Assembly (NCBI RefSeq): GCF_003991155.1
Contig: NZ_CP031293.1
DNA from: Escherichia coli
Lineage (GTDB): Bacteria; Pseudomonadota; Gammaproteobacteria; Enterobacterales; Enterobacteriaceae
Strand: one strand, 5' to 3'
DNA length: 64,000 bases
Shown here: one piece after another, positions 1 through 64,000 of the stretch
How the letters are laid out: each line of letters opens with the position of its first letter
Position numbering within the stretch: the stretch's first letter is position 1
Position numbers and translations under genes: made by a program
Notes under the pieces: model-generated
The model's database searches: none
What the model saw: the letters and a program-made list of their open reading frames with translations, nothing else
What the model was told of the DNA's origin: nothing

Positions 1-668
1 ACTGGAGCCGTATCACCGCACCAGTTGATGGTCGCGTTGGTCTCAAGCAGGTTGATGTTGGTAACCAAATCTCCAGTGGTGATACCACCGGGATTGTGGT
101 GATCACCCAGACGCATCCTATCGATTTGCTCTTTACCCTGCCGGAAAGCGATATCGCTACCGTAGTACAGGCGCAAAAAACCGGAAAACCGCTGGTTGTT
201 GAAGCCTGGGATCGCACCAACTCGAAGAAATTAAGTGAAGGCACGCTGTTAAGTCTCGATAACCAAATCGATGCCACTACCGGTACGATTAAAGTGAAAG
301 CACGCTTTAATAATCAGGATGATGCGCTGTTTCCCAATCAGTTTGTTAACGCGCGTATGTTAGTCGACACCGAACAAAACGCCGTGGTGATCCCCACCGC
401 CGCCCTGCAAATGGGCAATGAAGGCCATTTTGTCTGGGTGCTGAATAGCGAAAACAAGGTCAGCAAACATCTGGTGACGCCGGGCATTCAGGACAGTCAG
501 AAAGTGGTGATCCGCGCAGGTATTTCTGCGGGCGATCGCGTGGTGACGGATGGCATTGATCGCCTGACCGAAGGGGCGAAAGTGGAAGTGGTGGAAGCCC
601 AGAGCGCCACCACTTCGGAAGAGAAAGCCACCAGCCGCGAATACGCGAAAAAAGGAGCACGCTCCTGA
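1..668 (+). CDS. mdtA: RND efflux periplasmic adaptor (membrane fusion protein) MdtA, C-terminal part; 5' end upstream of window
   Basis: Frame is open from the window edge to TGA at 666-668; stop overlaps the mdtB ATG (ATGA); conserved position ahead of mdtBCD-baeSR. Confidence 0.85.
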
Positions 669-3600
669 TGCAGGTGTTACCCCCGAGCAGCACAGGCGGC
701 CCGTCGCGCCTGTTTATTATGCGTCCTGTCGCCACCACGCTGCTGATGGTGGCGATCTTACTCGCCGGGATTATCGGTTATCGAGCCCTGCCCGTTTCGG
801 CGCTGCCGGAAGTGGACTATCCGACCATTCAGGTGGTCACGCTTTATCCAGGTGCGAGCCCGGATGTCATGACCTCTGCCGTTACCGCGCCGCTCGAACG
901 CCAGTTCGGGCAGATGTCTGGCCTGAAACAGATGTCGTCGCAAAGTTCCGGCGGTGCGTCAGTTATCACTTTACAGTTCCAGCTAACATTACCGCTCGAT
1001 GTCGCCGAGCAGGAAGTGCAGGCCGCGATTAACGCTGCGACCAACTTGTTGCCGAGCGATCTGCCTAACCCGCCGGTTTACAGCAAAGTGAATCCGGCAG
1101 ATCCGCCGATCATGACGCTCGCCGTCACCTCAACCGCCATGCCGATGACCCAGGTGGAAGATATGGTGGAAACCCGCGTCGCGCAGAAAATCTCGCAGAT
1201 TTCCGGCGTCGGCCTGGTGACGCTTTCCGGCGGTCAGCGTCCGGCTGTTCGTGTCAAACTTAACGCTCAGGCGATTGCCGCCCTCGGCCTGACCAGCGAA
1301 ACCGTGCGCACCGCCATTACCGGCGCGAACGTTAACTCAGCGAAAGGTAGCCTCGACGGCCCTTCCCGCGCGGTCACGCTTTCCGCGAACGACCAGATGC
1401 AATCCGCCGAAGAGTATCGCCAGCTAATCATCGCCTACCAGAACGGCGCGCCGATTCGTCTGGGCGATGTCGCAACCGTAGAGCAAGGAGCAGAAAACAG
1501 CTGGCTCGGCGCGTGGGCGAACAAAGAACAGGCCATTGTGATGAATGTTCAGCGCCAGCCCGGTGCTAACATTATCTCCACCGCCGACAGCATCCGGCAG
1601 ATGCTGCCACAACTCACCGAGAGTTTGCCGAAATCGGTGAAGGTGACAGTACTTTCTGACCGTACCACCAATATTCGCGCATCCGTCGATGATACTCAGT
1701 TTGAATTAATGATGGCTATCGCGCTGGTAGTCATGATTATCTACCTGTTTTTGCGCAATATTCCGGCGACCATTATTCCTGGCGTCGCAGTGCCGCTGTC
1801 GTTAATCGGCACCTTCGCAGTCATGGTGTTTCTCGATTTTTCGATCAATAACCTGACGCTGATGGCATTAACTATCGCCACCGGATTCGTGGTCGATGAC
1901 GCCATCGTGGTGATCGAGAACATTTCGCGCTATATCGAAAAAGGCGAAAAACCGCTGGCGGCGGCGCTCAAGGGCGCGGGTGAAATCGGTTTTACCATTA
2001 TCTCGCTGACCTTCTCGCTGATTGCAGTGCTGATCCCGCTACTGTTTATGGGCGATATCGTCGGGCGACTGTTCCGCGAGTTTGCCATTACCCTGGCGGT
2101 AGCAATTTTGATCTCCGCCGTGGTGTCGCTGACTCTGACGCCGATGATGTGCGCGCGGATGCTCAGCCAGGAGTCGCTGCGTAAACAGAATCGCTTCTCC
2201 CGAGCCTCGGAGAAAATGTTCGACAGGATAATCGCCGCCTATGGTCGTGGACTGGCGAAAGTGCTGAATCATCCGTGGCTGACCTTAAGCGTGGCGCTCA
2301 GCACGCTGCTGCTTAGCGTGCTGTTGTGGGTGTTCATTCCGAAAGGTTTCTTCCCGGTACAGGACAACGGCATTATTCAGGGCACTTTGCAGGCACCGCA
2401 ATCCAGCTCCTTTACCAATATGGCCCAGCGGCAACGCCAGGTCGCGGATGTGATTTTGCAGGATCCGGCAGTGCAAAGTATGACCTCGTTTGTTGGCGTT
2501 GATGGCACTAACCCGTCGCTGAACAGTGCGCGTTTACAAATCAACCTCAAACCGTTGGATGAACGTGATGACCGGGTGCAAAAAGTCATCGCCCGTCTGC
2601 AAACGGCGGTCGATAAAGTGCCGGGCGTCGATCTCTTCCTGCAACCAACGCAGGATCTGACTATCGATACTCAGGTCAGCCGCACCCAGTACCAGTTTAC
2701 CTTGCAGGCCACATCGCTGGATGCGCTCAGCACCTGGGTGCCGCAACTCGTGGAAAAACTCCAGCAGTTGCCACAGCTTTCTGATGTCTCCAGTGACTGG
2801 CAGGACAAAGGGCTGGTGGCGTATGTCAATGTTGATCGCGACAGCGCCAGCCGTCTGGGGATCAGCATGGCGGACGTCGATAACGCCCTGTACAACGCGT
2901 TTGGTCAGCGACTGATTTCCACTATTTATACTCAGGCTAACCAGTATCGCGTGGTGCTGGAACACAACACTGAAAATACCCCAGGCCTCGCGGCGCTGGA
3001 TACTATCCGCCTGACCAGCAGCGACGGTGGCGTGGTGCCGCTAAGCTCAATTGCCAAAATTGAGCAGCGTTTTGCGCCGCTCTCCATCAACCATCTGAAT
3101 CAGTTCCCGGTAACGACTATCTCCTTTAACGTGCCGGATAACTATTCGCTGGGCGATGCGGTGCAGGCGATTATGGACACCGAAAAAACGCTGAATCTGC
3201 CGGTGGATATCACCACGCAGTTCCAGGGTAGCACCCTCGCCTTCCAGTCGGCATTGGGCAGCACTGTCTGGCTGATTGTCGCGGCGGTGGTGGCGATGTA
3301 TATCGTGCTCGGTATTCTGTATGAAAGTTTTATTCACCCGATCACCATTCTCTCGACGTTGCCAACGGCAGGTGTTGGCGCACTGCTGGCGCTAATGATT
3401 GCCGGAAGTGAGCTGGATGTGATCGCCATCATCGGCATTATTTTGCTGATCGGTATTGTGAAGAAAAACGCCATCATGATGATCGACTTCGCGCTGGCTG
3501 CTGAGCGCGAGCAAGGCATGTCGCCGCGCGAAGCTATTTACCAGGCTTGTCTGTTGCGTTTTCGTCCGATCCTGATGACCACTCTGGCGGCTCTGCTTGG

Positions 3601-3790
3601 CTCGCTGCCGCTGATGTTGAGTACCGGGGTCGGCGCGGAACTACGTCGTCCGTTAGGTATCGGCATGGTCGGCGGTCTGATAGTCAGCCAGGTGCTGACG
3701 CTGTTTACCACGCCGGTGATTTATTTGCTATTCGACCGCCTGGCATTGTGGACCAAAAGCCGCTTTGCCCGTCATGAAGAGGAGGCGTAA
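668..3790 (+). CDS. mdtB: RND multidrug efflux transporter permease MdtB
   Basis: 1040-aa ORF with 12-TM RND architecture and large periplasmic loops; synteny with mdtC/mdtD/baeSR. Confidence 0.95.
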
Positions 3791-6700
3791 GTGAAGTTTT
3801 TTGCCCTCTTCATTTACCGCCCGGTGGCGACGATTTTACTGTCGGTCGCCATTACCCTGTGCGGCATACTGGGTTTCCGTATGCTGCCAGTCGCCTCGCT
3901 GCCGCAGGTCGATTTTCCGGTGATCATGGTCAGCGCCTCGCTGCCCGGTGCGTCACCAGAAACAATGGCGTCTTCCGTTGCCACGCCGCTGGAGCGCTCA
4001 CTTGGGCGCATTGCCGGAGTCAGCGAAATGACCTCCAGCAGTTCGCTCGGCAGCACGCGCATTATTTTGCAGTTTGATTTTGACCGGGATATCAACGGCG
4101 CAGCGCGCGATGTGCAGGCGGCGATCAACGCCGCGCAAAGTCTGCTACCCAGCGGGATGCCCAGCCGTCCGACCTATCGCAAAGCGAACCCATCGGATGC
4201 GCCAATTATGATCCTCACGCTGACATCCGATACTTATTCGCAGGGTGAACTGTACGATTTCGCCTCGACACAGCTGGCTCCGACAATTTCGCAAATCGAC
4301 GGTGTCGGTGATGTCGATGTCGGCGGCAGCTCACTGCCCGCCGTACGCGTCGGGCTGAATCCGCAGGCGCTGTTTAATCAGGGCGTCTCGCTGGACGACG
4401 TACGCACTGCCATCAGCAATGCCAACGTGCGTAAACCGCAGGGCGCACTGGAAGATGGCACCCACCGCTGGCAGATCCAGACCAATGACGAACTGAAAAC
4501 TGCCGCTGAATATCAGCCGCTAATTATTCATTACAACAACGGCGGAGCGGTTCGTCTGGGCGATGTGGCGACGGTGACCGACTCAGTACAGGATGTGCGC
4601 AACGCCGGGATGACCAACGCCAAACCGGCTATTTTGCTGATGATCCGCAAGCTGCCGGAAGCCAATATTATCCAGACGGTAGACAGCATCCGCGCCCGTC
4701 TGCCGGAATTACAATCCACCATCCCGGCAGCAATTGATCTGCAAATTGCCCAGGATCGCTCCCCTACTATCCGCGCGTCGCTGGAAGAGGTTGAGCAGAC
4801 GCTGATTATCTCGGTGGCGCTGGTGATTCTGGTGGTGTTTTTATTCCTGCGCTCGGGTCGCGCCACTATTATTCCCGCCGTTGCGGTGCCGGTTTCGCTG
4901 ATTGGTACGTTTGCGGCGATGTACCTGTGCGGATTCAGTCTCAATAACCTTTCGTTAATGGCACTCACCATCGCTACTGGTTTCGTGGTGGATGACGCCA
5001 TCGTGGTGCTGGAAAACATTGCCCGTCATCTGGAAGCGGGGATGAAACCGCTACAGGCCGCGCTACAAGGTACTCGCGAAGTCGGCTTTACGGTGCTGTC
5101 GATGAGTCTGTCACTGGTGGCGGTGTTCCTGCCGCTGCTGTTGATGGGCGGATTGCCGGGTCGCCTGTTACGCGAGTTTGCCGTGACGCTTTCTGTCGCC
5201 ATTGGTATTTCGTTGCTGGTTTCCCTGACGTTAACGCCGATGATGTGCGGCTGGATGCTGAAAGCCAGCAAGCCGCGCGAGCAAAAGCGACTGCGTGGTT
5301 TTGGTCGCATGTTGGTAGCCCTGCAACAAGGCTATGGCAAGTCGCTGAAATGGGTGCTCAATCATACCCGTCTGGTGGGCGTGGTGCTGCTTGGCACCAT
5401 TGCGCTGAATATCTGGCTGTATATCTCGATCCCGAAAACCTTCTTCCCGGAGCAGGACACAGGCGTACTGATGGGCGGGATACAGGCTGACCAGAGTATT
5501 TCGTTTCAGGCGATGCGCGGCAAGTTGCAGGACTTCATGAAAATTATCCGTGACGATCCGGCGGTGGATAATGTCACCGGCTTTACTGGCGGTTCACGGG
5601 TGAACAGTGGAATGATGTTTATCACGCTTAAACCACGCGGCGAGCGGAGCGAAACGGCCCAGCAAATTATCGACCGTCTGCGGGTAAAGCTGGCGAAAGA
5701 GCCGGGGGCGAATCTGTTCCTGATGGCGGTACAGGATATTCGCGTTGGCGGACGTCAGTCGAACGCCAGCTATCAGTACACGTTACTGTCCGACGACCTG
5801 GCGGCACTGCGCGAATGGGAGCCGAAAATTCGCAAAAAACTGGCGACGTTGCCGGAACTGGCGGACGTGAACTCCGACCAGCAGGATAACGGCGCGGAAA
5901 TGAATCTGGTTTACGACCGCGACACCATGGCACGGCTGGGAATCGACGTGCAGGCCGCCAACAGCCTGTTAAATAACGCCTTCGGTCAGCGGCAAATCTC
6001 GACCATTTACCAGCCGATGAACCAGTATAAAGTGGTGATGGAAGTGGATCCGCGCTATACCCAGGACATCAGTGCGCTGGAAAAAATGTTCGTTATCAAT
6101 AACGAAGGAAAAGCGATCCCGCTGTCGTATTTCGCTAAATGGCAACCGGCGAATGCCCCACTATCGGTGAATCATCAGGGATTATCGGCGGCCTCGACCA
6201 TCTCGTTCAACCTGCCGACCGGGAAATCGCTCTCGGACGCCAGTGCGGCGATCGATCGCGCAATGACCCAGCTTGGTGTGCCTTCGACGGTGCGCGGCAG
6301 TTTTGCCGGCACGGCGCAGGTGTTCCAGGAGACGATGAACTCGCAGGTGATCCTGATTATCGCCGCCATCGCCACGGTGTATATCGTGCTGGGTATCCTT
6401 TACGAGAGTTACGTACATCCGCTGACGATCCTCTCCACCCTGCCCTCGGCGGGCGTTGGTGCGCTGCTGGCGCTGGAGCTGTTTAATGCCCCGTTCAGCC
6501 TAATCGCCCTGATAGGAATCATGCTATTAATCGGCATCGTGAAGAAAAACGCCATTATGATGGTCGATTTTGCGCTCGAAGCCCAACGGCACGGTAACCT
6601 GACGCCGCAGGAAGCTATTTTCCAGGCCTGTCTGCTGCGTTTTCGCCCGATTATGATGACTACCCTGGCGGCGCTGTTTGGCGCGCTGCCGCTGGTGTTG

Positions 6701-6868
6701 TCGGGCGGTGACGGCTCGGAGCTGCGGCAACCCCTGGGGATCACCATTGTCGGCGGTCTGGTAATGAGCCAGCTTCTGACGCTGTATACCACGCCGGTGG
6801 TGTATCTCTTTTTCGACCGTCTGCGGCTGCGTTTTTCGCGTAAACCTAAACAAACGATAACCGAGTAA
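3791..6868 (+). CDS. mdtC: RND multidrug efflux transporter permease MdtC
   Basis: 1025-aa RND paralog of MdtB starting with GTG one nt after the mdtB stop. Confidence 0.95.
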
Positions 6869-8284
6869 ATGACAGATCTTCCCGACAGCACCCGCTGGCA
6901 ATTGTGGATTGTGGCTTTCGGCTTCTTTATGCAGTCGCTGGACACCACCATCGTAAACACTGCCCTTCCCTCAATGGCGCAAAGCCTCGGGGAAAGTCCG
7001 TTGCATATGCACATGGTCATTGTCTCTTATGTGCTGACCGTGGCGGTGATGCTGCCCGCCAGCGGCTGGCTGGCGGACAAAGTCGGCGTGCGCAATATTT
7101 TCTTTACCGCCATCGTGCTGTTTACTCTCGGTTCACTGTTTTGCGCACTTTCCGGCACGCTGAACGAACTGTTGCTGGCACGCGCGTTACAGGGCGTTGG
7201 CGGTGCGATGATGGTGCCGGTCGGCAGGTTGACGGTGATGAAAATCGTACCGCGCGAGCAATATATGGCGGCGATGACCTTTGTCACGTTACCCGGTCAG
7301 GTCGGGCCGCTGCTCGGTCCGGCACTCGGCGGCCTGCTGGTGGAGTACGCCTCCTGGCACTGGATCTTTTTGATCAACATTCCGGTGGGGATTATCGGTG
7401 CGATCGCCACACTGATGTTAATGCCGAACTACACCATGCAGACGCGGCGCTTTGATCTCTCCGGCTTTTTATTGCTGGCGGTTGGCATGGCGGTATTAAC
7501 CCTGGCGCTGGACGGCAGTAAAGGTACAGGTTTATCGCCGCTGGCGATTGCTGGCCTGGTCACAGTTGGTGTGGTGGCACTGGTGCTTTATCTGCTGCAC
7601 GCCAGAAATAACAACCGCGCTCTTTTCAGTCTGAAACTGTTCCGCACTCGTACCTTTTCACTGGGCCTGGCGGGGAGCTTTGCCGGACGTATCGGTAGCG
7701 GCATGTTGCCCTTTATGACGCCGGTTTTCCTGCAAATTGGCCTCGGTTTCTCGCCTTTTCATGCCGGACTGATGATGATCCCGATGGTGCTTGGCAGCAT
7801 GGGAATGAAGCGAATTGTGGTACAGGTGGTGAATCGCTTTGGTTATCGTCGGGTACTGGTAGCGACCACGCTGGGTCTGTCGCTGGTCACCATGTTGTTT
7901 ATGACCACCGCGCTGCTGGGCTGGTACTACGTTTTACCGTTCGTCCTGTTTTTACAAGGAATGGTCAACTCAACGCGTTTCTCCTCCATGAACACCCTGA
8001 CGCTGAAAGATCTCCCGGACAATCTGGCGAGCAGCGGAAACAGCCTGCTGTCGATGATTATGCAATTGTCGATGAGTATCGGCGTCACTATCGCCGGGCT
8101 GTTGCTGGGACTTTTTGGTTCACAGCATGTCAGCGTCGACAGCGGCACCACACAAACCGTCTTTATGTACACCTGGCTTAGCATGGCGTTTATCATCGCC
8201 CTTCCGGCGTTCATCTTTGCCAGAGTGCCGAACGATACGCATCAAAATGTCGCTATTTCGCGGCGAAAAAGGAGCGCGCAATGA
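6869..8284 (+). CDS. mdtD: MFS transporter MdtD
   Basis: 471-aa hydrophobic ORF (14-TM MFS-like) abutting mdtC; stop overlaps baeS start. Confidence 0.9.
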
Positions 8285-9684
8285 AGTTCTGGCGACCCGG
8301 TATTACCGGCAAACTGTTTCTGGCGATTTTCGCCACCTGCATTGTCTTGCTGATCAGTATGCACTGGGCGGTGCGTATCAGTTTTGAGCGTGGCTTTATT
8401 GATTACATCAAGCATGGTAATGAACAACGGCTGCAAATGCTCGGCGATGCGCTTGGTGAGCAGTACGCCCAGCACGGGAACTGGCGCTTCCTGCGTAATA
8501 ACGATCGCTTTGTATTTCAGATCCTACGTTCGCTGGAGCATGATAACAACGAAGATAAGCCCGGCCCCGGTATGCCGCCACACGGCTGGCGCACGCAATT
8601 CTGGGTGGTTGATCAAAACAACAAAGTGCTGGTTGGCCCGCGAGCACCGATTCCACCAGACGGCACACGGCGGCCCATTATGGTCAATGGGGCGGAAGTG
8701 GGTGCGGTGATCGCCTCCCCTGTTGAACGACTGACCCGCAATACCGATATCAATTTTGACAGACAACAGAGGCAAACCAGTTGGCTGATTGTCGCTTTAT
8801 CTACCTTGTTAGCGGCGCTGGCGACATTCCCACTGGCGCGCGGTTTGCTGGCTCCGGTCAAACGACTGGTGGACGGTACACACAAACTGGCAGCGGGCGA
8901 TTTCACTACTCGCGTAGCCCCCACCAGCGAAGATGAGTTGGGCAGACTGGCAGAGGATTTCAATCAACTCGCCAGCACACTGGAGAAAAACCAGCAGATG
9001 CGCCGCGATTTTATGGCCGATATCTCCCACGAGCTGCGCACGCCTTTAGCGGTACTGCGCGGCGAACTGGAAGCTATTCAGGATGGCGTGCGTAAATTCA
9101 CGCCGGAGACGGTGGCTTCTTTACAGGCAGAGGTCGGTACACTGACCAAACTGGTGGATGATCTTCATCAATTGTCGATGTCTGATGAAGGCGCTCTCGC
9201 CTATCAAAAAGCACCGGTAGATTTGATCCCACTGCTGGAAGTGGCGGGCGGCGCATTTCGCGAACGATTCGCCAGCCGTGGCCTGAAACTGCAATTTTCC
9301 CTGCCAGACAGTATTACCGTATTTGGCGATCGCGACCGTTTAATGCAGTTATTCAATAACTTACTGGAAAACAGCCTGCGCTACACTGATAGCGGCGGTA
9401 GCCTGAAAATCTCTGCCGAGCAGCACGACAAAACGGTGCGCCTGACCTTTGCCGACAGTGCACCGGGCGTTAGTGACGATCAACTGGAAAAATTGTTTGA
9501 GCGTTTTTATCGCACCGAAGGTTCCCGCAACCGTGCCAGCGGCGGTTCCGGCTTGGGGCTGGCGATTTGTCTTAACATTGTTGAAGCACATAATGGTCGC
9601 ATTGTTGCCGCTCATTCGCCTTTTGGCGGGGTAAGCATTACAGTAGAGTTACCGCTGGAACGGGATTTACAGAGAGAAGTATGA
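8281..9684 (+). CDS. baeS: Envelope-stress sensor histidine kinase BaeS
   Basis: 467 aa; two N-terminal TM segments, HAMP, H-box (SHELRTPL) and ATPase G-boxes (GGSGLGLAI). Confidence 0.9.
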
Positions 9685-10403
9685 CCGAGTTACCAATCGA
9701 CGAAAACACGCCACGTATTTTGATCGTGGAAGATGAACCGAAGCTGGGGCAGTTGCTTATTGATTATCTGCGTGCTGCGAGCTATGCGCCGACGCTTATC
9801 AGCCACGGCGATCAGGTACTGCCATATGTGCGCCAGACACCACCGGATCTGATCCTGTTGGATCTGATGCTCCCTGGCACCGATGGCCTGACGTTGTGTC
9901 GGGAGATTCGTCGTTTTTCTGACATTCCGATCGTGATGGTGACAGCAAAAATCGAAGAGATCGACCGCCTGCTCGGGCTGGAGATTGGCGCAGATGATTA
10001 TATCTGTAAGCCGTACAGCCCACGGGAAGTGGTAGCGCGCGTCAAAACCATTTTGCGCCGTTGCAAACCGCAGCGCGAGTTGCAGCAACAGGATGCTGAA
10101 AGCCCGTTGATTATCGACGAAGGTCGTTTTCAGGCTTCATGGCGCGGAAAAATGCTTGACCTGACGCCTGCGGAATTTCGTCTGCTGAAAACGCTCTCTC
10201 ATGAACCAGGAAAAGTGTTCTCCCGCGAGCAATTGCTCAATCATCTTTATGACGACTACCGCGTAGTAACCGACCGCACCATCGACAGCCACATTAAAAA
10301 CCTGCGCCGCAAGCTGGAATCTCTCGACGCCGAACAGTCATTTATCCGCGCCGTTTACGGCGTCGGTTACCGCTGGGAAGCCGACGCCTGCCGCATCGTT
10401 TAA
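9681..10403 (+). CDS. baeR: OmpR-family response regulator BaeR
   Basis: 240 aa; receiver domain ([10 protein letters not shown]) plus winged-helix output domain; overlaps baeS stop. Confidence 0.9.
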
Positions 10404-10582
10404 TATTTTTACCTGCCGGAGAAGGCATTCACGCCGCATCCGGCAACATTATCCCATGCATTGTCGGCTATCTGACATTATCTCTCCGCCCTGGCAAGCA
10501 CCTGAAAATCGCTCATACTTTAATCGGCAAACAGTCCTTTTAGATGCTGTTTTCGATACGCAATTTCAATCAAGGAGTCATT

Positions 10583-10915
10583 ATGGCTGGTTGGTTTGAA
10601 CTCAGTAAGAGCAGTGATAATCAGTTCCGGTTTGTGCTAAAAGCGGGCAATGGTGAGACTATCCTCACCAGCGAGCTGTATACCTCAAAAGCCTCTGCGG
10701 AAAAGGGCATCGCGTCGGTACGTAGCAACAGCCCGCAAGAAGAACGCTATGAGAAAAAAACGGCAAGCAACGGCAAATTCTATTTCAATCTGAAAGCCGC
10801 CAATCATCAAATTATCGGCTCCAGCCAGATGTACGCCACCGCGCAATCTCGTGAAACCGGAATTGCCTCCGTTAAAGCCAATGGCACAAGCCAGACGGTA
10901 AAAGACAATACGTAA
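10583..10915 (+). CDS. yegP: DUF1508 (YegP-like) tandem-repeat protein
   Basis: ATG 39 nt into the 10544 ORF, preceded by AAGGAG; 110 aa with two internal repeats; start choice by SD and K-12 length. Confidence 0.8.
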   Translation: MAGWFELSKSSDNQFRFVLKAGNGETILTSELYTSKASAEKGIASVRSNSPQEERYEKKTASNGKFYFNLKAANHQIIGSSQMYATAQSRETGIASVKANGTSQTVKDNT

Positions 10916-10917
10916 TT

Positions 10918-10950
10918 ACGATGCCGGGCGTGGGTTGTTGGCGTCCGGCT
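10918..10950 (+). terminator. Putative rho-independent terminator downstream of yegP
   Basis: GC hairpin (GCCGGGCG...CGTCCGGC) followed by TTTATAT; approximate coordinates. Confidence 0.45.
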
Positions 10951-11168
10951 TTATATCAAAACAACTCTTAGTTATTGATAATTAAGATTAACCTCCGCCA
11001 TTAAAATAGTGGGCACTGACGAGCACTCGTTGTGCTTTCTTTGTTTACCATCCCATACTTATCTTCCTGAACATGTTCATATGCCAAAATATCTTCTAAT
11101 ACTTTCGTGACGCTATCCGGTTTATGAAATACACTGATGTAAGATTTTTACTTACAGGCGGGTGTAAA

Positions 11169-11420
11169 ATGGCCAGAACGATGACGGTTGATCTCGGCGA
11201 TGAGTTGCGTGAATTTATCGAGTCCTTAATTGAATCCGGCGACTATCGCACCCAAAGCGAAGTGATCCGTGAGTCGCTGCGCTTACTTCGAGAAAAGCAA
11301 GCAGAGTCTCGCCTGCAAGCGTTACGTGACATGCTCGCTGAAGGGTTGAGTAGTGGTGAAGCTCAGCCGTGGGAAAAGGACGCGTTTTTACGGAAGGTGA
11401 AAGCAGGGATAAGGAAATAA
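11169..11420 (+). CDS. ParD/RHH-family type II antitoxin
   Basis: Small ORF with ParD-like sequence (SEVIRESLRLLREKQ...LQALR..L.EG..SG); in-frame ATG at 11169 chosen from the 11124 ORF; stop 1 nt before the toxin start. Confidence 0.75.
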   Translation: MARTMTVDLGDELREFIESLIESGDYRTQSEVIRESLRLLREKQAESRLQALRDMLAEGLSSGEAQPWEKDAFLRKVKAGIRK

Positions 11421-11421
11421 T

Positions 11422-11718
11422 GTGCGTACTATAAAACTCATGCCAAAAGCCAATGAGGATTTAGAAGGCATCTGGTATTACAGCTATCACCATTTCGGCG
11501 AACCACAAGCCGACAGATATGTGGAACATCTTTCAGACGTTCTCCAGATTCTGAGTAACAATAATATAGGTACGCCCAGACCTGAATTAGGCGAAGGTAT
11601 TTTTGTTCTTCCTTTTGAACGCCACGTAATTTATTTCCTGCAATCGCCAGAGGAAATTATCGTCATTCGTATCCTTAACCAAAACCAGGACGCCTCCAGA
11701 CATTTACACTGGAGCTAA
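11422..11718 (+). CDS. ParE/RelE-superfamily type II toxin
   Basis: 98-aa ORF (GTG start) directly after the antitoxin; ParE-like motifs (EDLEGIWYY...GEPQADRYV...GTPRPELG); alternative ATG at 11440. Confidence 0.75.
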   Translation: MRTIKLMPKANEDLEGIWYYSYHHFGEPQADRYVEHLSDVLQILSNNNIGTPRPELGEGIFVLPFERHVIYFLQSPEEIIVIRILNQNQDASRHLHWS

Positions 11719-11820
11719 ACCCGCCGATTGCGCTACAATGCCCGCCCTTAAAGTGGGGGCACTCCCCTAACCGCTTCATCAGGTGAAGCGGATCTGACCT
11801 GTCATCAGAACGAGAGAATT

Positions 11821-13182
11821 ATGTTTAAACCGGAACTCCTTTCCCCGGCGGGAACGCTGAAAAATATGCGTTACGCTTTCGCTTATGGCGCAGATGCTGT
11901 TTATGCGGGCCAGCCGCGTTACTCCCTGCGTGTGCGCAACAACGAATTCAACCACGAAAATCTCCAGCTCGGCATCAATGAAGCCCACGCGCTGGGGAAA
12001 AAGTTTTATGTCGTGGTCAACATTGCACCGCACAACGCCAAGCTGAAAACCTTTATCCGTGACCTGAAACCGGTGGTGGAGATGGGGCCGGATGCGCTGA
12101 TTATGTCCGATCCAGGGCTGATTATGCTGGTGCGCGAGCACTTCCCTGAAATGCCGATCCACCTCTCGGTGCAGGCTAACGCCGTGAACTGGGCGACGGT
12201 GAAATTCTGGCAGCAAATGGGACTGACCCGCGTGATCCTCTCTCGCGAGCTGTCGCTGGAAGAGATTGAAGAGATCCGTAATCAGGTGCCGGATATGGAG
12301 ATCGAGATCTTCGTTCACGGTGCGCTGTGCATGGCCTACTCCGGTCGCTGCCTGCTCTCTGGCTATATCAACAAGCGCGACCCGAACCAGGGCACCTGCA
12401 CCAACGCCTGCCGCTGGGAGTACAACGTCCAGGAAGGGAAAGAAGATGACGTTGGCAACATCGTGCACAAGTACGAGCCGATTCCGGTGCAAAATGTTGA
12501 GCCGACGCTGGGCATCGGCGCGCCAACCGACAAAGTGTTTATGATCGAAGAAGCTCAGCGTCCGGGCGAGTATATGACTGCGTTTGAAGATGAGCACGGC
12601 ACTTACATCATGAACTCGAAAGATCTGCGCGCTATCGCCCACGTTGAACGCCTGACCAAAATGGGCGTGCATTCGCTGAAAATCGAAGGTCGTACAAAAT
12701 CTTTCTACTATTGCGCACGCACCGCGCAGGTTTACCGTAAAGCTATCGATGACGCAGCTGCGGGAAAACCATTCGATACCAGCCTGCTGGAAACTCTGGA
12801 AGGTCTGGCGCATCGTGGCTATACCGAAGGTTTCCTGCGTCGTCATACTCACGACGATTATCAGAACTACGAATACGGTTATTCAGTTTCTGACCGCCAG
12901 CAGTTTGTTGGTGAGTTTACCGGTGAGCGCAAGGGCGACCTCGCGGCGGTAGCGGTGAAAAATAAATTCTCCGTTGGCGACAGCCTTGAGCTGATGACGC
13001 CGCAAGGGAACATTAACTTTACCCTTGAGCATATGGAAAACGCCAAAGGCGAAGCAATGCCGGTCGCACCGGGCGATGGTTATACTGTGTGGATCCCGGT
13101 GCCGCAGGATCTTGAGCTAAATTACGCGCTGCTGATGCGTAATTTCTCCGGGGAAACCACGCGTAACCCCCACGGTAAGTGA
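11821..13182 (+). CDS. trhP: Peptidase U32-family protein YegQ (tRNA hydroxylation protein TrhP)
   Basis: 453-aa ORF with U32 collagenase-family sequence; conserved neighbour of yegP and cyaR. Confidence 0.9.
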   Translation: MFKPELLSPAGTLKNMRYAFAYGADAVYAGQPRYSLRVRNNEFNHENLQLGINEAHALGKKFYVVVNIAPHNAKLKTFIRDLKPVVEMGPDALIMSDPGLIMLVREHFPEMPIHLSVQANAVNWATVKFWQQMGLTRVILSRELSLEEIEEIRNQVPDMEIEIFVHGALCMAYSGRCLLSGYINKRDPNQGTCTNACRWEYNVQEGKEDDVGNIVHKYEPIPVQNVEPTLGIGAPTDKVFMIEEAQRPGEYMTAFEDEHGTYIMNSKDLRAIAHVERLTKMGVHSLKIEGRTKSFYYCARTAQVYRKAIDDAAAGKPFDTSLLETLEGLAHRGYTEGFLRRHTHDDYQNYEYGYSVSDRQQFVGEFTGERKGDLAAVAVKNKFSVGDSLELMTPQGNINFTLEHMENAKGEAMPVAPGDGYTVWIPVPQDLELNYALLMRNFSGETTRNPHGK

Positions 13183-13266
13183 TTAATTTCGATTATTTTT
13201 CCCGGATGGAAAATTCTTAGAAACCGATCACATACAGCTGCATTTATTAAGGTTATCATCCGTTTC

Positions 13267-13353
13267 GCTGAAAAACATAACCCATAAAATGCTAGCTGTA
13301 CCAGGAACCACCTCCTTAGCCTGTGTAATCTCCCTTACACGGGCTTATTTTTT
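13267..13353 (+). ncRNA. cyaR: CyaR (RyeE) Hfq-dependent sRNA
   Basis: 87-nt sequence GCTGAAAAACATAACCCATAAAATGCTAGCTGTACCAGGAACCACCTCCTTAGCCTGTGTAATCTCCCTTACACGGGCTTATTTTTT matches my memory of CyaR, including the terminal hairpin and U-run. Confidence 0.85.
13327..13353 (-). other. Phage P2-type attB core overlapping the cyaR terminator
   Basis: Reverse complement reads AAAAAATAAGCCCGTGTAAGGGAGATT, which I recall as the P2 att core; no prophage genes follow. Confidence 0.55.
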
Positions 13354-13511
13354 ATGCATAAGCCCTATCTCTGGTAACCGTCTTCCATTGACCACATCGA
13401 TAGAATCTCCCTTCATAGCACGATGCCTTTCACTTATTGGCATCGTGCTCGCACAGGTTCCGGTTACGCACAGCCAGAACGCGCATGTTTGACGCTTACC
13501 AAAAAATATTC

Positions 13512-13829
13512 TCACTCTCCACATTTGAATGTCAGACGAGCGACGCCATGTAATCCTGCACCTTCTGTCTTCAATTTAACTATCTGCATTTTTTTGCCCT
13601 GTGTAACACAGAAATGAACTGCATCATTTTTTACTATATTTTCTGCACCAGATATTCTACCCCTGGCTAAAGAAGCTTCGGCTTCGGTGTAGTATTGGTT
13701 ATCGAGTTTACGCTGAATATTACTTTTATATGCAAGACCAAATTTACCGATACTTGTCTCATCATTATGTACAGCACACCCAGACATAAGAAAAACACTA
13801 ATTAATGATATAGCAGCTATCTTTTTCAT
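13512..13829 (-). CDS. yegR: Lipoprotein YegR
   Basis: Start taken at MKKIAAISLISVFLMSGC (lipobox) inside the 13512..13889 ORF; 105 aa. Confidence 0.8.
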   Translation of the reverse strand: MKKIAAISLISVFLMSGCAVHNDETSIGKFGLAYKSNIQRKLDNQYYTEAEASLARGRISGAENIVKNDAVHFCVTQGKKMQIVKLKTEGAGLHGVARLTFKCGE

Positions 13830-14244
13830 CTTACCTTCCCCCATTAAATACCAACGACACGCTCTGGTGTTTAAATATAATAATGGCATGATTATTATAA
13901 TTGAATAGGATTATAATAAATGTTCTGTACAACATTTCCTACATAAGTAGGAATTACATACACGGATGCCCTTCCGGGTAACCCCATGGGGGGGGGGTAA
14001 TATATTTTTAATAGTAGATTGAAGATGCCACTGTTTAGTTGAATATTAGGTATATGCTCTTTTTTGAAATTTATCGGTGGCTGCCGTTAATATTCGCTGT
14101 TCCCATTGCAAGCTCCTGGTGGTAACCACTGAATCCCCATACCTGAACTGACTTTTTATCCTCCGACTTTCATCCTGTTCTGACTCCACCTTTTCTTTTC
14201 TGCTCTACACTATCTACAGACCAATCATAAAGGCACATACGATC

Positions 14245-15144
14245 ATGGCAGAATTTCCCGCCAGCTTACTGATTCTTAATGGCAAAAGTACTGACAATCT
14301 ACCCTTGCGCGAAGCAATTATGCTGTTGCGTGAGGAAGGAATGACGATCCATGTGCGGGTCACCTGGGAGAAAGGCGATGCCGCACGATATGTAGAGGAG
14401 GCCCGGAAGTTGGGCGTCGCAACGGTGATTGCCGGTGGTGGCGATGGCACCATTAATGAAGTTTCTACGGCGTTGATTCAGTGTGAGGGGGATGACATAC
14501 CCGCGCTGGGAATTTTGCCATTAGGAACCGCCAATGATTTTGCCACCAGTGTAGGGATTCCTGAGGCACTGGATAAGGCGCTGAAACTGGCAATTGCCGG
14601 TAACGCCATTGCAATAGATATGGCGCAGGTCAACAAACAAACCTGTTTTATTAATATGGCGACAGGCGGATTTGGGACGCGTATTACCACAGAAACGCCG
14701 GAAAAATTAAAAGCCGCGCTGGGTGGCGTCTCTTACATCATTCATGGCTTAATGCGCATGGATACTCTGCAACCGGACCGTTGTGAAATCCGCGGTGAAA
14801 ACTTTCACTGGCAAGGTGACGCCCTGGTCATTGGTATTGGTAACGGGCGTCAGGCTGGTGGCGGTCAGCAATTGTGCCCGAACGCGTTAATTAACGATGG
14901 CTTGCTGCAACTGCGCATTTTTACCGGCGATGAAATTCTTCCGGCTCTCGTATCAACCTTAAAATCTGACGAAGATAACCCGAATATTATCGAAGGCGCT
15001 TCGTCGTGGTTTGATATACAAGCCCCACACGAAATCACTTTTAATCTTGATGGCGAACCGTTGAGCGGACAAAACTTTCATATTGAAATACTTCCGGCGG
15101 CGTTGCGTTGTCGATTACCACCGGATTGTCCATTATTGCGTTAA
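14245..15144 (+). CDS. yegS: Lipid kinase YegS (DAGK catalytic-domain family)
   Basis: 299-aa ORF with diacylglycerol-kinase-like GGDGT motif. Confidence 0.9.
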
Positions 15145-15225
15145 TCAAACTATTCTCTCTTGAACCAGGGAAAATCCGTAATGCCGGATGCGGTGTAAAC
15201 AACTTATCCGGCATACAGAACAATA

Positions 15226-16005
15226 CTACACCGTAATTAATTTCACTCGTGTCTTCTGCAATGCCAGTTTATCCACCTCTGACACAGCATCGTCGGTAAT
15301 AATAATGTCAATTTTTTCGATTGGCAGTACCTGATTAAAACCGCGACGATTAAATTTCGATGAATCGAGAACGGCAATCACTTTATTTGCGGCTGTGACC
15401 ATCGCCCCGCTAATCGAATAGCCTTCATTAAAGGTCGTAATACCATTAACCGCATCAATACCATCAGCACCGACAAACATTAAATCGGCATTAATATCCT
15501 GCAATGAACGCTCAGCAATGGAGCCATGCATCGAGCGCGTTTTATGGCGGACCGTGCCACCGCAGACGACCAGAGTAATGTCTTTATTTTCGGAAAGGGC
15601 AAATGCTGCCGGGAGACTGTTGGTAATCACCGTGATATTTTTGGCGGTCATTAATCCTTCGGCGATAAGCATTGTCGTACTTCCGCTGTCGAGAATAACG
15701 GTCATCCCTTCGTGGATCATTTTGACTGCCGCCTGCGCTATTCTGTTTTTTGGCGCGCTGGCGAGCTGAAATCGCTCTTTAAACCCGACTTCCTGGGTCT
15801 CGGTTTCACTATTACCGGACATTATTTTCGCCGCACCGCCATGAAAGCGCGTAACCACGCCTTTTTGTTCGAGAAAGCGCAAATCGGCACGGATTGTCGC
15901 TTCCGAGGCAGCAAATACTCCCGCCAGATCCTGAACAAGCACGGTTCCCTGTTCATTCACTAATTGGATGATCTTATTCCTTCGCTCGAATGAATTCATC
16001 GTCAT
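15226..16005 (-). CDS. gatR: DeoR-family repressor of galactitol operon, intact
   Basis: 259-aa uninterrupted ORF with N-terminal HTH and DeoR sugar-binding domain; alternative start at 15999. Confidence 0.85.
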   Translation of the reverse strand: MTMNSFERRNKIIQLVNEQGTVLVQDLAGVFAASEATIRADLRFLEQKGVVTRFHGGAAKIMSGNSETETQEVGFKERFQLASAPKNRIAQAAVKMIHEGMTVILDSGSTTMLIAEGLMTAKNITVITNSLPAAFALSENKDITLVVCGGTVRHKTRSMHGSIAERSLQDINADLMFVGADGIDAVNGITTFNEGYSISGAMVTAANKVIAVLDSSKFNRRGFNQVLPIEKIDIIITDDAVSEVDKLALQKTRVKLITV

Positions 16006-16104
16006 TTACCCATATTCAATTGTGGCTAGTGTAAACGAAGGGGGACCATTGGTGAATGATCTGTTTTGCACAATACCGGGCCAGCATCACGCTGGCCCGC
16101 GGTT

Positions 16105-17145
16105 TCAGGGAATGAGCAACACTTTGCCCGGCATAGCATTACGAGCGATGTCACGCACCGCCTGGGCGAAGCTTTCAAAGCTTCCACGGTGAGCGATTAA
16201 TGGCTCCAGGCTTAACTTACGTTCTGTCAGCAACCGACTCGCCGTTTCCCACTCCTGCCCCGGCCAAGGGCTGGAGTAGTTCATCCAACTGCCGATAACC
16301 GTCAGCTCTTTACGTAATATTTTGCCAAACGTTGTCGATGTTAAATGCAGATCCTGATGCAACGTGCCCACCAGCGTCAGCTGGGCATGAGGCCCGGCAA
16401 TCTCTACCGCCAGTTCGACGGTTTGCGGGACGCCAGCCGTCTCGAGGATAAGCTGATTAAAGCGCAGCTCGCGTAAAACGCCCTGCATTTGCGGCGCGCT
16501 CATTTCAAGGCTGTTAAATGTTTGCATCGCACCGAAAGATTTTGCCAGTGCCAGTTTTTCTGAGCTAATGTCGATTGCCGTCACACTCTTTGCTCCCAGC
16601 GCGACAGCGCACTGAATGGCCAGCAGGCCAATGGTTCCGGCACCAATAATAATAACGTTTTTATTCTCACATCCTTGCGCTAAATGGAACGCATGCAGGC
16701 CAACGGTAATCGGTTCAATAAAAGCGCCATCCTCAATAGGCATATCCGCAGGTAGTGCAAAGACATTGTTTCGCTTAACGACAATATATTCGGCAAATCC
16801 ACCATCACGCCGTGAGCCAATAAAATCATATTTTGCGCACTGGGAATAAAACCCTTTCAGACACTCTGGACAAGTAAAACAGGGTAATAACGGCACACAG
16901 GCAACCGCATCGCCGGGGTGTAAATCATCAACACCGGATCCCACCGCATCAATATAGCCGCTAAATTCATGGCCTAACGTTATTGGATAATAATGTGCAC
17001 CATTTTTAAATATCCTGGGTAAATCGGAACCACATAAGCCCGAGCTTGCAATTTTTACCCGCACCTCATCCTGATGTTTAATTTCAGGAATGACGCTTTC
17101 TGCAACGCGCACGATACCATCAGTATCATTCACCACTGATTTCAT
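16105..17145 (-). CDS. gatD: Galactitol-1-phosphate 5-dehydrogenase
   Basis: 346-aa zinc-type alcohol dehydrogenase fold; gat operon position. Confidence 0.9.
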   Translation of the reverse strand: MKSVVNDTDGIVRVAESVIPEIKHQDEVRVKIASSGLCGSDLPRIFKNGAHYYPITLGHEFSGYIDAVGSGVDDLHPGDAVACVPLLPCFTCPECLKGFYSQCAKYDFIGSRRDGGFAEYIVVKRNNVFALPADMPIEDGAFIEPITVGLHAFHLAQGCENKNVIIIGAGTIGLLAIQCAVALGAKSVTAIDISSEKLALAKSFGAMQTFNSLEMSAPQMQGVLRELRFNQLILETAGVPQTVELAVEIAGPHAQLTLVGTLHQDLHLTSTTFGKILRKELTVIGSWMNYSSPWPGQEWETASRLLTERKLSLEPLIAHRGSFESFAQAVRDIARNAMPGKVLLIP

Positions 17146-17192
17146 AAAAACTCCTGATTGTTAAGGGGGATTACCTCCCCCTCAGGTAAAAA

Positions 17193-18548
17193 TTATTCTG
17201 CGAGAACGGCTTTCTCTTGTTTAATAAAACCACGCGCTCTACGCCAGGTCATGAAAATACCGGTCAGATAAATTGCGCCGATAATAATGAAACCGGGAAT
17301 ATTTTGCGGGGAGAAAACCTGAATCAGTAACCAGGTAATGGGAGAACCGCCCTGATCCATTGAAGCCACCATACCCCCGGCTTTTAACGCGCCCGCATTA
17401 GCCGCCAGTTGGGTGTGCAAACCAATAGTTTGCGTAGCGATCCACAGGGTGATGCTCATAATGATGACACCCGAGATTAAGGTGCGGAACAGATTTCCAC
17501 GATGCACCGCGACCGCCATCGCCACAAAGAAGCCGATGGTGGCAAGGTCGCCAAACGGCAGCACCTGATTACCCGGCACACAAACAGCAATTAAAATGGT
17601 GAGCGGGATAAAAATCAGGCTTGCCGATACCACTGCCGTATGCCCCAGCAACAACGCCGGATCAAGGCCAATCAGGAACTCCTGACCGCCGAACTTCGCC
17701 TGTAAACGACTACGGGCCTGCTTAGCGATGGGCGTTAAACCATCCATGATAGGTTTAATCACCCGTGGCATCAGCAGCATAACTGCCGCCGTTTTTACCG
17801 CCAGCTGCAATACACCTTTGACATCGTAACCCGCAAGGATGCCGATAATCAGCCCCATCACAAAACCCACGGTGACCGGTTCGCCAAAAGGGCCAAATTT
17901 GCGCTGAATATCATCGGCGCTAAATTTAATTCGGTTAACGCCTGGGATTTTCTCGATGATAGCATCGACCAGCACCGCAATCGGCCCCATATACGCCGAC
18001 GTACCGTGCGGAATAGCAATGCCTTCCAGCTCAAAGAAATTTCGGGTATCGCGGGCAAACCAGTCGCCGAGCTTATAAACAAACGCCGCGTGAATTACCA
18101 CACCCGCCATCCCTATCATCCATGAACCGGTTGCCAGATGCAGCAACGCGCCGGTGAAGGTCATATGCCAGATATTCCAGATATCAACATTTACCACCCG
18201 CGTCATACGGGTCAGTAACATCGCCACGTTAACCAGAATCGCAATCGGAATCGCCACCAGCGCAATTTGCGACGCCCAGGTCATGGGTGAAGAGCCCGGC
18301 CAGCCGACATCGACCACATGCAGATTCAGGTCGAAATTTTCCGCCATCGCTTTCGCCGCCGGACCAATGGAATCCAGCATTAAGCCAATCACAAGGCCAA
18401 TGCCAACAAAGCCAATCCCGATATGCAGACCCGCTTTAAAGCAATCGCCTGCCTTCATGCCTAATATTTTAGAAAAAATAATGATGACAATCGGCAGCAT
18501 CACCGTAGGGCCGAGGTCGAGAATATAACGCATGACTTCTGAAAACAT
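17193..18548 (-). CDS. gatC: PTS galactitol-specific EIIC
   Basis: 451-aa polytopic membrane ORF between gatD and gatB. Confidence 0.9.
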   Translation of the reverse strand: MFSEVMRYILDLGPTVMLPIVIIIFSKILGMKAGDCFKAGLHIGIGFVGIGLVIGLMLDSIGPAAKAMAENFDLNLHVVDVGWPGSSPMTWASQIALVAIPIAILVNVAMLLTRMTRVVNVDIWNIWHMTFTGALLHLATGSWMIGMAGVVIHAAFVYKLGDWFARDTRNFFELEGIAIPHGTSAYMGPIAVLVDAIIEKIPGVNRIKFSADDIQRKFGPFGEPVTVGFVMGLIIGILAGYDVKGVLQLAVKTAAVMLLMPRVIKPIMDGLTPIAKQARSRLQAKFGGQEFLIGLDPALLLGHTAVVSASLIFIPLTILIAVCVPGNQVLPFGDLATIGFFVAMAVAVHRGNLFRTLISGVIIMSITLWIATQTIGLHTQLAANAGALKAGGMVASMDQGGSPITWLLIQVFSPQNIPGFIIIGAIYLTGIFMTWRRARGFIKQEKAVLAE

Positions 18549-18551
18549 AGG

Positions 18552-18836
18552 TCACCCCTGTAAGATAGTCAGAATTTTATTTTGTAATGCTTCGATACCG
18601 ACACCAGAAACAAAAGGCATGCCGTGAACTAACGGAATATTGCCAAAACTACGATCTACCCTGGCAGTGGTGCATATCAAATGCACGCCATCCATATAGG
18701 TTTCTATTTCATTAACCCGACACTGGATTAATTCAACAGGAATATTATGACTCTGACACAACTCTTTAATTTCTTCCGCCGCCATCGTAGAGGTCGCAAC
18801 CGCACCTCCGCAAGCGACAATAATTTTGCGTTTCAT
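18552..18836 (-). CDS. gatB: PTS galactitol-specific EIIB
   Basis: 94-aa ORF with N-terminal Cys ([11 protein letters not shown]). Confidence 0.9.
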
Positions 18837-18866
18837 AAATAGTCCTTTTTATTGTTACAGAGGGAT

Positions 18867-19319
18867 TTATTCGTCTGAATCTAAAACATACTTTGTGAAG
18901 TATTCCTTTAACTGGGTTTCAGGAAGAGTGATTAGTGTCTCGACGATATCGGGCTGTTGTAACTTGCCAAATAAACAGCGTAAAAGTTTCAATTGCTGCT
19001 GCGGATTTTCCACAATCAACGCAATAACCAACGATACCGCCACGTCGTTATCATCATCCGCTTGCTGAAAATGAACTTTATTTGTTGGCCTTAACAGATA
19101 AATGGCTGACGACTTAGCATGAATCGCCTCACAATGTGGTATTGCAATGGCGTGCTGCTCAAGCATTATCCCGGTAGGGAATTCTGCTTCTCTGGCAATT
19201 AATGCCTGTGGCCAGGTATCATGAACCACACCTTTCGCGAGCATCTCATTACCGATATGGGTTAAAACTTCGCTACGATCGACAAAAGAAATTCCGCTAC
19301 GAACAAACAGGTTAGTCAT
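18867..19319 (-). CDS. gatA: PTS galactitol-specific EIIA
   Basis: 150-aa ORF in gat operon order. Confidence 0.9.
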   Translation of the reverse strand: MTNLFVRSGISFVDRSEVLTHIGNEMLAKGVVHDTWPQALIAREAEFPTGIMLEQHAIAIPHCEAIHAKSSAIYLLRPTNKVHFQQADDDNDVAVSLVIALIVENPQQQLKLLRCLFGKLQQPDIVETLITLPETQLKEYFTKYVLDSDE

Positions 19320-19328
19320 ATACCGTCC

Positions 19329-21528
<2,200 letters not shown>

Positions 21529-21588
21529 TTAAATGTCGAGATAACGATCACAAAAACGACAATTCGAAAATTAATCAGAATGACAGGC

Positions 21589-21617
21589 AAAAAAACGGCC
21601 TCCCGATAGGGAAGCCG
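21589..21617 (-). terminator. Putative rho-independent terminator of fbaB
   Basis: Hairpin CGGCCTCCC-GATA-GGGAAGCCG followed on the minus strand by a U7 run; approximate. Confidence 0.5.
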
Positions 21618-21701
21618 TAGCAAAGTGCGCGTGTTTTTATGCCGGATGCGACGTAAACGCCTTTTCCGTTATACGGGGTAGTGCTGTTCGTATAAGGCGT
21701 A

Positions 21702-22754
21702 TCAGGCGATAGTAATTTTGCTATCGAGATAAACGTCCTGCACGGCGTTAATCAGTTTCACGCCGTCAGCCATCGATTTCTTGAACGCCTTACGTCCAAG
21801 AATCAGCCCCATTCCGCCAGCGCGTTTGTTGATAACCGCAGTACGCACTGCATCGCTGAGGTCAGTTTCACCGCCCGCAGCACCGCCGGAGTTTATCAAC
21901 CCAGCCCGGCCCATATAGCAGTTAGCTAACTGATAACGCACCAGATCAATCGGGTTTTCGCTGGTCAATTTGCTGTAAACACGATCGTCGGTATAACCGT
22001 AATTAATCGCTTTATAGCCGCCGTTATTTTCCGCCATTTTTTGTTTGACGATATCCGCACCTATGGTCGCCGCCAGATGGTTCGCCTGACCAGTCAGGTC
22101 GGCGGAAACATGGTAATCAACGCCATCTTTCTTAAAGGCGGAGTTACGCAAATAGGCCCACAGCACTGTCACCATGCCCAGCTCGTGCGCACGTTCAAAA
22201 GCCGCAGAAATTTCTTCAATCTGGCGACGTGACTCTTCCGAGCCAAAATAGATAGTCGCACCAACCGCCACCGCGCCCATATTGAACGCCTGCTCCACGC
22301 TGGCATACAGCGTTTGATCGTAGGTATTCGGGTAACTTAGCGTCTCGTTGTGATTAAGTTTGACGAGGAATGGAATGCGATGCGCGTAACGCCGCGATAC
22401 CGATGCCAGCACGCCGTAAGTTGACGCCACACAGTTACAGCCCGCTTCGATCGCCAGTTCAACAATGTTTTTCGGGTCAAAGTAGAGCGGGTTAGCGGCA
22501 AATGAAGCTCCGGCAGAGTGCTCAACGCCCTGGTCAACCGGCAGAATAGAAAGATATCCTGTGCCAGCCAGACGCCCGGTGTTGTACAACGTCTGCATAT
22601 TACGTAACACCGCTGGCGGGCGATTATTGTCAATCATCACGCGGTCTACGTAGTCATGTCCGGGGAGATAAAGCTGGTCAGAAGGAATAGTCATACAACG
22701 GTGCTGTAAAAGGTTGTCGGCGTCTTTGCCAAGCAACTGCGCAATATCTGTCAT
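21702..22754 (-). CDS. fbaB: Fructose-bisphosphate aldolase class I
   Basis: Start at [10 protein letters not shown] inside the 374-aa ORF gives 350 aa. Confidence 0.9.
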
Positions 22755-23010
22755 TACTATGCTCCCGTAAATTCCGATTGGATATCGGCTATGGATTGTC
22801 CTGGCCCGCCTTTTGCGGGCAATCATAATCCTGGTCGTTACGGGCGAGTTTTTCCATCTTTTGGATGTTTTTTCAGCGTTTTCTGTTGGCTCGATTCATC
22901 AGAAAAAATGTTACAGCGGTCAAGCTTTCACCGCAAAGGTATTTAAAAGGTATTATTAAGTGGTATTGTCATCGCGTACCTTACATTACCTGTCATGAAG
23001 GAATTAAAAG

Positions 23011-24288
23011 ATGAAAACAACAGCAAAGCTGTCGTTCATGATGTTTGTTGAATGGTTTATCTGGGGCGCGTGGTTTGTGCCATTGTGGTTGTGGTTAAGT
23101 AAAAGCGGTTTTAGTGCCGGAGAAATTGGCTGGTCGTATGCCTGTACCGCCATTGCGGCGATCCTGTCGCCGATTCTGGTTGGCTCCATCACTGACCGCT
23201 TTTTCTCGGCACAGAAAGTGCTGGCGGTATTGATGTTCGCTGGTGCGGTGCTGATGTATTTCGCCGCGCAACAGACCACTTTTGCCGGGTTCTTCCCGTT
23301 ACTGCTGGCCTACTCGCTAACCTATATGCCGACCATTGCGCTGACTAACAGTATCGCTTTTGCCAACGTGCCGGATGTGGAGCGTGATTTCCCGCGCATT
23401 CGTGTGATGGGGACTATCGGCTGGATTGCCTCTGGTCTGGCATGTGGATTCTTGCCGCAAATGCTGGGTTATGCCGATATCTCACCGACGAACATCCCGC
23501 TGCTGATTACTGCCGGAAGTTCTGCTCTGCTTGGTGTGTTTGCGTTTTTTCTGCCCGACACGCCACCAAAAAGCACCGGCAAAATGGATATTAAAGTCAT
23601 GCTCGGCCTGGATGCGCTGATCCTGCTGCGCGATAAGAACTTCCTCGTCTTTTTCTTCTGTTCATTCCTGTTTGCGATGCCACTGGCGTTCTATTACATC
23701 TTTGCCAACGGTTATCTGACCGAAGTTGGCATGAAAAACGCCACTGGCTGGATGACGCTCGGCCAGTTCTCTGAAATCTTCTTTATGCTGGCATTGCCGT
23801 TTTTCACTAAACGCTTTGGTATCAAAAAGGTATTGTTGCTTGGTCTGGTCACCGCTGCGATCCGCTATGGCTTCTTTATTTACGGTAGTGCGGATGAATA
23901 TTTCACCTACGCGTTACTGTTCCTCGGTATTTTGCTGCACGGCGTAAGTTACGATTTTTACTACGTTACCGCATACATCTATGTCGATAAAAAAGCCCCC
24001 GTGCATATGCGTACCGCCGCGCAGGGGCTGATCACGCTCTGCTGCCAGGGCTTCGGCAGTTTGCTCGGCTATCGTCTTGGCGGTGTGATGATGGAAAAGA
24101 TGTTCGCTTATCAGGAACCGGTAAACGGACTGACTTTCAACTGGGCCGGGATGTGGACTTTCGGCGCGGTGATGATTGCCATTATCGCCGTGCTGTTCAT
24201 GATTTTTTTCCGCGAATCCGACAACGAAATTACGGCTATCAAGGTCGATGATCGCGATATTGCGTTGACACAAGGGGAAGTTAAATGA
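23011..24288 (+). CDS. yegT: MFS nucleoside permease-family transporter
   Basis: 425-aa 12-TM ORF, first gene of the yegTUV cluster. Confidence 0.9.
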   Translation: MKTTAKLSFMMFVEWFIWGAWFVPLWLWLSKSGFSAGEIGWSYACTAIAAILSPILVGSITDRFFSAQKVLAVLMFAGAVLMYFAAQQTTFAGFFPLLLAYSLTYMPTIALTNSIAFANVPDVERDFPRIRVMGTIGWIASGLACGFLPQMLGYADISPTNIPLLITAGSSALLGVFAFFLPDTPPKSTGKMDIKVMLGLDALILLRDKNFLVFFFCSFLFAMPLAFYYIFANGYLTEVGMKNATGWMTLGQFSEIFFMLALPFFTKRFGIKKVLLLGLVTAAIRYGFFIYGSADEYFTYALLFLGILLHGVSYDFYYVTAYIYVDKKAPVHMRTAAQGLITLCCQGFGSLLGYRLGGVMMEKMFAYQEPVNGLTFNWAGMWTFGAVMIAIIAVLFMIFFRESDNEITAIKVDDRDIALTQGEVK

Positions 24289-25289
24289 AAACAGAACGTA
24301 TTCTCGGTGCTCTTTATGGGCAGGCGTTAGGGGATGCGATGGGGATGCCCTCCGAGCTTTGGCCACGCAGCCGCGTTAAAGCACACTTTGGCTGGATTGA
24401 CCATTTTCTGCCTGGACCAAAGGAGAATAACGCAGCCTGTTATTTTAACCGCGCCGAATTCACCGACGATACCTCGATGGCGCTGTGTCTGGCGGATGCG
24501 TTACTGGAACGTGAAGGCGAGATCGATCCGGATCTGATTGGGCGTAATATTCTCGACTGGGCGCTGCGTTTCGACGCCTTTAACAAAAACGTACTAGGTC
24601 CGACCTCGAAGATTGCGCTTAACGCCATTCGCGACGGTAAACCCGTTGCTGAACTGGAAAATAACGGCGTGACCAACGGCGCAGCGATGCGCGTCTCGCC
24701 ATTAGGTTGTTTGCTTCCGGCGCGTGATGTTGATTCCTTTATTGATGATGTGGCGCTGGCCTCCAGCCCGACCCATAAATCCGATCTGGCAGTTGCAGGT
24801 GCGGTAGTCATCGCATGGGCGATTTCTCGTGCCATTGACGGAGAAAGCTGGTCAGCGATTGTTGATTCACTGCCTTCAATTGCGCGACATGCACAGCAAA
24901 AACGCATCACTACCTTCAGCGCCTCACTGGCAGCACGTCTGGAGATTGCGCTGAAAATTGTGCGCAATGCCGACGGCACCGAATCCGCCAGCGAACAGCT
25001 GTATCAGGTCGTTGGCGCAGGTACCAGCACTATTGAGTCCGTTCCGTGCGCCATTGCGCTGGTTGAACTGGCACAAACCGACCCGAATCGCTGCGCCGTC
25101 CTGTGCGCTAACCTTGGCGGCGACACAGACACCATAGGTGCTATGGCGACGGCAATTTGCGGCGCGTTGCATGGCGTTAACGCTATCGATCCTGCGTTAA
25201 AGGCGGAACTGGATGCGGTAAATCAGCTTGATTTCAACCGCTATGCCACAGCGCTGGCGAAGTATCGCCAACAACGGGAGGCGGTATGA
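24285..25289 (+). CDS. yegU: ADP-ribosylglycohydrolase-family protein
   Basis: 334-aa ORF overlapping yegT stop and yegV start. Confidence 0.85.
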   Translation: MKTERILGALYGQALGDAMGMPSELWPRSRVKAHFGWIDHFLPGPKENNAACYFNRAEFTDDTSMALCLADALLEREGEIDPDLIGRNILDWALRFDAFNKNVLGPTSKIALNAIRDGKPVAELENNGVTNGAAMRVSPLGCLLPARDVDSFIDDVALASSPTHKSDLAVAGAVVIAWAISRAIDGESWSAIVDSLPSIARHAQQKRITTFSASLAARLEIALKIVRNADGTESASEQLYQVVGAGTSTIESVPCAIALVELAQTDPNRCAVLCANLGGDTDTIGAMATAICGALHGVNAIDPALKAELDAVNQLDFNRYATALAKYRQQREAV

Positions 25290-26251
25290 GCAGCGCTCGA
25301 TTACACACGCTGCTGCCTGAATTAACCACGCGTCAGCCAGTGATGGTCGTCGGCGCGGCGGTCATTGATGTGATCGCCGACGCTTATGCCCTCCCCTGGC
25401 GTGGGTGCGATATCGAACTGAAACAGCAGAGCGTTAACGTTGGCGGCTGTGCACTGAATATTGCCGTGGCATTAAAGCGCCTCGGCATCGAAGCGGGTAA
25501 TGCCTTGCCGCTCGGTCAGGGGGTGTGGGCGGAGATTATTCGCAACCGGATGGCAAAAGAGGACTTAATCAGCCTGATCGATAACGCCGAAGGTGATAAC
25601 GGCTGGTGTCTGGCGCTGGTTGAGCCGGATGGCGAACGCACTTTTATGTCATTCAGCGGTGTGGAAAATCAGTGGAATCGCCAATGGCTGGCACGATTAA
25701 CCGTTGCGCCTGGCAGCCTGCTCTATTTTTCCGGTTATCAACTGGCCTCGCCCTGCGGCGAATTGTTAGTGGAATGGCTGGAAGAGCTGCAAGACGTGAC
25801 GCCATTTATCGATTTTGGCCCACGTATTGGCGATATCCCGGATGCATTACTGGCGCGGATCATGGCCTGTCGACCTTTAGTGTCACTCAATCGTCAAGAG
25901 GCTGAGATTGCCGCCGAACGTTTTGCTCTATCCGCAGAGATAACAACACTAGGCAAGCAATGGCAGGAGAAATTTGCCGCGCCGTTGATCGTTCGTCTCG
26001 ATAAAGAGGGCGCATGGTATTTCAGCAACGACGCTTCTGGCTGCATTCCGGCATTTCCAACGCAAGTTGTAGACACCATTGGGGCGGGCGACAGTCATGC
26101 CGGCGGCGTACTTGCCGGGCTGGCCTCTGGTCTGCCACTGGCGGATGCCGTATTACTGGGCAATGCAGTGGCGTCGTGGGTTGTCGGGCATCGGGGCGGT
26201 GATTGTGCGCCAACGCGCGAGGAACTACTCCTCGCACACAAAAACGTATAG
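25286..26251 (+). CDS. yegV: PfkB-family sugar/nucleoside kinase
   Basis: 321-aa ORF with C-terminal GAGD motif. Confidence 0.85.
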   Translation: MSSARLHTLLPELTTRQPVMVVGAAVIDVIADAYALPWRGCDIELKQQSVNVGGCALNIAVALKRLGIEAGNALPLGQGVWAEIIRNRMAKEDLISLIDNAEGDNGWCLALVEPDGERTFMSFSGVENQWNRQWLARLTVAPGSLLYFSGYQLASPCGELLVEWLEELQDVTPFIDFGPRIGDIPDALLARIMACRPLVSLNRQEAEIAAERFALSAEITTLGKQWQEKFAAPLIVRLDKEGAWYFSNDASGCIPAFPTQVVDTIGAGDSHAGGVLAGLASGLPLADAVLLGNAVASWVVGHRGGDCAPTREELLLAHKNV

Positions 26252-26971
26252 ATCGCTGCGACAGTGGCTGATGCTGTACTCAATAGGCCGTTGCTGTTGG
26301 TCAAGCGCCACTTGCTTGATCACCAGCACCGGTATTTTGCTATCTAACTGAATATGTGACTGAAACTCGGCATCCGGCATCCGGGCGCTAACGCGGGAAC
26401 GCGTACGTTGTGGGTAAATGTGCTGGCTGCGGAAGTAGTCATAAAGAGAAATCCCGATGGCATCAACATCATGAATTAAATGTGCCGGAACCCACGATTC
26501 CTCAATCGATACCGCTTCTTCATCGACATAGCGAATACGCTTAAGCAAAAAGACATCACTTCCCGCTTCGACCGCCAGCTGCTGCGCAACTTCTTCGGGA
26601 CATTTCACGACACGCTTGTTAACCCATAGCGTATCGGGCTTTTTCCCGCGCAATACCACCTGCTGAGAAAAACCTCGCGCTTCTTTCAACGAGTATTCGA
26701 AGATGTTGTTGATCTGCGTACCGTAACCACGCGAACGCGTCACCACGCCCTCTTCTTCCAGCGCCTGCATCGCCTTGCGCACCGTAATGCGCGAAACGCC
26801 GGTTAACTGACTTAAATCACGCTCACCGGGCAAAATATTGCCATGCTCCAGCACCCCGCTGCGCACGGCATTTTTTACCGTTTCGGCAAACTTAATATAA
26901 AGCGGCGTGTTATCCGCCGCTAAAATACGTTCGTTCAGTTGGGCAATCAGCTGGGTATGCGCTTGTTCCAT
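26225..26971 (-). CDS. yegW: GntR-family transcriptional regulator
   Basis: 248-aa ORF with N-terminal wHTH and UTRA-like C-terminal domain; convergent with yegV. Confidence 0.85.
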   Translation of the reverse strand: MEQAHTQLIAQLNERILAADNTPLYIKFAETVKNAVRSGVLEHGNILPGERDLSQLTGVSRITVRKAMQALEEEGVVTRSRGYGTQINNIFEYSLKEARGFSQQVVLRGKKPDTLWVNKRVVKCPEEVAQQLAVEAGSDVFLLKRIRYVDEEAVSIEESWVPAHLIHDVDAIGISLYDYFRSQHIYPQRTRSRVSARMPDAEFQSHIQLDSKIPVLVIKQVALDQQQRPIEYSISHCRSDLYVFVCEE

Positions 26972-27022
26972 TTGTCTTTTTCCTGCCGGGGAGTCTGGTG
27001 GGAGTATATCACTGCTTCTTAT

Positions 27023-27850
27023 TTAAGGCGTTTCTTTAATCCCATCAACGAATCCCTGCAACTCCTCCTCTGTGCCATTAAACACATTAAAATCCACCGG
27101 ACCATTAATGCCATCTACCTGCCCACGGTCGGAATGCTGCCAGAAGCGCCAGGCCATGCCGTCATTGTCCGGACGACGTTGATAGTAGTGAGCCACCCAC
27201 CACGGATATTCATTGAAATAGCCCGCCAGATTCGTGTGATAAAAAACGGCTCCTGAGTAAATAATCGGCTTTTTCCCCGTACTTTTTTCGACCATTTTTA
27301 GCCACTGACTTACCCGCTTGCGTAATTCTTTTGCCGATAATTTTCCCCGTTCTTCTACGTCCAGCACGGCAGGGAAATCGCCTTGTGAGAAATCCACCGT
27401 TTGCAGAAATAATCTCGCCTGAACTGAAGCGGATACCGACGGGGAAAAATAATGATACGCCCCGCGCAGCAGGCCATTTTCGCGGCTTAGTTGCCAGTTA
27501 CGCGAAAAATAGGGGTCCACCAGCTTTTCGCCTTCCGTCGCCTTAATAAAGGCAAATTGTAAGCGAATACCGTTATCGCGCATTTTTGCCACCCGCTGCC
27601 AGTCGATTCGCTCCTGCCAGCGTGAAACATCAATACCATGAATGGTGTAACTGGCAGGAATGCGAATAGCAAAAGATTTGACCGGGCGATAACCGTAGAA
27701 GTGGATGTAGTCTTTAATCTGAATTGCTGTCGAATAGAAAAAATTCACCGTCTGACGCGGATAAATTGCAACGATGGAAATTAGCCCAAGAGCGCATAAT
27801 AAAGCGGTGAATTTTTTTCGACTGGTGATTCTCAGCTGCATTGGTTTCAT
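27023..27850 (-). CDS. yegX: Glycoside hydrolase family 25 (lysozyme-like) exported protein
   Basis: 275-aa ORF with N-terminal hydrophobic segment. Confidence 0.8.
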   Translation of the reverse strand: MKPMQLRITSRKKFTALLCALGLISIVAIYPRQTVNFFYSTAIQIKDYIHFYGYRPVKSFAIRIPASYTIHGIDVSRWQERIDWQRVAKMRDNGIRLQFAFIKATEGEKLVDPYFSRNWQLSRENGLLRGAYHYFSPSVSASVQARLFLQTVDFSQGDFPAVLDVEERGKLSAKELRKRVSQWLKMVEKSTGKKPIIYSGAVFYHTNLAGYFNEYPWWVAHYYQRRPDNDGMAWRFWQHSDRGQVDGINGPVDFNVFNGTEEELQGFVDGIKETP

Positions 27851-27905
27851 CCCTGAATGTCAGCGCCAAAGGCTGACAATAACCAAAGCAGCTATAGTAC
27901 GGTGC

Positions 27906-28706
27906 TCACCACCAGGCGTGGAAGTGGTGAACCGGACCAATACCGTGACCAACTTCCAGCGTGTCGGCCTGGGCTAACGCCGATGAAAGCCAGCTTTTTG
28001 CCTCCTGTACGGTGTCAGCCCAGTTTGTATGGCGCGGGCGCAGTGCAGCCAACGCCGCAGAGAGCGTACAACCAGTGCCGTGAGTGTTTTTGGTCATAAT
28101 GCGCGGTGCGGTAAACCGTTGTTCACCCTCGCGGGTAAACAGCCAGTCCGGGCTTTGCTCATCATCCAGATGACCACCTTTCATTAGCACTGCGCCACAG
28201 CCCATCGCCAACAGCGATCGCCCTTGTTCCAGCATTTCCTGTTCGGTGCGCGCGTGTGGCGCGTCGAGCAAGGCGGCTGCTTCGGGCAAGTTTGGCGTTA
28301 TTAATGAAACATGTGGCAATAATCGACTGCGTAGCGTGGCAACTGCCGAAGGTGAAAGCAGCGGGTCGCCGCTTTTTGCCAGCATAACGGTGTCGAGTAC
28401 CACGTTTTGGATCTGATAACGTTGCAACCGTTCTGCCACCGCTTCAACAATATCGGTTTCCGCCAACATACCGATTTTAGTGGTGTCGATTCGCACATCA
28501 CTGAACACCGAATCGAGCTGGGCGGCGACAAAATCAGGCTCAATGCGATACACCGACTGTACGCCACGGGTATTTTGCGCCACCAGTGCAGTAATCACTG
28601 AGCAACCATAAGCGCCAAGTGCCGAGAAGGTTTTAAGATCGGCCTGAATCCCCGCACCACCACTCGGATCAGTACCGGCAATCGTCAGAGCGTTAATTCG
28701 TTTCAT
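27906..28706 (-). CDS. thiD: Hydroxymethylpyrimidine/phosphomethylpyrimidine kinase
   Basis: 266-aa ORF, ThiD sequence. Confidence 0.9.
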   Translation of the reverse strand: MKRINALTIAGTDPSGGAGIQADLKTFSALGAYGCSVITALVAQNTRGVQSVYRIEPDFVAAQLDSVFSDVRIDTTKIGMLAETDIVEAVAERLQRYQIQNVVLDTVMLAKSGDPLLSPSAVATLRSRLLPHVSLITPNLPEAAALLDAPHARTEQEMLEQGRSLLAMGCGAVLMKGGHLDDEQSPDWLFTREGEQRFTAPRIMTKNTHGTGCTLSAALAALRPRHTNWADTVQEAKSWLSSALAQADTLEVGHGIGPVHHFHAWW

Positions 28707-28729
28707 GCCTGCACCTCCTGCGTCAATTG

Positions 28730-29491
28730 TCAGAGCGCATCAAGGAAATGTGGAACAAAACTGCCTGGCCCCTCGCTTCTGGCAACTGCGCGTTCTCCGG
28801 CTTGTTTCATCCAGTGACAGGCAGATGCGATATTTTCCAGCGTATCGCCTGGTAGCGCACAACAGGCAGCGACAACCGCCGATAATGCACAGCCAGTTCC
28901 TACCACTTTGGTCATTAGCGGATCGCCACCGTGAATGCCAACGATACGATGTCCATCGGTAACATAATCCACCTCGCCAGTGACCACGACGATTGCGCCA
29001 GTTTCCCGTGCCAGTGTTTGTGCAGCAGGTATCGCGTTAGCTGCGGCATCAGTGGTATCCACTCCCCGTCCGCCATTAGCAACGCCAGCTAATGCCATGA
29101 TTTCCGAAGCATTACCACGTATGGCGGTTGGCTTATGAGACAGAAGTTCCAGACAAAAACGGCGGCGATAATCGAGTGCACCCACCGCTACTGGATCAAG
29201 CGTCCAGGGTGTTTGAGAGCGTTTTGCCTGTTCAACGGCGGCACGCATCGCCTGTGCGCGTGGCTGCGTCAGCGTGCCAACGTTAATCAGCAACGCACTG
29301 GCGATTGCCGCAAACTGACTGGCCTCTTCGGTTTCGATGACCATCGCTGGCGATGCACCGAGCGCCAGTAAGGTATTGGCAGTAAAGGTTTGCACCACAT
29401 CATTGGTCATACAGTGCACAAGGGGGGAATGTTTGTGAAAAAGATGTAACGCGTGCGCAGATTGCGCGGAACTCAGCAGGTCGACTTGCAT
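28730..29491 (-). CDS. thiM: Hydroxyethylthiazole kinase ThiM; C-terminus ends early at an in-frame TGA
   Basis: 253-aa ORF; the TGA at 28730-28732 is followed in frame by QLTQEVQA and a second TGA that overlaps the thiD ATG. Confidence 0.9.
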
Positions 29492-29625
29492 AGTTTGCTC
29501 CTGCCATAACGTGAAGAAGCAATGACCTGGTGGTCCGTGACTTCCCTACGCTGGCATTATCCAGATCAGGTGATACGGGTATTTCTCAGCCTTCACGCAG
29601 AAGGGCACCCCGAGTCGTTTGGTTG
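29492..29625 (-). promoter_or_regulatory. TPP riboswitch (thi-box) leader of thiMD
   Basis: Minus-strand leader reads AACCAAACGACTCGGGGTGCCCTTCTGCGTGAAGGCTGAGAAATACCCGTATCACCTGATCTGGATAATGCCAGCGTAGGG, the thiM aptamer as I recall it, followed by the expression platform up to the thiM ATG. Confidence 0.85.
29544..29625. repeat. 82-bp direct repeat, left copy (attL-like); lies within the thiM riboswitch aptamer
   Basis: Perfect 82/82 identity with 37276..37357. Confidence 0.9.
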
Positions 29626-29837
29626 AATCTCTATATTTTGTGCCAGCTTAGGGGAAGTGGCTTGCAGATGCAAGCTCGCCTCCATTAATTGCTTCTTCTC
29701 TGTGTACCCCATTTTGTACCCCATATCAGAAATGAAAAAGAAACATTTAACATCTATCATTCAGATGATAAAAACTATTGATTATCTTAATTTGCTAATT
29801 TATATTATTTATCTAAATTTGATAGGTGAGATAAAAA

Positions 29838-30077
29838 ATGACAGAAACCCAGATCTACGAGAACATTAAGCAAGCCATTAGCAGCGCACCACGAAATAGC
29901 CAAACGATGGAAATGCACCTCCAGATGATCAAATATGCTGACCATCTGAAAAAGGTTACGGCAAAAGAGTTTTGTGAAGGTGTAGGACTTAAAGCCAGCT
30001 TTGGTACAGAGTTCAGCAAAATGAGAAATCTTACCGAGCGACTCAAAGCTGCTGGACTTGACACCACGAAGTTATAA
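29838..30077 (+). CDS. Hypothetical small protein (island)
   Basis: 79-aa ORF with SD-like GGTGAG upstream; no recognised motif. Confidence 0.4.
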   Translation: MTETQIYENIKQAISSAPRNSQTMEMHLQMIKYADHLKKVTAKEFCEGVGLKASFGTEFSKMRNLTERLKAAGLDTTKL

Positions 30078-30242
30078 AAAACAAATCATCAATATATTAT
30101 TTTTGTTTTCCAGACTTACTTGCATATGTTTCTACGAGCATAAAAAACAACAACCACCACATAGCTATTACCATAATAATGTTTTCCTTTTATATTAAAC
30201 AGAGAAATAGAATTAGAGCGTGGAATAGATGAATTCTATTTT

Positions 30243-30488
30243 CTATAACTTCTTGAGGTTGAATGTAGAAAAAGACAGCTCTTTCATTTCAATAACACCG
30301 AAATTTGATAGCTGTTTCAGCCAGAATTTTAAACCTGACTCAGAGCAACCTGCTCGATGTAACACATCGCTATATTTTAGCGGTGTTGGCTTTCCTTTAT
30401 AGAGGTAAACAAGCGTTTCGTAGGTGTGTTTTCCGGTGTCGTTACACTGAATGCGGTCTACTTGATTTTTTACTAAATATTGGATCAT
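30243..30488 (-). CDS. Hypothetical small protein, possible winged-helix (island)
   Basis: 81-aa ORF with AAGGAGG upstream, directly after the 239-aa gene stop. Confidence 0.45.
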   Translation of the reverse strand: MIQYLVKNQVDRIQCNDTGKHTYETLVYLYKGKPTPLKYSDVLHRAGCSESGLKFWLKQLSNFGVIEMKELSFSTFNLKKL

Positions 30489-30499
30489 AGTCCTCCTTA

Positions 30500-31219
30500 T
30501 TAAAATGGAATGTCAAAATCGTCCTCTTCTGTCTCAGGTATCGTGTATATATGTTCTCTTCCTGTAAATTCAGAAACCACTATTGAAATTAGCCTGTATG
30601 CCTCTATTTTATCGCCCTGCGTTTCAGCTAAAGCCCACTCAAGGGCTGCTTCTGTTGGCTGTCCATTCGGTTTGCAAATAGTGACACCGCCCCAAGGAAG
30701 CTCTGTTTTTTCCTGCTGAATAGAGCGTGTTGTTTCTAGTGTTTTTTTATCTTCCGTAGGGGGAAGCTGTTCAGGAACAGCTTTAACAGTAGATACTTGC
30801 TCTGTCTGTGGCTTTTCTGCATTTACAGAGGCTTTCGCTTCTCTTGGTGCTGTAATATGTGCATCTGTAAAGGGTAATGCTTTATAGAGTGATGTTTGAC
30901 CGTGGCGTGCCTCTACAGAAAGAACTCCCATATCAACAAACATATTTATAATATTGCGTACCTGACGATCACTAACCATTCCAATATTAGCTAATGTTTT
31001 TTGAGTAGCGTAACATTCTTGCCCTTGTTCATTGAATCCAGCTATATAGCTATAGATTTCAACGGCTGGCAGTGTAGCGGTGTATTCATTACCAGATGGT
31101 GAGTACCATTTTTTAAACATCTTCAACCATTGCTCAACAACTACATATTTTTGTTTACCATCTTTCTGATTTAGACATTTGGCTTTCGCTTCGGCAATTG
31201 TTTTGATATTTTTGATCAT
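30500..31219 (-). CDS. Putative replication-initiator-like DNA-binding protein with SSB-like acidic C-terminal tip (…EEDDFDIPF)
   Basis: 239-aa ORF with strong AAGGAGG SD; N-terminal wHTH-like segment, P/E/K/T-rich linker, C-terminus DDFDIPF. Confidence 0.6.
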   Translation of the reverse strand: MIKNIKTIAEAKAKCLNQKDGKQKYVVVEQWLKMFKKWYSPSGNEYTATLPAVEIYSYIAGFNEQGQECYATQKTLANIGMVSDRQVRNIINMFVDMGVLSVEARHGQTSLYKALPFTDAHITAPREAKASVNAEKPQTEQVSTVKAVPEQLPPTEDKKTLETTRSIQQEKTELPWGGVTICKPNGQPTEAALEWALAETQGDKIEAYRLISIVVSEFTGREHIYTIPETEEDDFDIPF

Positions 31220-31343
31220 TTAGTTCCTCCTTTGTAAGGACTGTAATTAGTAGTTCATTAACAAGTTTTGGAATTGATTTCCCTTCTGCCTTTGCGCGAT
31301 TTAACAACGCGTTATAAGTTGCAGAGTCAAAATTAATATTCAT
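31155..31343 (-). CDS. Ribbon-helix-helix (CopG/Arc-like) small DNA-binding protein
   Basis: Start at MNINFDSATYNALLNRAKAEGKS with GGAGAGGAGA SD; overlaps start of the Rep-like gene. Confidence 0.55.
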   Translation of the reverse strand: MNINFDSATYNALLNRAKAEGKSIPKLVNELLITVLTKEELNDQKYQNNCRSESQMSKSERW

Positions 31344-31365
31344 TTGGTTTTCTCCTCTCCTGTTA

Positions 31366-31548
31366 TTATTCTTTCTCTGCTTCTGCCTTACGCAGTTCAT
31401 CAATAATCTTGAGTGCATCGTCAAAGCATTTTTCACGCTCTGGATAACCTCGACTCCTTGCCATATTACGATTCATTACTACTTGATGTCGTGTTAACTC
31501 ACCTTTTTTAAATGCCTCTACGACGTGTTCCGGTATAAACCATTTCAT
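31366..31548 (-). CDS. Hypothetical 60-aa protein, first gene of the island's minus-strand operon
   Basis: ATG preceded by AAGGAG at optimal spacing; basic/acidic helical sequence. Confidence 0.5.
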   Translation of the reverse strand: MKWFIPEHVVEAFKKGELTRHQVVMNRNMARSRGYPEREKCFDDALKIIDELRKAEAEKE

Positions 31549-32323
31549 AAAAAACTCCTTATTCAGTTAAAAGAAAAACACCTTGCAAGCCTGACGGCTT
31601 CAAAGTGCATTGATTTTGATTATTTAGAGAAGAATGTTTTTCTGTCCCTCTAGTACCTATTATTACATATAAATAAACATTTGTCAATATCTTTTCATAA
31701 AAAATCAGAACCTTTTCATGCACTTACATTTTTTCTTAGCGATTCGTGCTCTCCTGTGTAGTGCTATTCTTCATTACCAGCTAAAACGCTCTAAAACGCG
31801 TTCTAACGAAGTTTTGATAAAAGCAATACATTCTCTTATGTAATGGCTGTTTAGCTCGCCAGAGGCTTATTTAAGTGGCTTATTTTGTATTTGTTAGATG
31901 ATGATAGATATAAAACAGAGAGTTCTTAGATTAGTTACTTTATAAAACGCTCTGTAAAGCCCTGTAGTGAGTTTATATATGTAGGCAAAGCGGTTTCCAT
32001 TCTCTACCCTGCTTAATGCTGTTAGAGAAGCATTTAGACCCCTTATTTTTAATTACCTAAAGTATCCTCTATACATCTCTGTTATGAAACACCTCTGAAT
32101 CCTTCATAAAACACATTATGACGCAAAGAACACTTTTCTAAGGTGATTCCCTTCCTGAACTCTGTTTCTTGCGTCAGAGAGCTACACAGAGAGCTTATAA
32201 AGCTATTATTAATAATAAAGTAGATAAAGTAAGTAAGATAAGTAAGAAGATTAACTAAGATAGATAAGATTAATAAGATCAGAATTCTCTTTCGGTGTCG
32301 CCTCTGGCTTTTCCACCGAAAAC

Positions 32324-33019
32324 AATTACACGACTACAGAATGTAGGAAGTGAAATTGTATTGAGGCTTAGTGAAATTACACGAGGAAAGCAGAGTGTAA
32401 TTGAGCTTTAGCCGCTCTCTCTTCGAGTAATTACACAACTACAGAGAATAACAGAGTTATTAAATGTAGGAGGGTAATTAAGAGTTAGAGAGAGTTAACA
32501 CGTAAGCAATCAGATGATTGGTTAGGTGATTACTCTTACTGCGCACAGCGCAATAGTATTCCTTCGTGGGCGTTACCGCCAACGATAGTTACACGAAGAA
32601 AGTAACGCTTTGCTTTCGGTGTGAGCGGAACGGGCCAGCCACAAAGCCCGAAAGGTAGCGGAGTAAGGCTGCTTGCCAGAGAGTGGAGCTAACGCCGGAA
32701 GGCAAAAGATCATATATATAGTATAAAGAATATTATTTAATTATAGTATTGGTGGAACTCATTACCTAAGGTAAACCGGAGACCACTTCCAACGGTTAGG
32801 CAACCACTTCCAATTGTGTTATTTCCCCTTTTACCCTAAGTAAATTTTAGCCTTTCGTTACATCCATTTATCACATAGCACTTACCCTGTGTAAATCATA
32901 GAATAATGCTCTCTATTCCCTGTGTAATTCCATACTAAAAAATTCAATGAAAAGTAGTTTAAAAGTGCAATGTTAGCTTTCTTCACTTTTACATCACTTT
33001 CGCTGCGCCTTGTGTAATG
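32324..33019. repeat. Iteron-like repeat cluster (AATTACAC core, both orientations) in a 1.75-kb non-coding region
   Basis: AATTACACGACTACAGA at ~32324 and AATTACACAACTACAGA at ~32429; shorter copies at ~32375 and inverted at ~32396, ~32885, ~32918, ~33008. Confidence 0.6.
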
Positions 33020-33312
33020 CGGCTTACAGAGCACTATCAGAAATTATTGATCAAAAATCAACCTATTATTTGTCGAACAAGTTTTCTTTAATGCAACAAA
33101 AATTATTTTTTCAAAATAAACACACAATTTAATAGCTTGCTAATTTTACCAAAATGTAACTACATGATTCTCATGCAAGAAGTGTAGTGATAAGGCAGGC
33201 TAAATCACCACACTAAAAAACTTCGAATTTCGTAGTGAAAAAAGTACTTTACACACCTAATCAACACGCCCAATAATCACTACACACAAATCAATACAGA
33301 AGAAAAAAGAAG

Positions 33313-33864
33313 ATGGCTAATATTGGATACATTAGGGTATCGACTGTGCAACAAAACACAGACCGTCAATTAGCAGGAGTAACTCTTGATAAAGTCTTTG
33401 AAGATAAAGCGTCAGGCAAGAACACTCAGCGCCCACAGTTTGAGGCAATGATGAACTATGTGCGGGAGGGTGACGTGTTACACGTCCATAGTATTGATCG
33501 CCTTTGTCGTAATACAGCCGACCTTCTGGCAACTGTAGAGCAATTAACAAAGCGCGGCGTGTCTGTGCATTTCCATAAAGAAGACTTTAAGACAGGAAAG
33601 AACTCTCCCGCAGGGAATATGATGCTCACAGTTCTTGCAGCAGTGGCACAAATGGAACGTGAAATGATGCTTGAGCGTCAACGTGAAGGGATCGCCGCAG
33701 CCAAGGCCGCTGGACGTATAGCAAAACGTGGTAATGGAAAAGCAATTGATCGAGCGGGAATTGCTGCCGCTCTCGCGAATGGTGGCTCAATTCGGAGCGT
33801 AGCAAAAGATTTCAGTGTCAGCACGCAGACGGTGCAACGTATCAAGAAAGAGCAGGTGGCGTAA
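33313..33864 (+). CDS. Small serine recombinase (resolvase/invertase family)
   Basis: 183 aa; N-terminal catalytic motif IGYIRVSTVQQNTDRQ with the nucleophilic Ser; C-terminal HTH. Confidence 0.85.
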   Translation: MANIGYIRVSTVQQNTDRQLAGVTLDKVFEDKASGKNTQRPQFEAMMNYVREGDVLHVHSIDRLCRNTADLLATVEQLTKRGVSVHFHKEDFKTGKNSPAGNMMLTVLAAVAQMEREMMLERQREGIAAAKAAGRIAKRGNGKAIDRAGIAAALANGGSIRSVAKDFSVSTQTVQRIKKEQVA

Positions 33865-34030
33865 TGCCTCCTTGATATTTGACAGGGACGGTCGGCAAAA
33901 ATCGGGGCTTGCTGATCTCAGCGTTGAGCGGTTCTTGCAATGGTGCCTAGGTGCTCGCTTGTATTCCCCTTCGATAATCACCACTAAGCCACTTATTGCC
34001 TTGTGGAGTGGCCCGAAAATTACTGATATC

Positions 34031-34531
34031 TTATTGATTCAGTCGATCCCATTTAACCGCAGATACAATTCCCCAATTACCACTAGCATTAGGCCTACGC
34101 CACTTCGCGGTTTCCATTCCACGAAGGTATTCGAGAGCTTCATTGAACGAACTGAAACGTTTCTGGGCTGATTTTTCCCCTACTCTAAACGAACCATCGC
34201 GAGTACTTGCCAATCCTGGATGAAAACACGACCCATCTGCAGCATAAGGAACAAGTACCTCCTGATCATCAGGTTTCCTTGAATCAGAAGCCAGTAACTG
34301 CCAAGGCTCAATACGCAAAGCGTCAGCCAGAACCTCAATTGCATCAAGAGATGCATTAGAGCAACCACGCTCAATTCGACTCATATAACTACGTGCAAAA
34401 CCACACCGATCTGCAAAGGCCTCTTGGCTTAAGCCAATAGCTATACGGAACTCTTTTACTCGTTGTCCAAAAAGGTATCTCAGATTCTTTCGCATGGCAC
34501 AAAGATGCAATTTGACGCACCAATTAACCAC
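34031..34531 (-). CDS. XRE-family HTH regulator with uncharacterised C-terminal domain
   Basis: Cro/C1-type HTH (GLSQEAFADRCGFARSYMSRIERG); likely start at internal Met (34495). Confidence 0.7.
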   Translation of the reverse strand: MVNWCVKLHLCAMRKNLRYLFGQRVKEFRIAIGLSQEAFADRCGFARSYMSRIERGCSNASLDAIEVLADALRIEPWQLLASDSRKPDDQEVLVPYAADGSCFHPGLASTRDGSFRVGEKSAQKRFSSFNEALEYLRGMETAKWRRPNASGNWGIVSAVKWDRLNQ

Positions 34532-34605
34532 GCACTAATCGTGACATTTTGAATCAATCATGTATTATTAGCATCACCATCCATTTGACACACCAAGGGA
34601 GACAA

Positions 34606-34953
34606 ATGAAAAAACTAGTATTTGCCGCTTTGTTAATTCCAGTGATGGGCCACGCCACAACCTTTTCCTGTAAAGCAATACAGGAAGGTCATATTGACTC
34701 GGGAAGTCAGAAAGTTTCTGTAGATTCAACTTTTGATATACAAGATAAAAAAATGACCATAAATCTTGGCGGTAAAACTTGGAGACTTGATTTGGTAGGT
34801 CAAAAAAGCATCGCAAAGATGTATGCTACACCTGACGGAGGGGTTGCAGCCACATACATTGACAATGGCAGTATACCGATATTTGTATTACGCCCTTCTA
34901 ATCCCGATGGGGAGATGGCTGTTTACACATTGAGTATGTGTTCTGAAGTATGA
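34606..34953 (+). CDS. Small secreted protein of unknown function
   Basis: Start at MKKLVFAALLIPVMGHA (signal peptide) with AAGGGAGA SD; divergent from the XRE gene. Confidence 0.6.
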   Translation: MKKLVFAALLIPVMGHATTFSCKAIQEGHIDSGSQKVSVDSTFDIQDKKMTINLGGKTWRLDLVGQKSIAKMYATPDGGVAATYIDNGSIPIFVLRPSNPDGEMAVYTLSMCSEV

Positions 34954-35030
34954 TTGATCGGCGTGATATTCACGCCGTTTTTGGGGAAATTTGTATATTG
35001 AAAAATATAGAAATAGAACTTTTATCAAGC

Positions 35031-35756
35031 CTATTTATTAACAGGTAGTAATGTCAGATCGCCATAATGGGCTTGTCTATGGCAATTAGGACATAATGCA
35101 ATAGCATTTTCCACAGAGTCCTCCCCCCCCTTTGAAAGCCACTCAATATGATGAACTTCTAGAAATGGAGTACCATCTTCCTTTAGAAAAGGAGCATCTC
35201 GCTTACAATATTGACATTTTCCATTTGCACTCAAAAGAACTTCAGCAACTACATATGGGCTTCGTTTATAAACTCGTGTTGTTACTTCGATTAGTTCCGG
35301 GATTTTACTTTCTGTCGCTAAAATTTGCTTTCGTTCCACTGAAGATAATTTTGCAGCCGTCTCAACAGCTTCTTCGAAAACCGATTTTACTTGACGATAA
35401 CGCCACATCCCTTCTAAATCCTGGTATAATTCCCAAATACCGTGCACAGATGGTTGATAGATTTCAAAAATATTTCCACGCTTGAACAATCGGTCATACT
35501 TATGATGCCGATGAGTTACATCATCAGTTCGTCGGGCAGTTTTGTTGAAACTCCAGTAGCTCCGCTTACAATTAACTGTATTAGCAATTAAATTGAGCCA
35601 AGTATTATCTTTATAAGATGGAAATAGCTTTCTAAGATAATCATCTACCTGCTTAGCCGTTGCAGCCCCACCAAACTGATTAGCAATTATCTGTATGGTA
35701 ATAGCTCTTATCGGTTGATCGCCATACTTGTATTTTTTGCCTAAATTTTTAACCAT
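35031..35756 (-). CDS. HNH endonuclease, McrA-like C-terminal nuclease domain with distinct N-terminal domain
   Basis: C-terminal CQYC...EVHHIEWLSKGG...NAIALCPNCHRQAHY zinc-finger HNH motif, similar to what I recall of E. coli McrA; ~150-aa N-terminal region unrecognised. Confidence 0.75.
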   Translation of the reverse strand: MVKNLGKKYKYGDQPIRAITIQIIANQFGGAATAKQVDDYLRKLFPSYKDNTWLNLIANTVNCKRSYWSFNKTARRTDDVTHRHHKYDRLFKRGNIFEIYQPSVHGIWELYQDLEGMWRYRQVKSVFEEAVETAAKLSSVERKQILATESKIPELIEVTTRVYKRSPYVVAEVLLSANGKCQYCKRDAPFLKEDGTPFLEVHHIEWLSKGGEDSVENAIALCPNCHRQAHYGDLTLLPVNK

Positions 35757-35884
35757 AGAAGACTCACTAAGCCTAAATTCATCTTAAGTTATTATTGTAA
35801 ATTAGTTGTGAAAATTTTTGATCTCAGACAATAAAAATCTACAAATTATTAGCTGGTTATACACTAAGAAGGATACACGAATAA

Positions 35885-37222
35885 CTAAGTCTCCCAACAA
35901 AGACCATCGATCACATAACAAACGGTGGAAAGTGGGAATGTGTGCAGATAACGCTGGGTAATCCCTACTCCACTCTTTTCATGACCTACCACCTGTTGCA
36001 GATGCGCCAAATTACTCACCCAACCAGCTAAACAAGTAGAAATCATAGTATGCCGGAAACTATGCACCAAGCGCCGCTGCCCATAATCATCAAGATAAGG
36101 AATATCAAGCTGATCACGAACATCTGAAAGAACTTTACCTATCTTTGACATATTTCGACCTGAGACTTCCGAAAAGATTTTCTCTTTCCATTGGCGGTTA
36201 ACAAAATCCAGAAACCCCCACTCAATCAGTTTGGGATGAATCACTACCTGTCTTGTAGCATTCTCAGTTTTACCCAGCCTTCTTTCCGCGATCAGAAGAT
36301 AGTGCCGCTGGCTATCTTCATCAAATTTGATCTGCGACTTCTCCAGTTTAGCAATCTCACCTCTTCTGGCTCCTGTGTACGCCAACAACAAAGTGATCCA
36401 CTTCTGCCATCCATCAGGCTGCTTTAGTGCCCATCCTACAAATTTTTTCATTTCTGCTGCACTGTATGCACCAAACCTAGCTTTGGATGGTGCCGCTACT
36501 ATTCCATCAGTCGGAGACTTAGATAGAATATCTTTGTTTTCAGTCAGAAATGTTTTGAATAACGATTTGTAGATTTTAAGGTGCTTATGTACAGCCTCAG
36601 CACCAACTAAATCCTCTGGCAGCACATCATCACATTCGATTAGTTGCTGAATAGTCATTGACCTATACGGTTGCACTACACGCTTTGGTAAGTTTTCGAC
36701 AGTTTCCATTACTCGCTTAATATCTTGTTTGGTGATTGCCGTTACGTCTGTTTCTTTTCCCAAGACAACAAGCAATACCTCCATATAACGCTCATTTGCC
36801 ATTGAGATCGATTTTGTCCAATTTCGACCTCTTTCCTCCTTGTACATAGCCCACGCATCAGCAAGTGTTAGCACCTTTTCCGGTTTGGCTGGTGGTTGAA
36901 GCTGCAAAACTTCTTTAGAAATATTGTTCAATTGCTGAGGGAGTGGCAACGGAATCATTACGTTACGTGACGAAGCGATCAAGTTTGAAACAAACTTATT
37001 AAATTGTGGCAACGGAGTAGCGAGTGATTTAACGAAAGGAATGTGCGGAGTAAGGCCAATCATCAACGCCGATGCTTCGCGATAACTGTCAGTAAAAAGT
37101 GATTTTTTGTATATCCGACCATCCGAAAGCCGGATTTGTAGATAGTAATTACCGTTTCGCTGAAATGTGTATGGGAGAGTTCTTGACCTCATAAACGCCC
37201 CCTTTTTGTACCTTAACAGCAT
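35885..37222 (-). CDS. Tyrosine site-specific integrase
   Basis: 445 aa; C-terminal catalytic region with HSFRHT and GITQRYLH; starts 53 bp from the right direct repeat. Confidence 0.85.
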   Translation of the reverse strand: MLLRYKKGAFMRSRTLPYTFQRNGNYYLQIRLSDGRIYKKSLFTDSYREASALMIGLTPHIPFVKSLATPLPQFNKFVSNLIASSRNVMIPLPLPQQLNNISKEVLQLQPPAKPEKVLTLADAWAMYKEERGRNWTKSISMANERYMEVLLVVLGKETDVTAITKQDIKRVMETVENLPKRVVQPYRSMTIQQLIECDDVLPEDLVGAEAVHKHLKIYKSLFKTFLTENKDILSKSPTDGIVAAPSKARFGAYSAAEMKKFVGWALKQPDGWQKWITLLLAYTGARRGEIAKLEKSQIKFDEDSQRHYLLIAERRLGKTENATRQVVIHPKLIEWGFLDFVNRQWKEKIFSEVSGRNMSKIGKVLSDVRDQLDIPYLDDYGQRRLVHSFRHTMISTCLAGWVSNLAHLQQVVGHEKSGVGITQRYLHTFPLSTVCYVIDGLCWET

Positions 37223-37275
37223 GATTTATGGTCAAAAAGAGATACAACCACATAATTTTCAAGACTATTTTGGCC

Positions 37276-37357
37276 CCCTACGCTGGCATTATCCAGATCA
37301 GGTGATACGGGTATTTCTCAGCCTTCACGCAGAAGGGCACCCCGAGTCGTTTGGTTG
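37276..37357. repeat. 82-bp direct repeat, right copy (attR-like); duplicate of the thiM aptamer segment
   Basis: Identical to 29544..29625; followed by native sequence leading into rcnR. Confidence 0.9.
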
Positions 37358-37445
37358 CGATGATAAATCGCAAAGGAGGATGGTAATGTCCAGCGCACGC
37401 GTTGTAAACGAGGAAAAACGGCAGTTTTACAATCGCGTTAATAAA

Positions 37446-37718
37446 TTATTTGATATATGAATCCAGCACCTTCAGAACGACATCCAGATCTTCTTCACGT
37501 TTTAGCTCATCCCCCTGGTGAACGATGTGTTCCGTCAGATGACCTTTAATCACTTCCCGCATCAGACCGTTTACCGCGCCACGGATAGCAGCAATCTGTT
37601 GTAAAACTGCAGCGCATTCGTGCGGCTCGTCGAGCATTTTCTTGAGCGCCACGACCTGGCCCTGAATCTTACTGGCACGCGCTTTCAGTTTCTGTTTATC
37701 ACGGATGGTATGAGACAT
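37446..37718 (-). CDS. rcnR: Ni/Co-responsive repressor RcnR
   Basis: 90-aa ORF, CsoR/RcnR family; divergent from rcnA. Confidence 0.9.
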
Positions 37719-37766
37719 GGCAACACCTGGTTAACAAGAATATGAAAAATCATAGCACTATTAATC

Positions 37767-37801
37767 TACTGGGGGGTAGTATCAGGTACTGGGGGGGAGT
37801 A
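37767..37801. promoter_or_regulatory. RcnR operator sites (TACT-G6/7-AGTA) in the rcnR-rcnA intergenic region
   Basis: TACTGGGGGGTAGTA and TACTGGGGGGGAGTA, 5 bp apart; matches the RcnR recognition motif as I recall it. Confidence 0.7.
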
Positions 37802-37838
37802 GAATCAGATTGCCGAATTAATACTAAGAATTATTATC

Positions 37839-38648
<810 letters not shown>

Positions 38649-38866
38649 CTCAATCCTTTAGGCTTGCATGTTATCTTCAGCCCAGGATGATTCTTAAATC
38701 AGCTATTTCCGCTGACTCTCTGCTCGCTAAGGATGCTTTTAGGGCATCCTTTCATTTACACTTTTTACGAAATCATGGGATCACTAACAAAATATCGCTT
38801 GTCAGTTATATTGTATGGCAGGAAAGATATGCGACTGATATTACAGATCCCCAAAGTGGAGAGTTT

Positions 38867-39205
38867 ATGACCATTAAAAATAAGATGTTGCTGGGTGCGC
38901 TTTTGCTGGTTACCAGTGCCGCCTGGGCCGCACCAGCCACCGCGGGTTCGACCAATACCTCGGGAATTTCTAAGTATGAGTTAAGCAGTTTCATTGCTGA
39001 CTTTAAGCATTTCAAACCAGGTGACACCGTACCAGAAATGTACCGTACCGATGAGTACAACATTAAGCAGTGGCAGTTACGTAACCTGCCCGCGCCTGAT
39101 GCCGGGACGCACTGGACCTATATGGGTGGCGCGTACGTGTTGATCAGCGACACCGACGGTAAAATCATTAAAGCCTACGACGGTGAGATTTTTTATCATC
39201 GCTAA
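38867..39205 (+). CDS. rcnB: Periplasmic Ni/Co homeostasis protein RcnB
   Basis: Start at MTIKNKMLLGALLLVTSAAWA (signal peptide) inside the longer 38687 ORF; 112 aa. Confidence 0.8.
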   Translation: MTIKNKMLLGALLLVTSAAWAAPATAGSTNTSGISKYELSSFIADFKHFKPGDTVPEMYRTDEYNIKQWQLRNLPAPDAGTHWTYMGGAYVLISDTDGKIIKAYDGEIFYHR

Positions 39206-39230
39206 AAAAAGCCCCCTCGGAGAGAGGGGG
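39204..39230 (-). terminator. Rho-independent terminator downstream of yehA
   Basis: Hairpin CCCCCTC-GGAGA-GAGGGGG preceded on the plus strand by A7 (U7 on minus); approximate. Confidence 0.55.
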
Positions 39231-39286
39231 AAATGCAAACACCTTGTTATTTTTTATTATTAGCCACTTGCTCGTCTTGCTTATTA

Positions 39287-40321
39287 TTAGTCGTATTTCA
39301 CATTGATTAATGCGGTTGCCTCCAGTGCGCCAGATTTAACTTTGTTTGTATCGTAAACGTAGTAACTGGCCGTTATCGGAATTGAAACCGTTGTATCTGT
39401 AAGTTTTGACTTTGCCGCAATTTCTTTTAAATTTGTATATCCTTTACTGCTGTTAGTGATATTTAAAAGTGTGACTGGCGTACCATTACTTTCAAGAATA
39501 AATCCTACGCCATTATCTTCCGCACCTTTCAGGATCGTGTTGCTGTTGGTTAACAAGTCAGAACTTGATAAATACACCTGCATTTTCCGTGATGTTTGAT
39601 TTTGTTGACCTAATAAGTTTTTACAACGCAGAACAATATCCCCTTTGTTACTATTTATTGTTGCTTTGTTACCTGTAGCTGGTAATTGTGAAACGGGAAT
39701 ACTCTCTAACGTAATTAATAAATCGTCCGGTTTGCAGGTTGTGGTTATCGGGTTGTATGACAATGTCAGATTAAAGGAATAGACACCTGCATTTTGTGCC
39801 AATGCATTTCTGTAGCTATTTACACATGCATCCCATGACTTGCCACCGAATAAACACAGTAAAAATTGTACTGCAGCACTCCCGCGTGTCGATGATGAAG
39901 CACTGGATAATGTCGCAACACCATTAATCATCACTGAACCGCCGCCCCCCGCAGAAACATTCACTTTTGCATTACTGGCCGCAGGTGTCACCGTTACCGA
40001 ATAACCACTGGTGAAACTGGTCTGAGTATTTGACAACGTGATGTTGTTTTTATTGGTCCATTCAAAATGTAAATTTAATTTAATGGTATCGTTATAAAGT
40101 CCAACAATAATATCCGACGGGCTCATAGGGGTGATAGTATTTGTACTCACGCATGACGAATCATTAAAATTATGCTCATATGTCGCCATTTGTGTTTGAG
40201 TAAGTGCAAAATCCCCCTGAACAACCAAATTGTGCTGAACAGATAACTCACTATAACATGCTGCATAGCTCACAGGCATAACCATCATTATTAATATAAA
40301 TAGCATTATGCGAATTTCCAT
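39287..40321 (-). CDS. yehA: Chaperone-usher fimbrial tip adhesin-like protein YehA
   Basis: 344-aa ORF with signal peptide; last gene of yehDCBA. Confidence 0.85.
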   Translation of the reverse strand: MEIRIMLFILIMMVMPVSYAACYSELSVQHNLVVQGDFALTQTQMATYEHNFNDSSCVSTNTITPMSPSDIIVGLYNDTIKLNLHFEWTNKNNITLSNTQTSFTSGYSVTVTPAASNAKVNVSAGGGGSVMINGVATLSSASSSTRGSAAVQFLLCLFGGKSWDACVNSYRNALAQNAGVYSFNLTLSYNPITTTCKPDDLLITLESIPVSQLPATGNKATINSNKGDIVLRCKNLLGQQNQTSRKMQVYLSSSDLLTNSNTILKGAEDNGVGFILESNGTPVTLLNITNSSKGYTNLKEIAAKSKLTDTTVSIPITASYYVYDTNKVKSGALEATALINVKYD

Positions 40322-40336
40322 AGAACCACCTGACTA

Positions 40337-42832
40337 TTACTGGCAAATATAATTTTTACTTTCATCAATCTCTTTACCGAAGGTGATTGTGCATGAAAGC
40401 CCTTGTTGCTTATCAATTGCCACATTAACCGATGGCGGTACTTCATTGGTGCGAATAAATAACTGGCTTCCCTGGCCGACAACACCAATATTATGACCAT
40501 GGATATCATTGACTTCATAACCAAACGTTAATGGTTGCCCATCCGCTCTTAATGCTTTTATAAACCATGGCTTGCGCTGATCGGTATCAAAATTAACCAG
40601 TACAACCGCGCCGCGATAAGGGGCGGCAATTTTCCGGTTGCCACGTAATTCTGCTTCGCTATCGCTTTGTGACACATCCAACATCAGGTAATTTTCCCGA
40701 TAAGGTGTCATTCCGTCGTATACCACCACTCCATTACGGTTTGTTGTGCGATATTTTTGCCCATTGACATAAGCATCTTTAATTCCTGGCGCATTCATCA
40801 CAGCAAACGTTTCAGAAAGACGGTTTGCCAGATTAACGCCACCCGACCAGGCGACAATGCCCCCTGAAACACTGGCTCCAGCCTGTCGATAAGCACTCGA
40901 CTGACTATAACTGCCATTCACTGTCGCAACCGGCGCGTTCCAGGTTAAATTCGCCCCAGCTGTCGTTTCATTTCCCTGATACTGATAACTCAGGTTGACC
41001 CCATAGTTAAACTGATCCCGGCTTCCAACGGTTCCTGATAATCCCGTATTATTTGAGGCAACCCCCTGATCATCAAACGTCGTTGAGTTAGACATATATA
41101 TTTGCCGACGAGGCGTCGTAACGTCATCACCCCAATCAAAGGGAATCGATATAAAAATATTAAAACGTTTCTCTTCATGATGATTCTCGTCATAAGCCTG
41201 GCTTGCCGCGAGGGTATAGCTTATCCGTCGCAGGTTGTTGGAATAACTCAACTGATAATCCTTACTACTGCCGCTACGCCCCCAGTAATCTCGCCATAAC
41301 GTACTTAATGACACAGAACCCCAGCCTTCTGGCAATGACTGGCTCATATTAGCAGAAAAGCTATTTTTACGGCCAAAATCGTTCTGGTAATAATCGGCAA
41401 TGTCATAGATATCGTTTTCATCACGGCGATAATTATCTTTATTGTTTGCCCAAACGTGATCGTTAAATGTCCGGTAATCACGCGACGAATAACGCCAGGC
41501 TGCCAGACCAAAACGCGTCGACGTTTGGCTCACAAATTTGTTGTAGGCAATTTGATAACTTTGCCCGTCAAACACATCGCCGTTGTCTTGTTTACTATGC
41601 GACTTCGTGGCATCGACGGAAATGGCACCAATGCGTGTATTCCAGCCAGTCCCCAAAGTGAACGCGTAATAATTATTCGCGACCATCGATCCGCCATACA
41701 GCGTCAATAAGTTATTAAAACCATACTGATAACCCGCCTGAACAAAATCACTTTGTTTGCTCGCCCCTTCAATATGGCTACGACCTGCCGCAAAATCATA
41801 TTTCGACACGCCGGGTTGCAGCATATTCGGCACTGCTGCATAAGGCACCAGATAGGTGGTTACCGAACCGTCCGCCTCTTTCACGCTGACATCAAGATCT
41901 GCTCCACCACCGGCCAACTGCAAATCTGTAATCGCAAACGGGCCAGGAGGAACCTCTTTCTGATAAACCACAAAACCGTTCTGTTCAATAGTTACCAGCG
42001 CGTTACTCTGAGCAATCCCCTGCACCCGTGGCGTAAAATTCTGTTTCGAGTTAGGCAACATCTGCATATCACGAAACAACCGCACACCGCTGAAGCGAAC
42101 AGAATCAAAAATATCGCTTGATGTGTACATATCACCCACGCGAAGCGTGCCGAGAAGTTGGGCAAATCCACGTTCCAGATACAGGGTATTGCTTTTCCAC
42201 ACCCCTGGATTGCTATTTGTTTTACTGAAACTGGCATCAGAATGCAGTTGCCACCCCAGTAAGTTTAACCCGCTGTTAAAACGTACATATGTACTCTTGC
42301 TATTACCCGACGCTTTATAGTCGCTGTAATACTGACTCACATAATAAGAGGTATAAAACGCATTAATACCCCGCTCCCAGTTTTCCGGTGGAACATAGCC
42401 ACTTTCCAGTTCTTCCACCCACGCCTGCGGGACACTGAAATCGAGACGAAAAACTCCGATATCCCAGGTATAGCTCCCACCCTGAACAAGTTGCTCAAAT
42501 GTTAAACATTGCTTACCGCTGGCAAAGTTATCGGTATTAATGCCTAACCGCTTGATAATTTCCCTTGATAAACATGTTTCTTGCGGGTTGTCTTTAACAA
42601 TAATCTCATATTTCCCGCGCCATTGCTTATTGACATAAATATCGATGTCATACTGCCCCGGCAAGGGTTGATTATCATCAAGACGAATATTTGCAACCTG
42701 CTGGTCTTTCATTCCACCTATCATAAAATGGGTATCAAAGGTTTCTTCAGCTGCATAAGCTTCAATGCCGAGCAATAACGCTACGATTGCTGATGCAAGT
42801 GGGGTCATTCTCAACATAGGCAGCTCCTGCAA
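40337..42832 (-). CDS. yehB: Fimbrial outer-membrane usher YehB
   Basis: 831-aa usher-like ORF; true start possibly at MLRMTPL (42817). Confidence 0.85.
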   Translation of the reverse strand: MQELPMLRMTPLASAIVALLLGIEAYAAEETFDTHFMIGGMKDQQVANIRLDDNQPLPGQYDIDIYVNKQWRGKYEIIVKDNPQETCLSREIIKRLGINTDNFASGKQCLTFEQLVQGGSYTWDIGVFRLDFSVPQAWVEELESGYVPPENWERGINAFYTSYYVSQYYSDYKASGNSKSTYVRFNSGLNLLGWQLHSDASFSKTNSNPGVWKSNTLYLERGFAQLLGTLRVGDMYTSSDIFDSVRFSGVRLFRDMQMLPNSKQNFTPRVQGIAQSNALVTIEQNGFVVYQKEVPPGPFAITDLQLAGGGADLDVSVKEADGSVTTYLVPYAAVPNMLQPGVSKYDFAAGRSHIEGASKQSDFVQAGYQYGFNNLLTLYGGSMVANNYYAFTLGTGWNTRIGAISVDATKSHSKQDNGDVFDGQSYQIAYNKFVSQTSTRFGLAAWRYSSRDYRTFNDHVWANNKDNYRRDENDIYDIADYYQNDFGRKNSFSANMSQSLPEGWGSVSLSTLWRDYWGRSGSSKDYQLSYSNNLRRISYTLAASQAYDENHHEEKRFNIFISIPFDWGDDVTTPRRQIYMSNSTTFDDQGVASNNTGLSGTVGSRDQFNYGVNLSYQYQGNETTAGANLTWNAPVATVNGSYSQSSAYRQAGASVSGGIVAWSGGVNLANRLSETFAVMNAPGIKDAYVNGQKYRTTNRNGVVVYDGMTPYRENYLMLDVSQSDSEAELRGNRKIAAPYRGAVVLVNFDTDQRKPWFIKALRADGQPLTFGYEVNDIHGHNIGVVGQGSQLFIRTNEVPPSVNVAIDKQQGLSCTITFGKEIDESKNYICQ

Positions 42833-43507
42833 TTAAATTTTGTCACTAATATAGTTGCCATGGTCATCGATAATGGTCAGATGCCAGTTATTCGCATTAT
42901 TACTTTTGACATTAATACTCTGACTTTCTAAGGGGGCAATCATAATAGTTTCATAATTGACTTTGACATTATTAGCTTTGACATCCGAAATCGTCACCCA
43001 ATTTGCTGAGTCATTTTTTATCACCAATCCATTGCCACTGCGATTTACCCGTAACTTTTTAAATGTCGCTTTATTTACCGGTGCAATACCCGCAGGCCGG
43101 TAAAACAATTTGATTCTGTTTTGCATTGCAAATTTCAGTGCATTCTTGCCCTCTTGCTCTGGACTATTTGGTGGAATATCCAGAACATTCAGATAAAAAA
43201 TGCTCTCTTTATTAGTGGGCAGTTTATTCGGCATAATTTTGATTTTTACTTGCTGCCCGGAATTTGCCCCTATTTTTGCCACTGGTGGCGTTAACATGAA
43301 AGGAACCTGAATTTTTTCTGGTGGTAACGACGTATCACCATCATCAATCCACGCCTGCAGCAGCGAAGAACGGTTTCCCTGATTCATCAACTGCACCATC
43401 ACTTCTTTATTTTCTGCCGGGTAAATAATACGCGTCCCGTAGATAACAATACCGGCATGTGCAGGAAGGACCATAGAAGAAATGAGTAAAGCAAATAATC
43501 CTTTCAT
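42833..43507 (-). CDS. yehC: Fimbrial periplasmic chaperone YehC
   Basis: 224-aa ORF with signal peptide, PapD-like. Confidence 0.85.
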   Translation of the reverse strand: MKGLFALLISSMVLPAHAGIVIYGTRIIYPAENKEVMVQLMNQGNRSSLLQAWIDDGDTSLPPEKIQVPFMLTPPVAKIGANSGQQVKIKIMPNKLPTNKESIFYLNVLDIPPNSPEQEGKNALKFAMQNRIKLFYRPAGIAPVNKATFKKLRVNRSGNGLVIKNDSANWVTISDVKANNVKVNYETIMIAPLESQSINVKSNNANNWHLTIIDDHGNYISDKI

Positions 43508-43587
43508 CTTAATGCCTCTTAAATTAAAAGGCCGCCATGGGGATAGCGGCCATGTTTATTACCTGGAGAAACTTGAAATTTTATTTA

Positions 43588-44130
43588 TTAATCCTGCGCC
43601 ACACGCATAACCAGAGAAGATAACACATCACCTGATTGCACTGAATTATCTGTCAGCTTCAGGTATTTTGCTTTAAACGGAATAGCATATTGACCTTCCG
43701 CTGTTTTATAACTCTCAATGTTAAAAGGTGCAGAAACATCCAGGACATCGCTGTTATCACCTAAATAGAGATAGTACCCCACGGTATCGTTGCTACTGGC
43801 TATCGCCTTATCGTTTCCGGTTATTTTATCGTTGGTAATCAACGAGAGTTTTACACCAGCAACTTCTTTCGGACAGCTAATTTTTAACATGCTGCTGGTT
43901 ACACCGACTGCATCATCATAGGTCGAGTATTTAGCTTTACCTTCAAAGACAGTGGTTGGTACAGTTGGCATATTAATACTTACTGAATCGCCACCCGCTT
44001 CGAATTTACACGGAGATTCTGCAATATTCCCTTTAATGGTTAATGTTCCGGTATCAACGTCTGCGGCAAATACCCCAGCGCTCATAAAAAAAGAAGAAAA
44101 GACAGCGGCAGCAATAATTGAACGTTTCAT
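43588..44130 (-). CDS. yehD: Fimbrial major subunit YehD
   Basis: 180-aa ORF with signal peptide; AT-rich upstream region. Confidence 0.85.
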   Translation of the reverse strand: MKRSIIAAAVFSSFFMSAGVFAADVDTGTLTIKGNIAESPCKFEAGGDSVSINMPTVPTTVFEGKAKYSTYDDAVGVTSSMLKISCPKEVAGVKLSLITNDKITGNDKAIASSNDTVGYYLYLGDNSDVLDVSAPFNIESYKTAEGQYAIPFKAKYLKLTDNSVQSGDVLSSLVMRVAQD

Positions 44131-44425
44131 AATATGTTCCTTAATAAAATTTATTTTTTGGTTGTTAAGAGTCTGTATCTCTTAGAAACAAATTTCTCAC
44201 ATCAAAAAAGTTGCCGCAATGTAAACATATTGTTTTATTGATTTAAAGCAAATTAACTATTGCAATATAAATACAACAAATACTTAAGCATATTAAATAT
44301 TTATCACATCTATTAATTAATGCAGATTTTTGTAAATGGTATTATTTATATCAATAAAAAAGCTAAAATCATTCACACGAATGATTTCAGCTTTCTAAAT
44401 CCGATTAAAAAACCAGGGTGGCAAA

Positions 44426-44707
44426 TTAATCGTAGCGATTTAACACGATTCGACGTTTGCTATCGCTACCTGCAACAACCACTTCTGTCGTTACACCTTT
44501 GACTGGCGAAGAAACCTGATGACGGGTATCAACATCATACGTTAACTGACCACAATGCTGTTGAGGTTGTCCATTAACCATAGCCATACTGCATGTTGGG
44601 GGACTGATCCTGCCATTAATCGTTAATGTGGCAGTCTGTGAAGAGAACGCGGGAGAAGCCATTCCATAGGCAAGAAAAATAATTCCTGACAGCCAGTACT
44701 TATTCAT
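44426..44707 (-). CDS. yehE: Small exported protein YehE
   Basis: 93-aa ORF with signal peptide. Confidence 0.75.
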   Translation of the reverse strand: MNKYWLSGIIFLAYGMASPAFSSQTATLTINGRISPPTCSMAMVNGQPQQHCGQLTYDVDTRHQVSSPVKGVTTEVVVAGSDSKRRIVLNRYD

Positions 44708-44969
44708 TGAACGTTATCCCTGTAGTAAAGGTTATGCCTGGATAGAATGAGTGCATAACAAACTATAGCTGTACATCCACTACACAGCCACGAAGGATGA
44801 TAATGAAGCATTGCCTGTACGATCAATCGACTTTATAGAGTTTCGGACGAAGGTCCGCAGAATATTTGCAGCATTAAATAAGTGTTCATTAATGCGGCAA
44901 AAACAAATACACCGCATCAATGTAACATCTCTGCGGTGTATGAAAAGCAACCAAAAAGGTTTATACGCG

Positions 44970-46079
44970 TTAGACCGCGCGGAAGGAAATCTCGCCAGGA
45001 ATGACTTCTCCCTGCCAATAAAGCTGGGCTGCAACGCGGTCAGCCAGCTGGCGGTAGATAGCGGTAAATTCGCTCTCCGGACGGCTGATAACCGTTGGCG
45101 TGCCTTTATCGAGATCTTCACGTAAGGAGATGTGTAACGGCATCTGCCCCAGCAACTGCGTGTGGTATTTCTCGGCCAGTTTCTCTGCACCACCGGTACC
45201 GAAAATCGGTTCATGGTGACCACAGTTACTGCAAATATGCACACTCATGTTCTCGACAATACCGAGCACCGGAACCTCGACTTTCTCGAACATCACAATG
45301 CCTTTTTTCGCATCGATCAACGCAATGTCCTGCGGGGTGGTGACCACTACCGCGCCAGTTACTGGAATGTTCTGTGCCAGTGTCAATTGAATGTCACCGG
45401 TGCCTGGCGGCATATCAAGCACCAGATAGTCGAGATCCGGCCACAAGGTTTCCTGCAACATTTGCATTAACGCCTTGCTCGCCATCGGACCACGCCACAC
45501 CATCGCATTGTCGTCAGTGACCAGATAACCAATTGAATTGGTTGCAAGGCCATGAGACATAATCGGTGCCATGTGGGTACCGTCCGGCGAAGTTGGACGC
45601 TGATTTTCTGCGCCCAGCATGGTGGGGATTGATGGGCCGTAGATATCGGCGTCCAGAATGCCGACTTTCGCCCCTTCCGCCGCCAGTGCCAGCGCCAGGT
45701 TTACCGCCGTGGAGGATTTACCCACGCCGCCTTTACCGGAGCTGACCGCAATGATGTTCTTCACGCCGTTAATTCCCGGCTGATTCTTCACGCGTTTTAA
45801 GGTGGCGATATTGTGCGACAGTTTCCAGTCGATAGCTTTCGCCCCGGTGATACGCAGCAGTTCGGCGCTACATTGCTCTTTTAACTCTTCGAACGCGCTA
45901 TGCCAGACGAATGGCATAACCAGTTCCACATGCAACGTGTCGTCCATCCAGGCGACATGGTGCAACGCTTTCAGCGTGGTGAGGTTATGCTTCAGGGTTG
46001 GGTGCTGAAAATTGGCCAGTGTCCCGGCGACCATTGCGCGCAAGGCTTCTGGTGATTTGGCCTGGGATTGTTCGTTCAT
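44970..46079 (-). CDS. mrp: Fe-S cluster carrier ATPase Mrp/ApbC
   Basis: Start at MNEQSQAKS (residue 11 of the 379-aa ORF); P-loop GKGGVGKS and CxxC motif. Confidence 0.9.
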   Translation of the reverse strand: MNEQSQAKSPEALRAMVAGTLANFQHPTLKHNLTTLKALHHVAWMDDTLHVELVMPFVWHSAFEELKEQCSAELLRITGAKAIDWKLSHNIATLKRVKNQPGINGVKNIIAVSSGKGGVGKSSTAVNLALALAAEGAKVGILDADIYGPSIPTMLGAENQRPTSPDGTHMAPIMSHGLATNSIGYLVTDDNAMVWRGPMASKALMQMLQETLWPDLDYLVLDMPPGTGDIQLTLAQNIPVTGAVVVTTPQDIALIDAKKGIVMFEKVEVPVLGIVENMSVHICSNCGHHEPIFGTGGAEKLAEKYHTQLLGQMPLHISLREDLDKGTPTVISRPESEFTAIYRQLADRVAAQLYWQGEVIPGEISFRAV

Positions 46080-46210
46080 CCCGACTCCTTTTTTGTATAG
46101 ATAAACCATCAGCTGATAGTTTACCTGAAGAATATAGAGAAGTACTTACTTAACATTTTCCCATTTGGTACTATCTAACCCCTTTTCACTATTAAGAAGT
46201 AATGCCTACT

Positions 46211-48244
46211 ATGACTCAAGTCGCGAAGAAAATTCTGGTGACGTGCGCACTGCCGTACGCTAACGGCTCAATCCACCTCGGCCATATGCTGGAGCACATC
46301 CAGGCTGATGTCTGGGTCCGTTACCAGCGAATGCGCGGCCACGAGGTCAACTTCATCTGCGCCGACGATGCCCACGGCACACCGATCATGCTGAAAGCTC
46401 AGCAGCTCGGTATCACCCCGGAGCAGATGATTGGCGAAATGAGTCAGGAGCATCAGACTGATTTCGCAGGCTTTAACATCAGCTATGACAACTATCACTC
46501 GACGCACAGCGAAGAGAACCGCCAGTTGTCAGAACTTATCTACTCTCGCCTGAAAGAAAACGGTTTTATTAAAAACCGCACTATTTCTCAGCTGTACGAT
46601 CCGGAAAAAGGCATGTTCCTGCCGGACCGTTTTGTGAAAGGCACCTGCCCGAAATGTAAATCCCCGGATCAATACGGCGATAACTGCGAAGTCTGCGGCG
46701 CGACCTACAGCCCGACTGAATTGATCGAGCCGAAATCGGTGGTTTCTGGCGCTACGCCGGTAATGCGTGATTCTGAACACTTCTTCTTTGATCTGCCCTC
46801 TTTCAGCGAAATGTTGCAGGCATGGACCCGCAGCGGTGCGTTGCAGGAGCAGGTGGCAAATAAAATGCAGGAGTGGTTTGAATCCGGCCTGCAACAGTGG
46901 GATATCTCCCGCGACGCCCCTTATTTCGGTTTTGAAATTCCGAACGCGCCGGGCAAATATTTCTATGTCTGGCTGGACGCACCGATTGGCTATATGGGCT
47001 CTTTCAAGAATCTGTGTGATAAGCGCGGCGACAGCGTAAGCTTCGATGAATACTGGAAGAAAGATTCCACTGCCGAGCTGTATCACTTCATCGGTAAAGA
47101 TATCGTTTACTTCCACAGCCTGTTCTGGCCAGCAATGCTGGAAGGCAGCAACTTCCGCAAGCCGACCAACCTGTTTGTTCATGGCTATGTGACGGTGAAC
47201 GGCGCGAAGATGTCTAAGTCTCGCGGTACCTTTATTAAGGCCAGCACCTGGCTGAATCATTTTGACGCCGACAGCCTGCGTTACTACTACACTGCGAAAC
47301 TCTCTTCGCGCATTGATGATATCGATCTCAACCTGGAAGATTTCGTTCAGCGCGTGAATGCCGATATCGTTAACAAAGTGGTTAACCTGGCCTCCCGTAA
47401 TGCAGGCTTTATCAACAAACGTTTTGACGGCGTGCTGGCAAGCGAACTGGCTGACCCGCAGTTGTACAAAACCTTCACTGATGCCGCTGAAGTGATTGGT
47501 GAAGCGTGGGAAAGCCGCGAATTTGGTAAAGCAGTGCGCGAAATCATGGCGCTGGCTGATCTGGCTAACCGCTATGTCGATGAACAGGCTCCGTGGGTGG
47601 TGGCAAAACAGGAAGGCCGCGATGCCGACCTGCAGGCAATTTGCTCAATGGGCATAAACCTGTTCCGCGTGCTGATGACTTACCTGAAGCCGGTACTGCC
47701 GAAACTGACCGAGCGCGCAGAAGCATTCCTCAATACAGAACTGACCTGGGATGGTATCCAGCAACCGCTGCTGGGCCACAAAGTGAATCCGTTCAAAGCG
47801 CTGTATAACCGCATCGATATGAAGCAGGTTGAAGCACTGGTGGAAGCGTCTAAAGAAGAAGTGAAAGCAGCTGCCGCGCCAGTTACTGGCCCACTGGCAG
47901 ATGATCCGATTCAGGAAACCATCACCTTTGACGACTTCGCCAAAGTTGACCTGCGCGTGGCGCTGATCGAAAACGCAGAGTTTGTTGAAGGTTCTGACAA
48001 ACTGCTGCGCCTGACGCTGGATCTCGGCGGTGAAAAACGCAATGTCTTCTCCGGCATTCGTTCTGCTTACCCGGATCCGCAGGCACTGATTGGTCGTCAC
48101 ACCATTATGGTGGCTAACCTGGCACCACGTAAAATGCGCTTCGGTATCTCCGAAGGCATGGTGATGGCTGCCGGTCCTGGCGGGAAAGATATTTTCCTGC
48201 TAAGTCCGGATGCTGGTGCTAAACCGGGTCATCAGGTGAAATAA
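46211..48244 (+). CDS. metG: Methionyl-tRNA synthetase
   Basis: Start at [10 protein letters not shown]; HLGH and KMSKS motifs, zinc knuckle CPKC...CEVC. Confidence 0.95.
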
Positions 48245-48253
48245 TCTCCTTTC

Positions 48254-48283
48254 AAGGCGCTGTATCGACAGCGCCTTTTCTTT
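48254..48283 (+). terminator. Rho-independent terminator of metG
   Basis: 10-bp stem AAGGCGCTGT/ACAGCGCCTT with ATCG loop, then TTTTCTTT. Confidence 0.75.
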
Positions 48284-48384
48284 ATAAATTCCTAAAGTTG
48301 TTTTCTTGCGATTTTGTCTCTCTCTAACCCGCATAAATACTGGTAGCATCTGCATTCAACTGGATAAAATTACAGGGATGCAGA

Positions 48385-51300
48385 ATGAGACACTTTATCT
48401 ATCAGGACAAAAAATCACATAAATTCTGGGCGGTGGAGCAGCAAGGCAACGAGTTACATATCAGTTGGGGCAAAGTCGGCACTAACGGGCAAAACCAGGT
48501 AAAAAGCTTTGCTGATGCTGCGGCAGCGGCAAAAGCGGAGCTTAAGCTGATCGCGGAGAAAACGAAAAAAGGCTATGTGGAAAATGCTTCAGCAAACGTG
48601 CATATCCCCCCCATCACCAAAGCCACTCCTGAAGTTAAAACTCCCCCTGTGAGTCAAAATAAACACCCATGGCTGGCTGATGATGCAGTCATTCCTGTCA
48701 CTGACGATATTAATCGATTTGCTTTTCCACATCGCTCTCGCCCCAGAGAGATCAATTATCTGCACAAAGATGGTCAAATATGGCAGCGCATTGCGAATAA
48801 CACCAGGGCATATGACCCCGACAATAATTACCGCTCTTATCCTGAAAACTGGCAGCAAGCGTTTGCCGAGTTACAAAGTCGAATTCTGGACAATCAACAA
48901 ACAGGGAGTGCGCAATCTGATGCGGCATTGCTCTGGAGTTTTTGGAACTCTTACTCTGCAGATGAACTGGTCGATGACTTAGTCATTCGCTGTGGTCTGG
49001 AAAGTGCCGTTGAAATCGCCCTTTTTGCTCTTCAACTCAAATATAAACCAGTAAAAGGCGCAGTCACCACCATCATTCCACCTGGTCACAAAGCAGAATC
49101 GCTACCGAGTTGGCATCAACGTCTATGTCATCATCTTTCACTCGCTTCAGAAGATGAGTGGCAACGCTGTGTGAATAAAGTGCTTACTGCTATTCCGACG
49201 CTATCCCCAGCACGGCAACCTTTTGCGGCGTTACTGCTCCCTGAACGCCCGGATATTGCCAATGCTATGGCTCTACGTTACGCAGACCAAAACGTTCCGG
49301 CGATGACCTGGTTAAGACTGGTAGTAACCGATGATGCCGCTCTGACTGCAGCAGAAAAATACGACTTCCCACCGTTATATCGTGATTTTCGCGCTTATCT
49401 GGCAATGTTGCTGGCAAATAATGGGGTGAGCGGTGTAAGCCGGATACTTACTGAGTTTGTGGAAGAGCATTCTGACAATCCCACTTATCTCTTCGAGCGC
49501 ATCAGCGAGACTGAAGATCTTGTCAAATGGTTATGGAAAACGAATCACCCGGATGCGATTCAAATTCTGATCCTCGGTGTAATTGGCAAGAAAAAGCACC
49601 TGGAATACTTAAGCAAAGCCTGTCAAAAACATCCCGCTGCGGCTATTGCCGCTTATGCAACTTTGCTGGCAATACATGAAGATGCACAGTGGCGCAACGC
49701 GCTTGTCAAACTGGTTACCGTCACGCCAGAGTTGGTATGTGACGTCATTCCCTGGGTTAATGCTAAAGCGGCAGGCATCTTATCTGAATGTCGTCCGCAG
49801 CCAGTAGCTGAAGAATGTGAATATGCCACTGTGGATATGTTGCCGGAGCTGTTTGTTTCGCCGCCCTGGATGACCAAAGAGAAAAAGAAAAATACGCCTG
49901 TGTTTGATCTTCCAGTGCTTCCAGTTCCTTCTGTTTCTGATGTCACTCCCGAGATTGCCAAAAGACTAACCCGTACTTACCTTGTCACCCGCTTCCAGCA
50001 AATAGCCCAACAGCAGGCGACAAAACAAACATTGTTTACCGACCTGCCGCCGATAAAAAAAGCAAGCTGGGAGAAACACTTAATACCGCTTACACCGGAG
50101 CAACAAATACTGTGGCATCTTGGTTTTGAAAAATGGCGGGAAAGCGGAGAAAAAATCTACGAAAAAATTCCGGCGCCACAAAGCGCCGTTGATGCCCTGC
50201 TACGCTTCGATTTTCCAGCACTCAATGCTGAATTTGTGCAATACCATAACAATGCATACAAAAGCTGGAATCTCATTGCCCTCTGTTACCTGCCTGGTCA
50301 ACAGGCCATTTCTTTTCTTAACCAGATAGTCAAAGAAGATAACTACTCTGATGAGGGAAATATTCTGGCAATTTTTGGTAGCGCCGCCATACCTGCATTT
50401 ATGACCTGCCTGCAACGTGATCCACGACGTCTGTGCTTCTTCCCCTTTTTCCTCGGTGTCAGTGACCTGGCCTTACCGATGGCGCAACAATTACAGAAAA
50501 AAATGTCTTATGACGATGCGCGAAACTGGCTGACTGATTACCCGCGCCATGCCGCCGCCGGACTGCTTCCTGTAGCACTGGGTAAACACTGCCAAAATCG
50601 GGAATATGCCCGCCAGGCGCTCCGCCTGCTGGTGAATTTAAACCAACGAGAAACGATTGAGGAAATCGCCCGGGGGTATAACCAACCAGATGTTTTAGCT
50701 GCGCTGGCAACATTGTTCGATAGCGACCCACTGGAAGAATATCCTGCAAAAATCGCCCCATTGCCCGGCTTTTATCAGTTCACCTTATGGCGCAGACCAC
50801 GGCTTAAAAGTAACAATCTGCCTCTGTCCGATGACGCTATGCGCCACCTGGGCACTATGTTGAGCTTCCCTCGCGACATTACCGCCTACGCTGGACTGGA
50901 TATCATTAGAGAAATCTTCACCCGGGAATCACTGGCTGACTTTGGCTGGGATCTCTACACGGCATGGATGGAATCTGGCGCGCCCGCAAAAGAAAACTGG
51001 GCATTTACCTCGCTGGGGATTTTAGGCAATAACGACACCGCGCGTAAACTAACCCCGCTTATCCGGGCCTGGCCGGGTGAATCCCAGCATAAACGCGCGG
51101 TTTCTGGGCTCGATGTGTTAGCCAGTATCGGTAGCGATATTGCGCTGATGCTGCTTAATGGCATTGCACAAAAAATTAAATTCAAAGCATTGCAGGAACA
51201 TGCCCGCGACAAAATCAATATGGTCGCCGAAAATCGCGGATTGACAATGGCCGAACTGGAAGACCGCCTGGCTCCAGATTTAGGGCTTGATATCAACGGC

Positions 51301-52185
51301 TCGCTGATACTTGATTTCGGCCCACGTCAATTCACCGTTGGTTTTGACGAAACCTTAAAACCTGTAGTGCGCGATGCAAACGGCAAGGTCCTGAAAGATT
51401 TACCCAAACCAAATCAGAGCGATGATAAAACACTGGCAACTGACGCCGTTAACCTCTTTAAACAATTGAAGAAAGATGTTCGTGCTATCGCCAGCCAGCA
51501 AATTACCCGTCTGGAACAGGCTATGTGCCAGCGCAGACGCTGGACGACAGAGCAGTTCCGCCTGTTCATGGTGGAGCACCCACTGGTACGTCACTTAACC
51601 CGACGACTGTTATGGGGGGTATATACTGAGGAAAACACGCTGATTGCCTGCTTCCGGGTCGCAGAAGACAGCACTTACAGCGATATGCAGGATGAGCTAT
51701 TCACGCTACCAGCAGGAAACATCGGTATTCCGCATATGCTGGAAATCCCCCCTGAATCTGCCGCTGCATTCAGGCAAATTTACGCTGATTACGAACTGCT
51801 CCCCCCCTTCCAACAGCTCGATCGTGGTAGTTATCGTCTTGCTGATAATGAACGGAATACCCACGAACTGACACGCTGGAGCGGACGCCTTTGCCAGGCA
51901 GGGCGCATTGTCGGGCTAGAGCGCCGAGGTTGGCAACGTCTGGAAGAAAGCGGCAGCGTCTATGCGATGCGCAAATCTACTCCTTATGGCGATCTCGAAC
52001 TTGAAACAGAACATTTTTCATTAATTTATGGCGAAACAGGTTATGGCGACCTGTTACCTGTTGAAAGCGTAAAAATCACCTCGCCAGATGATCGCTACGG
52101 TAAACAACCTTTACTTACTTTTTCCATGCTCGACGACATCACCGCCAGCGAGCTGATTAACGACATTGAATCATTGTTTGATTAA
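48385..52185 (+). CDS. WGR-domain / DUF4132 large protein, paralog 1 (MolR-like)
   Basis: 1266-aa ORF; N-terminal WGR-like motif (KFWAVEQQGNELHISWGKVGTNGQ); C-terminal region shared with the next two genes. Confidence 0.85.
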   Translation: MRHFIYQDKKSHKFWAVEQQGNELHISWGKVGTNGQNQVKSFADAAAAAKAELKLIAEKTKKGYVENASANVHIPPITKATPEVKTPPVSQNKHPWLADDAVIPVTDDINRFAFPHRSRPREINYLHKDGQIWQRIANNTRAYDPDNNYRSYPENWQQAFAELQSRILDNQQTGSAQSDAALLWSFWNSYSADELVDDLVIRCGLESAVEIALFALQLKYKPVKGAVTTIIPPGHKAESLPSWHQRLCHHLSLASEDEWQRCVNKVLTAIPTLSPARQPFAALLLPERPDIANAMALRYADQNVPAMTWLRLVVTDDAALTAAEKYDFPPLYRDFRAYLAMLLANNGVSGVSRILTEFVEEHSDNPTYLFERISETEDLVKWLWKTNHPDAIQILILGVIGKKKHLEYLSKACQKHPAAAIAAYATLLAIHEDAQWRNALVKLVTVTPELVCDVIPWVNAKAAGILSECRPQPVAEECEYATVDMLPELFVSPPWMTKEKKKNTPVFDLPVLPVPSVSDVTPEIAKRLTRTYLVTRFQQIAQQQATKQTLFTDLPPIKKASWEKHLIPLTPEQQILWHLGFEKWRESGEKIYEKIPAPQSAVDALLRFDFPALNAEFVQYHNNAYKSWNLIALCYLPGQQAISFLNQIVKEDNYSDEGNILAIFGSAAIPAFMTCLQRDPRRLCFFPFFLGVSDLALPMAQQLQKKMSYDDARNWLTDYPRHAAAGLLPVALGKHCQNREYARQALRLLVNLNQRETIEEIARGYNQPDVLAALATLFDSDPLEEYPAKIAPLPGFYQFTLWRRPRLKSNNLPLSDDAMRHLGTMLSFPRDITAYAGLDIIREIFTRESLADFGWDLYTAWMESGAPAKENWAFTSLGILGNNDTARKLTPLIRAWPGESQHKRAVSGLDVLASIGSDIALMLLNGIAQKIKFKALQEHARDKINMVAENRGLTMAELEDRLAPDLGLDINGSLILDFGPRQFTVGFDETLKPVVRDANGKVLKDLPKPNQSDDKTLATDAVNLFKQLKKDVRAIASQQITRLEQAMCQRRRWTTEQFRLFMVEHPLVRHLTRRLLWGVYTEENTLIACFRVAEDSTYSDMQDELFTLPAGNIGIPHMLEIPPESAAAFRQIYADYELLPPFQQLDRGSYRLADNERNTHELTRWSGRLCQAGRIVGLERRGWQRLEESGSVYAMRKSTPYGDLELETEHFSLIYGETGYGDLLPVESVKITSPDDRYGKQPLLTFSMLDDITASELINDIESLFD

Positions 52186-52197
52186 AAGGATTTAGCA

Positions 52198-55100
52198 ATG
52201 AAAACCTATATTTATCAGGACGAAAAATCACATAAATTCTGGGCAGTGGAGCAACAGGGAAACGAGCTGCATATTAGTTGGGGCAAAGTCAGTACCAACG
52301 GGCAAAGCCAGGTAAAAAGCTTTGCTGATGCTGCGGCGGCGGAAAAAGCGGAACTGAGGCTGATTGCGGAGAAGATGAAGAAGGGGTATGTGGAGCAAGC
52401 GAAGGATAATTCTTTGCAACCTTCCCAAACGGTAACGGATTCTCTCAAGGTAGCGGCCTTATCCACCATTATTCAGGAACAACCCTTTTGCGTAGCAGAA
52501 GCCCGTGTGGCTGACAAAAATACAGATGATGTTTTACCGTGGCTGGCGAAAGATATTGCTGTCGTTTTTCCGCCCGAAGTTGTACACACCACGTTAAGCC
52601 ATCGCCGCTTTCCCGGAGTTCCTGTTCAGCAAGCAGACAACTTGACCCAGTTACGTCGCTTAGCCTGTAGCGTGTCGCAACGGGATAATAAAACAGCCAC
52701 ATTTGACTTCAGCGCCTGTTCTTTAGTATGGCAAAACACCGTCGCCCAGGCGATCAGTCAGATCGACTGCCTGAAAACAACACAGTTACCATCACCAGTA
52801 ATGGCTGTACTCACGGCACTTGAAATGAAATGCACAAGATATAAAGTGCGTGAGGATGTTATGGATCAGATCATTCAGGAAGGCGGTCTGGAATATGCTA
52901 CTGATGTAATAATACACCTTCAACAGATTGATATTGAATGGAATTATGCGAATAATATCATTATTATTCTGCCGTCTGGCATTGCACCTGATAACTTGCA
53001 GCAATATTCCAGTTTTGAATTACGCCTACGGAAACATTTATCACTGGCGGAAGAGTCTCTCTGGCAAAAATGTGCACAAAAACTTATTGCCGCAATTCCA
53101 CATATTCCAGAATGGCGGCAACCATTAATTGCTTTGTTATTACCCGAAAAACCAGAAATTGCACATGAAATTGCCCAGCGTCTACTGGGGAAAAAAAAAT
53201 TACCCTCGCTTGAGTGGCTAAAAATAGTGGCGACTGATGAGCACATTCTTGCCTCATTAGAAAAATATCACGAGCCATATGCCATTTTTGATGATTACTA
53301 TTGTGGTGCGATATGGTCAGCCACCGTATTACAGGAGCAAGGTGTTGCAGCCCTGCCCCGATTTGCTCCCTATGCCGCAAGTGACTACTGCGCCGATGTG
53401 TTGCGTCATATCAATCATCCGTTCGCATTAACACTGCTTATACGTGTAGCCGGGCATACTAAACGCTGTCACGATCGAATGACGAAAGCCTGCGCTGCGT
53501 TCCCACACGCAGCACTGGCAGCACTGGCGGAACTTCTAGTGCAAAAAGAAGAGAATAGTTGGCGCATTATGCTAATGACGATGCTTATCTCGCAACCAGC
53601 ACTGGCAGAACAGGTCATTCCCTGGCTTTCGACACCCGCAGCTGCAGTGCTGAAATCATGCCAGCAACAACTGACACAGCCATCAAACCATGCCAGCACC
53701 GATCTACTGCCGGCCATAGTAGTCTCCCCACCATGGCTTTCGAAAAAGAAAAAATCGTCGATTCCGGTGCTTGATTTAGCACCATTAGGCATTGAGCCAA
53801 TCAGTTATCTGACAGAAGAAATCAGTAATCAACTTTTGGCGAAATATATCTGGTATTCAAAACACATCACGGTTAGTCATGAAGAAAGTACTGCCAATCT
53901 GTTGGCAAGGATGGGTTTTCAACGACGGATCGCTGGTACATATATTAAAGCTCCCGAAGCGGTAGTTGAGGCATGGCTAAATGAAGATTATTCAACCTTA
54001 ATAAGTGAATTTAAGGTGTTTCATTCACCTACCGGGCATTATTGGCATTTGGGGATTTTGACAACATTGCCGCTGGAGAAAGCAATAAGAGCATGGAATG
54101 CCCTTACTCTATCTCCGCATACCGATACCGAATACGCCATGTTACATTTTGGACTCAAAGGATTACCTGGGTTAGTAAACTCACTTGCACGTTATCCACA
54201 GGAAGCCTTGCCCATAACGAATTACTTCGCAGCGAGTGAGCTGGCTCCTGCCGTCGCCCGCGCCTTCAACAAACTCAAAACCCTACGACAAGACGCCCGC
54301 ACCTGGCTGCTGAAATACCCGGAACACGCCATTACCGGCCTGCTACCTTCGGCGCTCGGCAAAGCCGGTGAAGCACAGGATAACGCCCGCGCTGCCTTGC
54401 GTATGCTTATCGAAAACGATCATCAGCCATTACTGCAAGAAATCGCCCGGCGTTATAACCAGCCGGAAGTAACAGATGCGGTGAACGCTATGCTTGCGCT
54501 CGATCCCTTAGATAATCACCCGACAAAAATCCCCACTCTTCCGGCCTTTTATCAGCCATCGATCTGGACCCGCCCGGTATTAAAAGCAAATGCCCAATCA
54601 CTGCCAGATAACGCCCTCCTCCACCTCGGTGAAATGCTCCGCTTCCCTCAGGAAGAGGCTCTGTATCCGGGATTATTGCAGGTGAAAGATGCCTGTACCG
54701 CCGACTCACTGGCTGAATTTGCCTGGGATCTGTTTACCGCCTGGCAGACCGCTGGCGCACCGTCGAAAGAAAGTTGGGCGTTCACTGCGTTAGGCGTTCT
54801 CGGTAACGATGACACCGCCCGCAAACTGACGCCATTAATCCGCGCCTGGCCTGGCGAATCTCAGCATAAACGTGCCACCGTTGGGTTGGATATTCTCGCT
54901 GCTATCGGCAGCGATATCGCCCTGATGCAGCTTAACGGCATCGCCCAGAAACTGAAATTCAAAGCATTACAGGAGCGAGCAAAAGAAAAAATTGCCGACA
55001 TTGCCGAAAGCCGCGAACTCACAGTGGCAGAACTTGAAGATCGGTTAGCACCGGATCTCGGTCTGGATGATAACGGTTCGCTGCTGCTGGATTTCGGGCC

Positions 55101-55992
55101 ACGGCAGTTCACCGTCAGCTTTGATGAAACCTTAAAACCGTTTGTGCGTGATGCTTCCGGCAGCCGCCTGAAAGACTTGCCTAAACCGAACAAAAGCGAT
55201 GATGAAACCCAAGCGAACGATGCAGTTAACCGCTACAAACTGTTGAAAAAAGATGCGCGTACCGTTGCCGCCCAGCAGGTAGCAAGGCTGGAATCCGCCA
55301 TGTGCCTACGCCGCCGCTGGTCGCCGGAAAACTTCCAGCTATTCCTGGTTGAGCATCCGCTGGTTCGCCACTTAACCCGCCGTCTGATTTGGGGCGTTTA
55401 TAGCACCGAAAACGAGCTACTGGCCTGTTTCCGGGTGGCAGAAGATAACAGCTACAGCACCGCTGACGATGATCTTTTCACCCTGCCGGAAGGCGATATC
55501 TCTATTGGTATTCCTCACGTTCTGGAAATATCACCGACGGATGCCGCCGCCTTTGGTCAGCTTTTTGCCGACTACGAACTTTTACCGCCGTTCCGTCAGC
55601 TCGACCGCAACAGTTATGCCCTGACTGAAGTCGAACGCAACGCCAGCGAACTAACCCGCTGGGCAGGCAGAAAATGCCCGAGCGGTCGGGTTATGGGGCT
55701 GTCGAATAAAGGCTGGGTGCGTGGTGAACCGCAGGACGGTGGCTGGATCGGCTGGATGATCAAACCTCTGGGCCGCTGGTCATTAATCATGGAAATCGAT
55801 GAAGGATTTGCAGTTGGTATGTCGCCAGCCGAACTCAGTGCCGAGCAACTCTTAAGCAAGCTGTGGCTATGGGAAGGCAAAGCAGAAAGCTATGGCTGGG
55901 GGAGTCATTCAACACAGGAAGCGCAGTTCTCCGCACTCGATGACATCACCGCCAGCGAGTTGATTAACGATATTGAAGCCCTGTTTGAATAA
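52198..55992 (+). CDS. molR: WGR-domain / DUF4132 large protein, paralog 2 (MolR-like; length matches my recollection of intact MolR)
   Basis: 1264-aa ORF; N-terminal ~60 aa and C-terminal ~450 aa highly similar to paralog 1, centre divergent; which copy is the K-12 molR orthologue is uncertain. Confidence 0.8.
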   Translation: MKTYIYQDEKSHKFWAVEQQGNELHISWGKVSTNGQSQVKSFADAAAAEKAELRLIAEKMKKGYVEQAKDNSLQPSQTVTDSLKVAALSTIIQEQPFCVAEARVADKNTDDVLPWLAKDIAVVFPPEVVHTTLSHRRFPGVPVQQADNLTQLRRLACSVSQRDNKTATFDFSACSLVWQNTVAQAISQIDCLKTTQLPSPVMAVLTALEMKCTRYKVREDVMDQIIQEGGLEYATDVIIHLQQIDIEWNYANNIIIILPSGIAPDNLQQYSSFELRLRKHLSLAEESLWQKCAQKLIAAIPHIPEWRQPLIALLLPEKPEIAHEIAQRLLGKKKLPSLEWLKIVATDEHILASLEKYHEPYAIFDDYYCGAIWSATVLQEQGVAALPRFAPYAASDYCADVLRHINHPFALTLLIRVAGHTKRCHDRMTKACAAFPHAALAALAELLVQKEENSWRIMLMTMLISQPALAEQVIPWLSTPAAAVLKSCQQQLTQPSNHASTDLLPAIVVSPPWLSKKKKSSIPVLDLAPLGIEPISYLTEEISNQLLAKYIWYSKHITVSHEESTANLLARMGFQRRIAGTYIKAPEAVVEAWLNEDYSTLISEFKVFHSPTGHYWHLGILTTLPLEKAIRAWNALTLSPHTDTEYAMLHFGLKGLPGLVNSLARYPQEALPITNYFAASELAPAVARAFNKLKTLRQDARTWLLKYPEHAITGLLPSALGKAGEAQDNARAALRMLIENDHQPLLQEIARRYNQPEVTDAVNAMLALDPLDNHPTKIPTLPAFYQPSIWTRPVLKANAQSLPDNALLHLGEMLRFPQEEALYPGLLQVKDACTADSLAEFAWDLFTAWQTAGAPSKESWAFTALGVLGNDDTARKLTPLIRAWPGESQHKRATVGLDILAAIGSDIALMQLNGIAQKLKFKALQERAKEKIADIAESRELTVAELEDRLAPDLGLDDNGSLLLDFGPRQFTVSFDETLKPFVRDASGSRLKDLPKPNKSDDETQANDAVNRYKLLKKDARTVAAQQVARLESAMCLRRRWSPENFQLFLVEHPLVRHLTRRLIWGVYSTENELLACFRVAEDNSYSTADDDLFTLPEGDISIGIPHVLEISPTDAAAFGQLFADYELLPPFRQLDRNSYALTEVERNASELTRWAGRKCPSGRVMGLSNKGWVRGEPQDGGWIGWMIKPLGRWSLIMEIDEGFAVGMSPAELSAEQLLSKLWLWEGKAESYGWGSHSTQEAQFSALDDITASELINDIEALFE

Positions 55993-56001
55993 GGAAAGAA
56001 C

Positions 56002-59000
56002 ATGGACAAGGAATTACCGTGGCTGGCGGATAACGCCCAACTGGAACTGAAATATAAAAAAGGCAAAACACCACTCAGCCATCGCAATTGGCCGGGAGAA
56101 CCGGTGCCTGTTATCACTGAAAGCCTCATCCAGACACTGGGTGATAAATTGCTACACATTGCTGAGAAGAAAAAAAACATTGTCTGGCGTTATGAAAATT
56201 TTTCACTGGAATGGCAGTCCGCCATCACGCAGGCCATCAACTTGATCGGCGAGCACAAACCCTCAGTTCCGGCCCGGACAATGGCGGCGCTAGCCTGTAT
56301 CGCGCAAAATGACAGCCAACAGTTGCTCGACGAAATCGTCCAACAAGAGGGACTGGAATATGCGACTGAGGTGGTGATTGCACGCCAGTTTATTGCACAG
56401 TGTTATGAGAGTGATCCTCTGCTAGTGACATTGCAGTATCAGAACGAGGATTATGGCTATGGTTATCGCTCAGAAACCTATAACGAATTCGATCTCCGAC
56501 TGCGTAAGCATCTCTCTCTGGCAGAGGAAAGCTGCTGGCAGCGTTGCGCCGACAAACTCATTGCCGCACTGCCAGGACTACCCCAAGTTCGCCGTCCTTT
56601 TATTGCGCTGATCCTCCCGGAAAAACCAGAAATCGCCAATGAGTTGGTAGGCCTTGAATGCCCGTGGACTCATTTTCATTCTAAGGAGTGGTTAAAAGTT
56701 GTTGCTACTGACCACAGGGCAGTGGGAAAACTCGAACGCTACTGGAGCCAGGATATATTTAGCGATCGCGAAGCCAGCTACATGTCGCATGAAAACCACT
56801 TCGGCTACGCGGCCTGCGCCGCCCTTTTGCGCGAACAAGGAATTGCAGCCGTTCCACGCCTCGCGATGTATGCCCATAAAGAAGATTGCGGCAGTCTGCT
56901 GGTACAAATTAACCATCCGCAGGTCATCCGTACCCTGCTGTTAGTTGCTGATAAAAATAAACCCAGCCTGCAACGTGTGGCTAAATACAGTAAAAACTTC
57001 CCCCATGCGACGCTTGCCGCACTGGCAGAGCTTCTGGCGTTAAAAGAACCGCCTGCACGCCCTGGTTATCCAATCATCGAAGACAAAAAGCTGCCTGCAC
57101 AGCAAAAAGCTCGAGATGAATACTGGCGTACGCTGTTACAAACGCTGATGGCATCGCAGCCACAACTGGCAGAAGAGGTGATGCCGTGGTTAAGTACTCA
57201 AGCCCAGGCAGTGCTGAATAGTTATTTATCGGCACCGCCCAAAACGGTTATTGATAGCACCGATAACATCCAAATGCCTGAAATCCTCGTTTCACCACCG
57301 TGGCGTAGTAAGAAAAAAATGACAGTTCCACGTCTTGATTTGGCACCGTTCGAATTAACGCCGCAAGTTTACTGGCAACCAGGCGAACGAGAGAGGCTTG
57401 CCGCCACTGAGTCTGCCCGTTATTTCAGCACGGAATCTCTTGCGGAACGCATGGAACAAAAAAGTGGACGAGTTGTATTACAGGAGCTGGGTTTTGGAGA
57501 TGATGTATGGCTGTTTTTGAATTATATACTCCCCGGAAAACTGGATGCTGCACGCAATTCACTCATTGTTCAGTGGCATTACTACCCAGGGCGGGTTGAA
57601 GAGATCATGAATGGCTGGAGCTCCCCGGAAGCTCAATTAGCAGAACAGGCGCTTCGCAACGGTCACGTAGAAGTGTTAATTAACATATGGGAAAATGACA
57701 GCTACTCACGCTATCGTCGGGAAAAGAGTATCTGGAACCTGTATTTATTGGCGCAGTTGCCGCGTGAGATGGCTTTGACTTTCTGGCTACGTATCAATGA
57801 GAAAAAGCATCTGTCTGCGGGTGAGGACTATTTTCTCAGTATCTTCGGATTGGATGCTCTACCAGGTCTGCTGTTGGCTTTTTCACATCGTCCAAAAGAA
57901 ACATTTCCATTAATTTTAAATTTCGGCGCAACAGAACTGGCCCTGCCCGTTGCCCGCGTCTGGCGACGTTTCGCGGCGCAGCGTGATCTGGCTCGCCAGT
58001 GGATTTTACATTGGCCGGAACATACAGCTACTGCACTTATCCCTCTTGTCTTCACCAAATCCAGCGATAATAGCGAAGCTGCATTACTTGCCCTGCGTTT
58101 ACTTTACGAACAGGGACATGGCGAATTACTGCAAACCGTGGCAAACCGCTGGCAGCATACAGATGTATGGCCTGCCCTGGAGCAATTACTTAAACAGGGT
58201 CCAATGGACATTTACCCGGCACGCATTCCCAAAGCCCCTGATTTCTGGCATCCGACAATGTGGTCCAGACCGAGACTTATCACGAATAATCAGCCTGTTA
58301 CCGATGATGCTCTGGAAATTATCGGCGACATGCTGCGCTTTACCCAGGGCGGACGTTTTTATTGCGGGCTGGAACAACTGAAAACGTTCTGCCAGCCACA
58401 AACGCTGGCAGCTTTTGCCTGGGATCTCTTCACCGCGTGGCAACAAGTTGGCGCCCCCGCAAAAGACAACTGGGCATTTCTGGCGTTAAGTCTCTTCGGT
58501 GACGAAAGCACGGCTCGGGATCTGACAACACAGATCCTCGCCTGGCCACAGGAAGGCAAATCTGCCCGTGCCGTCAGTGGCCTGAACATACTTACTCAGA
58601 TGAATAATGATATGGCGCTGATACAGCTGCATCATATATCGCAACGGGCGAAATCCCGCCCCTTACGTGATAACGCGGCGGAATTTCTTCAGGTGGTCGC
58701 AGAAAATCGTAGGCTAAGCCAGGAACAGTTAGCGGACAGATTAGTCCCAACACTGGGTCTTGATGATCCGCAGGCGTTGAGTTTTGATTTTGGTCCACGG
58801 CAATTTACCGTTCGCTTTGATGAAAACCTTAACCCGGTTATCTTTGATCAGCAAAACGTTCGCCAGAAAAGCGTTCCCCGGTTGCGCGCCGATGACGATC
58901 AACTGAAAGCGCCCGAGGCACTGGCCCGACTAAAAGGGCTAAAAAAAGATGCGACTCAGGTGAGCAAAAACCTGCTCCCGCGTCTTGAAACGGCCCTACG

Positions 59001-59634
59001 CACCACCCGACGCTGGTCGCTGGCAGATTTTCATACTCTGTTTGTTAATCATCCCTTTACCCGCCTGGTTACTCAGCGATTAATATGGGGCGTGTATCCG
59101 GCAAATGAACCGCGTCGTTTACTCAACGCCTTTCGTGTGGCCGCAGAGGGGGAGTTCTGCAATGCACAAGATGAGCCCATTGACCTGCCTGCGGATGCTT
59201 TGATTGGCATTGCCCACCCGTTAGAAATGACAGCAGAAATGCGCAGTGAATTTGCACAGCTTTTTGCCGATTACGAAATTATGCCGCCTTTTCGCCAGTT
59301 GACGAGGCGCACAGTGCTGCTCACGCCTGACGAGTCAGCCAGTAACAGCCTGACTCGCTGGGAAGGTAAATCCGCTACCGTTGGGCAACTTATGGGAATG
59401 CGATACAAAGGCTGGGAGTCAGGCTATGAGGACGCATTTGTCTATGACCTGGGCGAGTACCGGCTGGTCCTTAAGTTTTCATCCGGTTTTAACCACTACA
59501 ATGTTGATAGCAAAGCGCTAATGAGCTTCCGTTCTCTTCATGTATACCGTGACAATAAATCTGTCACTTTTGCCGAACTTGATGTGTTTGATTTGAGTGA
59601 AGCGTTAAGCGCACCCGACGTCATTTTCCATTAA
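56002..59634 (+). CDS. yehI: DUF4132-family large protein YehI (no WGR domain)
   Basis: 1210-aa ORF sharing central and C-terminal blocks with the two upstream paralogs. Confidence 0.85.
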   Translation: MDKELPWLADNAQLELKYKKGKTPLSHRNWPGEPVPVITESLIQTLGDKLLHIAEKKKNIVWRYENFSLEWQSAITQAINLIGEHKPSVPARTMAALACIAQNDSQQLLDEIVQQEGLEYATEVVIARQFIAQCYESDPLLVTLQYQNEDYGYGYRSETYNEFDLRLRKHLSLAEESCWQRCADKLIAALPGLPQVRRPFIALILPEKPEIANELVGLECPWTHFHSKEWLKVVATDHRAVGKLERYWSQDIFSDREASYMSHENHFGYAACAALLREQGIAAVPRLAMYAHKEDCGSLLVQINHPQVIRTLLLVADKNKPSLQRVAKYSKNFPHATLAALAELLALKEPPARPGYPIIEDKKLPAQQKARDEYWRTLLQTLMASQPQLAEEVMPWLSTQAQAVLNSYLSAPPKTVIDSTDNIQMPEILVSPPWRSKKKMTVPRLDLAPFELTPQVYWQPGERERLAATESARYFSTESLAERMEQKSGRVVLQELGFGDDVWLFLNYILPGKLDAARNSLIVQWHYYPGRVEEIMNGWSSPEAQLAEQALRNGHVEVLINIWENDSYSRYRREKSIWNLYLLAQLPREMALTFWLRINEKKHLSAGEDYFLSIFGLDALPGLLLAFSHRPKETFPLILNFGATELALPVARVWRRFAAQRDLARQWILHWPEHTATALIPLVFTKSSDNSEAALLALRLLYEQGHGELLQTVANRWQHTDVWPALEQLLKQGPMDIYPARIPKAPDFWHPTMWSRPRLITNNQPVTDDALEIIGDMLRFTQGGRFYCGLEQLKTFCQPQTLAAFAWDLFTAWQQVGAPAKDNWAFLALSLFGDESTARDLTTQILAWPQEGKSARAVSGLNILTQMNNDMALIQLHHISQRAKSRPLRDNAAEFLQVVAENRRLSQEQLADRLVPTLGLDDPQALSFDFGPRQFTVRFDENLNPVIFDQQNVRQKSVPRLRADDDQLKAPEALARLKGLKKDATQVSKNLLPRLETALRTTRRWSLADFHTLFVNHPFTRLVTQRLIWGVYPANEPRRLLNAFRVAAEGEFCNAQDEPIDLPADALIGIAHPLEMTAEMRSEFAQLFADYEIMPPFRQLTRRTVLLTPDESASNSLTRWEGKSATVGQLMGMRYKGWESGYEDAFVYDLGEYRLVLKFSSGFNHYNVDSKALMSFRSLHVYRDNKSVTFAELDVFDLSEALSAPDVIFH

Positions 59635-59694
59635 ACCACAGCGGGCAGTGATGCGACTGCCCGTTATTAACACGACCTGCCACCGGGAAAAGCG

Positions 59695-60015
59695 ATGATC
59701 GTGCAAAAAGAGCTGGTCGCTATTTATGATTATGAAGTCCCTGTACCTGAAGATCCGTTTTCCTTCAGACTTGAGATCCATAAATGCTCTGAATTATTTA
59801 CAGGTTCCATCTACCGGCTGGAGCGATTCCGGCTACATCCAACATTTCATCAACGTGATCGAGAGGATATCGACCCGCTAATAAATGATGCGTTGATTTA
59901 TATAAGAGATGAGTTTATTGATGAGCGAAAATTACGGGGCGAATCACCAGAAATGGTAATAGCCATTTTTAATCGTGAACTACAGAATATATTCAACCAA
60001 GAAATAGAAAAATAG
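59695..60015 (+). CDS. yehK: Small protein YehK
   Basis: 106-aa ORF at conserved position. Confidence 0.75.
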   Translation: MIVQKELVAIYDYEVPVPEDPFSFRLEIHKCSELFTGSIYRLERFRLHPTFHQRDREDIDPLINDALIYIRDEFIDERKLRGESPEMVIAIFNRELQNIFNQEIEK

Positions 60016-60068
60016 CTTTATTAAAGAGGGAGACGGTATTCCCCCTTAGATGCGTTTCAATTTGCCCG

Positions 60069-60158
60069 TTACTTCAACAAATCAATCAACCGTAACAGAG
60101 CCACTAATAACTCCAGTACGGCAATGAGCACAGTTAACTTTTGTGTCAGCGTGTCCAT
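60069..60158 (-). CDS. zorO: Type I toxin, ZorO-like small hydrophobic peptide (29 aa)
   Basis: Minus-strand ORF MDTLTQKLTVLIAVLELLVALLRLIDLLK with TAAGGAGA SD; matches my memory of ZorO; approximate coordinates. Confidence 0.6.
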   Translation of the reverse strand: MDTLTQKLTVLIAVLELLVALLRLIDLLK

Positions 60159-60384
60159 CCGCTCTCCTTATTAAGGAGCGCAACACCAGCACCTTACCCT
60201 TACACTGCCTGTCGATACTGGTTTACGTATGTTGGACCACGATGTTGCACTCCGGATCAGGGCACTACCTGCGGCACCACCCGTCCGGTAGCCATGACTT
60301 GAAATGGGTTCGATCCGGCGCAACGTCCCAACAGTCAGGATTATAAATCTCATTATCTTAATTGCAACGGGGTCCACCGATGGT

Positions 60385-60469
60385 TATAATTCGTTCGTTG
60401 GAACACGATGTTGCACAGGCTGCGGCGTTGGGCCTGAAAATAGTAAATAAAAGAACCTGCCTCACCAGC
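60385..60469 (+). ncRNA. orzO: Putative OrzO-like antisense sRNA antitoxin (boundaries uncertain)
   Basis: Plus-strand CACGATGTTGCAC can pair with the zorO 5' UTR (same 13-mer at ~60237); ends in hairpin ACCTGC-CTCACCA-GCAGGT plus T7. Confidence 0.4.
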
Positions 60470-60590
60470 AGGTTTTTTTATTTACTGTGATCTGCTTTCC
60501 AGATATTTTCCGCTCAAACAACTAATGCGCCAAACATTTATTGCGCGTAAAATATCGTTTATTTCATTAATACATTTCAGGGATGAATAT

Positions 60591-61679
60591 ATGTCACCGC
60601 AGAATAATCATCTGCAGCGTCCGCCTGCCGCTGTGTTATACGCCGATGAACTGGCAAAATTAAAACAAAATGATCACGCACCTTGCCCGCCCGGTTGGCA
60701 GTTAAGTTTGCCTGCGGCCCGTGCTTTTATCCTTGGCGACGAAGCGCAAAATATTAGCCGTAAAGTCGTGATCAGTCCCTCCGCTGTCGAACGCATGTTA
60801 GTCACTCTCGCTACCGGGCGCGGTTTGATGTTGGTGGGGGAACCTGGCACCGCAAAATCGCTCCTGTCTGAATTACTGGCAACCGCTATTAGCGGCGATG
60901 CCGGGTTAACCATCCAGGGCGGCGCATCTACCACCGAAGATCAAATCAAGTACGGCTGGAACTACGCTCTGCTTATCAATCATGGTCCATCAACGGAAGC
61001 GCTGGTCCCTGCCCCGCTTTACCAGGGAATGCGCGACGGCAAAATCGTCCGTTTTGAAGAAATAACGCGTACACCGCTGGAAGTGCAGGACTGTCTGTTA
61101 GGTATGCTTTCTGACAGGGTGATGACGGTGCCGGAACTCACCGGTGAAGCCAGTCAGCTCTATGCGCGGGAAGGCTTTAATATTATTGCCACTGCCAATA
61201 CCCGCGATCGCGGCGTCAATGAAATGAGTGCTGCGCTAAAGCGTCGTTTCGATTTTGAAACTGTCTTTCCGATTATGGATTTCGCTCAGGAGCTGGAGCT
61301 TGTCGCCAGTGCTTCGGCGCGTTTGCTGGCCCATAGCGGTATTCCGCATAAAGTGCCTGACGCGGTACTGGAGTTACTGGTCCGCACCTTCCGCGATCTG
61401 CGTGCCAACGGCGAAAAGAAAACGTCAATGGATACACTAACAGCGATTATGTCCACCGCTGAAGCCGTGAACGTGGCCCACGCTGTGGGCGTCCGCGCCT
61501 GGTTTTTAGCGAATCGCGCAGGTGAGCCAGCCGATCTGGTGGACTGTATTGCCGGAACCATCGTCAAAGATAACGAAGAAGATCGCGCTCGTCTGCGCCG
61601 TTACTTCGAACAGCGAGTCGCCACACATAAAGAAGCTCACTGGCAGGCTTATTATCAAGCCCGCCACCGCCTGCCGTGA
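60591..61679 (+). CDS. yehL: MoxR-family AAA+ ATPase YehL
   Basis: Start at MSPQNNHLQ inside the 60525 ORF; Walker A GEPGTAKS. Confidence 0.85.
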   Translation: MSPQNNHLQRPPAAVLYADELAKLKQNDHAPCPPGWQLSLPAARAFILGDEAQNISRKVVISPSAVERMLVTLATGRGLMLVGEPGTAKSLLSELLATAISGDAGLTIQGGASTTEDQIKYGWNYALLINHGPSTEALVPAPLYQGMRDGKIVRFEEITRTPLEVQDCLLGMLSDRVMTVPELTGEASQLYAREGFNIIATANTRDRGVNEMSAALKRRFDFETVFPIMDFAQELELVASASARLLAHSGIPHKVPDAVLELLVRTFRDLRANGEKKTSMDTLTAIMSTAEAVNVAHAVGVRAWFLANRAGEPADLVDCIAGTIVKDNEEDRARLRRYFEQRVATHKEAHWQAYYQARHRLP

Positions 61680-61689
61680 GGAAAGATGC

Positions 61690-63969
61690 ATGAGCGAGCC
61701 GTTAATTGTCGGCATCCGGCATCATAGCCCGGCCTGCGCCCGGCTGGTGAAATCGTTAATCGAAAGCCAGCGGCCACGATACGTGTTGATTGAAGGCCCG
61801 GCTGATTTTAATGACCGGGTAGACGAACTGTTTTTAGCCCACCAGCTTCCGGTAGCTATTTACAGTTATTGCCAGTATCAGGACGGTACGGCCCCCGGGC
61901 GCGGTGCCTGGACGCCATTTGCTGAATTTTCACCGGAGTGGCAGGCGCTACAAGCCGCACGTCGTATTCAGGCACAAACTTACTTCATCGATTTACCTTG
62001 CTGGGCGCAGAGTGAAGAAGATGACGATTCGCCTGATACGCAAGAGGAAAGCCAGACCTTGCTGCTGCGTGCCACCCGCATGGATAACAGCGACACCCTG
62101 TGGGATCACTTGTTCGAAGATGAAAGCCAGCAAACTGCATTACCCTCTGCGCTGGCGCACTATTTTGCACAACTGCGGGGCGATTCCCCCGGAGATGCTC
62201 TCAATCGTCAGCGCGAAGCCTTTATGGCCCGCTGGATTGCATGGGCGATGCAGCAAAACAATGGCGACGTGTTAGTCGTCTGCGGCGGCTGGCATGCTCC
62301 GGCACTGGCAAAGATGTGGCGCGAATACACGCAGGAAATTAACACGCCGGAATTGCCCTCGCTGGCAGATGTCGTTACAGGTTGTTATCTCACCCCCTAC
62401 AGTGAAAAGCGCCTTGATGTGCTGGCAGGATACCTTTCCGGTATGCCTGCCCCGGTCTGGCAAAACTGGTGCTGGCGGTGGGGCTTGCAGCAGGCAGGTG
62501 AACAACTGCTGAAAACGGTTCTTACCCGTTTGCGCCAGCACCACTTGCCTGCTTCAACAGCGGATATGGCTGCCGCTCATCTGCATGCGATGGCACTGGC
62601 ACAGTTGCGCGGTCATACACTACCGTTACGCACTGACTGGCTGGATGCCATAGCAGGCTCGCTGATTAAAGAAGCCCTGAATGCGCCGTTGCCGTGGAGC
62701 TATCGCGGCGTTATTCATCCCGATACCGATCCGATTCTGCTAACGTTGATAGACACATTAGCGGGTGACGGATTCGGTAAACTTGCCCCTTCTACGCCAC
62801 AACCGCCTCTGCCAAAAGATGTCACCTGCGAACTGGAACGTACCGCAATCTCTCTTCCGGCGGAGCTTACCTTAAATCGCTTTAACCCCAATGGACTAGC
62901 GCAAAGTCAGGTGTTACATCGGCTGGCAATACTGGAGATCCCAGGGATTGTACGCCAGCAGGGAAGCACACTGACACTTGCAGGCAACGGTGAAGAACGC
63001 TGGAAATTAACCCGCCCGCTTAGCCAGCATGCGGCATTGATTGAGGCCGCCTGCTTTGGTGCAACACTCCAGGAAGCCGCACGCCATAAATTAGAAGCCG
63101 ATATGCTGGACGCGGGTGGAATCGGCAGTATCACCACATGTCTTAGCCAGGCGGCGTTAGCGGGTCTGGCGTCCTTCAGTCAGCAATTACTGGAACAACT
63201 CACATTATTAATCGCCCAAGAAAATCAGTTTGCCGAAATGGGCCAGGCGCTGGAAGTGCTTTACGCCTTGTGGCAGCTCGATGAAATCAGCGGTATGCAA
63301 GGCGCGCAGATATTACAAACGACGTTATGCGCGGCTATCGATCGCACGCTGTGGCTGTGTGAATCTAACGGCAGACCGGATGAAAAGGAGTTTCACGCTC
63401 ACCTGCATAGCTGGCAAGCGCTTTGCCATATCCTGCGCGATCTACATAGCGGCGTTAATTTACCCGGCGTTTCTCTTTCTGCGGCGGTAGCCTTACTGGA
63501 GCGACGCAGTCAGGCGATTCATGCCCCGGCGCTGGATCGCGGCGCGGCTCTTGGCGCACTAATGCGTCTGGAACATCCCAACGCCAGTGCCGAAGCGGCG
63601 CTGACGATGCTGGCGCAGTTATCCCCGGCACAATCCGGCGAGGCGCTGCACGGTTTGCTGGCGCTGGCCCGCCATCAACTGGCCTGTCAGCTGGCATTTA
63701 TCGCCGGTTTCAGTAGTCATTTAAATCAACTGAGTGACGACGATTTTATTAACGCCCTGCCCGATTTACGCGCGGCGATGGCCTGGCTACCACCACGAGA
63801 ACGCGGGACGCTGGCGCATCAGGTGCTTGAGCATTACCAGCTCGCACAGCTTCCCATTTCAGCGCTGCAAATGCCGTTGCATTGTCCACCGCAAGCCATT
63901 GCACATCATCAACAACTCGAACAGCAGGCACTGGCATCGCTGCAACACTGGGGAGTTTTCCATGTCTGA
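61690..63969 (+). CDS. yehM: Uncharacterised protein YehM
   Basis: Start at MSEPLIVGI (in frame within the 61522 ORF, just after the yehL stop); 759 aa. Confidence 0.8.
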   Translation: MSEPLIVGIRHHSPACARLVKSLIESQRPRYVLIEGPADFNDRVDELFLAHQLPVAIYSYCQYQDGTAPGRGAWTPFAEFSPEWQALQAARRIQAQTYFIDLPCWAQSEEDDDSPDTQEESQTLLLRATRMDNSDTLWDHLFEDESQQTALPSALAHYFAQLRGDSPGDALNRQREAFMARWIAWAMQQNNGDVLVVCGGWHAPALAKMWREYTQEINTPELPSLADVVTGCYLTPYSEKRLDVLAGYLSGMPAPVWQNWCWRWGLQQAGEQLLKTVLTRLRQHHLPASTADMAAAHLHAMALAQLRGHTLPLRTDWLDAIAGSLIKEALNAPLPWSYRGVIHPDTDPILLTLIDTLAGDGFGKLAPSTPQPPLPKDVTCELERTAISLPAELTLNRFNPNGLAQSQVLHRLAILEIPGIVRQQGSTLTLAGNGEERWKLTRPLSQHAALIEAACFGATLQEAARHKLEADMLDAGGIGSITTCLSQAALAGLASFSQQLLEQLTLLIAQENQFAEMGQALEVLYALWQLDEISGMQGAQILQTTLCAAIDRTLWLCESNGRPDEKEFHAHLHSWQALCHILRDLHSGVNLPGVSLSAAVALLERRSQAIHAPALDRGAALGALMRLEHPNASAEAALTMLAQLSPAQSGEALHGLLALARHQLACQLAFIAGFSSHLNQLSDDDFINALPDLRAAMAWLPPRERGTLAHQVLEHYQLAQLPISALQMPLHCPPQAIAHHQQLEQQALASLQHWGVFHV

Positions 63970-64000
63970 ACTGAACGATCTTCTGACCACCTGTGAGCTA
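63962..64000 (+). CDS. yehP: YehP (VWA-domain protein), 5' end only
   Basis: ATG overlapping the yehM stop (ATGTCTGA); frame open to window end; identity from synteny only. Confidence 0.5.
   Translation, partial: MSELNDLLTTCEL

What the first reader, a model, noticed from the sequence alone, without database searches (positions are those of the whole stretch)
31549..33312. 1.75-kb non-coding region inside the island packed with iteron-like AATTACAC repeats and tandem short repeats
No ORF of at least 60 aa lies between the minus-strand operon and the serine recombinase gene. The region holds two near-identical 17-mers AATTACAC(G/A)ACTACAGA about 105 bp apart and at least five more AATTACAC cores in both orientations. 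It also has a tandem CTAAAACGC(T/G) pair (~31781-31800) with a third copy at ~31943. The arrangement resembles a plasmid or satellite origin with Rep-binding iterons, a res site for the adjacent recombinase, or an ncRNA locus.
Basis: seen in the sequence. Interest (0 to 1): 0.6.

Follow-up and report, generated by a model that had tools for sequence, protein, structure and literature searches.

The report
Satellite replication origin and control region

Summary
The repeats are real and clustered, and the region is non-coding. The window is E. coli chromosome. A 7.7-kb island sits in the thiM TPP riboswitch and is a truncated member of a family of roughly 12-13-kb capsid-gene-bearing islands; part of this region matches in 714 of 5426 complete E. 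coli genomes. In all of them a 1.7-3-kb non-coding stretch lies upstream of a Rep-like gene.

The stretch is a mosaic:
- Module A: the rep-operon promoter.
- Module B: 0.8 kb, holding the AATTACAC hairpins.
- An AT-rich box followed by 22-bp-phased palindromic iterons.
- Module C: travels with the serine recombinase gene.

Five types of Rep N-terminal domain match five iteron types next to the AT-rich box. This held in 27 of 27 isolate or viral loci and 33 of 35 metagenome contigs. The origin is therefore at about 32706-32811 (GGAAnnCAnTTCC x3). Module B assorts independently of Rep type, so AATTACAC is not the Rep iteron.

Module B is under purifying selection and forms four tandem hairpins (z = -6.6). 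No compensatory base changes, Rfam match or clear promoter were found. I cannot tell whether it works as a protein-binding array, a DNA structure or an RNA. This is a new variant of a known kind; interest is moderate.

The parts
30500..31219 (-). Rep-like initiator gene (239 aa), DNA-binding-domain type R1. It has an N-terminal winged helix, a disordered linker, a small C-terminal helical domain, and ends in ...DDFDIPF.
   Evidence: Eight PHROG families annotated as replication initiation protein, replication initiation O-like or DnaD-like helicase loader match, with E from 4e-7 to 7e-4. Pfam HTH_36 matches at 3e-5. The AlphaFold2 model has pLDDT 86-95 for residues 30-125. Its best Foldseek matches include RepA_N-type plasmid initiator N-domains (4pql, 4pt7, 5kbj), but the E-values are weak, 0.01-0.04.
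31270..31282 (.). Single iteron-like palindrome GGAAATCAATTCC, 50 bp upstream of the Rep ATG. Candidate Rep auto-operator.
   Evidence: It is an exact match to the I1 pattern. It is present at the same offset in 8 of 8 R1 loci and in no locus of another Rep type. It lies inside an unannotated RHH-like small ORF, so coding constraint may also explain its conservation.
31366..31548 (-). First gene of the leftward rep operon (60 aa), conserved in all family members.
   Evidence: Six family members align at 72-95% identity to the window protein. The gene is annotated in RefSeq copies.
31659..31687 (-). Sigma-70-type promoter of the rep operon: TTGACA, 17-nt spacer with TG, then AATAAT.
   Evidence: It matches 11 of 12 consensus positions. 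Both hexamers are invariant across the six aligned lineage-B loci.
31549..31900 (.). Module A: promoter and operator region that travels with the left operon. It includes the CTAAAACGC tandem at 31781-31799.
   Evidence: It is shared at 76-92% identity with loci whose middle module is different. The tandem repeat is confirmed and is invariant in lineage B.
31718..31843 (+). Candidate 41-aa ORF with a hydrophobic N-terminus and a basic C-terminus. Its status is uncertain.
   Evidence: It is intact in 10 of 12 lineage-B copies, with variable sites by codon position 6/9/14. It is disrupted in several other loci.
31900..32716 (.). Module B: a conserved non-coding module specific to one lineage of the family. 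Lineage B' has a different module that shares only a core of about 100 nt.
   Evidence: It is present at 90-100% identity in 407 of 5426 complete E. coli genomes. Its conserved blocks have nucleotide diversity 0.01-0.03, against 0.05-0.16 at four-fold degenerate sites of neighbouring genes. One-nucleotide indels occur inside conserved blocks. It is independent of Rep type but co-varies with the downstream structural gene set.
32218..32279 (.). AAGT / AAGATAAGT short tandem repeats, variable in length between loci.
   Evidence: Tandem Repeats Finder rows. Indels of 13-18 nt between loci.
32290..32495 (.). Four tandem hairpins or palindromes: HP1 32290-32321, HP2 32322-32359, HP3 32365-32413, HP4 32414-32495. 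The AATTACAC/GTGnAATT cores are the arms of HP2-HP4.
   Evidence: MFE is -71.8 kcal/mol with z = -6.6 on the + strand, and -59.1 with z = -5.0 on the - strand. A 19-nt palindromic stem extension is present or absent in HP2 and in HP4 depending on the locus. Substitutions avoid the predicted stems: 8 of 29 variable columns are paired, while 57% of all columns are paired.
32540..32639 (.). Core shared between modules B and B': the TGCGC-ACA-GCGCA mini-hairpin (32540-32552), a second hairpin, then TTCGgTGTGAGCGG.
   Evidence: An nhmmer profile of B finds only this stretch in B' loci, with E from 1e-5 to 7e-5. Alignment. The pattern built on it retrieved 56 metagenome contigs.
32706..32750 (.). 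AT-rich box, the candidate DNA-unwinding element of the origin.
   Evidence: Read directly from the sequence. A window of 40 nt with at least 36 A/T is found at the equivalent place in every family member, always 50-115 bp before the cognate iterons.
32754..32811 (+). Three type-I1 iterons: GGAACTCATTACC, GGAGACCACTTCC and GGCAACCACTTCC, spaced 24 and 21 bp. These are the predicted Rep (R1) binding sites.
   Evidence: The I1 pattern gives 12 matches in the window against 3.9 expected, and no shuffle reached 12. Other R1 loci have 3-5 copies at 22-23-bp spacing. Iteron type co-varies with Rep domain type.
32848..32912 (.). Remnant of a non-cognate (I3-type, ...CGTTACATCC...) iteron cassette.
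   Evidence: It matches the last copy of the I3 array of R3 loci.
32914..33312 (+). Module C, inherited together with the type-A recombinase gene. It contains CTGTGTAAT copies (32888, 32921, 33011, the first just upstream of the module) and the recombinase promoter at 33248-33277.
   Evidence: It is 94-96% identical, contiguous with the recombinase gene, in loci of the other lineage. Promoter-like site, 10 of 12 consensus positions.
33182..33285 (.). Four copies of GTGTAGTGAT-like half-sites in alternating orientation (33182+, 33204-, 33232+, 33276-). Candidate res or auto-operator of the recombinase.
   Evidence: The type-B recombinase (62% identical) has a different repeated inverted motif, TGTATnnATTTGG, at the same place.
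33313..33864 (+). Small serine recombinase (183 aa), resolvase/invertase family.
   Evidence: PHROG 125, annotated 'DNA invertase', at 2e-61. It matches Tn3 and gamma-delta resolvase at 3e-27 and Gin at 2e-24.

Best explanation
The region is the cis-acting control region of a phage-satellite-like replicon. It has four parts.

1. **31549-31900.** This carries the promoter and operators of the leftward operon, which encodes a 60-aa protein, an RHH-like protein, the Rep-like initiator and a small winged-helix protein.

2. **32706-32811.** This is a lambda/iteron-type origin: an AT-rich unwinding element followed by three palindromic GGAAnnCAnTTCC iterons spaced about two helical turns apart. They are bound by the winged-helix N-terminal domain of the island's Rep. 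The binding is inferred from co-variation, not shown.

3. **33182-33285.** This is the promoter plus a probable res/operator site of the serine recombinase. The recombinase would resolve replicon multimers (inferred).

4. **The AATTACAC repeats.** These are not Rep iterons. They are the arms of a hairpin cluster inside an 0.8-kb lineage-specific module (31900-32716). The module is under purifying selection and is inherited with the element's structural genes rather than with Rep. My committed reading is that module B is an element-specific cis-acting recognition array of ATTACAC sites. Lineage B' carries ATTGCAC instead. A lineage-specific protein would read these sites; the best candidate is the 81-92-aa winged-helix protein encoded just after Rep. 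The function would be packaging or replication control. Its hairpin potential may additionally serve priming. This last step is inference and the least certain part.

The window copy is a truncated derivative: it has no capsid genes and its iterons are degenerate.
For: **Family context.**
- The island lies between duplicated TPP-riboswitch segments.
- Relatives carry an integrase, a lambda-E-type capsid gene and the same Rep-to-non-coding-region synteny.

**Rep identity.**

**Origin.**
- The Rep N-terminal type matches the iteron type nearest the AT-rich box in 27 of 27 isolate or viral loci: R1-I1 8, R2-I2 12, R3-I3 4, R4-I4 3.
- In an independent metagenome set it matches in 33 of 35 contigs.
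- That set includes a fifth Rep type (R5) paired 8 of 8 with TATCA-N4-5-TGATA. This motif had been seen earlier only as an orphan array.
- The match is kept although the 1.2 kb between the rep operon and the iterons (modules A and B) is exchanged between lineages.
- The iterons have dyad symmetry and a spacing of 22-23 bp, as in oriLambda and iteron plasmids. That comparison is from established knowledge.

**Module B.**
- It is independent of Rep type: B or B' occurs with R1, R2, R3 and R4.
- It is linked to the structural gene set.
- It is more conserved than synonymous sites of neighbouring genes.
- It is non-coding, as shown by frameshifting indels and by 'none' in the RefSeq annotation of the listed matching genomes.
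- Its top 7-mer is ATTACAC (6 copies), against ATTGCAC (5 copies) in B'.
- The positional winged-helix orthologues of the two lineages are 24% identical.

**Recombinase site.** The repeated inverted motif upstream of the gene is specific to each recombinase type.
Against: - No binding, replication or recombination has been measured. Everything rests on comparative sequence analysis.
- The window's three iterons each break the palindrome by one base, and there are fewer of them than in relatives. This copy may be inactive.
- Two metagenome contigs mismatch Rep and iteron type (L045, L055). They may be assembly chimeras or real recombinants.
- No helicase loader or primase gene is present on the element, so the initiation pathway after Rep binding is unknown.
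- For module B, the winged-helix gene is missing in L013 and L020, which still keep B'.
- A third lineage (L052) has few ATTGCAC copies.
- The B' module has no significant hairpin excess, with z of -1.2 and -1.8. Neither the 'array' reading nor the 'hairpin' reading therefore explains all lineages.
Confidence: 0.65

Rival explanations
1. Module B (about 32288-32716, + strand) is transcribed into a structured non-coding RNA of about 430 nt. The RNA would act on the adjacent origin, as a primer or by transcriptional activation as at oriLambda or ColE1 RNA II. Alternatively it would provide RNA-based immunity, as the P4 CI RNA does, in a family that has no obvious repressor gene.
For: - The fold of 32280-32730 is -156 kcal/mol with z = -7.8 on the + strand, against -134 with z = -6.6 on the - strand.
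- A 21-bp long-range closing helix appears only on the + strand, because it needs G-U pairs.
- All four substitutions in that helix keep pairing by wobble.
- Substitutions and indels avoid stems, and a stem extension is inserted or deleted as a unit.
- The module is under strong purifying selection.
- A weak promoter-like TTAACT-N17-TAAGAT at 32251-32279 would start transcription at the first hairpin. I read this by eye; it is below the tool's threshold.
Against: - No pair shows a double compensatory change among 31 distinct sequences.
- The - strand also folds significantly, as expected for DNA palindromes.
- There is no Rfam match even at E = 10.
- No promoter or terminator was called inside module B.
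- The B' module, its presumed functional equivalent, shows no fold excess.
- Wobble-compatible changes number 6 of 8 on the + strand against 5 of 8 on the - strand, which does not discriminate.
Confidence: 0.2
2. The AATTACAC palindromes are DNA sites for the serine recombinase, either a res site or accessory sites. The region would then mainly be a multimer-resolution or inversion locus.
For: - The recombinase gene is adjacent.
- The three inverted-repeat units are 35, 28 and 53 bp (35 in the short form) and lie within about 160 bp, which recalls the three sub-sites of Tn3/gamma-delta res. That comparison is from memory.
- The core GTGTAAT resembles the start of the recombinase-proximal half-site GTGTAGTGAT.
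- A 173-bp cassette is inverted between two relatives.
Against: - Module B is present unchanged in at least 8 lineage-B loci that have no recombinase gene.
- The same type-A recombinase sits next to the B' module, which has ATTGCAC direct repeats, in 8 loci. Lineage B normally carries the 62%-identical type-B enzyme.
- The half-site polarity in the hairpins is reversed relative to the recombinase-proximal sites: GTGT is inside rather than outside.
- No hix/gix-like site is present.
Confidence: 0.08
3. The AATTACAC repeats are the Rep-binding iterons of the origin.
For: The repeats are clustered close to a Rep-like gene and occur in both orientations.
Against: - They are identical in loci with four unrelated Rep DNA-binding domains, and they are replaced in B' loci that have the same Rep domain as the window.
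- Their spacing is irregular (26, 25, 20, 34 bp and so on) rather than phased with the helix.
- A different array fulfils every iteron criterion.
Confidence: 0.04
4. The region is decayed coding sequence or neutral spacer.
For: - The island is truncated.
- Small ORFs of 26-54 aa exist, and one 41-aa ORF is kept in most copies.
Against: - The conserved blocks are less variable than four-fold degenerate sites of neighbouring genes.
- Frameshifting indels occur in the conserved blocks.
- Under the query, the match lists show 'none', apart from an inserted IS3 transposase and two 'hypothetical protein' entries; no pseudogene is annotated in any listed genome.
- A non-coding stretch of 1.7-3 kb is kept at the same place in all family members.
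Confidence: 0.03

Closest known systems
oriLambda and lambdoid O protein
   Same: Both have an array of 3-5 roughly 18-bp iterons with dyad symmetry, spaced about two helical turns apart, next to an AT-rich region. Both are bound by the N-terminal domain of the initiator, and iteron and domain are exchanged together as a specificity cassette among relatives. Neither needs DnaA boxes; none is found here. PHROG 'replication initiation O-like' families match Rep.
   Different: Here the origin is intergenic, 1.5 kb upstream of rep, not inside the initiator gene. No P/DnaC-like loader gene is present. The C-terminal half of Rep is unrelated to O and ends in an SSB-tip-like DDFDIPF. Several non-cognate iteron cassettes can follow the cognate one.
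Iteron plasmids (pSC101, R6K, F, P1; RepA_N plasmids pSK41/pTZ2162) and the PLE satellite RepA origin
   Same: Both have a winged-helix initiator, phased iterons, an AT-rich element, and a single iteron-like palindrome near the rep start that could act as an auto-operator. The best structural matches of the Rep N-domain include RepA_N initiators. In PLE of Vibrio cholerae the satellite origin also lies in a repeat-rich non-coding region (from memory).
   Different: No Pfam Rep_3 or RepA_N match was found, only HTH_36. The structural E-values are weak. The element is integrated and has an integrase.
RSF1010/R1162 oriV with ssiA/ssiB, and the P4 ori plus crr
   Same: Both pair iterons and an AT-rich region with a neighbouring set of conserved hairpins or repeat blocks needed in cis. 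The P4 crr is two repeat units of about 120 bp carrying short motifs in both orientations. This is comparable to the 105-bp repeat of HP2/HP4 (from memory, an analogy only).
   Different: There is no sequence similarity. No element-encoded primase is present. The function of the hairpin cluster here is untested.
Tn3/gamma-delta res
   Same: The recombinase is a small serine recombinase that is 183 aa long, as is gamma-delta resolvase, and matches it at 3e-27. Inverted half-sites beginning with GTGT lie directly upstream of the gene and overlap its promoter.
   Different: The three-sub-site architecture could not be shown. Half-site sequences are unrelated to TGTCYNNTA. The enzyme is about equally similar to Gin invertase.
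Capsid-forming PICIs (cfPICI) and other E. coli phage satellites
   Same: Both are small integrated elements with an integrase, a replication module and their own HK97/lambda-E-type capsid gene.
   Different: The family lacks terL, portal, protease, primase and alpA, which define cfPICI. It carries a 609-aa protein resembling a tape-measure protein and a tail-fibre/lysozyme-like protein. I did not find the family described in the papers I searched.

Membership tests
Iteron-type (theta) replication origin | Three or more direct repeats of 17-22 bp, phased with the helical repeat | tested here: met
   The window has 3 copies at 32754, 32778 and 32799, spaced 24 and 21 bp. Relatives have 3-5 copies spaced 22-23 bp.
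Iteron-type (theta) replication origin | Adjacent AT-rich DNA-unwinding element | tested here: met
   The box at 32706-32750 is present in every relative, 50-115 bp before the cognate array.
Iteron-type (theta) replication origin | Cognate initiator encoded nearby, with matched specificity | tested here: met
   Five Rep N-domain types pair with five iteron types: 27 of 27 isolate or viral loci and 33 of 35 metagenome contigs.
Iteron-type (theta) replication origin | Rep binds the iterons and the fragment supports autonomous replication | not testable with these tools
   This needs EMSA or footprinting and a replication assay.
Iteron-type (theta) replication origin | DnaA boxes (typical of plasmid origins, absent from oriLambda) | tested here: not met
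   No TTATNCACA with up to 1 mismatch lies in 31549-33312. This fits the lambda-like subtype, not the plasmid subtype.
AATTACAC repeats as Rep iterons | The repeat sequence co-varies with the initiator DNA-binding domain | tested here: not met
   The same module B occurs with R1, R2, R3, R4 and R5, and the same R1 domain occurs with module B'.
res site of a serine resolvase | About 120 bp next to the recombinase gene, with three sub-sites of inverted half-sites specific to the enzyme | tested here: inconclusive
   Type-specific inverted motifs occur at 33182-33285 for type A, and at L006 5490-5615 for type B. The number and geometry of sub-sites are not resolved.
Invertible DNA segment (Hin/Gin type) | Two inverted 26-bp hix/gix-like crossover sites flanking a segment | tested here: not met
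   There is no match to the hix consensus with up to 3 mismatches. No convincing flanking inverted repeats were found.
Known RNA family (Rfam 15) | Covariance-model match at or near the gathering score | tested here: not met
   No match at gathering score. The best match at E up to 10 scores 21 bits, to a eukaryotic snoRNA model.
Structured non-coding RNA (any) | Compensatory base-pair changes supporting a conserved structure | tested here: inconclusive
   There are 0 double changes in 31 distinct sequences, which are over 97% identical. Substitutions are depleted in stems.
cfPICI | Core set including terL, portal, protease, head-tail connectors, primase and alpA-type regulator | tested here: not met
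   PHROG, NCBIfam and Pfam scans of a complete relative find only a capsid, a tape-measure-like protein and a tail-fibre-like protein.

The most novel reading that the evidence does not exclude
Module B (32288-32716) is a structured RNA of about 430 nt, or a single-strand DNA hairpin array. It would work in cis with a lambda-like origin in a so far undescribed, repressor-less family of capsid-encoding E. coli satellites. For example it could be an RNA primer or activator of Rep-dependent initiation, or an RNA immunity factor. The initiator would recruit host replication proteins through a mimic of the SSB C-terminal tip (DDFDIPF).
Probability: 0.2. Interest if true: 0.7.

Novelty: new variant of a known kind. 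Interest (0 to 1): 0.45.

Why it matters
Module B is present in about 8% of complete E. coli genomes, and some part of the region in about 13%, yet RefSeq leaves it unannotated.

- **Origin and specificity.** The analysis locates the origin of a widespread, apparently uncharacterised satellite-like island family. It shows that initiator domain and iterons are swapped as matched cassettes of five types. This is a ready-made system for studying origin specificity and incompatibility between co-resident satellites. Many elements carry extra, non-cognate iteron cassettes.
- **An unexplained conserved module.** The analysis isolates an 0.8-kb non-coding module that is more conserved than the neighbouring genes and has no known counterpart. 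This is a defined target for RNA-seq and deletion experiments.
- **The window copy.** For this island itself the result is more modest. It is a truncated, probably decaying member of the family.

Tried and rejected
- **Rfam.** Searched at gathering score and at E up to 10: nothing relevant.
- **DNA similarity.** Against 50,697 phage records there was no match for the whole region, and only chance-level hits (E = 5) for the conserved core, so no helper cos/pac or origin could be recognised. Against plasmids only two E. coli records matched, one of which is a 4.9-Mb chromosome-sized record.
- **Site searches.** The hix/gix consensus gave 0 matches. DnaA boxes: none in the region. Tus/Ter consensus: no enrichment. 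Long inverted repeats that could flank an invertible segment: none convincing.
- **Coding potential.** Small ORFs were checked across 13 lineage-B copies. Most are broken in many copies, and only the 41-aa ORF at 31718-31843 remains a weak candidate.
- **Covariation.** Alignments of 14 and then 31 distinct sequences show no compensatory pair because the module is too conserved. Profile search links B and B' only through a core of about 100 nt.
- **More distant relatives.** With the 60-aa protein it found only 4 loci, all Escherichia or probable contamination.
- **Literature.** I found no description of this family. CP-933H of O157 showed no link to this family in what I read.
- **Candidate binder.** Co-variation of module B with the small winged-helix protein is not clean: the gene is absent in L013 and L020, and a third lineage has few motif copies.
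Full report
**Where the region lies.** The window is Escherichia coli chromosome, running yegT through thiD-thiM, then an island, then rcnR through yeh. It matches RefSeq genomes at 99.9% identity. Two TPP riboswitch hits (29526-29622 and 37259-37354, both on the - strand) share an identical 82-nt segment. They bound a 7.7-kb insertion.

The island genes, left to right, are:
- a 79-aa protein;
- an 81-aa winged-helix-like protein (30243-30488, -);
- a 239-aa Rep-like protein (30500-31219, -);
- an unannotated RHH-like ORF;
- a 60-aa protein (31366-31548, -);
- the 1764-bp gap;
- a 183-aa serine recombinase (33313-33864, +);
- an HTH regulator, a lipoprotein-like ORF, an HNH / type IV restriction-like protein, and a tyrosine integrase.

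**Check of the observation.** No ORF of 60 aa or more lies in 31549-33312. The two 17-mers 105 bp apart, the CTAAAACGC tandem and its third copy are all present as described. Exact AATTACAC occurs five times in the region, out of six in the whole window. With one mismatch allowed, 13 of 50 window hits fall within 700 bp, so the clustering is real.

The cores are the arms of imperfect palindromes. The stretch 32290-32495 folds into four consecutive hairpins, with z = -6.6 on the + strand and -5.0 on the - strand.

**The region is a conserved, mosaic, non-coding part of a family of elements.** Part of the region matches in 714 of 5426 complete E. coli genomes, at several chromosomal sites (thrW, glyU, thiM and others). 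Under the query, the match lists show 'none', apart from an inserted IS3 transposase and two 'hypothetical protein' entries.

Complete relatives are roughly 12-13 kb. They carry an integrase, a tail-fibre/lysozyme-like protein, a 609-613-aa protein resembling a tape-measure protein, a lambda-E-type major capsid protein (Pfam Phage_cap_E, 6e-14), several small proteins, the winged-helix protein and Rep. These are followed by one or two small genes, 1.7-3 kb without genes, and sometimes the recombinase.

They lack the terminase, portal, protease and primase genes that define cfPICIs. I found no description of the family. A scan of one genome per species recovered only Escherichia.

Pairwise comparison splits the gap into four modules:
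- module A, 31549 to about 31900;
- module B, about 31900 to 32716;
- an AT-rich box followed by repeat arrays;
- module C, 32914-33312, which is inherited together with the recombinase gene.

**The origin.** In relatives, classic arrays of 3-6 palindromic repeats spaced 22-23 bp follow the AT-rich box. The Rep-like proteins share their linker and C-terminal end but have unrelated N-terminal domains of four types.

In all 27 isolate or viral loci with data, the array nearest the AT-rich box matches the Rep type:
- R1 with GGAAnnCAnTTCC;
- R2 with TCACnnTGA;
- R3 with GTAAC-N3-5-GTTAC;
- R4 with AACAGwwwwCTGT.

An independent set of 56 metagenome contigs was retrieved with a DNA pattern from the conserved core. 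It gave 33 concordant cases out of 35. It also revealed a fifth Rep type, paired 8 of 8 with TATCA-N4-5-TGATA, a motif I had previously seen only as an orphan array. The two exceptions are metagenome contigs. They could be chimeras assembled across the 1.2 kb shared by different elements.

The window has Rep type R1 and three R1-type repeats at 32754, 32778 and 32799. Each repeat is one base away from the palindrome consensus. A further exact copy lies 50 bp upstream of the Rep start in all R1 loci and in no others.

Evidence that Rep is an initiator:
- It matches eight phage families annotated as replication initiation protein, O-like initiator or DnaD-like helicase loader.
- It matches Pfam HTH_36.
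- Its modelled N-domain is a confident winged helix. The nearest structures include RepA_N plasmid initiators, although the scores are weak.

There are no DnaA boxes in the region. Together this is the anatomy of a lambda-type iteron origin at 32706-32811. Binding and replication themselves are inferred.

**The AATTACAC module is something else.** Module B is found unchanged with all Rep types. An alternative module B' occurs with the same Rep types. AATTACAC therefore cannot be the Rep specificity determinant.

B versus B' instead tracks the whole set of downstream genes, including the winged-helix protein and the capsid gene. The window island is a truncated lineage-B element that has acquired the recombinase type otherwise seen with B'.

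Module B is functional rather than junk:
- Its conserved blocks have diversity 0.01-0.03, against 0.05-0.16 at four-fold sites of neighbouring genes.
- One-nucleotide indels inside these blocks exclude coding.

B and B' share only a core of about 100 nt: a TGCGC-ACA-GCGCA mini-hairpin, then a second hairpin with a different sequence in each lineage, then TTCGnTGTGAGCGG.

The most frequent 7-mer is ATTACAC in B and ATTGCAC in B'. This one-base difference across the repeat copies suggests co-evolution with a lineage-specific reader. The positional candidate is the 81-92-aa winged-helix protein, which is 24% identical between lineages. That gene is missing in two loci that keep B'. A third lineage has few motif copies.

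**RNA or DNA?** The whole of 32280-32730 folds with z = -7.8 on the + strand and -6.6 on the - strand.

Among 31 distinct sequences, substitutions avoid predicted stems: 8 of 29 variable columns are paired, against 57% of all columns. A 19-nt palindromic stem extension comes and goes as a unit in HP2 and HP4.

There is not one double compensatory change. Wobble-compatible changes do not favour either strand. No Rfam family matches, and no promoter or terminator is called inside the module. The B' module shows no fold excess.

I therefore cannot separate three readings: a protein-binding array, a DNA structure such as a priming signal, or a transcript. I rank them in that order, with low confidence.

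**Other sites in the region.** The rep-operon promoter at 31659-31687 (-) matches 11 of 12 consensus positions and is invariant in lineage B.

Directly upstream of the recombinase gene, four GTGTAGTGAT-like half-sites alternate in orientation around the predicted promoter. The 62%-identical type-B recombinase has a different repeated inverted motif at the same place. This is the best candidate for a res or auto-operator site.

The enzyme is about equally close to Tn3/gamma-delta resolvase and to Gin. No hix-like site or flanking inverted repeats were found.

**Comparison with known systems and verdict.** The origin works like oriLambda and iteron plasmids, and like the origins of other satellites. 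It differs in five ways:
- it is intergenic;
- it lacks a loader gene;
- its initiator has an SSB-tip-like C-terminus;
- it is followed by extra non-cognate cassettes;
- it sits beside a large conserved module without a counterpart.

I rate this a new variant of a known kind, of moderate interest. The open question worth an experiment is what module B does.

Noticed in passing
window 29526-29622 and 37259-37354: The island is inserted inside the thiM TPP riboswitch aptamer, and an identical 82-nt segment is duplicated at both ends. The integrase gene (start at 37222, - strand) now sits directly behind the native thiM promoter side and its aptamer copy. thiM keeps an aptamer copy plus its own expression platform, but island DNA lies upstream of it. 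Integrase expression, thiMD expression or both may therefore be altered or thiamine-responsive.
   Followed up: partly
window 30500-30520 (Rep C-terminus); also L002, L006, L008 Rep genes: All Rep-like proteins of the family end in ...DDFDIPF, ...EDFDIPF or ...YDS(L/I)PF, preceded by a disordered linker of about 50 residues in the model. This resembles the E. coli SSB C-terminal tip DFDDDIPF, which recruits PriA, DnaG, the chi subunit and other partners (PMC10018359, PMC5531588). It is a possible way for the initiator to recruit host replication proteins without encoding a loader.
   Followed up: partly
P0029 (Escherichia phage muut gp154): The R1 DNA-binding domain is 82% identical to the N-terminus of a 332-aa protein of the 146-kb virulent phage muut. 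The C-terminal part of that protein resembles homing endonucleases of T5-like phages. The same sequence-specific domain therefore appears to be reused in a phage nuclease.
   Followed up: partly
L002 8221-8736, L007 4890-5170, L028, L088 (right of the AT-rich box): Many elements carry two to five different iteron arrays in series: the cognate array first, then non-cognate I1, I2, I3, I4 or I5 arrays, some with their own AT-rich box. A 173-bp cassette is inverted between L007 and L024 at 98.8% identity. These may be fossil cassettes, or sites that let one element be replicated or titrated by the Rep of a co-resident element. Genomes carry up to 5 copies of the region.
   Followed up: partly
window 31718-31843 (+): A 41-aa ORF, MHLHFFLAIRALLCSAILHYQLKRSKTRSNEVLIKAIHSLM, has a hydrophobic N-terminus and a basic C-terminus. 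It overlaps the CTAAAACGC repeats. It is intact in most lineage-B copies, including one with an in-frame 9-nt deletion, but is broken in several others. I saw no obvious Shine-Dalgarno sequence.
   Followed up: partly
window about 31155-31343 (-): An unannotated RHH-like small ORF (MNINFDSATYNALLNRAKAEGKSIPKLVNELL...) lies between the 60-aa gene and Rep and overlaps the Rep start. It is conserved at protein level in a divergent third lineage (L052, 58 aa). It is probably a real gene that RefSeq missed.
   Followed up: partly
L005 7288-8283 (E. coli NDM1 relative): A second gene-free gap of about 1 kb lies between the small-gene block and the capsid module of the B'-lineage element. I did not examine it.
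   Followed up: no
window 34031-35756: The right part of the island carries an HTH protein matching restriction-modification 'control protein' models (7e-17) and an HNH protein matching type IV methyl-directed restriction enzyme models (2e-23). This may be anti-phage cargo. It is absent from the 12-kb relatives.
   Followed up: no
L046 (metagenome contig): An element with the fifth Rep type (R5) lies next to thiM, so different members of the family use the same thiM riboswitch attachment site.
   Followed up: no
window 32218-32279: The AAGT/AAGATAAGT short tandem repeat just upstream of the hairpin cluster varies by 13-18 nt between otherwise near-identical copies. It lies where a weak rightward promoter, TTAACT-N17-TAAGAT at 32251-32279, can be read by eye.
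   Followed up: no

Follow-up and report, generated by a model that had tools for sequence, protein, structure and literature searches.

Why would a chromosomal island of Escherichia coli that carries a tyrosine integrase at its end encode a second site-specific recombinase of a different kind? This question is raised by a gene on the plus strand (33313-33864) of the 64-kb stretch of DNA analysed in this study (the window), which starts with an ATG and codes for a small serine recombinase of the resolvase type, with 183 aa comprising a catalytic domain and a C-terminal HTH. A sequence-only reading of the locus had offered two alternatives for its role, the resolution of multimers in an element of plasmid-like origin or the control of an invertible switch in the adjacent non-coding region, of which the first has gained support in our analysis and the second has not. 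The recombinase and a res-like site located directly upstream probably constitute the multimer-resolution module of a 7.7-kb island that also encodes a Rep-like protein and has a putative origin, and the enzyme would most likely be used to convert multi-copy circles of this mobile island into single copies.

Results

An intact small serine recombinase

The protein belongs to the small serine recombinases, whose PF00239 domain, catalytic set, HTH and length of about 180-200 aa are all found in it. The Pfam family Resolvase (PF00239) matches residues 4-135 with an E-value of 1.1e-38 (133 bits compared to a cut-off of 23.3), and the best hits in the PDB are the Tn3 and gamma-delta resolvases (E 3e-27), which align over residues 1-181 including the HTH domain. 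The class of the protein and its C-terminal HTH, both of which had been claimed before, are borne out by the open reading frame and by this full-length alignment, with the C-terminus matching the Pfam families HTH_Tnp_ISL3 (26.5 bits) and HTH_23 (23.9 bits) at scores slightly under their gathering thresholds. Further matches in the PDB concern the invertase Gin (E 1.6e-24) and Sin (E 6.7e-18). By alignment, R8, S10, D31, R40, D62, R63 and R66 correspond to R8, S10, D36, R45, D67, R68 and R71 of gamma-delta; the full set of catalytic residues is present and the recombinase is intact. Its residues R8, S10, R63 and R66 are invariant across eight relatives with identities down to 62%. Purifying selection acts on the gene, with a dN/dS of 0.07 over its whole length in the comparison with the copy of O104:H4, and with pN values of 0.15-0.28 towards more distant relatives, where synonymous sites are saturated.

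The proposed comparison with the Tn3 and Hin/Gin families gave a less clear-cut answer. The identity amounts to 38.5% for Tn3, 37% for gamma-delta and 36% for Gin, near-equal values which imply that sequence similarity alone cannot tell a resolvase from an invertase, and the bit scores of the PDB matches are 98.8 for Tn3, 90 for Gin and 68 for Sin. Existing labels are similarly divided between 'recombinase family protein' in RefSeq (WP_001273871) and 'DNA invertase' for the best match in PHROG, and none of the NCBIfam equivalogs reached its cut-off. A relationship to large serine recombinases, which have 400-700 aa, a PF07508 domain and a C-terminus with zinc ribbon and coiled coil, was found neither in the length, which is confined to 183 aa, nor in the alignment to the XisF and Ccr models, which engages the catalytic domain alone at scores far under the cut-offs.

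A res-like array upstream of the gene

The 118 bp directly 5' of the gene (33182-33299) harbour a putative res-like array built from copies of the half-site GTGTAGTGAT, whose subsite layout was drawn by scanning with the half-site consensus. The putative crossover subsite I (33182-33213) is a 32-bp imperfect palindrome of the form GTGTAGTGAT-N12-ATCACCACAC (10+12+10) with a central dinucleotide AG. It is followed, at a centre-to-centre distance of 52 bp, by the putative accessory subsite II (33230-33269), a 40-bp inverted pair TCGTAGTGAA ... ATCAACACGC, and by the putative accessory subsite III, which consists of the direct copies ATCACTACAC (33276-33285) and ATCAATACAG (33290-33299), separated by 14 bp from start to start. 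An upstream search for imperfect palindromes resembling res or hix, as had been suggested earlier, was thus rewarded with two such elements of 32 and 40 bp. We predict that a res site with one crossover and further accessory subsites adjoins the gene, with the choice of the crossover subsite forming part of the prediction. The recombinase is an uncharacterised member of a well-known kind, and the layout of its res is a modest variant.

The 10-mer GTGTAGTGAT is found at 33182 on the plus strand, at 33204 on the minus strand with one mismatch and at 33276 on the minus strand, amounting to three copies in 104 bp, and the entire window contains seven matches with at most one mismatch compared to 2.4 expected. 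In an unbiased scan for the largest 10-mer family per 200-bp segment (both strands, at most one mismatch, 638 segments of the 64 kb), the segment upstream of the recombinase contains four copies and shares the top position with a single other one, which originates from a His-rich coding repeat in rcnA; there is no third. This stricter measure had replaced an 8-mer family statistic (one mismatch, 41 IMG/VR loci), which was dropped since controls reached about three copies and it did not discriminate. Even so, the 10-mer statistic failed to pick up the arrays of three related loci (L012, L010 and L007), whose degeneration is evident by eye. In a footprint test on nine distinct close relatives, 2 of 60 half-site columns were variable compared to 6 of 58 spacer columns, a difference in the expected direction that does not reach significance (p 0.16).

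A putative sigma-70-like promoter for the recombinase (TTTACA-18-AATAAT, plus strand, 33248-33277, 10 of 12 positions matching) sits, as read from the sequence, within subsites II and III. Such a layout would be expected for autoregulation, and the recombinase probably also represses its own synthesis.

Relatives on small plasmids and the specificity of the half-site

The nearest proteins beyond the E. coli islands (with about 60-75% identity) are mostly encoded on contigs of Enterobacteriaceae with a length of about 4.5-5.7 kb. Two of them, L008 and L009, are 4.5-kb Salmonella contigs whose 30-nt terminal overlaps indicate that they are circular. Their recombinase, which is 67% identical to the protein of the island, is preceded by a 32-bp palindrome GTGTAGTGAA-N12-ATCAGCACAT, a 40-bp palindrome and two further direct ATCACTACAT copies at spacings of 15 and 14 bp. 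The same arrangement of subsites I, II and III as in the island is found in L010, a 5-kb E. coli contig with a recombinase of 64% identity, and in both L008 and L010 the right half of subsite II forms, together with the two copies, a direct trio spaced by 15-16 and 14 bp. The homologues preceded by this layout are 64-69% identical to the recombinase of the island. The 40-bp geometry of subsite II is thus shared with these two plasmid contigs, and an equivalent of the 32-bp subsite I is present in L003, L004, L008 and L010. The distance between the centres of subsites I and II is 63-64 bp in the plasmid contigs compared to 52 bp in the island, a gap of about one helical turn. Further homologues are found on the E. 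coli plasmid pDETEC86 (NZ_CP116175, 1,985 bp), where the recombinase is the only annotated gene and is preceded by three palindromic CTGTAGTAAT sites, and on a 5.7-kb plasmid of K. pneumoniae (L007, NZ_CP073059), whose recombinase is 71% identical and accompanied by CGTAGTG half-sites. A literature search found no experimental study of these small plasmid recombinases of enterobacteria.

A change in the recognition helix goes along with a change in the half-site, and each of the loci concerned keeps an array of at least three sites. The helix VSTQTVQRIK is associated with the half-site GTAGTGA or GTGGTGA in the island, L008 and L010, VAPSTVQRIK with GTATYCAT in L003 and L004, ISTRTVMNIK with CGTTGTWAT in L012 and ISTRTVQNIK with CTGTAGTAAT in pDETEC86. 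The alignment with an island of E. coli ATCC 8739 that occupies the same thiM site breaks exactly at 33088-33342 and resumes on both sides, which implies that the res site and the gene were exchanged as one cassette. No relation was found between the 637-aa protein of the 4.5-kb plasmids and the island proteins of 613 and 715 aa, and searches of Pfam and PHROG gave no matches.

An island in the leader of thiM

The island spans 7,732 bp and is flanked by a perfect 82-bp direct repeat. The left copy (attL, 29544-29625) is located within the TPP riboswitch of thiM (Rfam RF00059, 71.2 bits) and the right copy (attR, 37276-37357) in a second copy of the riboswitch upstream of int (61.3 bits). Since the empty site of K-12 contains one copy of the repeat and no island, we conclude that the element entered the thiM leader by site-specific recombination. 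The order of the chromosome is mdtABCD-baeSR ... thiD-thiM, the island and rcnR-rcnA-rcnB-yehA. Out of 5,426 complete genomes of E. coli, 80 contain the complete island, covering at least 80% of an 8.5-kb stretch in one place. No account of an integration into the thiM riboswitch was found in a literature search.

From left to right, the island encodes an HTH_73-like gene (29838-30077, plus strand), an 81-aa ORF (30243-30488, minus), a Rep-like winged-helix protein of 239 aa (30500-31219, minus; Pfam HTH_36, E 1.5e-5), which is a putative replication initiator, and a 60-aa ORF (31366-31548, minus), which is accompanied by a promoter-like site at 31687-31659 that is strong and directed leftwards. 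On the other side of the recombinase reside a gene of the XRE-type HTH family (34031-34495, minus), a 115-aa ORF (34606-34953, plus) and a cargo gene (35031-35756, minus) for an HNH endonuclease (Pfam HNH, E 1.2e-12) resembling type IV methyl-directed restriction enzymes, which is also matched by the PADLOC model mREase_IV (E 1.9e-23) and whose slot is taken by a GmrSD-domain gene in the island of ATCC 8739. The claim of a tyrosine integrase at the island end was correct, as the gene at 35885-37222 (minus) matches PF00589 (E 8e-7) and is annotated by PGAP as a tyrosine-type recombinase/integrase with its start at 37192. Neither a transposase among the ORFs and annotations of the island nor terminal inverted repeats were found, its ends being direct repeats, and an assignment of the recombinase as TnpR of a Tn3-family transposon was ruled out by the absence of tnpA and of the terminal inverted repeats of such transposons.

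The Rep-like gene and the non-coding region

Located between the leftward operon and res is an AT-rich non-coding region of about 1.4-1.6 kb (31549-33181), which contains no ORF of at least 60 aa. Its iteron-like repeats comprise three copies of AATTACAC spaced by 51 and 54 bp, two copies of ACCACTTCCAA that are 21 bp apart, three copies of CCCTGTGTAAT and a TAAGAT-rich array. Parts of it recur with 87-94% conservation at more than one chromosomal site in E. coli, in hundreds of genomes, and among eight related islands the segment 32350-32450 shows one variable column, which is below the value of the adjacent 60-aa ORF. The region is clearly functional, and its features make a role as a putative origin or control region the likeliest. 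Its assignment as the origin stays putative, as the same region is common to islands with differing Rep alleles. A search of 29000-38000 against Rfam (E up to 1) detected the two TPP riboswitches and otherwise matches at chance level, leaving the non-coding region blank. A ColE1-type RNA origin was rejected, as neither RNAI nor any other Rfam match was found there, and the folding of a GC-rich patch (32530-32705) was unconvincing, with z-scores of -1.8 on one strand and -2.1 on the other.

The Rep-like protein resembles replication initiation, O-like and DnaD-like families in PHROG (E 4e-7 to 7e-4) and has no match in the PDB or in NCBIfam, and the assignment of 30500-31219 as a Rep is weak. 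The gene and the iteron-rich non-coding region are neighbours of the recombinase and its res-like site. Together with the array itself and the equivalent layout in relatives from small plasmids, this neighbourhood favours the multimer-resolution role that had been considered for an element of plasmid-like ancestry.

Inversion or resolution

In a scan of the window for palindromes consisting of two 10-mers with a spacer of 10-14 and up to five mismatches, only the site at 33182-33213 is of good quality, with one mismatch in 20 positions. The other matches contain five mismatches each; there are four of them compared to 0-2 (mean about 1) in shuffled sequence, a comparison on the basis of which we treat them as chance. 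The only other match of the 10-mer in the island, at 31756, has no partner half-site, and neither the non-coding region nor any other segment is enclosed by long inverted repeats. The 64 kb thus hold a single subsite I of high quality, corresponding to one res per replicon.

The order of the region is equally uniform in other genomes. Among the best 60 of the 80 carriers, which were compared at the level of assemblies, the segment 31300-34000 is colinear in all 60, in 54 of them as a single ungapped match with at least 99.4% identity, with the remainder showing IS3 insertions (2/60) or a change in length by 39-65 bp (4/60). When the full 8.5 kb are considered, the best-matching genomes listed are likewise colinear, 23 at the top of the list with one piece at 100%. 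Frequent flipping would be expected to reveal both orientations in a set of 60 assemblies, in which one order was seen. A switch is unsupported, and the single crossover-type site in combination with the colinear genomes supports multimer resolution and not an invertase switch. The proposal of such a switch in the non-coding region was therefore not sustained, as neither a second, inverted crossover site, nor both orientations in the best 60 of the 80 genomes, nor a high identity to Gin were encountered.

Larger relatives and related phages

Larger relatives of the island comprise a 12.8-kb element beside tRNA-Thr in O104:H4 2011C-3493 as well as L012 and L076. They share an order consisting of the integrase, a Dit-like, a tape-measure-like and a capsid-like gene, the Rep-like gene, a non-coding gap of 1.3-1.9 kb and the small recombinase. 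The Dit-like tail protein is identified by PF21821 (E 1e-27), the match of the capsid-like protein to PHROG 29 is weak, and IMG/VR classes these elements as proviruses. The 7.7-kb island is a reduced member of this family with a defence-type cargo slot. The type of integrase differs among its members, with L076 encoding a large serine recombinase and others having tyrosine integrases with thiM, tRNA-Thr or tRNA-Ser as their site. The small recombinase is retained.

Segments that are 97-100% identical to the island on the nucleotide level are also found in lytic Justusliebigvirus phages. In phage inny, gene 184 encodes a protein of 367 aa that is composed of three parts. The N-terminal part (residues 1-140) shares 88% identity with the Rep-like allele of L016, a sister island, and the middle part, from about residue 160 to 250, is nearly identical to residues 30-120 of the Rep-like protein of the island described here. 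Both correspond to DNA-binding domains of Rep, which are fused to a C-terminal endonuclease domain matched by PHROG 681 (E 3.9e-18) and by the Pfam families MUG113 (at threshold) and T5orf172 (E 0.025). Phage PaulScherrer contains instead a 61-aa gene with 98% identity to an unannotated ORF of the island (31155-31343, minus). A literature search found no description of the island family, of satellites of Justusliebigvirus or of the nuclease gene of inny.

Discussion

The properties of the locus are reflected in a mechanism whose steps we have modelled on the Tn3/gamma-delta and Sin paradigms. Dimers of the recombinase would bind to subsites I, II and III. After excision, replication of the island would give rise to head-to-tail dimers or concatemers, in which two direct copies of res could synapse via their accessory subsites. 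Ser10 would then introduce a double-strand cut in the middle of subsite I, and the rotation of subunits followed by religation would release monomer circles, which could persist as such, undergo packaging or serve the tyrosine integrase for a new integration. A need of the island for multimer resolution is suggested by its Rep-like gene, by the precedent of SGI1 and by the preservation of the recombinase alongside different integrases, and we infer that the element replicates autonomously. Once excised, SGI1, which likewise has a tyrosine integrase, replicates from a rep/iteron oriV (PMC7433901). It thus resembles the island in combining a tyrosine integrase with a rep gene and an iteron origin, although in the latter Rep and origin are putative. 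The proteins of SGI1 are unrelated to those of the island and it is mobilised by IncC plasmids, and in contrast to SGI1, the larger members of the island family contain phage-like genes of the Dit-like, tape-measure-like and capsid-like type. Both SGI1 and GIsul2 carry a resolvase gene, resG.

The closest structurally characterised counterparts are the Tn3 and gamma-delta resolvases (PDB 1GDT, 1ZR4 and 5CY1), which share with the island recombinase the size of 183 aa, the two-domain layout and the catalytic residues. Their res likewise resembles the upstream multi-subsite array of about 118 bp and its overlap with a promoter. In the res of gamma-delta, which measures 114 bp in a layout of 28+22+34+5+25, the centres of subsites I and II are 53 bp apart compared to the 52 bp of the island. 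Unlike in these systems, to which the identity is only 37-38%, the island contains neither tnpA nor terminal inverted repeats, and its subsites extend over 32 and 40 bp, with a third composed of direct rather than inverted half-sites. This third subsite recalls site II of Sin, an accessory subsite of direct motif repeats. The Sin/beta systems of Gram-positive plasmids (PDB 2R0Q) also share with the island the character of a stand-alone, plasmid-type resolution system outside a transposon, but the similarity of Sin is lower than that of Tn3 (68 compared to 99 bits) and its res contains two subsites and a site for HU/IHF, whereas there are three subsites in the island array. Nearest among all relatives beyond the E. 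coli islands are the recombinases of the small enterobacterial plasmids (L008/L009, NZ_CP073059 and pDETEC86), which are 64-71% identical and with which the half-site core GTAGTGA is shared and, in case of L008 and L010, also the I/II/III layout. In contrast to these proteins, which are encoded on free plasmids, the version of the island is integrated together with a tyrosine integrase.

Other roles of the recombinase have to be weighed against this assignment. It is very unlikely that the protein is a DNA invertase that causes phase variation by flipping a segment such as a promoter, either within the neighbouring non-coding region or at another place. Its best PHROG match carries that label, Gin is with 36% nearly as close as Tn3 with 38%, and a long non-coding region adjoins the gene, but neither the island nor the 64 kb offer a second crossover-type site, as the match at 31756 is partnerless, there are no bracketing long inverted repeats and the best 60 of 80 carrier genomes are uniformly colinear over 2.7 kb. 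The presence of accessory subsites at the side of the gene is a resolvase trait, since it is a feature of res and not of hix or gix. The Fis-dependent invertases Gin, Hin, Cin and Pin share the superfamily and the size of the island recombinase and are mutually about 60% identical or more. Unlike in these proteins, its identity to Gin is confined to 36% and its locus shows no inverted pair of crossover sites, no invertible segment and, in the best 60 of 80 genomes, no orientation polymorphism. Even more improbable is a function as second integrase or excisionase of the island. Although it would place a site-specific recombinase in an integrative element, a protein of 183 aa has no room for the large domains that serine integrases possess at the C-terminus, the island ends in an 82-bp repeat beside the tyrosine integrase that contains no GTAGTGA sites, and relatives combine the small recombinase with varied integrases and att sites. 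Since the small recombinase is kept while integrases vary, it is not the integrase.

A role mainly as DNA-binding regulator, which by binding to the array represses its own and neighbouring promoters and whose recombination activity is vestigial, appears improbable, albeit less so than inversion. The promoter-like site embedded in subsites II and III would be compatible with such a role and Tn3-family resolvases are known to act as repressors. Yet all catalytic residues are kept in relatives with identities down to 62%, the dN/dS of 0.07 extends over the whole gene, and a palindromic subsite of the crossover type is retained in relatives from plasmids and islands. Slightly better placed, but still unlikely, is recombination between elements, in which the enzyme would form or resolve cointegrates with a replicon carrying a matching site, such as a related island, a helper phage or a plasmid, or would convert transduced concatemers into monomer circles in a new cell. 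This would be in line with the presence of two to five related places in many genomes, the shuffling of res and gene as a cassette among island backbones and the recent gene flow between the island family and lytic phages. However, resolvases with accessory sites normally act intramolecularly and are thus confined to one molecule, and the proposal would leave the resolution chemistry as it is and place it in another context, with no change of activity. We thus retain the resolution of multimers of the island itself as the preferred explanation.

The family to which the island belongs suggests a wider setting. In phage ICP1, the nuclease Odn combines a T5orf172 nuclease with the DNA-binding domain of RepA from the satellite PLE and cuts the origin of the latter (PMC8263062). 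Gene 184 of inny follows the same domain logic. The combined observations suggest that the islands are satellites of Justusliebigvirus phages, that their Rep-like protein is an origin binder and that a phage-satellite arms race underlies the fusions of Rep domains to a nuclease. A joint reading, which we put forward as tentative and consider rather doubtful as a whole, would regard recombinase and res, the conserved non-coding region of 1.4-1.9 kb and Rep as the maintenance core of an undescribed family of phage-satellite-like E. coli islands that parasitise Justusliebigvirus, with the phages responding by an Odn-like counter-nuclease. Full-size members may in that case have about 12.8 kb, with the 7.7-kb island having exchanged its phage-like genes for a restriction-type cargo, the nuclease of the phages may have been built from two captured DNA-binding domains of Rep, and the resolvase may turn concatemers resulting from replication or packaging into monomer circles that are ready for integration.

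Collectively, our analysis has assigned to the recombinase itself a routine maintenance function in an island whose context is more unusual. The resolvases are thereby extended by an uncharacterised clade, common to tiny enterobacterial plasmids and integrative islands, with a res layout in which two palindromic subsites are combined with a subsite of direct repeats. In conjunction with the gene for the Rep-like protein and the conserved non-coding stretch, the recombinase marks the island as a replicating element and not as a passive insertion. Possibly weightier leads are offered by the integration of the island in a TPP riboswitch and by the apparent E. coli counterpart of the arms race between Odn of ICP1 and RepA of PLE.

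Discussion

The island is inserted in the aptamer of the thiM TPP riboswitch, of which 82 bp are duplicated, and copies of the riboswitch are found at 29526–29625 and 37259–37357 of the window. At thiM itself the riboswitch is restored but the DNA upstream of it is that of the island. The native promoter of thiM now lies directly upstream of the integrase gene (35885–37222, minus strand), together with a copy of the riboswitch whose score of 61.3 bits is still above the Rfam threshold. Expression of the integrase could therefore respond to thiamine. The slot between the integrase and a 115-aa ORF is occupied in the window strain by the gene for an HNH protein similar to type IV methyl-directed restriction enzymes (35031–35756, minus strand) and in the ATCC 8739 island by a gene with a GmrSD domain (11159–12730 of locus L003); this slot appears to be an exchangeable position for anti-phage cargo.

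A non-coding stretch of 1.4 kb with several repeat families extends over 31700–33180, and a gap of 1.3–1.9 kb adjoining the small serine recombinase (33313–33864, plus strand) is a constant feature of the island family. In blocks of this stretch such as 32350–32450, related islands differ less from one another than they do in the neighbouring ORF, whereas for the central part of the stretch (31900–32700) there are two or more unrelated versions. In the ETEC strains B7A, 504211, 503025 and 503440 (H133–H136), the length differs from that of the window by 39–65 bp somewhere within 31300–34000, which possibly reflects copy-number variation of TAAGAT-type repeats. Homologues of the recombinase are also encoded on plasmids of about 2 kb from E. 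coli and Salmonella (pDETEC86, NZ_AP027492 and NZ_CP130129); in pDETEC86 (NZ_CP116175, 1,985 bp), the one plasmid among them from which gene content was read, the homologue is the only annotated gene and about 1.4 kb of the sequence is non-coding.

The island has full-size relatives of about 12.8 kb in E. coli O104:H4 2011C-3493 (24121–36313 of locus L005) and at the loci L012 and L076. These three contain Dit-like, tape-measure-like and capsid-like genes, with no recognisable terminase or portal, and their integrases differ in kind. They look like an undescribed family of satellites or mini-phages that is carried by hundreds of E. coli genomes.

An unannotated 62-aa ORF (MNINFDSATYNALLNRAKAEGKSIPKLVNELL..., 31155–31343, minus strand) overlapping the start of the Rep-like gene (30500–31219, minus strand) is 98% identical to bas60_0101 of the lytic phage PaulScherrer, with 100% nucleotide identity across 166 bp, and is also found in Justusliebigvirus VEcB. 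The Rep-like gene itself shares, in segments, 97–98.5% nucleotide identity with the lytic Justusliebigvirus phages inny, muut, Mt1B1_P17 and BI-EHEC. In inny_184 (367 aa; 2140–3243, minus strand, of locus L006 from inny, MN850601), the one gene examined among these phages, two Rep-like DNA-binding domains of the kind found in these islands are combined with an endonuclease domain at the C-terminus (PHROG 681, E 3.9e-18; MUG113/T5orf172). One of the two has 88% identity to the allele of a sister island (L016), and the other is nearly identical to that of the window. This fusion of Rep-like DNA-binding domains to a nuclease follows the same logic as Odn, the anti-satellite nuclease of ICP1 (PMC8263062), and suggests an arms race between satellite and phage in E. 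coli.

Follow-up and report, generated by a model that had tools for sequence, protein, structure and literature searches.

The described proteins whose helix-turn-helix (HTH) is nearest in sequence to that of the regulator considered here are the C proteins of R-M systems, C.AhdI (PDB 1y7y) and C.BclI (2b5a). As with C proteins, the regulator's own gene is preceded, at a constant spacing, by a conserved operator-like element. However, while C-boxes are GACT...AGTC palindromes, the boxes of this regulator are instead TTRGTGYGTSR direct repeats, and there are further contrasts. C proteins are single-domain proteins of ~70–100 aa; the regulator has 154 aa and an extra folded C-terminal domain (CTD) of 73 aa, it is not in a nuclease operon and has no methyltransferase with it, a convergent recombinase is downstream, and its divergent pairing is with exported proteins. 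CapH (CapH/CapP of CBASS), ImmR (ImmR/ImmA of ICEBs1) and SinR share with it an XRE HTH, a C-terminal accessory region and a mobile or defence setting, but its CTD is unrelated in sequence to theirs and, unlike in ImmR/ImmA and CapH/CapP, its neighbour is an exported protein and not an HExxH metallopeptidase. Type II toxin-antitoxin systems (HigA, HipB, MqsA) are co-directional operons with a cytoplasmic toxin, whereas this pair is divergent and includes a Sec-exported partner. The phage CI/Cro switch also differs, the partner of this regulator being exported rather than a second DNA-binding protein.

With regard to setting, the relevant precedent is the 'integrase-only' islands of E. coli, which are small, have an integrase or recombinase and defence cargo but no other known mobility genes, and are integrated in hotspots (Hochhauser et al. 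2023, PMC10121019). They hold much of the variable anti-phage arsenal of that species, and their regulation and mobilisation were posed as open (PMC10121019). The island present in the window (the whole 64-kb stretch of DNA analysed) and its relatives fit that description, and in many islands of this type the regulator recurs as a conserved landmark. There are zero occurrences of thiM, rcnR, riboswitch or resolvase in that paper, and what is new here relative to it is the module of XRE-CTD regulator and exported partner, and the boundary of the cargo slot.

The host island and its cargo slot

The initial annotation took the setting to be a mobile element, and this is borne out. Perfect 82-bp direct repeats (att), 7,732 bp apart, are present at each end of a 7.7-kb island inserted in the thiM TPP riboswitch: the left one (29544..29625) is within that riboswitch (Rfam TPP at 29526-29622, 71 bits) and the right one (37276..37357) is in a second TPP riboswitch copy (37259-37354, 61 bits). 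Island GC is 36–42%, compared to 49–52% in the flanks, and a tyrosine integrase (35885..37192, minus strand; Pfam Phage_integrase, phrog_1 and RefSeq) lies at the right end, by that repeat. The 4-kb stretch from integrase to recombinase (33300-37300) has a full-length match in 64 of 5,426 complete E. coli genomes. From the repeats, the position of the integrase, the atypical composition and the presence or absence among strains, the element is an integrative genomic island. A phage satellite or prophage origin was considered and is unsupported (three full-length matches in 2.9 million viral contigs, plus one unverified 9.7-kb scaffold). Literature searching on DUF6538 integrases or thiM/rcnR islands yielded nothing relevant.

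The part of the island distant from the integrase (29626..33312, GC 36–38%) has a 79-aa gene (29838-30077, plus strand) followed, on the minus strand, by an 81-aa gene (30243-30488), a replication-initiator-like gene of 239 aa (30500-31219) and a 60-aa gene (31366-31548). Beyond them is a 1.76-kb stretch without an annotated gene (31550-33312), for which comparison with gene-free DNA beside the XRE gene in related islands gave no homology except one weak match. A small serine recombinase of 183 aa (33313..33864, plus strand; Pfam Resolvase 1e-38) is convergent with the XRE gene. In other Enterobacterales islands ~150 bp 3′ of the XRE gene are conserved; the window is without them. Comparing the window with its relatives, the unit of partner and XRE gene is inverted relative to the recombinase. 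The idea of an invertible segment was dropped because no convincing inverted repeats flank that unit.

Strain N25 has an identical XRE protein together with the small gene, recombinase and integrase, but its cargo differs. Its homology to the window ends at 34976 and resumes at 35893, and this break delimits a variable cargo slot (34977..35892, minus strand) which in N25 is an un-annotated 316-aa gene and in the window holds an HNH endonuclease of 241 aa (35031-35756, minus strand; Pfam HNH 1e-12; PADLOC mREase_IV 2e-23). At the left edge of the slot, after the small gene, is an intrinsic-terminator-like hairpin with a T-run (34959..34987, plus strand). The XRE and small gene pair is an island backbone module and not cargo.

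Could the regulator then work as a C protein does in R-M systems, setting when the HNH nuclease gene next to it is expressed once the island has reached a new host? The similarity of its HTH to C proteins is in favour, as is the location of a type IV restriction-like nuclease gene just 78 bp past the small gene. However, that gene is beyond the terminator of the small gene and co-oriented with the integrase, it has no box upstream, and no methyltransferase is present in the island. Other cargo occupies the same site in N25, a swap that makes a timer unlikely, and unrelated cargo is found elsewhere; we consider the proposal very improbable. More generally, the suggestion in the initial annotation that the pair may control cargo expression is unsupported, because the boxes are confined to the pair's own intergenic region and the slot starts only after the terminator.

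The regulator and its C-terminal domain

Both of the divergent ORFs initially discerned are present and annotated in RefSeq. That for the regulator (34031..34495, minus strand; WP_001316486.1, 154 aa) is labelled there as a helix-turn-helix domain-containing protein. Its start is most likely the ATG at 34495 rather than the GTG at 34531, further upstream, with which the mechanical ORF begins, because 30 of 30 aligned homologues begin at that Met and RefSeq agrees. It is a real conserved gene and no chance ORF: there are 452 homologous clusters with 57–82% identity over the full length, and homologues are present in 919 of the 5,426 complete E. coli genomes.

The protein consists of a Cro/C1 (XRE) HTH domain (aa 9-68; 34292..34471, minus strand), a disordered linker and a compact CTD (aa ~80-152). 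An AlphaFold model of the full regulator (pLDDT 91.5) has two domains with the disordered linker at aa 73-77, and in it the HTH is a five-helix bundle (helices 5-20, 24-31, 35-42, 48-59 and 64-68; pLDDT 87–97). The initial assignment to the XRE family is substantiated by Pfam at aa 9-63, with HTH_31 at 5e-12 (46.3 bits, cut-off 27) and HTH_3 at 1e-9 (38.3 bits, cut-off 23). The solved relatives nearest to the HTH are C.AhdI (2.2e-10) and C.BclI (4.5e-7), with SinR at 3e-6, and stand-alone HTH relatives of 70–80 aa exist. With PADLOC-DB 2.0 the matches, among them the R-M 'Control_protein' (5.7e-17) and capH (4e-9 over aa 8-82), are through the HTH only, and across Pfam, NCBIfam, PHROGs and PADLOC it is the HTH alone that is recognised.

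What of the remainder? The initial annotation had an unrecognised C-terminal extension of ~100 aa; there is such an extension, though its length is about 85 aa, composed of a linker (aa 70-79) and the domain itself (aa 80-152; 34040..34258, minus strand), within which is the motif DGSCFHPGLASTRDGSFRVGEK (aa 87-108). Modelled by itself it is an alpha/beta domain of ~73 aa (pLDDT 95, pTM 0.81). It is indeed unrecognised: there are zero matches to it in Pfam, NCBIfam and PDB sequences, including with a CTD profile against PDB and Pfam, and no structural neighbours of significance were found for the model. This un-named family is nevertheless widespread, being found in 470 representative clusters (E<=1e-3), some with the domain by itself and others with it joined to an ASCH, UDG or exonuclease domain. 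The ASCH-CTD proteins adjoin type I Zorya genes in 5 of 7 contexts, a juxtaposition on which nothing relevant was found in the literature, and one CTD protein is at the cargo junction of a Tn7-like element beside methylase and Vsr genes. Two CTD proteins, P0156 and P0169, matched no family in PADLOC-DB 2.0. The nature of the fusions suggests a link to nucleic-acid biology, and falls short of proof of sensing. This confidently folded and common domain has neither a name nor a structural relative, and as it recurs beside type I Zorya genes, studying it might bring to light a sensing or effector module new to bacterial immunity. A far-reaching version of this, which we think unlikely, would have the CTD as an unrecognised defence-associated sensor or effector domain common to XRE island regulators, Zorya-I-associated ASCH proteins and Tn7-like cargo-junction proteins, and the XRE-CTD protein with its interchangeable exported partner as a new modular switch, for defence or exclusion at the envelope, that marks a whole class of 'integrase-only' defence islands.

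The intergenic control region

The two genes are separated by a 110-bp bidirectional control region (34496..34605) whose XRE-proximal ~60 bp are conserved across genera. Consensus scanning gives a promoter-like site in each direction, at 34541-34568 (plus strand) and 34591-34564 (minus strand), with overlapping -10 hexamers, though for such a consensus-only scan 2 matches in the region are not above the shuffle mean of 3.1. The true XRE promoter is uncertain because the -10 of the conserved block is poor in the window.

The boxes are more distinctive. The pattern TTRGTGYGTSR has 3 matches in the 64-kb window, where 0.45 would be expected, and all are on one strand within 84 bp (34513-34596). 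Adjoining the XRE start (34513..34538) are box c (34513-34523, TTGGTGCGTCA) and box b (34528-34538, TTAGTGCGTGG), both on the minus strand and direct repeats 15 bp apart; box a (34586..34596, minus strand, TTGGTGTGTCA) is between the promoter-like site and the Shine-Dalgarno of the small gene. In every one of the 37 loci examined, which are relatives from Enterobacterales, Pseudomonas, Burkholderiales and others with 20 sequence variants, box b (CGATTAGTGCGTGG) sits -46 to -50 from the XRE ATG, and its fixed spacing upstream of the regulator gene implies autoregulation, making it a candidate operator. That the boxes are direct, and not clearly inverted, repeats is unusual for XRE dimers. The region also has two exact 14-mers 73 bp apart.

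The explanation that we favour, and whose chances of being correct overall we see as evenly balanced, is that the 154-aa protein is a two-domain autoregulated repressor, on an island backbone, that also controls an envelope-acting accessory gene. The regulator would bind the 11-bp boxes, those at b and c allowing repression of its own promoter and that at a, between the promoter and ribosome-binding site of the small gene, allowing repression of the divergent promoter. The CTD may tune repression as a sensor, whether of a ligand or of nucleic acid, or through oligomerisation. For the exported partner, the site of action would be the periplasm or envelope, and the likeliest task that of an accessory factor of the exclusion or immunity type. 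With an operator-like box as sharply defined as this, regulation by the regulator is directly testable.

Could its remit be wider? Stl of SaPIs, ImmR of ICEBs1 and SetR of SXT are precedents for a master repressor under which excision and transfer genes stay silent up to its inactivation by a helper element or by stress, here via the CTD. In a family of small islands that have an integrase, the regulator gene belongs to the conserved backbone and lies at the end away from the integrase, and in most related islands a relative of the serine recombinase (36–40% identity) is 1.4–3.7 kb from the XRE gene, both of which would suit such a role. Against it, no TTRGTGYGTSR box is upstream of the integrase, recombinase, replication-like genes or HNH gene in the 64-kb window, and a partner protease is absent, the small protein having no HExxH motif. 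Moreover, in related islands the regulators are ~80% identical while the integrases are just 22–28% identical, which fits a self-contained module better. We judge a master repressor to be quite improbable, and return to the reading of a local repressor with an accessory gene under its control.

The exported partner and its counterparts across genera

The small gene (34606..34953, plus strand; WP_000737407.1, 115 aa, 'hypothetical protein' in RefSeq) has its ATG at 34606 and a Shine-Dalgarno, GGGAG, at 34597-34601. With 27 homologous clusters, in Enterobacteriaceae only, and a full-length match to the unannotated phrog_35183 at 5e-26, it too is a real conserved gene and no chance ORF. The initial description of its product as a small protein with a signal peptide is upheld: the N-terminus has the n-h-c form, with MKK, LVFAALLIPVM and then G-H-A before predicted cleavage preceding TT, so delimiting a Sec signal peptide of aa 1-17 (34606-34656, plus strand), as read from the sequence and alignment and not by a dedicated predictor. 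Among 14 homologues the signal stretch is variable though with small residues kept at -3/-1 (SSA, SNA, GHA), and the mature part is 90% conserved with C22 and C112 invariant. The protein has no lipobox of the form [LVI][ASTVI][GAS]C, since C22 follows T-F-S or T-F-T and is 5 residues past the predicted cleavage site. No family match came from Pfam, NCBIfam or PADLOC-DB 2.0, including to peptidase and HTH or DNA-binding families, and there was none from its profile against PDB or from tblastn against phage genomes. Nor do both members of the pair match housekeeping families.

The divergent arrangement described in the initial annotation recurs across genera, making the case for it stronger than could have been known from one sequence. 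Many small islands with defence genes, from Enterobacterales to Pseudomonas and Burkholderiales, carry the regulator, and it is a fixture of those with Gabija-like, Kiwa, R-M and other defence cargo. Its divergent partners, non-homologous to one another across genera, fall into 29 families, of which 21 have a signal, a lipobox or a TM segment at the N-terminus; among 829 control ORFs the share is 31% (binomial p = 5e-6). The partners reach ~300 aa and include lipoproteins, and annotation of the relatives' cargo and partner genes revealed nothing besides a single LprI lysozyme-inhibitor domain in one partner. HTH-only relatives, from which the CTD is absent, keep the same divergent pairing, so this architecture does not depend on the CTD. 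Neither is the pairing obligate in either direction: a homologue of the small protein occurs in an island without XRE, and partners at a few XRE loci (L035, L041 and L051) are cytoplasmic. The systematic pairing with hypervariable exported proteins suggests that these islands carry a class of accessory genes, acting on the envelope, which is so far unexplored.

Since XRE HTHs are common as antitoxins, might this be an addiction module that keeps the island stable, the small protein acting on the membrane as a toxin and the XRE protein serving as its antitoxin or repressor? NCBIfam does give weak matches of the regulator to HipB/Y4mF and MqsA-type antitoxins, far under the family cut-offs, and there are small membrane proteins among the partners, for example the L062 type (102 aa, 2 TM). 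However, the genes are divergent and not an operon, the partner's cleavable Sec signal and conserved disulfide pair are typical of soluble periplasmic proteins, and the larger partners and lipoproteins are at variance with such a toxin. We find this extremely improbable.

Small, Sec-exported or lipoprotein, hypervariable products borne on mobile elements are well known, including Cor and Llp of phages, TraT and TrbK of conjugative elements, and periplasmic immunity proteins of the T6SS or lysozyme-inhibitor kind. The XRE partners are like them in being small, exported, hypervariable and mobile-element-borne, and in one case having the LprI domain, but the 115-aa protein has no sequence or profile similarity to any of these exclusion or immunity families. 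That the partners are exported and hypervariable is what leads us to infer an immunity or exclusion function for it; because of its lack of family or PDB matches, a role in envelope defence specifically is a guess.

One form of that guess is that the pair is a two-gene defence system with swappable effectors and triggered by infection. The CTD would sense a phage-derived cue, nucleic acid or nucleotide, the HTH would leave the boxes, and the induced partner would block adsorption or entry, or neutralise an envelope-targeting toxin. The company kept by the CTD family, be it type I Zorya, the methylase and Vsr genes of the Tn7-like cargo junction or the defence cargo of XRE-CTD islands, is in keeping with this, and hypervariable exported partners, one with an LprI domain, are what an arms race would be expected to yield. 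However, neither the small protein nor the CTD matches a PADLOC model, and the HTH-only relatives pair likewise without a CTD. An infection-triggered switch of this kind is, in our estimation, unlikely.

A more prosaic possibility is that the intergenic region is merely shared. The regulator would autoregulate and have either further targets away from this region or none, while an independent moron-type gene with a constitutive promoter would give the exported protein. That the partner families are mutually unrelated accords with this, as does the small-protein homologue in the XRE-less island, which is behind an unrelated upstream region; though that region has no boxes, so that the boxes track the regulator. 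On the other hand, the enrichment of exported partners beside the HTH family is strong, and box a is precisely between the promoter-like site and the ribosome-binding site of the small gene. We doubt that mere sharing is the explanation.

The divergent pair and its control region

The divergent pair described in the initial annotation is present, and RefSeq gives it as a 154-aa 'helix-turn-helix domain-containing protein' on the minus strand (34031–34495) and a 115-aa 'hypothetical protein' on the plus strand (34606–34953). The 4 kb of the window tested is chromosomal and 100% identical to several complete E. coli genomes. A longer mechanical reading frame for the regulator, from a GTG at 34531, was rejected because all 30 aligned homologues begin at the Met encoded at 34495. 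That the regulator is an XRE-type HTH protein was borne out by Pfam (aa 9–63; HTH_31, 5e-12), and the C-terminal extension that had at first gone unrecognised, of which the motif then quoted is aa 87–108, has no match over aa ~75–154 in Pfam, NCBIfam, PHROGs or PADLOC either. The AlphaFold model of the full-length protein (pLDDT 91.5, from a 107-sequence alignment) predicts a five-helix HTH, a disordered linker at aa 73–77 and a separate C-terminal domain (CTD). Of solved relatives, the HTH comes closest to two R-M controller proteins, C.AhdI (2e-10) and C.BclI, with SinR next, and the best PADLOC model is 'Control_protein' (5.7e-17). The full-length architecture is kept at 57–82% identity through Enterobacterales, Pseudomonas and beyond (452 clusters, and a genome scan), and the HTH also stands alone in relatives of 70–80 aa that are 55–70% identical to aa 1–70.

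The signal peptide attributed to the 115-aa protein also holds on reading its sequence with an alignment of 14 homologues: the N-terminus, MKK-LVFAALLIPVM-GHA/TT with the slash at the predicted cleavage point, lies in a segment that is variable among the homologues, yet positions -3 and -1 are always small residues. The mature part is ~90% conserved and has two invariant cysteines, one near each end, so that the protein is read as having a cleaved Sec signal and a putative periplasmic disulfide; no lipobox was found in the sequence.

Between the two genes lie 110 bp (34496–34605) with a promoter-like site for each, GTGACA-16-TATTAT for the small gene (34541–34568, plus strand) and GTGTCA-16-AATAAT for the regulator (34591–34564, minus strand), whose -10 hexamers overlap on opposite strands; by promoter scan alone the level of hits in this region is not above chance. 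An 11-bp pattern, TTRGTGYGTSR, occurs there in three same-strand copies (34513–34523, 34528–34538 and 34586–34596), which are its only matches in the whole 64-kb window, where 0.45 would be expected. Two of the three match the 14-mer TTGGTGYGTCAAAT exactly and lie 73 bp apart, and the copy nearest the small gene abuts its Shine-Dalgarno sequence. Conservation of the ~60 bp proximal to the regulator reaches from E. coli to Pseudomonas and Burkholderiales, and a box of the form C[GAT]AT[TA][AG]G[AT]GCGTGG, in 20 sequence variants, stands at -46 to -50 from the regulator start codon in 37 of the 37 loci examined, HTH-only relatives included; at several loci it recurs in tandem 15 bp upstream. Such a pattern is the signature expected of an autoregulated repressor or controller, and the boxes are putative operators.

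What would such a regulator be for? The best-supported reading, to which we give an even chance, is that it would be a C-protein-like autoregulated repressor, carrying an extra sensor or oligomerisation domain, that from a compact bidirectional promoter would also govern an envelope-acting accessory gene; regulator and exported partner would together make up a portable module in the backbone of small defence-cargo islands. That the regulator binds DNA, which way it regulates, and what the CTD and the exported protein do, we infer. A rival reading takes the small gene for an unlinked neighbour. The boxes go with the regulator and not with the small gene, as expected under autoregulation, and the pairing is not obligate: a homologue of the small protein, 68% identical, has a different small secreted protein beside it in a Kiwa/Eco29kI island without the XRE gene, and its upstream region is unrelated.

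An island in the thiM riboswitch

The pair lies within a 7,732-bp element between thiM and rcnR, with perfect 82-bp direct repeats at its ends (29544–29625 and 37276–37357) and a GC content of 36–42% against 49–52% in the flanks. The genes run from att through a 79-aa, an 81-aa, a 239-aa replication-initiator-like and a 60-aa protein to 1.76 kb without genes, and then through a serine recombinase, the XRE regulator, the small exported protein, an HNH nuclease and the integrase to the second att. Each repeat falls within its own copy of the aptamer of the thiM TPP riboswitch; Rfam scores the two copies at 71 and 61 bits, and both are annotated in RefSeq.

Is the pair cargo or backbone? In strain N25 this island occupies the same site and has an identical XRE protein, the small gene, the recombinase and the integrase, but a 316-aa un-annotated gene stands in place of the HNH gene. 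Homology between window and N25 ends at 34976, the end of a terminator-like hairpin 3' of the small gene (34959–34977), and picks up again at 35893, within the integrase gene and 8 bp from its 3' end (stop codon 35885–35887); the cargo slot therefore starts directly after that terminator, and on this comparison the pair is backbone, not cargo, in this lineage. Two further readings, that the regulator is an R-M-style controller of the HNH gene and that the pair is a toxin-antitoxin system, are contradicted by gene order, terminator, cargo swap and export signal. Another rival would make the regulator the master repressor of the island. Among 5,426 complete E. coli genomes, 64 match the 4-kb recombinase-to-integrase stretch (33300–37300) along 80% or more of its length, the pair is in 120, and XRE-CTD homologues are in 919, including 70 plasmid places.

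The cargo slot is sharply bounded (window 34977–35892 against 7947–9607 in the related locus L107), and no family matches the first 130 aa of the HNH protein. The attachment site is the riboswitch aptamer itself (29526–29625 and 37259–37357), and both island ends score as TPP riboswitches because most of the aptamer is duplicated in the repeat; the copy nearer thiM appears intact. As an integration target a riboswitch is unusual compared with tRNA or tmRNA genes. The AT-rich 1.76 kb (31550–33312, GC 36%) has no annotated gene, no ORF >54 aa over most of its length, no Rfam hit and no homology to the gene-free DNA next to the XRE gene in related islands; it could contain an origin, a site for transfer or packaging, or small RNAs. 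A weak sub-threshold Rfam tmRNA match at the left end (29581–29835; 15 bits, where the gathering score is 47; E 0.007) is most likely chance.

Related islands and their exported partners

More than 25 loci from many genera share one layout: a tyrosine integrase, the variable cargo, a small serine recombinase, then the divergent partner and XRE-CTD, followed by 0.3–1.1 kb of non-coding DNA and an att repeat, which in L009 and L020 is a tRNA 3' end. Among their cargo are Gabija-like OLD/UvrD genes, AAA_15 with DUF8370/8371, and NA37; a rival reading is of an infection-sensing defence switch. Relative to the proteins in the window the regulators are ~80% identical, the recombinases 36–40% and the integrases only 22–28%, and from this contrast we conclude that the regulator module has evidently moved between island types. 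'Integrase-only' defence islands with unknown mobilisation have been described for E. coli (PMC10121019), and the XRE-CTD elements match that description.

The divergent partner varies by island and, judged by sequence, is nearly always exported or membrane-anchored: besides the 115-aa protein there are a 165-aa protein with two TM segments, signal-peptide proteins of 211 and 247 aa, and secreted proteins or lipoproteins of 130, 138, 169 and 176 aa, while at a few XRE loci the partner is cytoplasmic. In a crude census, with families from blastp single linkage, heuristic ORF calling and hydrophobicity test, and control ORFs from the same loci, an N-terminal hydrophobic segment was found in 21 of 29 partner families against 31% of 829 controls (p = 5e-6). 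Almost no partner has a family annotation; one alone, in L077, has an LprI lysozyme-inhibitor domain. By eye, several otherwise different partners have in common a ~75-aa C-terminal motif, C...RD.G...VY.D....P......Y..C (L018 9141–9884; L031 9491–9883; L045 9605–9934; L102 2182–2550), probably a disulfide-bonded periplasmic helical domain.

In Enterobacterales islands whose partners and cargo differ (L017–L039, L096) the ~150 bp directly 3' of the regulator, ~5–160 bp past its stop, are conserved at 70–85% identity, and were not found in the window's island; they may serve as an arm site for the integrase or as a recombinase site. L096, the leuX region of E. coli O157:H7 EC4115, has its XRE-CTD island at tRNA-Leu, where another island, now decayed, lies in tandem with it (truncated integrase, phosphorothioate-DNA-dependent restriction enzyme, type II Zorya), an example of islands accreting at a single hotspot.

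The C-terminal domain beyond the regulator

Modelled alone (pLDDT 95, pTM 0.81), the CTD is predicted as a strand, a long loop, two short strands, a helix, a strand and a beta-hairpin. A HMMER search of the whole library with aa 70–154 gave 470 representative clusters at E<=1e-3, 194 of them at E<=1e-10, with the consensus VPxAxDGSxFxPxL...GxYxVGxKGxE..F..FxEAL..L..M..AxWRRPN..GNWGIVSAVxW and G106, W132, R134 and W149 invariant. The domain occurs alone (~84 aa) and mostly as the C-terminus of 150–370-aa proteins, in mobile and defence-related contexts. Pfam recognises ASCH in 20 of 148 representatives, XRE HTH in six, a UDG-superfamily domain in two and an RNase_T exonuclease in one, and no domain in the remainder; fusion to ASCH, UDG-superfamily and RNase_T domains suggests a link to nucleic-acid biology.

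ASCH-CTD proteins adjoin type I Zorya (zorABCD: ZorA-like_t1, ZorB/OmpA, ZorC/EH_Signature, ZorD/SNF2) in five of seven contexts and three different arrangements (L105 8001–15918; L088 9443–17333; L103 and L104 1–6906; a contig of ENA ERZ1305449), and our literature search found no paper with an ASCH-Zorya connection. We consider it unlikely that the CTD, which these proteins share, is a new sensor domain associated with defence and the pair a modular envelope defence switch. The regulator class is already known; the CTD family, the fixed operator-like box and the systematic pairing of the regulator with exported, hypervariable partners on integrase-only islands appear undescribed in the libraries and literature searched. 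A DUF2130 or 411-aa coiled-coil-like gene sometimes accompanies the ASCH-CTD/Zorya loci. In Rhodobacterales (L098–L100, gene 6001–6966) a 321-aa protein ending in the CTD is encoded in a Tn7-like element, between transposition genes (TniQ, TniB and adjacent large un-annotated genes) and methylase/Vsr cargo, and so is another CTD protein at a core-cargo boundary.

What the first reader, a model, noticed from the sequence alone, without database searches (positions are those of the whole stretch)
35031..35756. Island cargo: McrA-like HNH nuclease with an unrecognised N-terminal domain, a candidate modification-dependent restriction or defence gene
The C-terminal ~70 aa carry a zinc-finger HNH motif (CQYC...EVHHIEWLSKGG...CPNCHRQAHY) closely resembling what I recall of the E. 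coli McrA catalytic domain. The ~150-aa N-terminal region does not resemble the McrA N-terminus as I recall it. McrA itself is carried on the e14 element, so nuclease cargo beside an integrase has precedent. It could be a type IV restriction enzyme with different specificity, or part of an uncharacterised defence module together with the adjacent XRE regulator and secreted protein.
Basis: partly seen in the sequence, partly recalled or inferred. Interest (0 to 1): 0.65.

Follow-up and report, generated by a model that had tools for sequence, protein, structure and literature searches.

The report
McrA-like nuclease with winged-helix sensor
A small mobile island in this E. coli carries an intact nuclease gene whose cutting half closely resembles the McrA restriction enzyme; its front half is an uncharacterised winged-helix DNA-sensing domain (Pfam DUF7669 type) also found on many other restriction nucleases, so it is probably a stand-alone anti-phage restriction enzyme with an unknown target.

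Summary
A 241-aa ORF lies at 35031-35756 on the minus strand, 128 bp downstream of a tyrosine integrase, inside a 7.7-kb low-GC island. The island is bounded by 82-nt direct repeats in the thiM TPP riboswitch.

Residues 141-232 are 46% identical to the EcoKMcrA HNH domain (E 8.5e-23). All four zinc cysteines and the H-H/N/H/H catalytic residues are invariant in 36 full-length family members.

The N-terminal ~125 residues are not McrA's NEco domain, but they are recognisable. They form a confidently modelled extended winged helix (pLDDT 92) and belong, through profile and fold searches, to Pfam DUF7669, a domain with no described function. This domain recurs fused to HNH, HNH_2, NucS/PD-(D/E)XK, GIY-YIG and DUF262 nucleases, and to a McrB GTPase that sits next to McrC.

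No methyltransferase and no conserved partner gene lies beside any orthologue examined. The best reading is a stand-alone type IV-like restriction endonuclease whose reader domain and target are uncharacterised. Dam and Dcm marks are unlikely targets because the host carries them.

The proposed three-gene module with the XRE regulator and the secreted protein is not supported. Nothing here has been tested experimentally. I rate it a new variant of a known kind, of moderate interest.

The parts
35031..35756 (-). Complete gene for the 241-aa DUF7669-like winged-helix / McrA-type HNH nuclease (stop codon 35031-35033)
   Evidence: ORF list and sequence. RefSeq CDS WP_000240373.1 'HNH endonuclease'. 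About 500 homologues, full-length at 60-84% identity across Enterobacterales.
35382..35738 (-). N-terminal sensor domain, residues ~7-125. It is an extended winged helix (H1 16-27, S1 31-33, H2 34-44, H3 52-58, a conserved 30-residue insert, wing hairpin 90-99, second hairpin 108-122) and a divergent member of Pfam DUF7669.
35262..35381 (-). Linker, residues 126-165: two helices and then an extended segment. From residue 141 it aligns with the EcoKMcrA segment that includes the domain-swapped 'crossover' strand used for dimerisation.
   Evidence: The alignment to 6ghc starts at query 141. The crossover region is described in PMC6182155. The AF2 model has no regular secondary structure for 149-166 at pLDDT about 88-92. 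Dimerisation is inferred, not shown.
35061..35261 (-). McrA-type beta-beta-alpha-metal HNH nuclease core, residues 166-232. Zinc ligands are C181, C184, C222 and C225; catalytic residues are H202, H203, N217, H226 and H230.
   Evidence: Pfam HNH at 181-230. These residues map to McrA C207/C210/C248/C251 and H228/H229/H252/H256, assuming a 10-residue tag offset in 6ghc. Mutating those McrA histidines abolishes cleavage (PMC6182155). All nine residues are invariant in 36 full-length family members.
35885..37222 (-). Tyrosine integrase of the island, immediately upstream on the same strand. The likely start is the ATG at 37192.
   Evidence: PHROG integrase E 9e-27. RefSeq annotates a 435-aa CDS. 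Start-site context.
29544..29625 (.). Left 82-nt direct repeat (att) of the 7.7-kb island, within the thiM TPP riboswitch
   Evidence: Exact 82-nt direct repeat, 7732 nt start-to-start. Rfam TPP hit at 29526-29622, 71 bits. GC falls to 34-45% between the repeats.
37276..37357 (.). Right 82-nt direct repeat (att) of the island; forms a second, chimeric TPP aptamer upstream of the integrase
   Evidence: (37259-37354, 61 bits).

Best explanation
The gene encodes a stand-alone, single-polypeptide restriction endonuclease of the type IV (modification-dependent) kind, carried as cargo on a small integrative island.

Shown:
- The C-terminal domain is a McrA-type Cys4-zinc HNH nuclease with a complete active site.
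- The N-terminal domain is an extended winged-helix fold of the DUF7669 family.
- That domain is a mobile module fused in other organisms to at least six other restriction-type effectors.
- The gene has no methyltransferase and no conserved partner gene beside it.

Inferred:
- The winged-helix domain binds double-stranded DNA and reads a feature of foreign DNA, most likely a base modification the host lacks. It would do so through its recognition helix, the conserved VN..R...RRTD insert and the Y100/H105/W108 cluster.
- Two protomers dimerise through the HNH domains and the crossover segment, as in EcoKMcrA. They would then form one joint catalytic site that cuts both strands near the recognised site, using Mn2+ or a similar ion.
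- Host DNA is spared because it lacks the recognised feature. Since E. coli is normally Dam+ and usually Dcm+, Gm6ATC and C5mCWGG are unlikely to be the targets.

The specific target is unknown. Candidates include 5hmC or glucosyl-5hmC, 5mC or 6mA in non-host contexts, phosphorothioate, 7-deazaguanines and Mom-type adenine adducts.
For: - The HNH domain matches EcoKMcrA at E 8.5e-23, 46% identity over 92 residues.
- The catalytic and zinc residues that are essential in McrA (PMC6182155) are all present and invariant in 36 family members.
- The closest solved structures to the full model are type IV enzymes only: EcoKMcrA at 3e-9, ScoMcrA at 8e-5, then TagI.
- The N-domain is modelled with high confidence as a winged helix.
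- The same ~115-residue module is fused to HNH_2 (19 of 41 relatives), NucS_C PD-(D/E)XK (3) and McrB-type AAA_5 (2). AFDB50 adds DUF91, DUF1016, RecB-like, GIY-YIG, DUF262, DUF3427 and 'restriction protein B' proteins.
- One relative, P0145, has DUF7669 followed by the McrB AAA domain and McrB_lid, and its gene is followed by a McrC gene. The domain therefore occupies the slot of McrB's DNA-reader domain.
- No methyltransferase or recurrent neighbour appears in five different genomic contexts. The neighbourhoods are rich in mobile-element and defence genes: AIPR, reverse transcriptase, AAA_15/21, integrases and IS elements.
- Winged helix-HNH fusions of 224-283 aa are already shown to be type IV enzymes (PMC11037411).
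- The N-domain evolves faster than the HNH domain (mean 63% versus 80% identity to the query), as expected of a specificity module.
Against: - There are no experimental data for this protein or for any DUF7669 domain. No paper mentions DUF7669 or the protein accession.
- The query does not hit the Pfam DUF7669 model directly. The link rests on intermediate sequences, profiles and fold.
- Fusion to nucleases shows a DNA-targeting role. It does not show modification dependence: a winged helix could read an unmodified sequence or DNA shape.
- The HNH gene diverges in step with the integrase between sister islands (76% versus 78%). It may therefore be island backbone rather than freely swapped cargo.
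- No clear sigma-70 promoter was found on the gene's strand between the integrase and the HNH gene.
- One genome carries the gene disrupted by IS1.
Confidence: 0.6

Rival explanations
1. It is a restriction nuclease blocked by modification rather than dependent on it. The winged helix would read an unmodified site that the host's own solitary methyltransferases (Dam or Dcm) keep methylated. The enzyme would spare the chromosome and cut incoming DNA that lacks that methylation. No dedicated methyltransferase gene would then be needed next to it.
For: The McrA-type HNH branch of the family is concentrated in Enterobacterales, which are Dam+ by general knowledge. No methyltransferase is adjacent. 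Some eukaryotic winged-helix domains sense non-methylated CpG (abstract of PMC11037411).
Against: DUF7669 relatives fused to nucleases occur in Pseudomonas, Xanthomonas, Stenotrophomonas, Clostridium and Tumebacillus, which generally lack Dam (general knowledge, not checked here). The best-understood fusion partners (McrB/McrC, DUF262/GmrS-like, DUF3427, McrA-type HNH) belong to modification-dependent systems. Most coliphages replicating in E. coli would acquire Dam and Dcm marks, so such an enzyme would give little protection.
Confidence: 0.12
2. It is a backbone gene of the island. Its nuclease would serve the element itself, for example by attacking a helper or competing phage genome to favour the island, or by processing island DNA, rather than acting as general host defence.
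For: In the sister island at the same att site, the integrase and HNH genes are kept side by side at similar divergence (78% and 76%), while the DNA beyond the HNH gene is replaced. In Klebsiella the orthologue lies between integrases next to satellite-like capsid genes. The island has a replication-initiator-like gene.
Against: Orthologues also occur with no integrase or island nearby: beside SRAP and umuDC in Klebsiella, and beside IS elements in Citrobacter. The reader domain is shared with chromosomal McrBC-type and NucS-type systems. No phage in the 50,697-record collection encodes the N-domain. The gene is dispensable, since one genome has it disrupted by IS1.
Confidence: 0.13
3. It is a selfish homing-type HNH endonuclease whose winged helix recognises a long unmodified target site.
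For: HNH nucleases fused to DNA-binding modules are common homing enzymes. Weak PHROG hits to phage 'HNH endonuclease' families exist.
Against: The strongest matches are all type IV restriction enzymes, not homing families. The gene is not inside an intron, an intein or a phage gene. It is not found in phage genomes over its N-domain. It sits at different loci with no duplicated target context.
Confidence: 0.04
4. It works as a three-gene defence module with the adjacent XRE regulator (34031-34531) and the secreted 115-aa protein (34606-34953).
For: The genes are adjacent in this island. The HTH part of the XRE protein resembles restriction-modification control proteins (PADLOC E 6.6e-17).
Against: The three genes are on alternating strands and are not an operon. 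No orthologous locus examined carries an XRE neighbour. The homologue of the secreted protein in the sister island lies beyond the AIPR cargo, next to the resolvase. In Klebsiella and Citrobacter neither gene is present.
Confidence: 0.05

Closest known systems
EcoKMcrA (E. coli K-12 e14 element; PDB 6ghc)
   Same: The C-terminal Cys4-zinc HNH nuclease is 46% identical over 92 residues, including the segment before the core that forms the dimer crossover. All residues shown by mutagenesis to be needed for cleavage are conserved. Both have a two-domain reader-then-nuclease layout, are carried on an integrative element and have no methyltransferase partner.
   Different: The N-terminal domain is unrelated. 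McrA's NEco domain is built on a six-stranded antiparallel beta-sheet (PMC6182155). This one is a helix-rich winged helix with no sequence match to McrA residues 1-165. Specificity therefore cannot be transferred from McrA.
Winged helix-HNH and PUA-winged helix-HNH type IV enzymes (SruGXI, HhiV4I, HtuIII; Helbrecht et al. 2024, PMC11037411)
   Same: The architecture and size are the same: a winged helix then HNH, 224-283 aa. A longer series with an extra N-terminal reader parallels the DUF3427-like/DUF7669/HNH_2 relatives found here. Methyltransferases are rarely nearby, and the Mn2+-type McrA-like HNH is shared.
Pfam DUF7669 (PF24706), domain of unknown function
   Same: Relatives of the N-domain found by phmmer and by profile carry this Pfam domain (24 of 41). 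AFDB models named 'DUF7669 domain-containing protein' superpose at TM 0.7-0.8 over 112-130 columns.
   Different: The Pfam model (75 positions) covers only the first part of the ~115-residue unit defined here. The query itself falls below the Pfam reporting threshold. No function or publication is attached to the family.
McrBC with variable N-terminal reader domains on McrB
   Same: A relative (P0145) carries the same domain at the N-terminus of a McrB GTPase that is followed by McrC. This is the position where McrB proteins carry their DNA-modification reader.
   Different: The window protein has no NTPase and no partner subunit. It should act without NTP hydrolysis or translocation.
ScoMcrA / SBD-HNH phosphorothioate-dependent enzymes (PDB 5zmm; NCBIfam NF045808)
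   Same: The HNH domain is related (E 1.1e-7 to 5zmm; NF045808 E 5.6e-7 over the HNH part only).
   Different: The SBD and SRA reader domains are absent. Only profile positions 153-230 of NF045808 are matched.

Membership tests
EcoKMcrA family | McrA-type HNH with a Cys4 zinc site and catalytic H228/H229/H252/H256 | tested here: met
   C181/C184/C222/C225 and H202/H203/H226/H230 plus N217 align to the McrA residues. They are invariant in 36 members.
EcoKMcrA family | NEco N-terminal 5mC/5hmC-binding domain | tested here: not met
   No alignment to McrA before chain residue 176. The fold is a winged helix, not the NEco beta-sheet. Foldseek of the full model against 6ghc gives TMq of only 0.32.
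EcoKMcrA family | Dimerisation through the HNH domains with a swapped crossover strand | tested here: inconclusive
   The crossover segment is within the aligned region, but only a monomer was modelled.
EcoKMcrA family | Restriction of 5mC/5hmC-containing DNA | not testable with these tools
   Needs phage and plasmid assays.
Winged helix-HNH type IV enzymes (PMC11037411) | N-terminal winged-helix fold joined to a C-terminal HNH in one chain of about 220-290 aa | tested here: met
Winged helix-HNH type IV enzymes (PMC11037411) | The winged helix is homologous to the DpnI/HhiV4I adenine-methylation sensor | tested here: not met
Winged helix-HNH type IV enzymes (PMC11037411) | Toxicity or cleavage dependent on Dam (Gm6ATC) methylation | not testable with these tools
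   Stable residence of the intact gene in 97 complete E. coli genomes argues against it, by inference.
Type IV (modification-dependent) restriction in general | No cognate methyltransferase encoded alongside | tested here: met
   No methyltransferase domain appears in the island or in orthologous loci.
Type IV (modification-dependent) restriction in general | Cleavage requires modified DNA | not testable with these tools
   Biochemistry is required.
Pfam DUF7669 | A match to PF24706 | tested here: inconclusive
   The direct scan of the query gives no hit at E up to 10. Its phmmer relatives do hit (24 of 41 at E up to 1e-3). The family profile hits PF24706 proteins at E 1e-34 to 1e-20. The fold match is TM 0.7-0.8. 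The query is a homologue, but a divergent one.
HNH homing endonucleases | Membership of a homing HNH subfamily, or location in an intron, an intein or a free-standing phage gene | tested here: not met
   The best matches are type IV enzymes. The gene is chromosomal island cargo. No phage carries the full gene.
Type II restriction-modification | An adjacent cognate methyltransferase | tested here: not met
   None in the island.

The most novel reading that the evidence does not exclude
DUF7669 is a previously unrecognised class of DNA-modification reader: an extended winged helix with a conserved VN-R-RRTD insert and a Y/H/W cluster. Bacteria would plug it interchangeably into HNH, PD-(D/E)XK, GIY-YIG, GmrS-like and McrBC effectors. 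The enterobacterial McrA-type branch would recognise a phage DNA modification that no characterised type IV enzyme of E. coli reads, for example a hypermodified base rather than 5mC, 5hmC or Dam-type 6mA.
Probability: 0.3. Interest if true: 0.7.

Novelty: new variant of a known kind. Interest (0 to 1): 0.45.

Why it matters
Modular type IV restriction enzymes are a main barrier to phages with modified DNA. They are also the source of tools for mapping epigenetic marks, such as MspJI, AbaSI and DpnI.

The nuclease half of this protein is ordinary. The sensor half belongs to a widespread domain family with no assigned function and no publication.

Determining what it reads would annotate hundreds of 'HNH endonuclease', 'DUF91' and 'McrB' genes at once. 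It could also add a new modification-specific reagent. The E. coli protein is small, is a single chain and comes from a tractable host, so it is a convenient entry point.

If the target turns out to be an already covered mark such as 5hmC, the result would be a routine addition to the type IV catalogue.

Tried and rejected
- Direct family scans of the whole protein (Pfam, NCBIfam, PADLOC, PHROGs, PDB sequences) recognise only the HNH half.
- A profile of the N-domain against all PDB sequences found no solved relative.
- I looked for the N-domain in 50,697 phage genomes with two queries and found only HNH-part matches.
- I considered the RAMA and HARE-HTH reader domains because their fusion partners are strikingly similar (PMC4738411). 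No Pfam hit to either appeared among 41 relatives, and RAMA is reported to have a different fold, so this was rejected as homology and kept as an analogy.
- I checked whether the C-terminal part of the XRE neighbour is a known reader domain. It has no Pfam match.
- The supplements of PMC11037411 hold no winged-helix sequences, so a direct comparison with SruGXI or HhiV4I was not possible.
- END nucleases (PMC12191111) use a different sensor, inactive EndoIII, and are not related.
- The promoter scan between the integrase and HNH genes was uninformative.
- The 1.6-kb ORF-free stretch of the island gave no Rfam, repeat or phage match.

Full report
**The observation.** RefSeq annotates the identical CDS as 'HNH endonuclease' WP_000240373.1. 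The quoted motifs are at residues 181 (CQYC), 200 (EVHHIEWLSKGG) and 222 (CPNCHRQAHY).

**Setting.** The window is E. coli chromosome, from the gat operon through thiD-thiM, then the island, then rcnR-rcnA-rcnB and yehA-D. The gene lies 128 bp downstream of a tyrosine integrase on the same strand. Both are inside a 7.7-kb stretch of 34-45% GC, bounded by exact 82-nt direct repeats at 29544-29625 and 37276-37357. Both repeats score as TPP riboswitch aptamers, so the element has integrated into the thiM leader. This allele is present in 68 of 5426 complete E. coli genomes. A further 31 carry an allele about 76% identical.

**The nuclease half.**
- phmmer against PDB sequences gives EcoKMcrA (6ghc) at E 8.5e-23 over query 141-232, then ScoMcrA (5zmm) at 1e-7.
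- Identity to McrA is 42 of 92 positions.
- If the 287-residue crystallised chain carries a 10-residue tag, the McrA residues whose mutation abolishes cleavage (H228, H229, H252, H256; PMC6182155) correspond to H202, H203, H226 and H230. The four zinc cysteines correspond to C181, C184, C222 and C225.
- All nine zinc and catalytic positions, N217 included, are invariant in 36 full-length family members.
- Foldseek of the full AF2 model (pLDDT 94.6) against PDB ranks EcoKMcrA first, then ScoMcrA. TagI follows among more distant HNH proteins such as Cas5-HNH and Cap5. The top matches are type IV enzymes.
- The PADLOC type IV model matches only residues 149-232.
- The alignment with McrA begins before the HNH core and includes the segment that forms the swapped crossover strand of the McrA dimer. 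A McrA-like homodimer is therefore plausible but was not tested.
- Nothing places the protein in a homing-endonuclease family.

**The N-terminal half: what it is.**
- It matches nothing directly in Pfam, NCBIfam, PADLOC, PHROGs or PDB sequences, and it is not McrA's NEco domain.
- A phmmer search of residues 1-153 against 1.84 billion representative proteins gave 60 hits.
- Their sequences show a discrete ~115-residue module that appears at the N-terminus, in the middle or in tandem.
- Pfam scans of 41 such relatives name its first ~70 residues DUF7669 (PF24706) in 24 of them.
- A profile of the domain hits PF24706-annotated proteins at E 1e-34 to 1e-20.
- The domain alone models confidently (pLDDT 91.6). 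It is a winged helix (H1-S1-H2-H3-wing) with a 30-residue conserved insert between the recognition helix and the wing, plus an extra beta-hairpin.
- N62, D88 and G106 are invariant across 76 sequences. V61, R65, R75, L90, Y100 and H105 are nearly so, and position 108 is always aromatic.

**The N-terminal half: what it is attached to.**
- In the 41 relatives the partners are HNH_2 (19), NucS_C PD-(D/E)XK (3), McrA-type HNH (2) and McrB-type AAA_5 (2). By eye, several also share an additional N-terminal module that I took to be DUF3427-like; Pfam supports this only weakly (one relative, E 2.5e-3; sequences).
- Foldseek against AFDB50 finds the whole fold (TM 0.7-0.8 over 112-130 columns) in proteins described as DUF7669, HNH, DUF91/NucS, DUF1016, RecB-like nuclease, GIY-YIG, DUF262, DUF3427 and '5-methylcytosine-specific restriction protein B'.
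- One relative, P0145, has DUF7669 followed by the McrB AAA domain and McrB_lid, and its gene is followed directly by a McrC gene. The domain thus occupies the position where McrB proteins carry their DNA reader.
- This combinatorial pattern is the signature of a target-recognition module of restriction systems. It parallels what has been described for the RAMA, HARE-HTH, PUA and DpnI-type winged-helix domains (PMC4738411; PMC11037411).

**Genomic context of orthologues.**
- The 76%-identical E. coli allele sits in a sister island at the same att site, again next to the integrase. The DNA beyond it is different: four small ORFs and an AIPR abortive-infection protein.
- In Klebsiella one orthologue lies beside SRAP, umuDC, a reverse transcriptase and an AAA_15/21 ATPase. 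Another lies between integrases near satellite-type capsid genes.
- In Citrobacter it is flanked by IS elements.
- No locus has a DNA methyltransferase and no neighbour recurs.
- The XRE regulator and the secreted protein next to the gene in this window are not conserved partners. The secreted-protein homologue in the sister island is several genes away, beside the resolvase. The three-gene module idea is therefore not supported.
- No phage genome in a 50,697-record collection encodes the N-domain.

**Mechanism proposed.** The protein is most likely a stand-alone type IV-like restriction endonuclease. The extended winged helix binds duplex DNA and recognises a feature absent from host DNA. Two protomers pair through the HNH domains and cut near the site. 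Self-DNA is spared because it lacks the feature, not because of a partner methyltransferase.
- Shown: the fold, the intact active site, the domain shuffling, and the absence of a methyltransferase or partner.
- Inferred: DNA binding by the N-domain, modification dependence, dimerisation, and the defence role.

Because the intact gene lives stably in E. coli, which is normally Dam+ and usually Dcm+ (general knowledge), Gm6ATC is an unlikely target, and so is C5mCWGG. Gm6ATC is the target of the characterised haloarchaeal winged helix-HNH enzymes. The actual target cannot be deduced from sequence.

**Rivals.** There are four:
- An enzyme blocked by host Dam or Dcm methylation that attacks unmethylated DNA.
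- An island backbone nuclease used against helper or competing phages. This is suggested by the similar divergence of the integrase and HNH genes between sister islands.
- A homing endonuclease.
- The three-gene module.

Each is given with its evidence and refuting result in the rival-explanations section.

**Comparison with the known, and novelty.**
- In function and architecture the protein is closest to two groups. One is EcoKMcrA, which has the same nuclease but an unrelated reader. The other is the winged helix-HNH type IV enzymes of Helbrecht et al. 2024, which have the same architecture but a reader with no detectable homology to this one and an incompatible target.
No paper in the searched library mentions it or this protein.
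- Some pipelines already label the protein 'HNH endonuclease' or '5-methylcytosine-specific restriction protein A', so the gene is not undiscovered.
- I classify it as a new variant of a known kind. Interest is moderate. It rests on the chance that DUF7669 reads a mark not covered by known type IV enzymes.

**Limits.** All functional statements are computational. Only monomers were modelled. The census of DUF7669 architectures rests on 41 representative proteins plus the top 50 AFDB50 matches, not on the whole family.

Noticed in passing
window 29526-29625 and 37259-37357: The island is integrated inside the thiM TPP riboswitch and duplicates 82 nt of the aptamer, so Rfam calls two TPP riboswitches (71 and 61 bits). 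thiM keeps a complete aptamer and expression platform but is separated from its native promoter by 7.7 kb of island. The native promoter and a chimeric aptamer now lie about 66 nt upstream of the integrase start (ATG 37192, preceded by AAGGGGG). The integrase, and possibly the HNH gene downstream on the same strand, could therefore be transcribed from the thiM promoter under thiamine pyrophosphate control.
   Followed up: partly
window 31724-33312: A 1.6-kb stretch of the island has no ORF over 50 aa. It lies between a 60-aa ORF and the serine recombinase gene. It has no Rfam match, no phage match and only weak repeats. Two short segments (around 31396-31616, partly upstream of this stretch, and 32355-32561) are about 69% identical to a Klebsiella locus. 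A comparable gene-free gap exists in the sister islands. It may be an origin, a packaging site or a non-coding RNA, but it remains unexplained.
   Followed up: partly
L002-L005 (sister island at the same rcnR/thiM site) compared with window 29544-37357: Other E. coli carry a related island at the same att site. The integrase is 78% identical, the HNH gene 76% and the replication-initiator-like gene 68-71%. The segment between the HNH gene and the resolvase is replaced by four small ORFs and an AIPR (PF10592) abortive-infection gene, in some genomes with IS1 insertions. This looks like a variable defence-cargo slot in a small satellite-like element.
   Followed up: partly
window 34031-34531 (minus strand): The XRE-family protein (166 aa) has an N-terminal HTH that resembles restriction-modification control proteins (PADLOC E 6.6e-17). 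Its ~80-residue C-terminal part has no Pfam or NCBIfam match.
   Followed up: partly
window 33313-33864 and 34606-34953: The order of the serine recombinase (DNA invertase-like, PHROG E 2e-61) and the secreted 115-aa protein differs between this island and the sister islands. This suggests an inversion or rearrangement of that segment.
   Followed up: no
NZ_CP195347.1 3122126-3123627 (hit H1): In one complete E. coli genome the same HNH gene is split by an IS1 insertion, so the gene can be lost without obvious harm.
   Followed up: no
proteins P0142, P0151 and P0152 (relatives of the N-domain): Some relatives carry two tandem copies of the DUF7669-type domain. One (P0152) has it fused to a serine resolvase domain, a partner also reported for the unrelated RAMA reader domain.
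   Followed up: no
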